From positions 35,588,001-35,652,000 of the forward strand of contig OZ287759.1 in NCBI GenBank assembly GCA_965649765.1: a stretch of 64,000 nucleotides of DNA, read 5' to 3'. The stretch is from Bispira polyomma. Lineage: Eukaryota. The notes under the pieces are model-generated. The model had not been told where the DNA came from, made no database searches, and was given only the letters and a program-made list of their open reading frames with translations. The translations under genes were made by a program, and so were the position numbers. Below, piece by piece: positions 1 through 64,000 of the stretch (positions within the stretch are counted from its first letter, which is position 1; each line of letters opens with the position of its first letter).

Positions 1-337
1 TAATAAGCATGAATAGTTCACAGCTGCTATTGTTTGAAGTCTTTCTAATTTAACCATATTCCTAAAAGATCAAAATTTTGTTGAACATTTATTGTAAATA
101 TGACAAATAAACCTTGCTGTAATGTAGCTCCACACTTGTCGTATTTCAATTATTTTGCCTGTACCCAAATGACATCAGTAAGTATTACAGCCTATAGCAA
201 TAGGATTTGGTTGACTTACATGAACCATGGTACCAGAACCCAAAATATAGTGTCACGAATGTTTCACGTATACATGTATCATGTATATTGATTATTTAAC
301 TGCATGGAGGGGCGGGCAGTGGTGGCCTAGGTTAGAA

Positions 338-580
338 TTTGAATTTGGATATTTAACGTCCACTCCTGTTTAGGTTATATTGGGACAGGTAGTTGGAAAC
401 GCTGAAGGAAACACTGCATACAGTTGATCAAGGTTCTGCACTGAAACCAGCAGCCCACAGTAAGGAACTACCACCTTTCCCACATAGGCATCGACAGGAT
501 TTAAACTCACGCCGCCCAGAGGTGAGAGACCAGTGATTGTGAAGCGCAATGCTTGCTAACGACTAGGCCACCGTGGCCCC
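338..580 (-). mobile_element. tRNA-derived SINE, young family A (copy 1)
   Basis: Near-identical to copies at 7373, 17851, 43030 and 52874. tRNA-like head with A-box TGGCCTAGT(C/G)G and a B-box-like GAGTTT(A/G)AATCC, (AAATTC)n tail, target-site duplication GGCCTAGGTTAGAA at 324-337 and 581-594. Confidence 0.9.
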
Positions 581-3500
581 GGCCTAGGTTAGAAGCACCT
601 GTTTTACAATAAGCCTACGCTTCCTTTCATCCTTTCAGCGTGTTTTGATCGGCCCTCATTACACATTACCATTACAACATTACACCCTCATTACACATTA
701 CCATTACGACCTAGTGCTAACCACTACGCCACTGAGCCTCCCTCCCCCCCATTTTCCCTTCGAAGACATGTCGATGGCATATAAAGCTTCAATTCATATA
801 TAAGTTGATATCATATATTGTTGGGACAATACCCTCGTCTTAGATCATGTTTTCAGTTCAGTACTATTCACTGAAATGACCTATTACATCTATTTACATG
901 AAATTTGATGGGTGTATAAGCCGAGGAAGAATCTGTCTATACTTTTGAGCAGTTACAGGTAAAAGGGGACATCAAGGATATTTTTCAGGACACTTTGGCA
1001 CCCTAGCGGAGGTATGTGCTCTACTGGGTGGCCTTTTAGGTAAAAACATTTTGTCACTTATATATCATTAAGTATGCCATGTCCTGATCATGGCAAATAT
1101 TGGTTATAAATTGGTTGTCTATGTAAAAGTAGTAAATATAATCAATATTAGGTCAATCATCAATACATATACCGCACCAGCTGAAGCTTTGTTGATGTAG
1201 TCATGTGATTAGTGTGACATCGAATACAGCTAAGATTTCCTGGGCATCAGACCTTCGTTGTAAGATTTATTGTCTCTTTTATTGGATCATCAATACAGGG
1301 TCACAAGATAGATTTGCCAGTGTTGGTTATTGTTTACTCCATTTTATAATTTTACAAGTTTTTTAAATATTCTAGTTTCTTTTCTTTGGGGTTTACAAAA
1401 ATTACAAGACATACAAAGTGGTTTATATAAACAATATACACAAGTTACATTCACACTTTGGCAACGTTTGAACAAAAAAATCCCCAGAAATTAGATACAA
1501 AATGTAATTATAAACATCTTTGTATCATATCACAACATGGCAGTTGACTGATGAAGAGAACCAGTACATGTAAGCTGGTCAAGATTTCTGTACTCTAAAC
1601 CGGATCATATGGAGTCCACTGTCAAACGTTCCCACATATTATGTCAGGGCCAGATTTGAACCCATAGCCACACATGTAGGAGGAGAGAGTGTTACAGCCA
1701 CACTGACTAAGGTCCCCCTGTTTCTGCTAAGAGGACCACAAGGTCACATTTATATACACAGTGGTATACTTTGTGCTTTCATTAAAGTTACCTTTAATTT
1801 TACCTACTAATATGTTGCCTTCAGTGACAGATTTGCAACTTTGTTAAAGTTAGAGGAATCCAAACAGTAAAATTTTTAAATGTATTCCTGGGAATAAATT
1901 TGGATGGTAATAATTTGGTTATAAGACTATGCAAAAAGAGGTTTGGCAGTTTTAAAATTTCAGTAAATTTAAAATTTTTGACCTTATCATATGTTATGGG
2001 TGTACATAGAAAACTACTGACGTGTACAACAATATTATTCTCAAACACTTCTTTTACTGTCTTAATGGACTTTTCCTTCCACATTATACCTCTCATCTCA
2101 ACCAACACCATAGAACGTGACCTCTGCTATTCGCAAGGTCAATATCACAGTACCTCTGTCTATATTTTAATAAATGCATTTAATTGATGGGAACTGTAGG
2201 GATAAGAAAAATGATATATAGCACTTTGACTAATATCTTGCTCTGAGAATGTAATGTACGAAACAAACCAACTCTTATGGATAAATACTAAATAGATGAA
2301 GATCTAAACAAGAAATAGGTAGCCTAATTAAAACTTCATTTTTGTCCAATAAAACTGCCATGTAAAAATTGGTAGAACCAACATACACAAACAGAACAAA
2401 TACATAGTCAAATTAATCACGAATTAAGAGAGTAATTATCTCTTCACGCGACAAAGTGTGTTGGTTTCTAAATCAGATTAACTCCACCACTCTCCATCCA
2501 AGGCTATAACGACTGCACAGACCTCTCTTTATTAGTGACTATTTGAACTCTGATATACAGAGAAAAGGAGCATCAATGTTGAGATATTAAGCCACCAGAT
2601 CTAATCATCAAAAGGACCCACCAGCACATACACACACACATATACATGCAGAGTTGACTACTCACATAACATCACACACCGGCCATTACTTCTCGCTGAG
2701 TGAGATTAATTAAAATTCAACCCACTGCTTAAACTTCTGCAGGTAGACAGGTCTCCATAATCGTGAGAGTTGGGGTCTGGTCTTACAGAGGAATCCATTA
2801 ATATGCTGAAATGTGTCAGTGCACGCAAATAGGCCCTCAAGGCTTTTTGACTGAATTTATAATGTATAATATCCCGCCTCAGGTAACAAGAGCTTGTAGT
2901 TCATTCATGCAATATGATGGATTTTTTTTTTGGGGGGGGTCATTTAATTTTATTACTCACCCTTAGTTTTTTGCCTATTTTCAGACACACACACAAAAAA
3001 ACAACAACACATTAGTTAAAACCCTGGAAACATTTGAACTAATTTTAGTCAATCTTTAGACATATTTTACTCTTCTACAAACTACAAAGGCTGGCACAAT
3101 TTTTTTAAAATTTAACTGTTTGTTTTATGGTTGAAATATAGAAAAAGTCTTTATGTTTCACTTTAAGTCACACAGTAAATTCTTTTTTTATCAGATATAG
3201 CAACATTTGTGGACCCATATGAAATATTGTTGATGTGTATCACAAAGAAAAGAATCTTCATACAACATTTTCTACATATGACTTGCATACACGACTGGAA
3301 TTTTACAAGGCGCTTTCTAAAGTGTTGCCAAAACTACTTTAATTGAAGGTTGTTCCAAGTTTTAGGTAACATTTTTTTTTTCATCAAGGCTGTTTTCTAA
3401 TTTGCTTTCAGAACCATGTTTCATCCAAAATGACCTGCTAGACTTGGCAGTATGTTTTGCCAATAGAAAGACAAAAAATATTGTCTGCAGACTTTTCAAA

Positions 3501-3998
3501 AACTATTGGTAACTCACTGAGGTGCTCATAAACTATAAGCATAAAGCAAGCAGCAGAGGAGAAGATTTGAATCAAAATTGGTGGAACCACTTGAAGTGGC
3601 AGATGAAAGTCAAGGAGCATTTAGTAGACCTTGCTAGTAGTAAAAGGTAGACTAGGTTTGAGTACAATGGTAAACCAAGTGTCACTGTATTTCTGATAGA
3701 GAATTTATTTTATGCCAGGACTAAAGGACTAACAAGTGTTATATATGGTAGACTTTCATATATGGTGCAGAGAGCCATATCTTTGACCCTTTTAGTGTGG
3801 CAAGGCAAATATAATCTGGATTATTACAGAAGAGCCACTTGAAGTGCATCAAATATCTTTGTGAGGGTAAGATTATGTGGCATAAATTACAATAGCTATA
3901 ATCTAGAACTAGAAAAGCTATACAGTCAAGAAGATAACTAAACTGCAAGTATGTTCGATATACTTTTTTCATTTTTACTGATCGGTTTGTGTTCGGGG

Positions 3999-4198
3999 NN
4001 NNNNNNNNNNNNNNNNNNNNNNNNNNNNNNNNNNNNNNNNNNNNNNNNNNNNNNNNNNNNNNNNNNNNNNNNNNNNNNNNNNNNNNNNNNNNNNNNNNNN
4101 NNNNNNNNNNNNNNNNNNNNNNNNNNNNNNNNNNNNNNNNNNNNNNNNNNNNNNNNNNNNNNNNNNNNNNNNNNNNNNNNNNNNNNNNNNNNNNNNNN
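3999..4198. other. assembly gap (200 N)
   Basis: Run of N in the sequence. Confidence 1.
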
Positions 4199-4202
4199 AT
4201 AA

Positions 4203-7200
4203 CTCCCAAGTAAGGGACCACATCTATCCCTTCATCCATTGTCATCATCCTCCAAACTATCCATCCAGCCACTGGGAGTGAAACCGTTACTGTGAAACCA
4301 GTTTATGGGCAAACTTACCTGAACTCAAAGCCGGCAACATCTACCAACAATAAAGTTGCAGGACCGTCAGTCGTAAACGGAAAGTACACATTCGCACAGG
4401 TAAACCAAGCAAATACCAACAACGGTAAGAATGTCAATCCCATCCTGGTGGCGTTGCCAAATCTGGGGAACCTGTTGTACAAGTATGCCAAGAGGCAGGT
4501 GGAAACCCAGAAGACACCTGTTTATAATCAGAATTTGTACCACATGTTTGGGAGACAGACCTATGGTCCCATGCCAGTACCCACTGCTACATCATACACA
4601 GCAACAGCCCACCAGCAACAACAGCTGCAACAGCAGCAGCAAAAGCAACCACAGCAACCCTCTGCCTACTCACAACAACAGTACCCTCTTCTTCCTCCTC
4701 TAGTAATACTAAATATGGTAATACCCCCACGAGCAATGCCATATACAGAACCAAATCGCAACACACCCACCAGCCACAAGTCAACTATAGACCAGTACCT
4801 CAAGCACCTCAGTATCAGCAGCAGGGATATGCTGCACAAATGTCTGCTAATACTGGTTATCAGTCACAAGCCAGATCAGGAACTAGTGGTGGATACAACG
4901 CCCAGGCCTCATCCAGAGGGATCCAGTATGTTGCACTACCAGCTCCTCAACCAACACCAACGCAAATGTCATATTCAGGTAAGAAATATGACCATTTATC
5001 AAGCATATATTCTTACATTCCTCGTGGATACGCTTAACTTACTTTTAAATCTATAATAATTTGAATTTAATAAATATATATATGTATATTCTTGTTATAC
5101 TTATTTCTTAATATATTTGTTCCACAAGTCTTTATAACTAGTATATTTGGTAAAGATGTTTAACTAAGGCAAATTGAACAATATACTGGGGGGTGCTTAA
5201 ATTTCCTCTCATATGCAATATTGTTTATTTTTTAAATAAGAAAATCTTTATTGTTGGCGTATATTTCATTTTGATGTTAAGAACTGTTTATTAGTAGCTA
5301 TGGCATAGGGACTCAGTTCTGCAATCCTAGGTTTACCGGAAGTAAACAGATGGCATGCACTAAATCCAAAAACTTGACACACAGAAGAACTACCACAAGA
5401 CATCATTAATCCTAAGAACCCTAATGTTAATGTATTTTATGAAACTTCACATTTTATCCACTCCCTTATCTGCAGACACATCTGGTAACATCCACATTGG
5501 AGGTGGCTATGGTGATGCACCATCAGGGGGAGACTGGGGAGGCATGCTCTACATCTCTGGACCAGCTGAGGAAATTGTCAATGTCATACACAAACAGCAG
5601 CAAATGCCAACAGGGTAAGCACAGTGTGTACACATACAAAACAATTCTGGTCAAGTGAGTTTTTGAATTTAGGTTTAGAGTTTAATATGTCACTTTCAAA
5701 AGCTTAAGTCATATCATGCTGGCCAGATTCACTTCAAACAAAGTACACCATGTGAAATACACGGAAAGTTAATATGGCAACTATATAATCAGGCAGGCTG
5801 CACCAGATAACAATAAATCTGACATCCCTCAGTTTGGCCGGTAACAGTTTGATTGCTTCCAACGAATCTATGAATGCCTTACTTATTTTCTATGATGGCG
5901 TCGCCCTTTTCAGAATGAAAACAATTTCAGGTTGCATGTGATATTAAAGGGGATAACATGGAAATCCCTCTGCAAGGCAATAACTTACATATAAGACATT
6001 CCAGCACTGAATTCATATATGCAGTTTTTTGTGCGTGTCTGCACTCTCGCCAGAGATAGGGAAACCCCATAGAATGTAGCTGGAGTTGATCTTCAGATGT
6101 TGGGGGAAAAATACAAACTCAAAAACTAATTTTAGAAAACAATTGTAAATTATTGAATAAATAGCATTTAAGAAAGTTGCCTACATATATTATGCTATTC
6201 ATAAAATTAAATTATGCAAATGAGTGATATTCCATGTATCTCAGGGAAGATGTTGCTTATTTCTTTTGCAGCAGATCAATGTGAAATATATTTTGTGATA
6301 CATTATAAACCCCAACCCCAAATCACAGGTTTGACTGGTGTTAAAACTGAATAGATGGTATAGGATGTAACCTAAAATGAAAACAAATAGTATATACTTT
6401 TTGTCATTCCTAAATGTTTTATCTGTATTTCATTAATAGGTTGAGCTCCCCATCACTGACCAGATATACACCAGATGTGGTCCAGCTCAATGGAGACACT
6501 TCCAGTAAGTACTACATTACATGTCAATACACTTAGAAAATAATTTCCATAGCTTAAGGTCACTTGTCAATACCTTTATATTATATATTGGGGAAACTGC
6601 CATCCTTCTGCAAGTCTTCTATCAAATTTCCAACATACATGCCGCGGATCTGAGATCTGAACCCATGAGTGCAAAAGTGGATGGCCAGAGTTTTACCTCA
6701 AAAGCCTGTTGAAGGTGGTTATGTGTTTTTGACCAATGTCGGCTGCTTAATTTGTGTGTCACCAGGATGACGTAAAAGCTACTGAAATAAATGCATATAC
6801 AATTTGACAGAAGGATGGGACATCCATTAATCATTTTAGTTAAGATGGTATAAACTATTTCTATCACTTGTGTAAGACTACTGGTAGATCCATAATTTCA
6901 ATTTGAATTTAGGTTTTGGGTTTTATGTCGCTTTCAAAACCTTAGGTCATATCATGTTAGCTAGATTCAATGGTGAAAGATACTAACTCTGAACCACTGC
7001 AAACCACTCAACCTAAGACAAGTACCTGACAAAATTTACCACATAAAGAGCGAACATGATTCAATCCCACATTAGTGAGAGTCCAGTGATTGTGAAACAG
7101 GTGCTTCTAACCACTAGGCCACTACAGCCCTTAAAATATATGTATGGCAACTCACATATAACTTCACTCAGACATGTATGTATTTAGGTGAAAATCAACA

Positions 7201-8743
7201 AGTGTATACTTATTTAAACTATTTAAAGCAATTCTATACTTCCCAGCTGATGACAAGATATGCTCTAAGTTGCTTGTTCTTCCACATTCTAATGATAGCC
7301 CTACAGTTAACTAATTGATTGTCATCGCAAGACACTCTTTGCTTTCTGTAATAAAAGTTCACCGTGTTTGTAGGGGCCGCGGTGGCCTAGTGGTTAGCAA
7401 GCATTGTGCTTCACAATCACTGGTCTCTCAACTCTGGGCGGCGTGAGTTTGAATCCTGTCGATGCCTATGTGGGAAAGGTGGTAGTTCCTTACTGTGGGC
7501 CGCTGGTTTCAGTGCATAACCTTGATCAACTGTATGCAGTGTTTCCTCCAGCGTTTCCATACTACCCGTCCAAATATAACCTAAACAGGTACTAGAGTGG
7601 ACGTTAAATATCCAAATTAAAAAAAGAAAAATCACCATGTTTGTATGAGCTAAAAGGAAAAAGTCTGATAACCCAGAGAAACACAGCCACTAGATATGCC
7701 TGGAAATATGATTTTTTTCTCTCTCTAACTGAACTTATAATGAACACTTGTAGAGTATTCTTTTTACATCTACAATGTACACATTTTCCCTGTATGGTAC
7801 AGTTTTCATCTTGTCAAGTCCAATGACTGTTTACCCTAATGACCCCTGTCAAATGACCAGGACTTGGATACTGGCAACTTTCACACCATTGCATCACCAC
7901 AATATAACTTGAACAAATCATGAACTATTTAGTAGCACAATTTATATTTCAAGTTGTTGTTGTATGTTTTCTCTTTCCTTGTTTTGATGTATTGTTCTTA
8001 ACTGTTAATCTTTTTATGTATTTGTCTGATCCAGGTTTTGGGAAATCTATTGGAGCAGGTACAACCTGTGGCACTGTACCAGGTGAGAATTTGATGTATA
8101 TATATATATATATATTATAAGTACCTGTTTATACATACATTTCATTGTACTTGAGTGGAAGGAAAACTATAACCAAGTAATGCATGTAATGTATACAGCT
8201 CTCCTATAGAATTGGAAATTAATACATTTAATTATATTTCGTTAAATTTTAAACTAATTTGGAGGAAATAGATTTCCACTACTGGACAATTATTCTCATC
8301 CGTATGAGTTGTACAGATCTTTACTGTTATAGACCATTTCGACATGCTATTTATATTCTTGCTAACAATATTTCTATTCCATAACAATGCTAACTTAGCG
8401 CAAGTCGAGATTACATAATTTGTACTGGAAATACAAGTCTTATTATTTTTTTTAAATCTCTTACATATCTGAATATACAATTCTAAGTCATCACATTATA
8501 AATTATCATCATAATTTCTCATATATCTGTAACATTATTTTATCACATGTATGTATATAACCAATCTATATTACAGGTGCTTTCTGCAGAGATCGTATGC
8601 CTGGCCACTACACGAACCCTGGAAGCTTCCATTGTTTCATCCAGTGTGACGCCTTTGGTAGGGGATACAACAAGGAGTGTGCCCCGGGCACATCCTGGAA
8701 AACCCAGGGTCCAGAGCCTGCTCTTTACAACATGTGCGCCTAG
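4203..8743 (+). CDS. Q/P/Y/G/S-rich low-complexity protein with C-terminal chitin-binding (CBM14/peritrophin-A-like) domain; 5' end lost in the gap
   Basis: Phase-consistent GT-AG exons: <4203-4978 (two apparent 1-nt deletions near 4285 and 4685), 5476-5614, 6440-6504, 8035-8082, 8577-8743 (TAG). The last exons read GTTCGTVP|GAFCRDRMPGHYTNPGSFHCFIQCDAFGRGYNKECAPGTSWKTQGPEPALYNMCA*, matching the CBM14-type pattern C..G.Y..P...CF..C..G....C..GT.W...C. Confidence 0.75.
5790..5960 (+). repeat. unclassified interspersed repeat (related copies near 38090-38260 +, 35130-35290 -, 45080-45270 -, 55470-55680 -)
   Basis: Shared segments such as GATTGCTTCCAAC..ATGAATGCCTTAC..TTTTCAGAATGAAAACAA..TCAGG recur in both orientations. 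Confidence 0.6.
6895..7130 (-). mobile_element. older tRNA-derived SINE (Meta-domain-like)
   Basis: Reverse complement has a GGGCTGTAGTGGCCTAGTGGTTAGAAGC head, a central TTTGTCAGGTACTTG block, ATATGACCTAAG and an (AAATTC) tail. Confidence 0.7.
7373..7620 (+). mobile_element. tRNA-derived SINE, young family A (copy 2)
   Basis: GGGGCCGCGGTGGCCTAGTGGTTAGC head; flanking duplication TCACC(G/A)TGTTTGTA; lies in an intron of the chitin-binding gene. Confidence 0.9.
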
Positions 8744-8757
8744 ATCTACATAACACC

Positions 8758-8993
8758 AGGGGCCGCCGTATTCTCCCGAAAGAATTTTAAACTCAGACTC
8801 AACTTAAATGAAGGTTGTGTGGAAGTCCTTGTATATGGAGATAACCTCTACTTGTAACCATTCATTTTAATAGAGCTTTCAGTGCTGAATTTAACTGCAC
8901 ACTTATATTTGACTTAACTCCACCACTAGCCATAGATATGTTGACTCTAAATGTGAGCTTGAGTCTGATTTTAAGATCTTTCGAGAATATGGC
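8758..8993. mobile_element. MITE (non-autonomous DNA transposon) just 3' of the stop codon
   Basis: Inverted ends GCCGTATTCTC..GAAAGAATTTTAAACTCAGACTCAA and TTGAGTCTGATTTTAAGATCTTTCGAGAATATGGC; related copy near 54760-55020. Confidence 0.6.
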
Positions 8994-10629
8994 AAAAAAA
9001 ATTCTTATGTCTGAGTGAAAAAAAAAAACATTTCTCTTCCTGTGTCACACTGGGAACTTGAAATGAAATCAAGGCCCCTGTCTCACAAAAGGGGTACAAA
9101 ATTTGAAGTAGGGTACAATAACTACTATATAGTATCCTACTCGGTATGTTCTCATTGAACAGATGTAAAATAGCAAGTTCAGGGATCCAGTATTCTTGAA
9201 CCTAAACACAACTCAATCTCCTACTCAAATCGTGACTTTATGTAACTCTGGATACAGTAAAGATTATCTAAAATCTCACTTCATATTTTAATTCAGTGCA
9301 GAAAGCTGTATTAAAGTAAATAGTCACAAGTATATGTTATGTCCATGTACACTGATACCCATCATAGCCTGTATTTGAGTGGAGTATGGATTTAAAAAAT
9401 GGGTTTTATTTAGAGAATACCCGCTCGGTATATTAGAAATAAAATCCTGACAAAAAATATAACCAACTCACTTCAGATCCGAGGTTAGAAATCAGGCTGT
9501 ACATTATATATCATATTTCTAACCTTTGATCTAAGGTTATGATTTTATATCTAAACTTGTATATGTACATATACAACTATGTATTATAGATGAATTCATA
9601 CAAATTCTGCGCAGAAATTTGTTGGTTGACTCTAACCTTTGAATTTAGATCATCTTTGAAGGATAAATGTCTTGATTTTAACTTAAACCTAATGTGGGAT
9701 TCACAATATGACGGTATGGAGAGGCAGTAAGTAAAGTTATGGAAATCGCCTTGTCATGCGCGGAAGCCCATCTATAATTTAACTTCAGCTTCCTTCCCGA
9801 ATCTTCTACAGTCGGTCATGCAAGGCAACAGGTTTGGACATGTTCAGAAAAATCCTTCGGCCCATTTTTAACTATTTCCAAATCACTACTATAACTCTTT
9901 AGGGCCAGTAATAGCCTGTTTTTGTCTGTTTCTATCTGTGAAACTTATCTGGACAAGTTTCTCTCCATAGGAGAGGGTATATTTCCCCCTAGATGGATCA
10001 GGTGTAAAGACAAGTTACAATACCTTCTGGTACAGCCAACCATAATCGCAATATGTGAATAGAGCAAAGACTTCATATAATGCTTTTTCTCTAGCAATTT
10101 ATATTTGGTAATTTTTAAGAAAACGTTGGCAGTATGCATCGTATACTTGGTTGCTTTCAGCAGATGTTCAATTGTGTCACTCAATATTTAAATCTATGGG
10201 ATTTAGTCAATATTTACTGTTCGAGGGGCATCAATGCAGGGTATTGTGTAATAATTGTATATTTTATTGTACATTTTAATGCACTTTATTGATATGTGGC
10301 ATCTTCTAAAGCACATTATAAAGACCGAAAATACACATAGAACACAAAAGCCGTCAGGGCACAATTCATAGCCGTACTTTATCTGGGAGAATAAAGTATG
10401 GATAAATAGTTCCGTTATAGCAACTACAAAAATAGTTCACTGTAAATTGGAAAATATCTTATTATTTGCTTTAAAATATACTATTGTCAGTCTTTATAAA
10501 AGACATAAAGTACTCGGGCTCGTACTTTATTGGCGAATAAAGGACGGCCTTCCGGCTCTCGTCCATTATTCCACTGTAAGTCAGTCCTTTATTCACCAAT
10601 AAAGTACGCACCCTAAAGTCCTTTTTTCT

Positions 10630-10950
10630 ACAACAATAGAATTAATCAACCAATCATGTGTCCTATAACATGTAGCCTGCGCCGTAGTCAGTTGAGTATT
10701 CACAACTTGCCCCAGGGATGTTACCAATGTACGTAGTAGCATTATTAGAAGTGGAACCGGAACCTTCCAATAACCAGACAAACTTCCACCACTGGTAGTT
10801 GAACCATAGATCTTCTGATCACCAGACCAAGTCCTGACATAGAGTTAAACCATAGACCTTCTGATCACCAGACCAAATCCTGACATAGAGTTAAACCATA
10901 GACCTTCTGATCCCCGGACCAAGTCCCTAACCAATGGGCCATTGGAGACC
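10630..10950 (-). mobile_element. SINE family B with an internally triplicated ~44-bp tRNA-like segment
   Basis: Three copies of AACCATAGA(C/T)CTTCTGATC(A/C)CC(A/G)GACCAA at about 10802, 10846 and 10893. Same head type as at 33090-33140. Confidence 0.55.
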
Positions 10951-11259
10951 ACAATTAAAGAATGTGTACATATATTTTGTGTATCTTCAAAAGGTATTCG
11001 ACATAATTTACAGAGAAACTTATTTCTTAATCAATGGTTTTTGGTTATCGAATATTGATGGTATTTCATGTATAAGGGGTTTGTGTACACATAATAAGCT
11101 TATTTTATATAAATCTGCTGTCTCAAAGCTTTGTGTATAATGACTAATCACTATAATTTAGTTCTTAATAACTACATTTCTGGTTTCTACACTTTTATTA
11201 TTTTGTTCTTGGAATGTATAATATTATTATGACTCACTATTAAGAGTGAACATTTCAAA

Positions 11260-11660
11260 AGCATTTCAACTATTGAATGCTTTTAGTGCTCTACAATGTA
11301 ATAGCAAAGAGTCAATATATAAAAGATTGGTATGAGATATATTTAAAAATACAAAAAGGGAAATTAGTGTCAATTCTATGCAAGAATGTTTTTAATGGTT
11401 TTTTAAATTCTGTTGGGAGTCTATCTCCTGAAGTTTTCCAGGTAACCTATTCCACAGCTTAGGAACAAAATTGTGAAAACATCTGTCTCCAAACTTTGAC
11501 TTTGTTCTGGTTTCACAAAATTGAGTTACCACATAAGATGAGCGAGTGTAGTGAAAGGAAAACCTGAGTGGTGGTAGGAGATCTGTCAAATAGGATGGGG
11601 CTTGTCCCTTAATAGAGTTGAAGATCATAACTAAGTCCTTGAATAGGATTCTCTTCCAGT
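11260..11660 (-). mobile_element. L2/CR1-clade LINE 3' fragment
   Basis: ORF 11392-11691 (-) contains KGQAPSYLTDLL...KSKFGDRCF...PKLWNRLP, typical of the L2/CR1 ORF2 C-terminus. Confidence 0.8.
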
Positions 11661-12606
11661 TTTTGGATGACAAATATTGTTGATTTGTCATGTATAACGG
11701 TTTTGTATACTGATAATAACCTTATTTTATATTAATCTGCTGTCTCAAAGCTTTGTGTATAATTACTAATTACTATTTTTTTTAATAACTACATTACTGG
11801 TTGTCTACGCTTACAGCGCTTTTGTTCTTGGAATGTAGAATATTATTATGAATATTTCTATTAATCACATAAAACAGGCACATTTGTGCAGAGCCTTTTA
11901 TCTGTCATATATTTTTTGGGAAATCTTTTTCTACTTTCTAACCTTCACAGAACCTGAAATACAAACATAATTTGTTATGTATTTTTGTGTTTACCACTAT
12001 AACATAGAGTTTGATCAACATATCCCATCTCTCTCCAAGAGACAAGTTATCTTGGATGACTATATATTTGATAGATAGTTCTGTTTGGTTACAGAATATT
12101 GCTTCTAGAACAGCAAGGATTTTTAAACACATAACTAAATATATATGTAACTGTCTTTTACTTTGTTTTGTTGACGTAAACACTTTTTAATTGCTATAAA
12201 TAATATAACAGATTTATATATTGATTTATTTTGATAAAAAAATAAAAATCAGGGCACATTTCAGATTATTCACAAATAGGTATTATGGTACAATTTGATA
12301 ACATTTTAGATAAAAGAGTCTTGAAAAATATAGATTTTGAAATTTAAATTTTGTAATTCTGCCATGTCTACACTTCGTCTATGTAAAAAAAGGTTTACAT
12401 CAATTAAATTTTGTAACAAAGTTTTTGCAATGTCTATTCCGTCTATGTAAAAAGGTTTACAGTAATTTTGTTTCTTTTTAACGGTCTTTATGAAATAAAT
12501 TATTCTCTACTATGTATGTTTTTCTTCAGTATCGTTTACTGTTTAACTTTATTAAATCCTTAATATAATCCGGTAATATAATCACATTAAAGACTTGTAC
12601 ATGCCT

Positions 12607-12930
12607 CCTGGAAATGTGGAGGTACCACACATGGAAATGTGGAGGTACCACAGGTGGAAATGTGAAGGGAGGTACCACATGTGGAAATGTGGAGGGAGGT
12701 ACCACAAGTAGATATGTGGAGGGAAGTACCACACGTGGAAATATGAAGGAAGGTATCACAGTGGAAATGTGGATGTACCACAGTTGCAAATGTGGAGATA
12801 CCACACACGGAAGTGTGGAGGTACCACACGTGGATATGTCGAGGTACCACACATAAAAAAGTAGAGGTACCACAGGTGAAAATGTGGAGGTACCACAGGT
12901 AGAAATCTGGAGGTACCACAGTTGGAGGTG
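12607..12930. repeat. minisatellite, ~20-25-bp unit GGTACCACA(C)GTGGAAATGTGGA
   Basis: About 13 degenerate tandem copies visible. Confidence 0.9.
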
Positions 12931-12989
12931 GTATAATATATGGATGTTATAGTGAAAAAAAAGCTGATTTATTTTTCTTTGAAACAACA

Positions 12990-13350
12990 ACCACTTACCT
13001 GAAAGAGAAGATAAATGCCAAACAAAACACTGAAACACTGACCACTTATCTAAAAAAGAAGATAAATGCTAAACAAAACACTGAAACACTGACCACTTAT
13101 CTAAAAAAGGAGATAAATGCTAAACAAAACACTGGAACACTGACCACTTATCTAAAAAAAGAAGATAAATGCCAAACAAAACACTGAAACACTGACCACT
13201 TATCTAAAAAAAAGAAGATAAATGCTAAGCAAAACACTGAAACACTGACCACTTATCTAAAAAAGAAAATAAATGCCAAACAAAACACTGAAACACTGAC
13301 CACTTTACTAAAAGGACATAATGCTAAAAAAAACATTGAAACACCCACCA
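12990..13350. repeat. 51-53-bp tandem repeat
   Basis: CCACTTA starts at 12991, 13042, 13093, 13144, 13196, 13249; CCACTT at 13300. Confidence 0.9.
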
Positions 13351-26749: not shown

Positions 26750-27120
26750 AGAATGGGCGGAAACGGGACGTTACAGTAGTAAAACAAAAATACCTGGAAA
26801 TAGTTGAAAACAGACAGAAACAGCCGATTACTGGGACTTAAGAGTTACAGTAATGATTTGGCACTACTCGGAAATAGTGGGAAACGGGCGGAAACAGCCG
26901 ATTACTGGGATTTAGGAATTATACTAGTCATTCCGTAATACTCGGAAATAGTGGGAAATGGGTGGAAACAGCCGATTACTGGGATGTATGAGATATACTA
27001 GTGATTCGGCATTACTCGGAAATAGTGGAAAACGGACGGAAACAGCCGATTACTGGGACGGGAGAGTTACAGTAGTGATTCGGCATTACTCGGAAATAGT
27101 GGGAAATGGGCAGAAGCATT
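26750..27120. repeat. 74-bp tandem repeat, CpG- and CGGAA-rich
   Basis: CTCGGAAATAGTGG at 26867, 26941, 27015 and 27089 (exact 74-bp spacing). Confidence 0.9.
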
Positions 27121-28449
27121 TTGTCTCTTATTTCTGCCTTGGTGAGTTCTGATCCGAGCCAAAACATGGCCGATTGTGGAATGTTTGGTAAGGAAGCTGA
27201 ACTTAATGGGAAAGTTAGGGGAAGTTTGAAAGGGTCCCCCGGTGCTACGAGACAGTCTCTAAAACGTCTCTGTAACAGCCTCTCCTTTCTGTCATGGTGT
27301 GAACACCACTTAAGTGATGATATATTAATGCCGTCTTCTTAGGTGCAGTTTCAATAGCCTTTTTAAAGCTTTACCTAAATCTAGTCCTCCTGATTTTTTT
27401 TTAAACAAGGCATGCTGAATCGTGATATCCCGACTATGTTGTTCTTCCATTCTAAGACAAATTTGAGGTGTTAAGAAATCTTCTTCTTTTATTCAAATAA
27501 GTGGTTTATTGCCCTCTTCCTCATAAAAAAAAAACTTATACAGACATTCAAACATCACCTTCTTTATATATCCCACCCATTAGACACTTCAATTTATTTT
27601 TAATTTCTATAATTTATGACATGTCACATCTCGCATGTTTAAGCCTCTCAGGGTTTCCACCCCACACTTTTTTTCACACGTGTTATCACGATTGCGTAAT
27701 GGCAAAGGAAAACAATTATTGTTTTGCAATATTTAGCCTCCTCGTCATCATTGTTATGATTGCAATCATTTGTCATTTTGACCTCATTTTACTGGTACCT
27801 TTTTTTTATTTAACTTTCACAAAATCTATTTCTCAAACCTTTGACTGTGACTTTTTAGGAGACATTTAATACCAATAATATACGATTATACAAGGTTTTT
27901 TACAGAAAAGTTGTCACTCTCCAAACCAGGTGTATCAATGGGTGAATGGGCGATAATAGGTGTTATTTTGTGCACCGTATGTGTGGCAGCATGGCTAGTA
28001 TGCTCCCTGAGACTAAACAATTGATTGACAAGTGGAAGAACCCAGCCACAAAGGTTTTAAACGTTCACAAATATACATGGCAGCTCTGCAAATGCTCACA
28101 GATACCAACAGAGTGATCCAAATGTAGACGAATCTGAAACAAAGTTAGAACCTATACACAGTGATTGATTCAAAAATGTTTAAAGCGTCTTCATTTCGTT
28201 GGTTCTTCTGTATAAGACCTAGATATTATGAACGTATTTCACCATGAGAATAACGATTTCCTTCATTTCCCTTTTCGCAGCTATAAAAGTTGCAGTCACT
28301 TTTTCAGGTGTTCCTATGTAAACTACTGAATATTTTCTCTAGAAATTAGGGTTACATTAAATTTTTACTGAAAACAAGTAAATTCTTGGTACATATGACT
28401 TAAAGATGTAAATACAATAAATTTTACTGAAAAAAATTTCCACCTTGGT

Positions 28450-28540
28450 ACATTTTGTCCTGGTTCGTTTTGTCCCGGTTTATTTTGTCCCGATTCGTTT
28501 TGTCCCGGTTACTTTTGTCCTGGTTCATTTTGTCCTACAC
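28450..28540. repeat. short TTTTGTCC(C/T)GGTT tandem repeat
   Basis: About six copies at ~16-bp spacing. Confidence 0.7.
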
Positions 28541-29619
28541 CTGGCGTCATTTCCTGTATTAAGTTACCATAACTGTCTTCATCATGTGTGATGTATAGAT
28601 TTATAATTGAATCTGTCACTGTGTATGTGGCGTGTGATGTTTTCATTAAATTAATTACCATGATATACTATAGCTATTCAAAGTATATTCCGATGCCATC
28701 TCAAAGTGCATTCTGTTAAAGTGCGTTTTTTTTGTTTTTTTTTGTCATTTGACCTTATTTTACTAGTAGCATTTTTATTTGACACCATATATTAGTCAAA
28801 CCTTTACAGCTTACATTTAAAGAGTTATAAAGATATGTAATTTGGTAAAAAAAAAACAGCAAAGAAAGTGTTATTGTGTATAAACTGTATCTAGAGTGGT
28901 TAATTAACCTTGTAAAATATCTATTGTAAATAAATCACAATTTAGGTTTAAAGTGTGTATACCTGATTGTATTTATAATTATAATATTAATAATAATGTT
29001 TATTCTCGTATATATGAAACATGATACAAAAAGAAGAAAAAAAACGCCAATTACAATTCAAACAGAAGGAAATATCTTGTAACAAAACATTATTATTATT
29101 CTGTACAGACACAAGAGATTATTTCATTTATCTCAGACAAAGTAAGCATAGTGCGTCATTAATTCTCTAATTGAATCTCTAAAATTATATTATTTTCTGC
29201 AATTTTTACATTTTTTTTTATTGAACTAAGGACTTATAATAGTGGATACATTAACTGAATTTAAATCAACAAAACCTAACTGATCCTTCCTGATGTTATA
29301 TTTTTAACAAAGTATATTTATATTATTGCATAAGCTATGACTACTACCATTTAATACTAAGAAGAAAACCAGATGAGACACATATATTATCACTTTTTAG
29401 AACACTGTAGAAATGTCTAAAAAAACGCCCATCTGCAACTTAACATCAGCAGGAAAGTCTTCACACATCAGCGGTAAAAACCCAGAGTGAGTAATCTGTT
29501 GTTTTATAATTTTTCTGGTTGTATATGTGTCACTGTAATAAATGAATACATAAATAATAGTATTCTGCAAGCCGATGTATTTTAATACTATCACAGTACA
29601 TATTTCGGAAGATGCTGAA

Positions 29620-29830
29620 TAAATAAACAGGGCCACGCGTGAACAAAGCCTCACAACAGGTTTTTTTTTTGCTCCGAAACCACTAAATGGTCTCTGACGC
29701 ACGCGACCGTTTTCATTGATACGAGGGTCTCCTCCAATTCCATTGGCGTAGAGAGATTTCGGCAATTTCCGGCCAGAATTCGTCTGACAAATAACAACGG
29801 AACCGGATGACATACCGGAAATTGTATGTT
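29620..29830 (+). promoter_or_regulatory. CpG-rich putative promoter and first exon of ABCB6-like gene A
   Basis: Local CpG enrichment in an AT-rich background, several ETS-type CGGA(A/T)/TTCCGG motifs, CCAAT/ATTGG, and a donor-like AAATT|GTATGT at 29823/29824. Confidence 0.5.
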
Positions 29831-32562
29831 GTTTCTGATGTAATAATTGGTATTTACTAACCGTTATGTGGGTTATAAACTTCTCGTTATTATTTTATAA
29901 TACTAGCTTGTAATGATAGCTATATAATTGACACTTCAGTATCACTTGATCCTAGTTCGTAATTATATATAAATATTTATATCTGTTGCTATTTCTACTA
30001 CTTTTACTACTACAAGTAAAGACGTCATAATGCATTTCCACTGTCCTAGTATTTTCCGGTGTTTTGATATGAAAATCTTCGACTAAAAATTCATCCTCGC
30101 CTGTTATTTTTATAGAGGAGTTTTTGAAGGGTATTTTTGGGACGACGCCCTAATTTGATGTGGCTTGTTTTCTTCATATCAATTGTAATTATTGAGATAA
30201 TAACCTGTAATAAGCTGCATGACTATACAACTAGGCTTATAGATCGTGCTATGGTTTTCAGATTAGAACACCGGGCCGCCTATTATCTCTTTATTATGAG
30301 TATGTTTCTATTTGTTTATAGTTTGTTTTTGGTTACATCTATCGTACTTAAACCCCAAAATCCACAAACATCTACATTGTGTTGTCTCACGACAATTTAC
30401 AGCCCTTTATAAACATACAGAGACTACACACATGTACACTGACAGAGTGGAGAGTGTGTGATCTGGGCTTCATTGTATTAATAACCAAGTTTTGTGAAGT
30501 GAATGTAATCATAGAGAGATTACAAGATCATTTGATAAGTGCCCTTGACAAATTATTAGCATTTTTTTGTGTTAAAACAATTAATCTCTTTGGTTGATAT
30601 AGTATTGTATAATATTCCTGAAATGTAAATGCTTCCAACAAACATATAGTAATCTGGGTGAAATTTCTTACGGTAACAGATGTATCTTAAATTAATCTCT
30701 TAGGGCCATTACACACTGCCGACAATACAACACGACGTGACAAAAACATTAGAAATAAGAAAATACATAAAGATTATATACACTGCCCCGACACAACACA
30801 ACACTACACTACAGAACACGGCAAGTTAACTTGGAGAAATCTCCAAAAAAGTAGTTTTACTGTGTATTTGTATATTGTTTTTGCAAAAATGACAGCAAAA
30901 ACGGTCTTGCAGTTGGCGGTCTAATAAGGCGACAGAAGAAAATTTTCCATATAATCGACTAAAACACTTTCGTAAAAGAGAATCAATTGGAGTTTTTTGG
31001 AAAGTTTTACATGTATAACTATATTAAGTTCTCTAATATTATGAAAACCCATAAAAAAAGCTTTATCACAACCAAAAAAAGTGAAAACAATACATCATAA
31101 TCACTAGTATGCTTTTACACTATCTAGTTTATAGCTAATTAATTCCAAAATTAACTCCAAGTTTAATTTAAATTTGTATTTATCTTTTAACGTGTATAGT
31201 TTTTAGTTTTTGAACGTGTAACATTTGGCCAACAGTGCAAATTAATTCCAGTATTTTTTTTTTTTTTTTTAATATGAGTTATTGCCAAAAAAAAAAAATC
31301 AGTTTTCAATTTAATTTTTAACTAACAGTACAGTAAATGTTAAACTGTAGATAAATGTTCTTCCAACTGAAATCTCAACTTATACAGTAAGTATTATAGA
31401 TAATAAAGAAAAACGATGAGAGAAATATCTTGTTTACTTTAAGTAATCTTCTTGTAACCCACTTAAGAGACCAAGGTTTAGAGTATCTTGTGATAAGAAC
31501 TTATTCATGATTTATATAAGCTATTTATAGGGTCTGACATCCTCTGTCTATTAAAAGTTTAATTACCTCTAGCCAAAATGTTTCATTCATTCAGTTCTCT
31601 CCTTATATGCCAATAGTATTACATAAGATGGACGATGTATATTTTTCCTGACATGTGTTATTAAATATTTCATACTGTAATTATATATATAACACGATAG
31701 GATTGAATTATACTGATTGATTAGTTATACGTTTGTAAATCAGCTGGGACAGGAAATGAATTACTGTTGCGGTGTCTAAGCGTAAAAAATGTCATATTGT
31801 TTTACAAATAAGGAATAATTTAAACTTGTCTCACTTCTGAACTGTACTGAAAAAACCTAGGATATTATATGTGTTTATACAAACTCAGTGGATTAAATAC
31901 AGGGTCTGTTCAACTTTAAATCTGCATTTCAAATGAGACATATACACTTAAACTATAAATACCAGTGAATGAGAGGTGGGAGAGGGGTGGGGGGACTGGG
32001 AAACCCCCCGGAAAACATCCTCGTCAGGGTTCTTACTAAAACCACAAGATACACAGAAGACACTACTATTTGGTCAATAGTATTCAGTTATTGCTCAATA
32101 ATTTTGTGACCTTGTTTTCCCCTATCCTAGAGTGTGTAGATATGTATATATATATATATAGATCGTCTGCCTGTCTTAGTTTATATCAAAATATAACAAA
32201 ACTGGGGATTGACTTGTACATTTGACACTACAAGTCAAGAAGAGGTTAGTGTGTGTCTGCTATGTAATCTGTAGATGTGGAAAATTTCACTAAATTTTTT
32301 ACCATTTTTCGAGAAGCTTAACCGGAATTTATCTTTTACTGGTGGCTGTATGTTTGGAAGTTTAAACATCAATACAAGTTTCAATGTAAAACATTAATCT
32401 TCACTACTTTGGCTAAAATTAGGCTTTGGCTCAGTGAAAATATCTATTTACACAGTAGATATCTGTGTGTGTGTGGGGGGGGGGGGGGGCTATTTACTGT
32501 ACACGCCTTTTTATTGCTGTTGTTATGTTGTTGTAGTATGATAAACAGCATCTGTGGTTGTC

Positions 32563-35500
32563 ATGGGTGCTAACAAACACCATAGCAACAGGAAGGGCAA
32601 ACAAGTAAGTGATGGAAGAAGTATAATAATAGATAAGATAATATATCAGACTTTTTTAGCGCTTATTTTCGTTGTAACGAATTCTAAGGCGCAAGGATAA
32701 GATAGATGGATTAATAATAAGTACATATACAATTAAATCAGTAAAAACAAAAATATCTAACAGTGTTATAGTACCAAGTCCAAAATATACTTATTTTAGT
32801 TACTTTAAAATAAGGAAACTTATAATGAACAGCTCCCACCTGTGCGATCCATGTAAGACAAGCCCGTGCAACATATCCTTTTTCATTTTGGAATTCATAT
32901 TTGTATCGTATGATATATCTTTGCAACACACTTTGATGCATCTTCTAAAGCGCAACAACCAAAAACAATCAATCAATCAGGTGTCCAACAATATAGCCTG
33001 GGTCGCCAGCAGAAGGCAATGACATGTTCACATATCGTCCAAGGATGTTATCCCACCAATAAGCCTCACTGCATTAGCAGTGGTGGAACCGGGGACCTTT
33101 TGATCAACAGACCAACTCCCTGACCACTAGGCCATTAGGAGACTCAAAGGTTATGTATTTACATTGGCCCTATGTCCCTTATCCACAGTCACATTACTGC
33201 CCTTCTGTATGTGCCTCAATTTTGGAATTTTTGCCTGACGATTTTTAGTCTTAGCGTACTGACATCCTGTATTTGAAGACGACATTGCTGTTGCAAAGAC
33301 TTTAATTTGAAGCGAAGGTTCAGTGAATCTCGTTCCAGGGTCCGTATTCTCGGAACGAAAGGGAACCCAAGCTTACCTCAAGGAAGGCAATGTGGAAGTC
33401 ATTGTATATATATATAAAAATAACCCATACGTTCGACTAGTTATTGTAATAGAGCTTTTAGTGCTAAATTCACATATAAAGACAGATTTCCGTTTTCTTT
33501 TACTCTGGTCAGAGGTATGGAGACTTTAGGAGATAAGATTAAATCCGTGCTTCAGTTTTTTTTTGCGGATGTTGCCACATGACTCTCTTCAACCTGTCTC
33601 TATCATTTTCTGCTATTGTTTTTATACAGAGTAGATTACACATTCCCCTGAAATTGCAAAACAAAATTGATGTACTATCATTTTTACCCAATTTTTTAAA
33701 GATTTTGAGCACTTTGGGGGTCAATATCTTTTTAGAAAAAACAAAAAATACAATCAACTCTCTCAAATCGGTGACATTTTTAGTTGAAAATTGTTCTTGT
33801 TAAATAAAAACACCCAGATGTAATAAACTGTCGTTGTATTTTTCTCCTGTCAGGATCTTTTTAACAATGGTACAAAACCATCTGAGAAAAAGGACAAAGC
33901 AGACATAGTGATTAAGGATGGAGACCAGTCTGACGCCACAAAGAAGAAGAAGTTGAAGTCCACCTGGAGTAACCTGGTCAAGTATGGTCGGGAGCTTTGG
34001 CCTTATGTCTGGCCATCGGGAGACCTCTACCTACAGGCCATTGTGGTGTTGGCTATCGTCATCATACTGGCTACCAGGCTAGTCAATGTACTGGTACCCG
34101 TTTTCTACAAAAAAATAGGTAGGGGACTTTTTTATATATTGGTACTACTCTCCTAATCCTAGGCATCATCGACACATACTGCCTGTATATTTATGACACC
34201 ACCACCCCAAAAACCATGTTTCATATTACTTGAAATAATAGCAACACTGAACAACTGTCATGTTGCCTGTAAGAGATACACGAATAAGAAGTAGTTCACA
34301 TAGCAAACAGAACACGATGTAGTGTTAAGCCTGGCGTTAAAATTACCAACATGATACATTTTTTGCCAACATTGGGCAAATCCATAAATGGTTAATCAAT
34401 AGTAGTTGTTTAAGTAAATAAGTCAGTAACTTTCCTAACCTGTTAAATATATGTTCATAACGATCATGTGTCAGATTAAAAACATTTGTTTTGTGTGTGG
34501 GGGGTGAAAATCAAAATTCCAGAATTGTGTATACATGGCTAAACTATCTGATATATCTTATAACACTGTAAATATCATAGCATATCACGACAGTTATGGC
34601 CATTTGTTGACAGTGTACCTTTAGTCTTTCTTAAGGCTTATCTTTGTCAGAAATACTCAATTTACGAAGTCAGAAATTTGTTTGTAACTGATTTGAAATA
34701 TAAATACATTTAATCTAACATCATACTCAGACAATGCTCCTGATCTTCAGTGGCCCAGAGATAAGGGAGTCAGTTCGACTCCTCTCAAAAGTACCACAAT
34801 ACATGCTGGGGGGATAACTGCTCTTTGATAAAAATCTCAACACACCATCGCCTACTGATGACCACCAATATGCTATGTTGTATTATTATCTCTTCTTGGA
34901 GAGAAAGCACATTGGAGGATATATACCACAATTTGGCACAATATCTAACTGCTCCAAAATCAATAAATAATATGCTAATAACGTCTATACTTCTGGCCAA
35001 GACATCAGAAGCTGTTATAGGAGTTACATATAATGCTGAATTCATTGTTTACATGTATTTTGAAATACATAGAATTCCGAAAACAACTAGGATTTATTTT
35101 CTGAGCAAATATGAGCCTTAACCAAGGCTAGTAGCAGGCTACTACTATATATGGATTGGTTGGAAGCAATTCACCCGTCTAAACTTAAGGGGCGTCAGAT
35201 GTACCTGAGTATATAGTGGCCATATCAACACGTTAGTGTATTTCAAGCTGTGCAACCCTGTCTTTTTTTAAAAAACTAACCTTGTTAGTACACTTCGTGT
35301 TGACCTTCGCCATGAATGTACATTATATTAAAAAATATTTAAAACCCTTAACATTGCAACCAATAATCATAAAAATCTGACTTACTGTATATTTTTGTAT
35401 ACAAAGATATCTAAAAACTGGCCACATATTTGAGCTCCTCGCCGAAAGCTCTATTAAAACGAATGGTCATATGTCTAGGTTATCAATATCAAATAATTAT

Positions 35501-38500
35501 ATAAACTAAAAATATGTTATACAAACTTTTATTCGAGTTTCAAGCAAGTAGTTGAAGAACTTTTGAGAAATGTACTCCCCCTATCTTTGTGCTTTGTGTC
35601 TAACAAGAACCCTCTCTATGACTTTCCCATTACTCACTTTACTACTATGCATGTGTGTAAGAGCCTCAACAGGTTTAATCCCCTACTTAACACCTACTAC
35701 CACCCCCACCCCCCCCCACCCCCTTACTCTTGGTAGATCCTTGACACACATATTTTTACTATTTTAAACAAGACCATGCATTCCTGTCAGCACCACTCAT
35801 TTGTTACTATTTTGTAGCTGCTTCATCCTGTTAAGGACATTGTTAAATTAGTGCCCACACTTATAACAAACCTTTTTCCAGGTAGTTGACAACTTTGAAG
35901 GATAATTTAATATTTGTGTAGATGGGAATTTTATAGTTAATTAATCTAAGACTTATTTAATCCAAGCTTGTTTCAATCAGACTATGTAAAGGATTGATTT
36001 TTAAAATCTATTTATTAACAATCTTGATTGGATTTTACTTTTATGTGTAAAAAGCAGACGCCCACAAATCTGATTTCCAGGAACAATCCCTGACCCAAAA
36101 CAATCCCCCGCAGAAAAACAACCCCACAAAAATAATCCCCCACAAAAAAAAAACAGCCCCTACAAGAAAAATATAACAATCACCCCACAAAAAAGCATTT
36201 CCCCCCAAAAAACAATCCCCCAAATACCCAAATAACGCCCCCCCCCCCCACCCCTCTAAAAAAAAAACAAACAATCTCCCCCCCCCCACACACAACAAAC
36301 AACCCCTTCAAAGAAACAATGCCGACCAAAAGCAATCACTGGGAACATTAATTGTTATTCTAAAAGGGCTGGATCCAGAACTTTCTCTATTGCTGTGTTG
36401 GAATAGTCTCCCTGTTGAGCTTAAACGATTTAAAAAAGTATAATGGCGCCATATAATTTTGGAAATACGAAAATATGAAAGCTGTAGTTAACAAAGTAAA
36501 ACAAGAAAAACAGCTCTTTAACCTTCCTGTGAGAGCTGAGTATGAGTTTAAGCATGAGTGTATTTTAAAAACACCAGGCCTGATACCCATACTTTGTTTT
36601 CCCAGTGAATAGCCTCACACCCGACGTACAACAGCCGATGTCCAGGAATTCTTTGCTCGATGAAAACGACACTCTAGCTTCCACCGAGTATGGCTTTCAC
36701 CAGGAGTCTGACATCACACCATCCACTGTGACGTCACTAATGAATGGCTACTATGTGCCGACATCATCAACCGGAAACACAAACGGCATCGAGTTCCGCT
36801 GGGATTACATCTTGGCCTTCATTGCCCTAAAATCTTTACATGGTAATATCTAATTTTAGGGCTTAGTTTAATAAATTTGATAAAAAAATTCAGCTTTTTT
36901 CAAAGATACTGTGGTATAAAGTGGTAAACAATTTTCACTAGGAATTAAATTTTAGCTATTGTATTTTGAATGCGTTGGGAGGGTCCACAGTTAGTTCCTA
37001 TTGCAAATAGAAACTTGTAGTATTGATATTTAAACTAAAAAATAGTCAATCTTGTGAAAATGATTTTCAACAATGATGTTTCCAGTTATCAAAATAGAAA
37101 ACCGGGGATAACTTGATGATCCACTATGCCAAAATAATTTCTTTGAATATAATTAAATGCTGATAAACCAATTTGTAGGAGATGTAAGGGAGAGATGGGA
37201 CATTGGCCAAGAATGGATCTATTTAATTTTGCAGCAGATCTGGGCAGATTTTTTAAAAACTTTTTAGTGCACAGGTATGCACTCAACCGAGTGCCCTTCT
37301 AGTTCAACATTTAATAATTAATAGAAAAGTTAGATTTTCAATATACACTGACATTATATTTATTAAAGACTTCTAAAAACTAGGATTTTTTAAAATTTAT
37401 TACATATTATATATGTTAATTGTTTTTTCATAATATAATCTGATGTGATCTCACGCTCTGAGAACTTTTAGTGCATGGTCATAGATAAAATTATTTATCA
37501 AATGATTGATTATAACTTTATCGTGTATTGATATACAGATGTATAACAAACTTAAGGTGGTGCATAAATTTATCTTCTGTTTCAGGCGGAAGTGGCTACC
37601 TCAACTGTCTGCGCAGCTTCCTGTGGATTAAGGTTGCACAGAACACTAAAAAAAAGATCACCCTCAAGCTGTTCAAACATCTACATCAGTAAGTAAAGAA
37701 AAAAAAATACTCCAAACAATTCTACTTAATCTATTTCACAGATTTTTGAAAATTTGCGTTGGTATTTACAGAGGTTCTTTTTTTTTAGTCTTATTTTAAA
37801 CAATGTGATTGGGTAAGCATAAGAAAATTCTAAGAATTGCATTCTTATCAATAATGTTTGTGGTAACACACTTGCCTCCCACCTCTGAGGTCATGAGTCC
37901 TACCATCAACCCTGGTGTGTCTATTTAGAACAAAAGGTGACAGCACATTTCTTGAAGGGTCAGTATCACATATAATCTTTTGTTCCCTTTATTGTTCCTT
38001 GTGTATGTATGTAGATGATTACAAAACCAAACCAGAGTTGTCTTTAAAAAAGTAGCAGGCGCACAGTATGAAATACACTACCGTTGATATGGCCACTATA
38101 TACTCAGACTCCCAAGCTGCGCCTGATATGACAATAAATGTTACATCAACCCTCGATTTGACCGGGTCGATCGCTTCCAACCAATCCATGAATGCCTTAC
38201 ATATTCTAAGATGGTGGGTGCCCATTTTTAGAATGAAAACAAATTCAGGCTGAACCTGTAAGGCCCATTCTATTTGCATATTCTCCTCTTTCACTTACAG
38301 CTTGTCTGTTCGGTGGCATGTGACCAGAAAGACTGGAGAAGTGGTGAGAGTGATGGACAGAGGGACACAGAGCATCACCCTCATACTCAAGTAAGGCACA
38401 CATATGTTTAACCCATTAGATCACAAGATAAAACTATTGCCGGAAACTTAAGGAAAATGTTTTCAGCCATCATAGGAGGAATCAGCATTGACAACATGAA

Positions 38501-41500
38501 CAATTATAAGCCATATAATTGTGGCATTTTGAAGACCTTTAATCTGTACACTTTTGTTACATCACAAAGTGCTGTTCAATATTGTATTATTTTTTTTTCC
38601 ACCCAGATGCTCGTCAATATTGTACACTTTTTCAGCCAAGTACTGTTCAATACTGTACTCTTTTTCAGCCAGGTATTGTTCAATATTGTGCCAGTGATTG
38701 CTGACATCATCATAGCCATAGTCTTCTTTGTGACAGTCTTCAATATCTGGATAGGACTCATTGTCTTTAGTACCATGACAGGCTATTTACGTAAGTAATT
38801 CATGCATGCTTATCATCATTTATTATTCATGTCATCCCTCAACAATCTCCCCAGAGGAAATCGTCTCTCCACCTCTGACCTTCAACCCCAGAATACCTGG
38901 ATCAAAATCATTTAATGCTACAGCACTGCTGGGGTCTCATTGTTTACATAGGGATACCCATCTGGCATCCCCTCCCTGTAGCCATAGTAACGATATAGTA
39001 AGGTTGGCACTTGACTTGTTTAAGGCTAGTCTGAGTACCATATCATTAGCAATCAAGATAGCAGTGATTGAGAAAGCATGGCAAATTTTAGAAATGTGGC
39101 TACTAAATGAATGATCAGAATCATAGTAGACACCTAGGTTTCTTACTTTATCAGCAGGTACAACATCAGTGCCAAGAATCGATTGTTACGAACTAGGCGT
39201 TGTTTTAGATAAGGGTCATTAGATAGTTTATCAATCCTGTGATACAACTTAAATACAGTATCAATATTATTGTTGCTTACCATTGTTTGTAGTTGTGACC
39301 ATCATTGGCAGTGAATTAAGGACCAAGTACAGGAGACTTATGAACGACACAGACAACCAGAGAAATGCTGCCTCTGTGGACTCCATCCTCAACTTTGAGA
39401 CTGTGAGTGACATTTAGACATAGTAAAATTAGTCCATGAATATATGAGGACACGAATTCAGACCTGGGGTTTTTAACCACCATTAATCAGACCATCTGAT
39501 ATGACCTAAGGTGTTTAAAGCTATATAAAGACAAAAGTAACTAAATAATTAAAACAGAGATTCTGAGTTTTGCATTTAAATTTTGCCTGAGGTTTTATAT
39601 CGCTTTCAACAGCTAACAAAATCATCAAGTGCTTCTGACCATTAGACCATACAGTGACTCTGAGAGTGCATACTTGAAGTCCATACTATATTTTGCCAAT
39701 AATGGGGATGCTTCCTTGAAGGTTATAGTGCTATAAGACAAATATATTTACTCAAACTTGAAACAAAAACAATAATCAAAAGTTAGCAGAAGCAGCTGTT
39801 TGATTAGAATAAGGTAACTGGTATGAAACTTGGTCAACTGGCAATTCTGTTTAATCCACTCTTATTTTACTGAGCCATTCGGAGGATATGAATGTTTGAT
39901 TTTGTGAATTACAGGTGAAGTACTACTCCGCTGAAGATTGGGAGGTGAAAAGATATGAAGAGAATGTGGACAAATACATTGTATGTAACATCTACAGTTT
40001 ACCAACTCTATAATGTTTATAATAATTGTATTCCTATTTTATTAGTACTAAATGAGCTATGATTGTTTTTTGTTTGATTTGCAAAATATATTTCAACAAT
40101 GTCCACAGTTTCTGAAAATGCAATATTCTTGCAGTGACAATAACCAATTGGGAATGCGCCTTTCCTACTTAATCTTGATAAACTGTCTGTTGTACTCTCT
40201 GCTTAGACTTGATTGTGTCACATATCTTGTTTCTACACAATAGGATGCAGAATGGACGGTCAATGCTACTGCCAACTTACTGAATGCTCTACAGAAGACT
40301 ATGATGATGCTGGGACTATTAGGAGGGTCAATGCTTTGTGCTTGGTAAGCTGGGTCTCAAACATTGTTTTATTAGATTAGCTATAGTTTGAGTTTAACAT
40401 CACTTTTTCAGGTGGAAAAGAAACCAGAATCGAGTTGTCGATCAAGGTTCTATCATGGTCAATGTTCTATCATGGTCATTATCACACCATTGCCTACTGA
40501 AGATAGACAAGCACAGTATGCTGTATTTGTTCACACTGATGACCTGATCAGAGTGAGTTGTGAGGTTGTACCAAAAGATGGTGTTATTTTCTTAATGTCC
40601 ACATGCCATTCTATATATGTAAATAAATTCGCATGCATGAAAATACATTTTCTACAGTGAAACCAGTCAAGTCTCTGAAGAACTATAATGTACTCATATA
40701 TATGACACCTCCTACAGGTACACCTATTCAGGGACCCTGACTGTGGGGGACTATGTGCTATTTGCTACTTATGTTGAACAGCTCTATGGTCCTTTGAACA
40801 TGTTTGGAGCATATTACAGGTGCAGTGCTATTTTTGGAACTAAAATATGTATTTTACTAAATTAATTTACTAAGTTCTCTGGTTATGTTTATCTCACAGA
40901 TTCCACCTTATTTTAATAATTACTTAAATATTCACATATCGATCTATTTTTGATAGTGATGGATATATTATTGTGGAAAATAATATGCAAAAGCATTTTC
41001 TGTTAATATTTAGCCTGTTAAGTTGTAGATATATCTACCCTGTTTTAGGGTATATTGATATTGATTTAACTGTGTATTAAACTAAATTAACTCCAAACAC
41101 CAAACATTTTAAATGTTGCTCTTTGAGCTCAAGGATACAAACATAAATTAACAATACTTTACATACCAAAGGGGCAGAATCTTTGGTATTTAGCCTGACT
41201 TACAGTATTTTTGAAGATATTGAGTATAATTACATTGATGACATGATTAGAATAATATGTGCTATTGTACCAAAATATATCTCTTTGTACATATCCATGT
41301 CTAGGGTGCTACAGCAGGCTTTTGTAGACATGGAGCACATGTTTGAGATGATAGAAGAGGAGCCAGATGTTCAGGACACACCTGAAGCCAGGCAGTTGTG
41401 TGTGGACAAAGGAGAGATCACCTTTGACAATGTGGGCTTTGAGTACATAGCTGGGTATGGTTTATACAGTAAAACCTCTATTGTCCAAACTTTTGTTTAT

Positions 41501-44500
41501 CCTGTAGAACCTCTATAATCCAAACTTCTGCTATCTCCTTCTCTTAGTGCACATTACTAGATATGATTTATAAGGCCAAAATTGCATTTTTTAAACTTTT
41601 GTTATCCCAATACTCTTGCAAATTTTAATTTTTCTATTGTTTTATACTAAAAACCCTCTCATATTGCTAAGATCACATGAAATACCTTCTGGTTTTAGGA
41701 AAAAGCTTAAAACCTATCTCGTTAAAATCGTATACCCCTTAGTATGGGCTATCTTTTTTGGACTTCTCTATTGGTTAACTGATTCTGCTTTAGAAGATGC
41801 CTTGCATAAATAAGGCTCATTAATAATCCAAAATACGGAACAAAATGATTGTACTAAAAACATGTCTTCCCACTGTATTTCCTTTAAAAGTTGATAAGTA
41901 ACACTGTTATTATTGAATAGTAAACACTCTTTTCTCTTACCTGTTTCAGAAAACCCATCATCCAAGGGATTAGTTTCACAGTGCCCCCAGGTAAAACCTA
42001 TGCCTTAGTGGGCCATTCTGGTGGAGGTAAGAGCACCATCATCAGGCTACTGTTCAGATTTTATGACATCACCTCGGGAACAATTAAACTGGATGGAGAA
42101 GATATATCTAAGGTACAGAGTATATTCTCTTATTTTCATTGTATAATATGCATAAATGTTTCCCTATCAGCATAGGGAACATAAATGTTTCCCTATCAGC
42201 ATTAGTGATACTAACTGGTACTAACTTATATATAATATAATATTTGTTATTTTTCACTTCTTAGTTACTATGTGTTATACTTTTAGTATATTGTGTTTGG
42301 GTAAATATCCAATCACTAAAGATATAACTATAATATGGTTGATATTTATAAACATTGTACACACATGCATATATTCGTCTTATGAAATAAATTTTGTGAA
42401 TTTTTGTAAAAATATATTGAAAAGTTTGTTGCTTTTCAAATAATATAGCAAAGTTTGCTACTTTACAGCTCTTATATTTTATGTATTATACTTCTTGTAT
42501 ATTGTGTGTTTAGGTAAAGATTAAATCACTGAGGCAACATATTGGAGTCGTCCCTCAGGATACAGTACTGTTTAATCAAGATATCAGGTATGAATCTATG
42601 TCATTAATTTGCATTACGTGTATATGTTGAATTTACAATTGAAATGGTATTAGTTAATTGAATACAGTAATCAACATGTCAAATAAACTGACAGTAATAC
42701 AAAACCCGGATTTATTTTTGTGAATAATAGTCCTACTCTATCAGAAGCAAAATACTAAGAGGATAACTTTGATAACAAATACACTCATCCACACTTGTCC
42801 ATGGTCTGAATTACATTGCTGAGTCTCACTAAGTATTGATATGCAGAAGAGTAGTAAATAAGTAGCAATTTTCAAATACCATCAGGGCCTGCGGTGACCT
42901 TGTAGTTAGACGTGTCTACTACATAATCACTGGTCTCTTACCAATGTATGTTCAAATCGTGTTTGTTCCTTCATGTGGGGATGTTATTCAAGTACTTGCC
43001 ATATGGTGATTGGTTAAAGTGCTTCAGCATTTGAATTTGAATTGGAATATTTAACATCCACTCTAGTACCTGTTCAGGTTATATTGGGACGAGTAGTTGG
43101 AAATGCTGGAGGAAACACTGCATACAGTTGATCAAGGTTCTGCACTGAAACCAGCGGCCCACATTAAGGAACTACCACCTTTCCCACATAGGCATCGACA
43201 GGATTCAAACTCACGCTGCCCAGAGGTGACAGACCAGTGATTGTGAAGCGCAATGCTTGCTAACCACTAGGCCACCGGGGCCCCCAAAGTGCTTCAGCAA
43301 TGGTATCTTGCATGATATATGCTGTTGGAAGCGATGTAAAACCCAACTGGTTCAAATTCAAATTCACAACATTATGTTATTGATATGCAAATACAAAATG
43401 GCCGCGCCCTACCCATTGAATTCTAGAATCATTCCTTGTTTTTCTTTTTTCAGATACAACATCAGGTATGGCAGAATAACAGCCAGTGACAAGGAGGTGG
43501 AAGAGGCAGCACAAGCAGCTGACATACATGAGAAGATACTGAGTCTGCATGACGGTGAGACTTTTTTACCATGCTTAATTGGTGGTCCATTTGCTTTTAT
43601 GATGGTTAAACTCCTTCCCCGTGATATTTTTGTTTGTATTAATGTATTGATACATACAGACAAGACAAGAAACTTACTCTACACGATGGTGAGACTCCTT
43701 TTCTCATGCTTTATTGGTGGTCTATTTGCTTTATTGTACTAATACAGATGTGGATTGACAAACGTATATTATCCTTATAATTATTATTGAAACATTTTTT
43801 TTTCCAAAAGGAATAGTCCCTTTTAAACATATGGCCTGAGTTGTCATCGGTAGGCAATGGCGTGTTAAACATCTTGCCGAAGGATGTTTTCTAAACAATG
43901 ATCCTAGTGAGTCAAACCAGACCAACTTCTACAACCAGGAGTCGAACTGGGAACCTTCAGAATCTAACTTTAGTTTAACTAAAATATGCAATGTCCAGTT
44001 TAAAAAGGAATCTCTTCTTATTTATCCACTCTGGTTAGACAGCTTCAAATGATGATATACCACGATAGTTGAGACAAGATCAGAGCAGTTTTCGTAGTAT
44101 ATTATTCTAGAGTGGTCTTTCTGGCCTGGCGTTTAGAGTGTCCGACTTTGGATCTTAGTGATCTCAATCCTCGCTAGTATGCTTCTTCAGGGAGCTTAGA
44201 CTAAACAATTGGTTGACAAGTGGAAGAACCCAGGCTAGGGTAATAATGTCAAAGCGCATAAAATAAAAGTGTACTATATCAAATGAATAAATAATATTAT
44301 TATTATATTATTCATGATATTTGTCATTGATCAAAGATCAAAAAGAAATAGTTCTCATGATCATGAATGTGTGCACAATGCCTTAAAATATTTTAGGTTA
44401 CGACAGTCGTGTTGGAGAAAGAGGTCTGAAGCTGAGTGGTGGTGAGAAGCAAAGAATTGCTATTGCCAGGACCATACTGAAGTCACCAGAGATAGTCCTC

Positions 44501-46411
44501 TTAGATGAGGTAGGTATCATGATTTCATATGTCTAGTTGCACTTTTTATATAAACAGGTAGAAAAAAGGCTGTGAGTTGTTTTCTTTTTGTTTTACTTTC
44601 AAAATGTCAACGCATAACATTATCATATCGGCTTTGTTTTGCTGGCACAACAATGCCACGCATATGCCTCTCCTTGGAAGCCTGGTAAAATATAAATAAA
44701 TTCCAATATATACTTTATACCCAGTAAGAATATAAACACTTTTTTTCATTTTAAAGAATACAATGAATAACACTAATCCCCTCATGTGTTATAAATTGTG
44801 TGAATGTTAAATAAAATATAGGTTACTCTTAAGCACAACAATATAGCCAAACTATACTTTTCTATCCAAGGCCACTTCTGCCCTGGACACAAGGACAGAG
44901 AGGAATATCCAGAGAAGTCTGAGACAGATGTGTGAGAACAAGACCACACTGATAGTAGCTCACAGACTCTCCACTGTCACACATGCTGATAAGATACTGG
45001 TCATAGAAGATGGCAGGATTGTAGAGGAAGGACAGTAGGTGTTACACGAATATTAGGGAGTTTTTTGTTTTCATTTTGATAAGTGCTCCGCCATCTTTGA
45101 AAAGGGTGCCGCTATCTCAGAAATAATATGTAAGGCCTTCATGGCGTGGTGGGAAGCAATTGACCTGTCCCAACTGAAAGGTGACAAATTTGCCTGAGTA
45201 TATAGTTGCCATATCAACGTTAATGTATTTCACACTAGGCACCTGTGTCTTTTGTAAAAGGCAACTCTAGATATGTTACATTATTTCATAGTAGTTGAGC
45301 TGTTAAGCTTATTATGTGTTTTGAAAGATGTATTAACCTCGGGTATTTTTTACAGATTACTTCTTTATGTTGATCTATTTGTTAGTTTGTTATATATATA
45401 TACTTATGATTTTGTCACTATGATTTTCCTTGTTACTTCATGTATTTTCTTTCTTATATTTTCTTTAGTCACCATGATCTTATCCAAATCCCTGATGGAC
45501 ACTATGCAGAGATGTGGCAGGAACAGCTACAAAGTGGTGAGATTGAAGAGGAGGACCTTGAAGCTGTTCCACCAGCATTTAGCTTGGATACTGACTCTTT
45601 GGTGGAGAACACTGACATGCTACACTACAGACCATTGGGGAGCAGACGAGACACTACTACAGAAACTAGAAATACTGGTAATAATAATGACATGGATACT
45701 CCACAAACTTATAGTGTTCAAATACTGCCTACTGAAGCAGTGGATCATGCTGGATACCCACATGATCCAGAAGAAGAGGAAATGCTGCAAGAGTTGAAGG
45801 ACAGTGTTGACATGTCAGATGACGATGATGAAGACGAAATAGACATACTCGTTCAATCAGAAACTGGCGGTGCAGGGACACATGCCTTCAATGTTGCCAG
45901 TGAGAATGCTAGGTTGATAGCATCTTGTCGGGACTATAAGCCTCCTGCCAAAGGGCCACCACTTTACCACAGAATGGTATCTAACCCTGACTCCTCCTCC
46001 ATACCAGCATCCAGGTCATTCACAAAAAGTCACAACATTGCCTCGCCACTGTTCATACGCCAACGATCACACACTCAAGGCTCTCAGAACAGCAGGAGAC
46101 ACCTGTTCAACAGGCAGGCATCCTGTCCGAGTCATAAGTGTCGGAAGAAGGATATCAATGAGAGGATGAGTATCAAGGAGAAAGAGCGCCAGATAGAGCG
46201 CGAGCGGGCCAGCGCAATCCTGACTGAAAGCCAGATGAACCTGATGCCAGAGGATTGTGCCTCTGTTGACATAGTGCCCCCGGATCACCAGGATGAACAC
46301 GATCCACTGCTGGCTAGTTTTACAAGTAGAGACTTTCAAGATAGAAACAAGAATGAGGATGCTATGTTAATTGCAGACAAGCAAAGACACCATACTGCAG
46401 ATCTAGTGTAA
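32563..46411 (+). CDS. ABCB6: ABCB6/HMT-1-like ABC half-transporter, paralog A (~981 aa, 17 coding exons)
   Basis: GT-AG, phase-consistent exons: 32563-32604 ([14 protein letters not shown], least certain), 33854-34118, 36606-36842, 37586-37688, 38301-38390, 38669-38790, 39293-39402, 39915-39980, 40244-40344, 40718-40819, 41305-41454, 41950-42112, 42514-42587, 43454-43554, 44397-44509, 44871-45034, 45469-46411; total 2946 nt. Motifs: [30 protein letters not shown], Walker [11 protein letters not shown]-loop VPQD, signature LSGGEKQR, Walker B VLLDEATSALD, H-loop AHRLST. Colinear with the human ABCB6 core as recalled. Confidence 0.92.
36085..36310. repeat. C/A-rich low-complexity tract in an intron
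   Basis: Alternating A and C runs (AAAACAATCCCCC-like). Confidence 0.7.
38850..39180 (-). mobile_element. L2/CR1 LINE fragment in an ABCB6-A intron
   Basis: Reverse strand encodes [21 protein letters not shown], homologous to DKVRNLGMLFDS in ORF 49195-49920. Confidence 0.7.
43030..43285 (-). mobile_element. tRNA-derived SINE, young family A (copy 4), nested in an older + strand SINE (~42884-43365)
   Basis: Target-site duplication AAAGTGCTTCAGCA at 43016-43029 and 43286-43299. Confidence 0.9.
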
Positions 46412-47509
46412 CACCCCCCTTACTGCATATATCAACTCTGATCACAAACTTTTTGTCTCCTATTGGATTATGCTTTTTGCATATTGACAGGGATGTATGC
46501 CACACAGGATGATGCCTGATCCATCGATTGTCGCACTTTAGAAGTGTAAACATTAACATAACATAAAGTGTGATACTGTTTAAACTATAGTGATATTTTG
46601 TGTTGTTACAGTAAGACATTTTTGTTCATCGAATACACAGGATTTCAAGCAGCAGGGGGTGATTCTACATAATTATTGCAACGTTGAAAGTGTGAAATAT
46701 AGAGTTTTATAATTATTTAATGAACATTGCACAACATATTAATGTATGCTCTTTTTTCCCAAAAGTAATTAACAATTATTGCAAATATTATTCAAGTTTG
46801 AATTACTTTGTACATTTTATTATTTTATGCGTTTGATAGCCATTGCGGCTTAACTTTTTCAAAGTCACTGTCTGTAACAAGATGACGTTACGAGAAGATG
46901 GTATATTCCATAGCAACCAAAAACTGTGTTCATGCTTTTCAAATGGAGTATTATTGCTCATACATTTAACGTGTGTATTAAAAAGCATGTATTAAACTAT
47001 AAACTCATCCATATGACAAATGCTTGTTGCTACAGTTAATCAACACAGGAAGTTTAGCATCGAATATGGTTCAAAGGAGGGTGCTGATATAACAGAATTA
47101 GAATATTGTATTAGACCCTAATAATAAAGAGTGACTTTAGCAAGCATCTTAGTAACTCTGATAATCTATTGACATTTTTTAAATCATATTTTTCTTCTTT
47201 TTTTTTTAGCTTCACTGTATGAATTAAGTAAGGATTTAGTTTATTAGTAAAAATATTTACATCAGTTGCTGTTGCATTAAAAATTACATTCACGTAAATT
47301 GTTATTCAAATACTGCTTCCTAGTATATCATTAAATTATCAGTTGTGTACATTATTTTGCCAAGATTAACTATTCAAGTCAAACACACACAATGTATATA
47401 CCAGGTAATATATTTATTAAACAAAAGGGTGATATTTCAATAAATATCACCCTTTATGTTCCTTTATGTGTTTTTGGTGTATATTATTGTGGTGTAGGAG
47501 GGGAGTGGG

Positions 47510-47750
47510 GGGGGTGGCTTGGTGATGTAGTGGTTAAGGCACTCGCCTCCCACCTCTGAGGTAGTGGGTTTAAATCTTGGCAGCATATTTCTGTGGAAAA
47601 GTTGGGAATTACTTGCCGATGTCTGGTGGTTTACAATGCAGATTCTTGACCAACTAGTATGCACTAGCATTCTCCCACCAGTAAAAGCTACTTGTCGTGA
47701 TATGACCTGTACAATGTTTTAAAGCCATGTATAACCCTGATCAATCAACA
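47510..47750 (+). mobile_element. tRNA-derived Meta-like SINE (related copy near 59355-59595)
   Basis: GTAGTGGTTAAGGCACTCGCCTCCCAC head, TCTTGACCAACT core, GATATGACCT, (ATCA)n tail. Confidence 0.65.
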
Positions 47751-48780
47751 GATCAATCGATATTGCAGTGTGTGATGTTTACAAGAGGACATTTATCATT
47801 TTATTTTTTGTGTGTATCTGTGGTGTGTAACTTTCATGAGTGCGGTTATCATTTTTGATCTATCTGCATGTTGTTATTTTGCACTGTGTCCTGGTTGTTA
47901 TCAATTGTGCTATTCTTTGCTTTAAAATTCACTCACGGTGACCACCAAATGCTCTTGTCAGTTGCCACCAGAACTACTGCAATTCTGTTCTGTTTGGTGT
48001 GGATAAGTGCCAAAATAAGAAAAGTTATAGTCCATTCAGAACCATCTGTGATTGATAATTTTAATTATTGACATCAAAACTAAACTTAACAAATCTACAC
48101 TGGCTCTCCAATCTCCATTTAGTATAGAAGTCTCTTCAAAACCCATGTCACTGTTATTGAAGAACGCCACCAGACCTTCCTAACTAGTTTATCTTTTGTT
48201 ATTTAGCAACCTTAATATAAAGATAATATGCTCTCTGTTTCCTCTGCCAGATCCAACAGATGGGCTGGATCTAGGGCTTTCTCAGTGGTTGGCCCCCCAT
48301 ATTATGGAATAGTCACCTAGTTTTGGTGATATCACAGGAAAGTCTAAGACTATGTACACATGGAAGCGATCTCCGATTTTAGATGTCAGATTTGCAAACT
48401 GAGATTTCTCGTCTCCCCCTCTTTTCTCAACACACAAACACACACACCTCCTCTTGTATAAAAGTTATGGGGTTATCTGCGATTTTACATCCTCCTCCCA
48501 AATTTTTGGTCCAGGTCCTGAAGCCGCTAATCGTGCGTCGCAATTCGCAGTTTTATACATGTGAACAAATAAAGAACACATATTTGAAAAAAAAATTACA
48601 GTCACAAATCATATGTCCGACATCGGAAGCCGCATACATGTGTATATACACTTAATCGTAACTACATCTTCCTTATGATTTGGCTTTTCTAACTATCTGT
48701 TTGTTATTGTTGATTTTGATCAATAACATGCGTTAAAAGCCAATGATACCACAGAATATTTACCTATATGTTTTACTGTT

Positions 48781-50382
48781 AGCCTCTGCTTCCTTTCAGC
48801 ATGTTTTTATCGGCCGGTTTTTTCTTCATTACACAATACTACCAATTAAGTGTTTCCTTTCAGCATATCTGCATCAGATCAGATCAGACGTCGCCCGACG
48901 TTGGTTTGGCCAACAGATTTTATTTGTCAGGGTGGGAAAAAATCGAGAGGACTGTCAGATTTAACAACAAAACGAATACAAATCCCCTGTCATAGGTATA
49001 GCTTTCATCCAATTTGTACTCGTCGGATGGCATGAAAAAGCTTATTTTATTGTGATGACTGTGCTTTTCCCCCCACCAAAATCAGTTAAGGAACTGCTCA
49101 GATATTTAAGTTTATAGATGGGTAAACCATTTAACTTCCTCTTCTACTGGCAACAAATAAACTCAAGCTGAACCCTGATAAGACCGAGTTTATTTTGTTT
49201 GCCTCCAAGTTGCAACAGGAAAAACTGTCCAGCTGTTTCCCAGTTGATATTCTTGGCAGCAGGCTTTTCCCAGCTGACAAAGTACGCAACCTGGGCATGT
49301 TGTTTGACTCTGAATTCTCCTTCTTCAACCATGTTGCATCCGTGTGTAGATCATGTTTTGTTGGCCTCCGTGATTTCAGGCGAATTAGGCGTTATCTAAC
49401 CAAATCCACTGCAATCACTGTTGCCAACACCTTGGTCAGCAGCAGGCTTGATTACTGCAACTCTCTGTTCCGTTCCCTATCTTGTAGTGACCTCAAACGT
49501 CTTCAGAACGTTCAACACTCATTGGCTCGCATCGTGGCCAAAACTTCTAAATTTTTGCACATTACTCCTGTACTTAAGTCACTCTACTGGCTCCCAATAA
49601 AATATTGTGTTGCTTTCAAAATTGCAACAATTATATACAAATTTCTAAATTCTGGATCACCCACCTATTTCAGCCCCCATCTATCCAAATATACATGCTC
49701 AGTCAGGACTAGGCGCAGTTACCCTGATGAGTTATATCTTAACATTCCCACTTTCGACTCTCGCATCCACAAATCCAAAGTACATTTCAATCATTGCCTT
49801 GCTCATGATGGCCCCTTCATATGGAACAGCCTGCCTGATCATGTTCACTTGGCTCAAACATTCTCCTCTTTTAGGAGTAAACTGAAGGCCTACCTTTTCG
49901 AACAGGCCTTTCCACCTTAGCCATCGCAACCATCCCGGTAGTCTCTCTGGTTATGACCACCATCCGTCCCCCATTTCTGATTTTTTTTTTTGATTAATGC
50001 TTAGGTTAGTTTCGCCTTAGCATTTGTTGTACAAAGATTAAGTGCTATAAAAGTACGATTAGATTAGATTAGATTACTGTGAATGGCACGTCGCAGCAAT
50101 GGCATAATGACGTCGGTTTTGCAGCTACGTCACATAAGGAAGTAAAAATGGGTACCCTTATTTAATTGTAAATATCTCAGCTGTTACTGAACGGTTTTGG
50201 ATGCAATAAAAATCACAGTAATCACAATCAAATGGGCTTTCTCATGCCTTTTTCTAAGTCAACATGTGACGAATTTTGAGTGCATATCGGATGAAAGAAA
50301 GCACAACGTCGGCTGACATCGTATCGGATCGGAGACCTTCAAATCGGCAGACGTCGGAATGTGCTGAAAGCAAGCGTAGGCT
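48781..50382. mobile_element. foldback MITE (possibly PIF/Harbinger-type) interrupted by an L2 LINE
   Basis: Terminal inverted repeats AGCCTCTGCTTCCTTTCAGCA and TGCTGAAAGCAAGCGTAGGCT. Inner arms also inverted: GGCATGAAAAAGC..ATTGTGATGACTGTG and CACAGTAATCACAAT..GCTTTCTCATGCC. Confidence 0.65.
49150..50075 (+). mobile_element. 5'-truncated L2/CR1-clade LINE (ORF2 C-terminal part, 3' UTR, (GATTA)n tail)
   Basis: NKLKLNPDKTE...VRNLG..FDS...SRLDYCNSL...HITPVLKSLYWLPI...IWNSLP...FRSKLKAYLF*; ends GATTAGATTAGATTAGATTA. Confidence 0.92.
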
Positions 50383-50921
50383 TAGAGTGTGACTACCATA
50401 TGTTGTTCTTATTATTATCCACGCCAATTACAAATAATAAGAACTTATTTTGAGTTGGTTGATTGTGATATGTACACCATACAAAAGAGTTTAGCGCTGG
50501 TATCAGCTAATGCTGACAAGGCAGTAAGCATGTGTAACATGTGGGTAAATGTCTTTTAGCACTGATCACATATACACACTAGCATGTCACTGAAACCCCA
50601 GGATACCTTTGCTGCAACAGACATATAATTCTGAGGTGAACAGTGGTTTTATGTAACAGTCAATTTCTACATTTTATTCAATAATTACTCATTGTTGAAT
50701 TTTTCCCATGGTCTTGTATTTGACCATAGGGGAAGTTTTTTTTTTAAGTTCAAGCCTCTTTCAGTCAAACTGGTATTTCAATATAGTGGTTAACAGCGCT
50801 AGTGGAGTTCAAATAAGTGAGCTTTTTTCTACATAAACACATATACAGCTACTGGATCATCTATACATATATATTATGTCATTTACAATTTGTAAGCTTA
50901 TACGACAATAGTTTCGGATGT

Positions 50922-51210
50922 TAACCTGGATTTCCTTTTAACATGTTTTTCTCGGCCGACATTGGTCGATTTTATCGATCACTACTAATAATATAACTAA
51001 GTGCTTCCTTTCATCATTTTGGCCGATTTATTAACATCCGAGCCGACATCAGCCGATGTACTATGTAAAACGGTGTGAAAATTTTTCTTAATTTTTGTTT
51101 AAAAATCGGACAGACCTCCCGATTTGCTGACGTCTGATCTGATCTGCAGTAAATATGTTGAAAGAAAGCAGTTCGGCAGAACAAAAACATGTTGAAAGGA
51201 ACTCCAGGCT
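50922..51210. mobile_element. MITE, same family as 48781-50382
   Basis: Inverted ends AACCTGGATTTCCTTTTAACATGTTTTT and AAAAACATGTTGAAAGGAACTCCAGGCT; TTA/TAA at the ends. Confidence 0.7.
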
Positions 51211-52597
51211 AAGTGTTTACTAACCATCCATTAAAACTTTACAAGGTCTCGTCATCTGGTCACTAGGAAATGTTCCATTGCTCTGGGTAAAATTACACAA
51301 GGTAACTCTGAAATGTGTTATCACAAAGTAAATAAATAAGTGTAAAATAGACTTGACATATTCACTATGATTGGAGGGGCCATAGTGGTCTTACTTAATG
51401 TTTTTACTTCTATAGCGCCACAATCGATGACCAGGCATCCTCTGTGGCCCACATTCCAATCCGTATGAAAAAGAAGAGTCTGATAGGAGCAAAGGTTCAT
51501 GATCAGAGTTCCGTCCTGACCAGCAGACGAATGTTAAGGTGGAAAATTGAGTTGATACAGATATGTTTTGAGTTTTTTTTCTTCTAAAGTCTGTAATCCT
51601 TCTTTCAGTGTGAAAACTAGTAGGGAAATTATTTATACAGTTTTTGGGTAAGAATCCAGAGGTAAAGAGTTGATTTTCTCTGGAAGGACAGCTGAGAGAC
51701 AGTAGAATTCGAAGTCACATAGGAGACAGGTTGCTGTACATTGGCAGTCTTAACAATGAGGACAATTACCTTGAATTTATTACAGACCTCAATAGGCAGC
51801 CTGTTTGATGTTTTAAGTAGGTGCCATCTGTGAGCGGGGACCAGCATAGCACACAATTCTGCACTAGGTGTTAATATAAGGCACTAAAAGTTTAACAAGG
51901 GATGGTCACATGTTGAAAGTCCCAATATCGACCTAAAGCAGGAGTTTCTAAAATTTCTGTAAGCACTATCAATTTGAAGTTTAAAATTTCGTTGGGGTTT
52001 TATGATGGTTTCAACAGCTTTGGTCATATGACAATGGCCAGATTGAATGGTGGGAGAAACAAGTGCTGAAGCCACTGTAAACGAAACGTGGGGTATGCAC
52101 CTGGCTGACTTCCCCACATTGAAGGAACAAACAAAATTTAAAACTAACATTGGGTAGAGGTCAGTGATTGTGAAACAGACAACTTTCATCGGTGATATAA
52201 TAGGAAGTTATTGAAAGTAATGTCAAACCAAAAATAAACTAAATGAAATAAAGATTGCCTATTTCTTTATATGTCTTTAATGGTGCCCAATTCTAAATAT
52301 TGCATTTTGATATAATAGGAAGATATTGCAAGTTACGTTAAACCAAAGGGTAAACAAACCAAACCATATGAGGAGATTGTCTAATGTTTTTTGATGTCTT
52401 TAATGGTGCACAATTCTGATTAATGACAAAATATTGTATTGGTGATATATCAGAATTTTCTACTGAATAGAAATTGGTAGATACTTTTATGTGTTTACAC
52501 CCTATGAATATAAAATGTATGTTGTACAAATATATGCAGAGTCTGGTTTATGTTCCTGTACAAAAAAGTGCATATTAGAATCATAATTGTTTTCCAG

Positions 52598-52671
52598 GTG
52601 ACACAGAAATCACTTAGACAAAATCTAGGAATGATTCCCCAACATACAGGACTGTTCAATGAAGATATAAG
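52598..52671 (+). pseudogene. orphan ABCB6-like Q-loop exon
   Basis: TTTTCCAG|...|GTACAG, 74 nt, the same length and phases as exon 42514-42587. Encodes VTQKSLRQNLGMIPQHTGLFNEDIR versus [25 protein letters not shown]. Confidence 0.8.
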
Positions 52672-52873
52672 GTACAGATTGTTTGATTTAACATTTTCTC
52701 GAAGGAGCTTGTCACCACCAATTTTAAAACAACCACTACCACATTACAGCACCAAGGTCAATGGACTCGGTTAATGCAGCCCAAAATAAGACTTTACTTA
52801 AGGTGGCTTACACCAAGCTATGCTCACACCCGTGCATTTGCTGTGAGAAAGTTGTGAGAAGCCGATCGCTATA

Positions 52874-53128
52874 TTTCAATTTGAATTGGGATATTTAACG
52901 TCCACTATAGTACCTGTTTAGGTTATATTGGGACGGATAGTTGGAAATGCTGGAGGAAACACTGCATACAGTTGATCAAGGTTCTACACTGAAACCAGCA
53001 GACCACAGTAAGGAACTACCACCTTTCCCATATAGGCATCGACGGGAGTCGAACTCACGCCGCCCACAGGTAAGAGACCAGTGATTTTGAAGTGCAATGC
53101 TTGCTAACCACTAGGCCACTGCAGCCCC
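52874..53128 (-). mobile_element. tRNA-derived SINE, young family A (copy 5)
   Basis: Target-site duplication CCGATCGCTATA at 52862-52873 and 53130-53141. Confidence 0.9.
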
Positions 53129-53669
53129 TCCGATCGCTATAATTGCCCCACGAATGAGTTAATAAGGTCTTGCATACACATAAAACACAAGCGAAAAAGC
53201 AAAGTGCGGAATTTACCATCTTTGCAGTAAATATGCAGAGGTGGACGTTCGCGCCTAATTAATCCCACCCCACAAAAGCTATAAAGATAGATAAGGGTGC
53301 ATTCTCAAGGCTAGTTAGTTTGGTGTAATTGTAGCACATACTTGCTGTCGTTTCATTAATCGCATAAATAATGACTTCTTATCTATTATTCTTCATTCTT
53401 ATCTTCTATTCATTATTCATGTTAAGAGCACATGGAGAACCCTAAAAAACATGCCTGTTCTGTGCCGACTATTGCAAATAGTGAAGAATGAATGGTTCGC
53501 ACAGGAATCACTAGTTTAGGTTGTGAAAGTGTGACTCGGCCAATATAACATAAGACTGAGTTATACATTAAAGATAAAGTATTCCTTTCTCCATTATATA
53601 CAAAAATACTAATAATTTATAATTTCAATATGGTTAGAGCTCTTTCTGCCTGGCCTCCTAAAATACCAT

Positions 53670-54322
53670 GGGCCGTATTCACGGGTCACACTTACACGTT
53701 CTAACGTCCCCCAATGTACCAAAGCAATATACACTGAAAATGTGGTAGTATTGCATCAAGGTGACGTCATTTCCATAAAGGGTTGGTCGATTGTGACGTT
53801 TTGTGACGTTTCGTGACGATGTTGGTACTTGTACACACGAAGAGGGGGCAAAAAAAGCCACTTTCACTGGTAGGATATCACTAGCTACTACTACGTGGAG
53901 CTACTGTACTGTTACTTACTGGTGCCTTCTGCTTCGTTCTGCTACCTAGCAAAATGAATACAACGAGTGAAGACAATATCACTACTTACTGGGACTTCCT
54001 CGCTACCTACTACTAAGTAGAGCTACTTACTGATACGTCAATGCTACTTTCGGAAACGTTTGGAACGAACAGTTAACGGGGGAAAACGGAAGCTGTGACT
54101 GTAGTGTTTCAAACAGTTTGAAGCAGTACACGAAAAAGACGAAACGGAGACGTTTCCGGAACGATATTATCCGTCTTAAAACGTAAAGAAACGATCTATA
54201 TTTAAGCCTAAGACTTGGTGAAGTCCCTTCGTGAATACGGGCCCTGGACATTTAATATCTAGCACAATATTATACTGATTTAAGCCTAAGACCTGGCTAA
54301 GTCCTTTCGTGAATACGGGCCC
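53670..54322. mobile_element. MITE / non-autonomous DNA transposon, CpG-rich
   Basis: Left end GGGCCGTATTCACG; right end CGTGAATACGGGCCC present twice (~54230 and ~54308); internal CTACT-rich tract. Confidence 0.65.
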
Positions 54323-56076
54323 ATGCATACAAAAGCAAATCTCAAATGACACATCCATGAATAAATAAAGACAATTGACTATATATTAATATTATATATA
54401 TTTCTTTATTTTATCACAACACATAAAACCACACACATAGCTTGTATAGAATGTACTATTATAGTCCCTTTCTATGAAGATGATTTGATCTTGTTACTTT
54501 CTTGGCCTAATAGATAGATTCTATATGTTCTGTCTGTCCTCTATTCAATGCTTAGTGATGATCGAATCAATTATGAACAATGACATTAGGGGACCTATGT
54601 GTACGTTCTTAAGTATCGGTGACAGCGTGTCTGTCTGAATATTGAGTATATATACCCTGTATATTTAATGGCTCTTCTATAGAATGTGTACTTAACGACA
54701 CGCGTTTACCACGTGTGTGTATTGTTGTTATTTTTATTATTAATATTATAAGGGACGGGGATCTGCGCCAAAGAAATTAAAGCATAAAGTCAGGCCTAAC
54801 TCAAATAAAGAGTGTAACTCTAGTAATATATGGAAAAATAACCTGTACTTGTAACCATTCATTTTAATAGAGCTTTCAGCGCTGAATTCAAATATGCAGT
54901 CAGTTTTTTAAATATCTTCACTTCAGGCAGAGATATACGGGGGAGGGGGGGGGGGGGGGGGTAGGCTTCATATTGGTTAGTTTTGAATCTGAGTTGGGCT
55001 TAAGGATCTTTCGAGAAATGTGAGAAATAAGGTGACTGCGTGGCCGTTTAGTGTATATAAATAAAGCATGGGTGTGTTTCCCAATTAGTAGTATAATAGA
55101 TATTTGTGTGTACACCACCCTGATATCTATATGTATAGAGTCATAACATGACACACACACACACTGTAGTATTTTTGGATGTTTTAATGCCTTCTGTGTT
55201 GGGGGAATGTTGTTTACATTGTCAATGGGATATATATACTGCTGGATACTTATTAAATAAATATATCGATGCATGCACTTATGAAATGGAAGAGATATAT
55301 TTATATCTACATAATTTTGGGCAACCTTAGGATTTCTAGGAATAACGAAAAATCAGCTTATAAAGCCTATATTCTTACCGGTGACAGTAAATGTCACCAA
55401 TTGTTACAAGTGGTACAGAACGTTTATATTCTTTTTTTTATCAGGCGAAGCCTGGCGTTGTTTGCATTCTGAAAAGGGCTCCGACATCTTAGAAATAATA
55501 TGCAAGGCCTTCATTTATGGTGGGCAGAAATAAACTCGTACAAACTGATGTGTGTATTATTATTATCAGACACAGTCTGAGGGGTGCAAGATTTGTCTGA
55601 AGTAGTATATTGGCCATATTAACGGAAGTGTATTTCACACTGTGTGTGCCTGTGCGTCTTTTTTTTTAAAGACAACTCTTGTCTCAGTGATGCGTGTGTT
55701 TTCTAATATGTATAAGAAAGGTATGTTGACACATATAAAAATATCAAGATATAGTGTGACTGAGTAATGATTTATATATGTAGATAGAAAAAAAATCAAT
55801 TGCCAAAACAAAGAAATCTTATGCTTACTTTTTTTGATGACCAGATATGAACAGAAAACACCACTGGAACAGAAAATGTTTTGAGTTTCCATGGTTATAT
55901 TTATAAGCATAATACAATGTTTCAAGGGATAGACACATTCTTTGTAGTTTTATTGATAAAGATGTTGACGTTGACGTAATACATTATCACATTGGTGCAT
56001 ACCTGATACTTGCTGTTCCTCAAATTGAATGTGATCATTTGAAGAAGCCAGATACTGGATACATTATAAAGAAGTA

Positions 56077-59000
56077 ATGGCAAAGAGGAGTGTAAAGAAG
56101 GAGTCAGGCTCAGAGGTATGCATCTCATTAGACCGAATAATCTGTCCCTATTTAGTGAGATTCCTTGCTGTTATTTTGACGACAGACTCACAAAAAGGGA
56201 CAGAACGGACTCCATAACCAAAACGTTGTGATAAGAAAGCAGATGCTTAGAACCACTAGGTGTCACTGTAGCCCCCTTCGAAAAAAAAAAACCAGTTCCA
56301 CTAAAAGGTTCTTATAAATTTTTGAAAAATAATAATGTTAGTGGATGTTTCCATGTAGGCAATTTTTGGTGGCGATCAGTCAATGACAATTTGATGGGTT
56401 TCAGTTATTTGTTATGTCCACCCGAGTGGGGGGTGGACATATTATTTTTGCTTTTTCCGACGTCCAGCGTCAGGCATCCGCCGTCCGTCACGTTTGGTTT
56501 CCGGTCATTTCAAGGAAAAGTATTTATCCTATGTTTACCAAATTTGGTATGGGTGTTTATTGGGTTAATAGCTTGCATGGGATTGCTTTTGGTGAAGATA
56601 GCTCCATAGCTAACTGAGTAATAGTTACTTACTTACTTTTATGTACTTCTTTTGTTTCCGGGCATTTTAAGGAAAATATTTGACATATCTTTACCAAATT
56701 TGGTATGACCAATAGTTAGGTCAATAGCTTGCTTGGGATTGCTTTTAATGATAATAGCTATATAACTGAGTCAGCAATAGCTACTTAGCTACTTTTAGTA
56801 GTAATAGCTACATAGCAAAAAACATAAATATGTCTATCTCCTAAACCGTGCGAGATAGAGCGATTTCGTCGAAATTTTCGACCCTCAGGGTATCTAAGCA
56901 ATGTACTCTTGGCAATTTTGAAAAAAAATTTTACTCTCCCCAAAAATGGCGGCCATTTTGAATTTTCAAATTTTTGCCAAAAATGGAAAAACATAAATTT
57001 GCTTCTATCTCCTTAACCGTGCGAGATAGAGCGATTTAGTCGAAATTTTCGACCCACAGGGTATCTAATAAAAGTACTCTTGGCAATTTTCAAAAAGTTT
57101 TCCTCTCCCCAAAAATGGCGGCCATTTTGATTTTTTCGAATTTTTGCCAAAAATGGAAAAACACAAATTTGCTTCTATCTCCTTAACCTTGCGAGATAGA
57201 GCGATTTTGTCGAAATTTTCGACCCGTAGGGTATCTAAAAAATGTACTATAGGCAATTTTCAAAATGTTTTCTTCTCCCCAAAAATGGCGGCCATTTTGA
57301 CTTTTTCGAATTTTTGCCAAAAATGGAAAAACACAAATTTGCTTCTATCTCCTTAACCGTGCCAGATAGAGTGATTTTGTCGAAAATTTCGACCCACAAG
57401 GTATCTAAGAAATGTACTATAGGCAATTTTCAAAAAATTTTCCTCTCCCCAAAAATGGCGGCCATTTTGAATTTTCAAAATTTTGCCAAAACTGGAAAAA
57501 CACAAATTTGCTTCTATCTCCTTAACCGTGCGAGATAGAGCAATTTGTTATTACTCTCACACACTGCCCATCAATTGATTTCTTCTGAGCTTTCAAAGAA
57601 TTCACGCACAGATTATACAACGAACAATAGCTTTTTCTTGATCTCGCCTGAGTAGACACACCACATACACCCTTCCTTTGGTGTAAATAAAAAATTAGTA
57701 AACTTGTACACCCTTCTTTTGATACAAATAAAATAACATGAAATTTATGCACTATAGCTTTGATTTAAATAAATAAACTTATGAAACTTATATATAAACC
57801 TGAAAAAAAATGGATCTTAATCAATTGTAAATGTAGTTTATCATTACCTTACATTAGATTTTTATAAATAATAGTTAAATTATCTGTTGTGAAGAAATTT
57901 TGCAAAATTGATGGCCAATTTTCCCACCCATCACTTTAGCTGATGGCCAATTTTCCTGATGGGATTTTTTGCTGATGGGATTCACTTGAACATTTTTCCT
58001 GATGGGCTTTTTTCAGGAATCTGTTACATGGTGTACACTACTAGGCAGTGCTTGTGTAAATGTGTTATGTACCATTTAGTTAGACAGCATTTTGTCCCCC
58101 TTGCAATTTTGACTGCCGTTTTATCCCCTCGGTATTTTGTCCAACGACATTTTGTATGTGCAGTTGAAATAATTTACATGTATACTAATAAATTTTGGAG
58201 CATCGTTGATATATTTTACAAACAAAACATTCCTGTAAGACTACTGTGCAATTGTTTCAAAAGGTTCATGGGGTGGACATTACACATGCTAATGTGTGTT
58301 CTTCTATGCTATCCTGTTTCTTTTCATATGTTGCAGCTACTCTTAACAGGGCGTCCTATTTCTAGTTAGTATCTTTTTTCCATGTGAGTAATATAGGCGG
58401 TTGGCAATGCGAAGCAATTTCTTTTCGCTTGTGGTAGGGATAAAAATCACCTAGCATTGCATGTCGCCGTGTAAACATTGATGATTGCCATCCCCATTGC
58501 CGACATGGAAATGTACACTTACTCCTCATCAAATGAAACATGCATATTATTAAGATATGTATGTGTAGCTTCAAGCAGCTTATGATTTCACCCATATCTG
58601 TTGATTTGTTTGTCTATTACCACAATTAGCCCTAAAATCTACTTGAACTGATGTCATAAAATTTGGTGCAAGGATGAGGCAAGGAAAAAACCAGTAAATT
58701 TAGAGCGAATCCAGATAAATGGGCAGAATCAGGAAATGTTCTTTTAACTTTTATAAAATGTGGAGCCTTGGTGGAGGTATGCACTCTACTAAATGCTCCC
58801 TTCTAGTTCTATCTGTAAATACATAGTAAAAAAGTTTAGTCCATTTTAATTACTCACATTTTTCTAAAATCTCTCAATTCAAAATTCTCCTGCTACATTT
58901 CCCAGGACTGCAAAGGTGGGAAGAGGATTTGTTTACCACTGAGGTCTCTCTGCAAATTAACTAATGGTCTGTTCACATATCGGCGGTATAGTTAAAAGGT

Positions 59001-62000
59001 ACTGTAACTTTTGTTTTTGTGCCTATGAAATCAGCTGTTCCATTTTGGGAATTATACCCCTTGTAACTTGCCCAGATAAGTTTCACAGACATAAACAGAC
59101 AATTACTAGCACGGAAGTAGTATTGATGTGATACGGAAATACCCGGAAATTGTTCGGAAACAGACGAAAGGATTATTCCACGTTGGTGAGGCGACTGCAG
59201 AAGGTTTGGGATAGAAGCTATACTGAATCTTTGCTGATGGGAAGTTATAGATAGGGTTTCCAGAGCTACAAGGCTATATATATATAACTACTCTAACCAT
59301 CTCTCGATGCCGTCATAGTGTAAACCTGACATAAAGTTGTCTTAATGTTTTTTAGGGGCATCAGTGGTGCAGTACTAACACATTCTCCCCCACACCTATT
59401 GTCTCGGTTTATATCTCAGCTGGGGCTTCAACTCGGAAAGTTGGCAGCTCTTTGCCAATGGTTGCTGATTTAAAAGTGTAGAATCTTGACCAATTAACGG
59501 TAATATACACAGGTTTTCCTCTAGAATTAAAACCTTCTGCTATTATATGACCTATACAATGTGTTGAAAGGCACGTTAAACTTAAATCAAATCAAGGTTT
59601 TCCAGTATGGTTTTCATAACCTTTTTAACTCTCTTCATACCATCATAGTGTGAACCTGACATTAGTTCCCAAGGGTTTTTCCAGTATGATAATAATACAC
59701 ATTGTCAACCTCCCTATACTTACTGATATGATCTCTCCAGACCCTGCTTGATAAGAATAACAAGAAGAGTGGTCCAGATAAGAAGAAGAAGCAGTTCTCA
59801 TGGACTGGGTTCTGCAGTAACTTCCGTGCCATCTGGTGCTGTCTCTGGCCAAAAGGGAAGCCGTTGCTACAGCTACGCTTCTTTATCTCCCTACTTCTGA
59901 TCGTTGCCAACAGATGTCTCAATGTGTTCTTACCAATACTATACAAGGAAATAGGTGAGTTAGGTGTAAACAGTTGAATGTGTAAGTTCAGCATAGCCTG
60001 TATTATCCAAAATTATAGCCTCCTCCAAAACATTTGATTTTATCAGCACACTTTCACTCTCCCAAATATACATTTTTCTGGGGGTTTTGAAAAGACCTAA
60101 ATTGCCTTGTCTATTAATTTGATAATTCTTTTATTATCCAAACAAAAATCATGCTCTCCTAATATGTTCAGATAATAGAGGTTCTACTTTATTAACAAGT
60201 GCTACATATAAAGGTCACTATAGACAAGTGGTCACTTAATAGAGTCTTAAATGCAGTCAAGATGGCCTAAATAACTGGAATTGTTGTTGTAAATGTTGTT
60301 TGTACATAGTAATAATTTTCAACCTGATGTGTGTACATGTATTGTATTTCTTGTAATTATAATGTATATCATGTCACTTTGTCATCATGTATCTCCTGAT
60401 CGTGTACTTATTTTTTATTATTATTATTACATGACACTTTGGTGGCCATAAATTGGAGAAGGTTTAATACCTCGCATTGAGAAAGAGGTCTCAATATGTT
60501 CTTACCAATTCTTTACAAGGCAATAGGTGAAGCTAAGTAAACACTACATAAACTTGTATGTGGCCATGATTCTTAGAATTTTTTTAGTTTCAGCCAATCA
60601 TACCATTTAAAACAATCTTTTTAGCCAATCAAATTGGTGGAGACAAATAAAAATTAACGATTAGAATCTTTGTGAATACCAGCTCGAACGTCTTGGCTTA
60701 GCCCTTTAATTCTTTTGATAATACCACCCCTTAATAATTCTTAAAGTTTTGTCTCCACTATTTCGATTGCCCACAAATATTGTTTTAAAAAATCTAATTG
60801 GCTAAGACTAAGAAAATTCGTAGAATAGCATTCTGTTTGAGTTATAATACGGCTCCTGGTATGCCACGTGTATGTTGTACTGGTATGTTCAAGCTGTGTG
60901 TACATCTGAACAATACTTCAGTTGCCTTGGTGGCCTAGTGGTTAGAGTGTCGGACTTTGGATCTGAGTGATCTGAGAGCCAGGGTTCGATCCTTGCTGCA
61001 GGCCTGGAGATTTTACCCTTGAACAAGGTACTTTACACAAAGTTGTCTCTCTCTCTACCTAAGTGTATAAATGGGTACCTTACTGCTAATGGATATTAGT
61101 CTTTTTCCGCCATTTGTGGCAGTGCGGCTAGTATGCTTCCTGAGGGAGCTGAGACTAAACAATTGGTTGACAAGTGAAAGAACCCAGGCTCAATAGAGGT
61201 GATATCAGACTATTATAAACCTACACACACATTTACATTTTACTTGTATGCACACTGAACAATCTCCATATGTGTACACTGTAGTTGACTGCCTCACACC
61301 ACACAACCTCACACGGCCTGGCTCAGGTACTACCGATGATGTCATCACACCACAACACCCAGCTGATGTCACCACACAAATCAGTAGCAATCTGAGTGAC
61401 CTTGACCAGGGTGGTGGTAGTGGTGGTGGTAGTACTACAGAGACAGGAGTGGAGTTCTGCTGGCAATATATACTGCTCATGATACTGTGTAAATTACTGA
61501 ATGGTATGTACATTTGACATGATCTGTACATATAGATATAACATAGACATAACATAGATATAACATAGATATAACATAGACGTAGCATAGATATAACATA
61601 GATATAACATAGACGTAACATAGACATAACATAGATATAACATAGACATAACATAGATATAACATAGATATAACATAGACGTAACATAGACATAACATAG
61701 ACATAACATAGATATAACATAGACATAACATAGATATAACATAGATATAACATAGACGTAACATAGATATAACATAGATATAACATAGACGTAACATAGA
61801 TATAACATAGATATAACATAGACATAACATAGACATAACATAGATATAACATAGACATAACATAGACATAACATAGACATAACATAGATATAACATAGAT
61901 ATAACATAGACATACCATAGATATAACATAGACGTAACATAGACATAACATAGATATAACATAGACATAACATAGATATAACATATACGTAACATAGACA

Positions 62001-64000: not shown

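Follow-up and report, generated by a model that had tools for sequence, protein, structure and literature searches.

A 64,000-nucleotide stretch of the Bispira polyomma genome (the window) carries a gene that we interpret, with a fair degree of confidence, as an intact and selectively maintained half-size ABC exporter that derives from ABCB6/HMT-1, has lost the TMD0, and whose location and activity are set by motifs in its C-terminal tail. The TMD0 or NTE is viewed as the hallmark of ABCB6/HMT-1, and in human cells or in C. elegans a pump from which it has been deleted stays behind at the plasma membrane. The TMD0-less, long-tailed design is, as far as sequence comparison tells, common to a tandem sister gene and to several other species.

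Gene structure and ABCB6 ancestry

An open 17-exon, 981-codon model without internal stop (32563-46411, plus strand) describes an ABCB6-type transporter gene (Table 1), and the coordinates given for it in the first-pass annotation all agreed on re-check. The model leads from a 14-codon first coding exon through a hydrophilic stretch into an ABCB6-type core, followed by a 294-aa tail. The annotation had also placed a CpG promoter at ~29.7 kb; CpG observed/expected has its maximum of 1.2-1.3 at 29.5-30.25 kb compared to 0.4-0.6 around it, in agreement with a candidate promoter. Its 14-codon first exon was likewise confirmed, with the ATG, a GTAAGT donor at 32605 and in-frame TGA and TAA codons upstream (32539-32544). 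In a related species the exon is kept as MGTKRHLSNKEVKQ, followed by a gtgagt donor; it lies collinear, 1.1 kb before exon 2 of that species, and an in-frame TGA again precedes the ATG. Conservation between the two species around exon 1 begins at the acceptor and stops at the donor. The conserved exon, donor and upstream in-frame stop argue that this short first coding exon is real. Exon 2 has a cag acceptor in phase 0, contains no in-frame ATG, aligns with human ABCB6 residues 231-289 and is 68% identical to its counterpart in the relative. Only three runs contain sequence of the window and these are DNA-like; exon use, 5' end and expression are inferred from conservation only. The acceptor and first codons of exon 6 are tandemly repeated (38614-38689, 33-bp unit, 2.3 copies), which creates extra in-frame acceptors at 38636 and 38603.

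Table 1 Positions of the features discussed in the text, numbered within the window
Feature	Position	Strand	Description
CpG-rich stretch	29500..30250	.	Candidate promoter or non-coding leader region; CpG observed/expected 1.18-1.34, flanks ~0.4-0.6
Exon 1 (first coding)	32534..32604	+	~29 nt 5'UTR after ttgtag acceptor; ATG 32563; 14 codons
Exon 2	33854..34118	+	Hydrophilic Lys-rich stretch, ABCB6 linker (KSTW...), TM1
Exon 3	36606..36842	+	TM1-TM2 loop with ~50-aa insertion (one NDT sequon), start of TM2; 59% identity to relative
Exon 4	37586..37688	+	TM2
Exon 5	38301..38390	+	RWH..TGEV..DRGT, intracellular loop 1
Exon 6	38669..38790	+	TM3
Exon 7	39293..39402	+	TM4; R435 and R439 equivalents both kept
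Exon 8	39915..39980	+	
Exon 9	40244..40344	+	TM5; N498 and Q501 equivalents kept; QKTMM signature common to tandem sister gene
Exon 10	40718..40819	+	TM6; N545 and R552 kept; cap W546 to Met; T549 to Ala
Exon 11	41305..41454	+	TMD end, NBD start
Exon 12	41950..42112	+	Walker motif; Pfam ABC_tran E = 1.3e-11
Exon 13	42514..42587	+	Q-loop
Exon 14	43454..43554	+	
Exon 15	44397..44509	+	Signature LSGGEKQR, Walker B LLDE
Exon 16	44871..45034	+	D-loop, H-loop AHRLST
Exon 17 (last)	45469..46411	+	Final 19 aa of NBD, 294-aa tail (45527-46408), TAA 46409-46411
Acidic serine cluster	45815..45853	+	S[DE]3+..EI.I.V block; in 5/5 tails scanned (four orthologues and sister)
ENARLI	45902..45919	+	Third [DE]xxxL[LI] match, new to this analysis; kept in closest relative
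RMVSNP	45971..45988	+	RxxSxP; conserved in 4/4 orthologues as RM[VI]S.P
RQRSHTQG	46058..46081	+	Basophilic Ser/Thr site block, from tail alignment
RQASCP	46112..46129	+	RxxSxP, 14-3-3 mode-I site pattern; RQ.SCP in 4/4 orthologues
Charged helix	46127..46240	+	Query residues 220-257 at pLDDT 81-95; aligns with sister tail
EHDPLL	46295..46312	+	Acidic dileucine match; 3/4 orthologues (EQDPLL in P0001, ENDQLL in P0003)
EDAMLI	46355..46372	+	Found in window genome only
C-terminal DLV	46400..46408	+	DLV otherwise in closest relative only
Linker/TM1 exon of tandem sister gene	59741..59954	+	Phase-0 acceptor and ATAG/GT donor position as in window gene

In per-exon phmmer searches against the PDB every exon tested scored higher with human ABCB6 than with ABCB7 or Atm1, and ABCB6 was the best match for exons 2, 7, 9 and 10. 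Exon 7, for instance, aligned with human ABCB6 residues 418-463 at 39-40 bits compared to 22.6 for ABCB7. The Type IV exporter core, comprising six TM helices plus the NBD, is nearer to ABCB6 than to ABCB7/Atm1. These comparisons indicate that the window gene descends from ABCB6/HMT-1. An ABCB7/Atm1 identity was rejected on the lower score in every exon tested and on the presence of the ABCB6-specific linker. With 16 K/R, 8 D/E and no hydrophobic segment, the first 64 residues are, as judged by their composition, unlike a mitochondrial presequence.

The NBD motifs (Walker A/B, Q-loop, signature, H-loop) are present and canonical, with PF00005 matching the Walker A exon. Roles in glutathione/Cd(II) binding, and a tryptophan cap formed by W546, are known for residues of the ABCB6 cavity (PMC11143254). 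Six of the seven glutathione contacts of human ABCB6 are kept in the window gene, T549 being the one replaced, and the Met at the cap position is also found in the bacterial heavy-metal exporter NaAtm1. The cavity is thus compatible with transport of thiol conjugates; specificity is not readable from residues.

Absence of the TMD0

The first-pass annotation had claimed loss of the TMD0, and profile, tblastn, tblastx and hydropathy analyses, together with the conserved start exon and its upstream stop, all bear this out. The Pfam profile MTABC_N (PF16185), which describes the five-helix TMD0/NTE, matches the window gene at profile positions 205-244 or 215-244 only, which correspond to the linker. 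Upstream of 33.8 kb, where the annotation had suggested looking for TMD0 exons, neither this profile nor tblastn gave a match. The highest 19-residue Kyte-Doolittle mean within the first 60 residues is -0.79. Taken together, these results indicate that the TMD0 is absent from the window gene.

Might a TMD0 nevertheless be retained, in exons too diverged or too distant to be recognised or in an alternative transcript that skips exon 1? The TMD0 is poorly conserved between phyla, and the phase-0 acceptor of exon 2 could take another upstream exon. However, an MTABC_N search over the whole 1.04-Gb genome with E up to 10 gave no match near the locus, although it recovered every TMD0 exon of the canonical ABCB6 paralogue, whose TMD0 is the sole one in this genome. 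The TMD0 exons of the paralogue yielded only noise in tblastn against the window and the 40 kb before it, which covers 74 kb upstream of the gene, and over 21 kb upstream in the relative, and tblastx between the upstream regions of the two species revealed no conserved coding block, while exon 2 was obvious. Conservation also extends to exon 1 and the in-frame stop that precedes it, and no TMD0 exon of the paralogue is more than 9 kb away from the linker exon. We therefore regard a retained TMD0 as very improbable.

A conserved C-terminal tail

An extension of ~290 aa past the usual ABCB6 end had also been claimed, and indeed 294 codons lead to the stop codon. The open frame of the last exon, 313 codons long, has a chance probability of ~1e-10 at the local base composition. 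Three relatives (P0001, P0002, P0003) were found among 1.84e9 representative proteins, and the tail shares 34-56% identity with those of three other species. Its dN/dS of ~0.15 (pN 0.28, pS 0.72) indicates that the tail is maintained under purifying selection. AlphaFold2, queried with the last exon, returned pLDDT <50 for 200 of the 313 residues, predicting a mostly disordered tail in which the charged helix (Table 1) is the only confidently modelled folded element.

The tail contains three [DE]xxxL[LI] matches, where shuffles give a mean of 0.43 (P = 0.008 for three or more). Both dileucine matches of the first-pass annotation are present, EHDPLL being conserved in three of four orthologues, but EDAMLI is not conserved. 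At the position of EHDPLL, the sequence reads DPLC in P0002, which also carries a shifted EHDELI, and DVLC in the sister gene, leaving an aligned core of D-x-L-[LC]-x-S with LC for LL in two lineages. Both the sister gene and its orthologue have DDVKLI at the ENARLI site, and the orthologue keeps the acidic serine cluster as SDEEEI. The annotation had further assigned a PDZ-like end. While DLV is present, the six tails end in DLV, DLV, SVV, FNV, MPV and MSA, so that a terminal V occurs in five of six and no PDZ class is conserved. The acidic serine cluster, the two RxxSxP sites, RQRSxTQG and the charged helix are better conserved than the dileucine and DLV motifs, and they point equally to phospho-regulation and to sorting.

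The tail could instead be mainly a regulatory or assembly module, in which phosphorylation at RxxSxP and RQRSxTQG, possible 14-3-3 binding and the helix tune the ATPase activity, the stability of the dimer or the binding of partners and the dileucines are incidental. Across the four orthologues no tail elements are better conserved than the RxxSxP pair, RQRSxTQG, ERER and the helix, and in C. elegans HMT-1 the C-terminal 43 aa are required for self-interaction and function (PMC6077975). Of the dileucine matches, moreover, one lacks conservation and a second reads LC in two lineages. However, RxxSxP sites were not found in the tail of the sister gene, the excess of [DE]xxxL[LI] matches over shuffles includes two that are partly conserved, and a homodimer test of the charged helix gave support neither for nor against. 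Sorting and regulation can also coexist. We consider a mainly regulatory tail possible, though doubtful.

Canonical paralogue and tandem sister gene

The canonical ABCB6 paralogue lies on the same chromosome (C12:14.74 Mb), 21 Mb from the window gene; its TMD0 is complete, and no more than 21 aa follow MWLQQQ. The tandem sister gene, which extends to about 27 kb past the window end, likewise originates from ABCB6, follows the design of the window gene and carries a homologous tail (hhalign probability 94%, E = 1e-7). In the relative, the orthologue of the sister gene is located on the same contig as that of the window gene, ~44 kb downstream; the tandem same-strand pair is thus conserved in two species. 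Window and sister genes share the derived residues QKTMM, Met cap and Ala549. We infer from these shared derived characters that both genes form a clade, although the NBD of the window gene is more similar to that of the canonical paralogue than to that of the sister gene. Both genes constitute a small subfamily of TMD0-less, long-tailed ABCB6.

Of the seven residues that contact glutathione, three have diverged in the sister gene (R439K, N498M, N545L). This asymmetry is of the type seen in heterodimers, and together with the tandem same-strand layout kept in two species it raises the question whether window and sister proteins are obligate heterodimer halves. Alternatively, the TMD0-less protein may pair with canonical ABCB6, riding on or modulating its TMD0 targeting; delta-NTE HMT-1 retains its binding to full-length HMT-1 and causes the latter to be mistargeted (PMC6077975). 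Against the heterodimer, Walker A/B, signature and H-loop are at consensus in both genes with no degenerate site. Either form of pairing seems to us rather unlikely.

Proposed function and origin

Returning to a TMD0-less exporter controlled by its tail, we propose that an ABCB6 copy was cut at the intron before the linker exon and gained a new first exon, while the last exon would have lengthened before the tandem duplication. Judged by its cavity residues only, the window protein may act as a dimer that uses ATP to export substrates linked to glutathione or thiols. ABCB6 and HMT-1 without TMD0 fold, dimerise, hydrolyse ATP and remain at the plasma membrane (PMC4410673, PMC6077975). Since this would be the default, location and activity presumably depend on linear motifs of the tail, namely the acidic CK2-type cluster, the dileucine-like signals and the basophilic RxxSxP phosphosites, and a sorting device in the new tail is a reasonable idea. 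The targeting-module swap appears plausible. Nothing indicates specifically the metal or pigment granules which the first-pass annotation had named as destination. More speculatively, and with correspondingly low confidence, an invertebrate lineage may hold a small ABCB6 subfamily that dropped the TMD0, in which sorting and phospho-switch motifs of a disordered tail took over targeting off the plasma membrane to a specific compartment and the tandem pair might heterodimerise.

If true, the replacement of the TMD0 by a tail would mean that an ABC transporter has swapped its targeting module in nature and that the swap is conserved. The window gene offers a ready system for asking what the TMD0 really contributes and whether cytosolic linear motifs can substitute for a membrane targeting domain. 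The Met cap and the lost glutathione contacts of the sister provide a system for relating cavity variation to substrate choice in metal/thiol detoxification. The findings also call for caution in annotation, since TMD0-less, long-tailed genes would probably receive the plain label 'ABCB6' by similarity.

Comparison with known transporters

With ABCB6/HMT-1 of human, C. elegans and S. pombe the window protein shares the type of core TMD and NBD, the linker before TM1, six glutathione contacts and the canonical ATPase motifs. In contrast to them, it lacks the subfamily-defining TMD0/NTE, which serves as endolysosomal/endosomal targeting domain, has Met for the cap W546 and Ala for T549, carries the insertion of ~50 aa in the TM1-TM2 loop, and ends in a tail of 294 aa instead of about 20-25 aa. 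ABCB7, Atm1 and NaAtm1 resemble it as half-transporters without TMD0 and in the glutathione-binding arginine cluster, and the Met cap corresponds to M317 of NaAtm1. However, the Lys/Asp-rich N-terminus of the window protein is unlike a mitochondrial presequence, it carries the ABCB6-specific linker, and the exon scores, such as those of exon 7, favour ABCB6.

CFTR and ABCA1 are full-size transporters with PDZ-binding C-terminal ends that are short, defined PDZ ligands. As ABC transporters with sorting or scaffold tails they are like the window protein in having a cytosolic C-terminal extension that contains short linear motifs and ends in a hydrophobic residue, whereas the window tail is long and disordered and its last three residues do not represent one conserved PDZ class.

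In domain content the window protein matches the engineered core-ABCB6 and delta-NTE HMT-1 (PMC4410673, PMC6077975), the latter being non-functional and dominant-negative as a worm construct (PMC6077975). Those constructs are artificial and stranded at the plasma membrane, whereas the window gene is natural and conserved, with its own first exon and an added tail. A natural, conserved and duplicated TMD0-less ABCB6 with a long motif-bearing tail represents evolution's own run of the TMD0 deletion, with the product retained.

Results

The window spans G000:C12:35588001-35652000. Its ABCB6-type half-transporter gene (hereafter the window gene) lies in AT-rich, intron-rich animal DNA, and its model comprises 17 exons with 2946 nt and 981 codons without internal stops. 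Exon limits were taken from open-frame blocks collinear with a related species and with a paralogue, together with canonical splice sites and frame continuity; the splice junctions rest on conservation. Homology searches were run exon by exon, while the joined 17-exon translation was used for frame continuity and hydropathy. Searching sequencing runs with a mostly intronic 10-kb stretch gave three runs, all DNA-like, with 95-96% of words each. Both the 14-codon first exon and the CpG-rich stretch upstream of it are present as first described, and the open frame of the last exon has a chance probability of ~1e-10 at local base composition. Through a tandem repeat at exon 6, candidate in-frame acceptors also occur at 38636 and 38603; splicing to them would lengthen the beginning of TM3 by 11 or 22 residues.

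Coordinates of the window gene and of neighbouring features (window positions unless stated otherwise)
Feature	Position	Strand	Remarks
Run of N	3999-4198		200 N in a row, assembly gap or masking
LRR ORF	14233-14919	-	LRR_4 2e-15, LRR_8 7e-13; a gene or exon next to the window gene, on its 5' side
Blocks weakly conserved with relA	23.45 and 23.77 kb		indels; look non-coding
CpG-rich stretch	29.5-30.25 kb		observed/expected 1.2-1.3
Window gene	32563-46411	+	17 exons
Exon 1	ATG at 32563	+	14 codons, donor CAA/GTAAGT
Exon 2	start 33854	+	phase 0
Tandem repeat at exon 6	38614-38689		33-bp unit in 2.3 copies, 88% matches; acceptor plus first 11 codons of the exon duplicated
Last exon	start 45469	+	294 codons after NBD end, then TAA 46409-46411
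Open frame	49152-49911		~240 codons, no Pfam match
Orphan fragment	52607-52672		between the tandem genes; resembles ABC Q-loop exon, 68% identity over 22 aa
Gene C	59741 to ~91.3 kb		tandem sister gene, ABCB6-type
Satellite in gene C intron	61532-63376		1.85 kb; 11/33/44-bp units (ATAGATATAAC-type), 91% matches
Tandem array	~63956-64628 (L022:1-628)		across window end; 123-bp unit, at least 5.1 copies, 98% identity; unit = splice acceptor (tttgtag) and first codons of gene C exon 4 (GGGGYINCLRGLLW); directly 5' of the real exon
Canonical paralogue	G000:C12:14737491-14798400		exon-10 equivalent followed just 3' by two partial copies of itself; introns very long (~25 kb and ~12 kb)
TMD0 exons of canonical paralogue	C12:14737491-14743788		four MTABC_N exons, full TMD0

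Exon 2 aligns with human ABCB6 residues 231-289 (linker and TM1), and exons 7, 9 and 10 align with residues 418-463, 487-517 and 524-551; in all of them ABCB6 clearly outscores ABCB7, Atm1 and Atm3 (e.g. 39-40 vs 22.6 bits). The Walker A exon matches Pfam ABC_tran, and both Walker motifs, the Q-loop, the signature, the D-loop and the H-loop have canonical sequences. Judged by these alignments, the window gene is derived from ABCB6 and not from ABCB7/Atm1. No ABCB7 orthologue was picked up in this genome with exon queries.

The first-pass annotation had read the locus as having lost TMD0 (Pfam MTABC_N), the N-terminal membrane domain of ABCB6/HMT-1, and this is borne out by profile and tblastn searches, by comparison with a related species (relA) and by the N-terminus itself. 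Of the MTABC_N profile no more than the last 30-40 positions, i.e. the linker, match exon 2, and in a whole-genome search (E up to 10) the only complete TMD0 exon set was that of the canonical paralogue, a TMD0-bearing ABCB6 21 Mb away on the same chromosome. HMM and upstream searches found no TMD0 exons at the window locus, and tblastn with the TMD0 exons of the paralogue against the window and 40 kb upstream gave noise only. In relA all window-gene exons are collinear on a contig of 875 kb (ENA ERZ22147071, ctg30787l); no TMD0-like sequence was found there in the 21 kb upstream of exon 2, and tblastx of the upstream regions of both species against each other revealed zero conserved coding blocks, though exon 2 stands out.

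The first exon is conserved in relA as well (MGTKRHLSNKEVKQ/gtgagt, 1.1 kb ahead of exon 2), and the similarity extends from a ttgtag acceptor ~30 nt 5' of the ATG up to the donor. Since an in-frame stop lies between this acceptor and the ATG in both species, an upstream exon spliced to exon 1 cannot extend the reading frame. Exon 2 has no in-frame ATG, and the first 60 residues of the protein are strongly hydrophilic. That TMD0 exons nevertheless lie hidden at the locus is, in our view, highly improbable. The intron preceding the linker exon of the canonical paralogue sits near profile position 207, about where the homology of the window gene sets in, a match that fits truncation at an exon boundary. 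Since TMD0 is a defining feature of ABCB6/HMT-1, its absence makes the window gene an ABCB6-derived variant and not a canonical member. In a fifth species the exon-2 orthologue was found, and exon 1 was not found in the only 885 bp of contig (L028) to search. N-myristoylation of the MG start was considered and dropped: in both species a His stands four places after the glycine, a poor fit to the usual pattern.

The long C-terminal extension, also noted at first pass, is conserved in relatives. Among 1.84 billion representatives, phmmer with the last exon as query returned three relatives only, all of them last-exon ORF fragments; their identities are 57, 39 and 45% by phmmer and 56, 34 and 36% in the alignment. 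Between the window gene and relA the tails differ with pN 0.28 and pS 0.72, corresponding to a dN/dS of ~0.15 with dS saturated. A Pfam search of the tail gave no match, and the ESM Atlas gave sub-threshold matches only (0.78), namely disordered tails of receptors and scaffolds. AlphaFold2 run on the alignment predicted 200 of 313 residues to be disordered, the sole confident element being a charged helix (residues 220-257, pLDDT 81-95); a two-copy complex prediction of this helix scored 0.02, and the predictor gave no answer. In the canonical paralogue 21 residues follow ..MYSDMWLQQQ before the protein ends, so the tail goes with the TMD0-less form. By these comparisons the tail is a real and conserved feature, confined to the TMD0-less subfamily.

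EHDPLL, EDAMLI and the terminal DLV, which had been read as two acidic dileucine signals and a PDZ-like end, were found where the first-pass annotation had placed them. Matches to [DE]xxxL[LI] in the tail number three, vs 0.43 expected (P for at least three, 0.008). Of the proposed dileucine pair, EHDPLL is partly conserved: two relatives read EQDPLL and ENDQLL at this place, the third has DPLC, and gene C has DVLC. The invariant core of these aligned segments is D-x-L-x-x-S. EDAMLI occurs only in this genome among the tails compared. The third match, ENARLI, had been missed; it is kept in relA and appears as DDVKLI in gene C and the gene C orthologue. The PDZ-like end did not hold up, as DLV is common to relA only and, although the last residue is V in five of six tails, no single PDZ class applies. 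Further conserved elements are an acidic serine cluster, S[DE]3+..EI.I.V (all five tails scanned, and kept in the gene C orthologue), the RxxSxP sites RM[VI]S.P and RQ.SCP (4/4 orthologues), and RQRSxTQG, ERER and the helix, which are conserved among orthologues.

Gene C, the second ABCB6-type gene 3' of the window gene, has a linker exon with a phase-0 acceptor and an ATAG/GT donor position identical to those of the window gene. No TMD0 was detected for it by the MTABC_N genome search or by tblastn with the paralogue exons, and its last exon encodes a ~380 aa tail homologous to that of the window gene (hhalign probability 94%, E = 1e-7). Both genes share the derived residues QKTMM in TM5, the Met cap and Ala549, which are absent from the canonical paralogue and human ABCB6. 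An orthologue of the gene C tail (68% identical) lies on the same relA contig, ~44 kb downstream of the window-gene orthologue, so that the tandem pair is older than the split of the two species. These shared features place the window gene together with gene C in a subfamily of one design. A first-exon candidate for gene C at 59.0 kb proved to be noise.

Between the two genes, the orphan Q-loop-like fragment is possibly what remains of another duplication or of a piece that was transposed. The open frame at 49152-49911 is 57-67% similar to part of an RVT_1 ORF just after the orthologous gene of a relative and is therefore probably a retroelement remnant. The intronic satellite of gene C accounts for three overlapping 620-720-codon minus-strand 'ORFs' and for the strong AT skew where the window ends.

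Discussion

The conserved architecture and subfamily status of the window gene allow a mechanism to be inferred. TMD0-less ABCB6 made in the laboratory folds, dimerises and hydrolyses ATP, and remains at the plasma membrane (PMC4410673). In view of this plasma-membrane fate we propose that motifs of the tail govern location and activity: the natural TMD0-less protein would be a dimeric exporter, and the linear motifs of its tail would control both where it resides and how active it is. As far as sequence can tell, the 'targeting-module swap' of the first-pass annotation is a fair hypothesis; no feature supports a destination in metal or pigment granules.

Sorting as the main role of the tail is a tentative reading. 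We give similar weight to a tail that is mainly a regulatory or assembly module, with the RxxSxP sites, RQRSxTQG and the charged helix as its candidate elements. Pairing of the window protein with gene C, or else with the canonical paralogue, in a heterodimer appears rather unlikely. The proposed control of a dimeric exporter by tail motifs concerns location and activity alike.

For the substrate cavity, the structure of human ABCB6 with Cd(II):GSH (PMC11143254) provides the roles of the glutathione-contact and cap residues. The canonical paralogue keeps all seven glutathione contacts and has Phe as cap. The window gene keeps R435, R439, N498, Q501, N545 and R552, with Ala for T549, and gene C shows R439K, N498M, N545L and T549A. 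The cavity residues of all three would be compatible with transport of thiol-linked substrates and do not fix the specificity. With Met at the cap position, the window gene resembles NaAtm1 (M317) and differs from human ABCB6 (W546).
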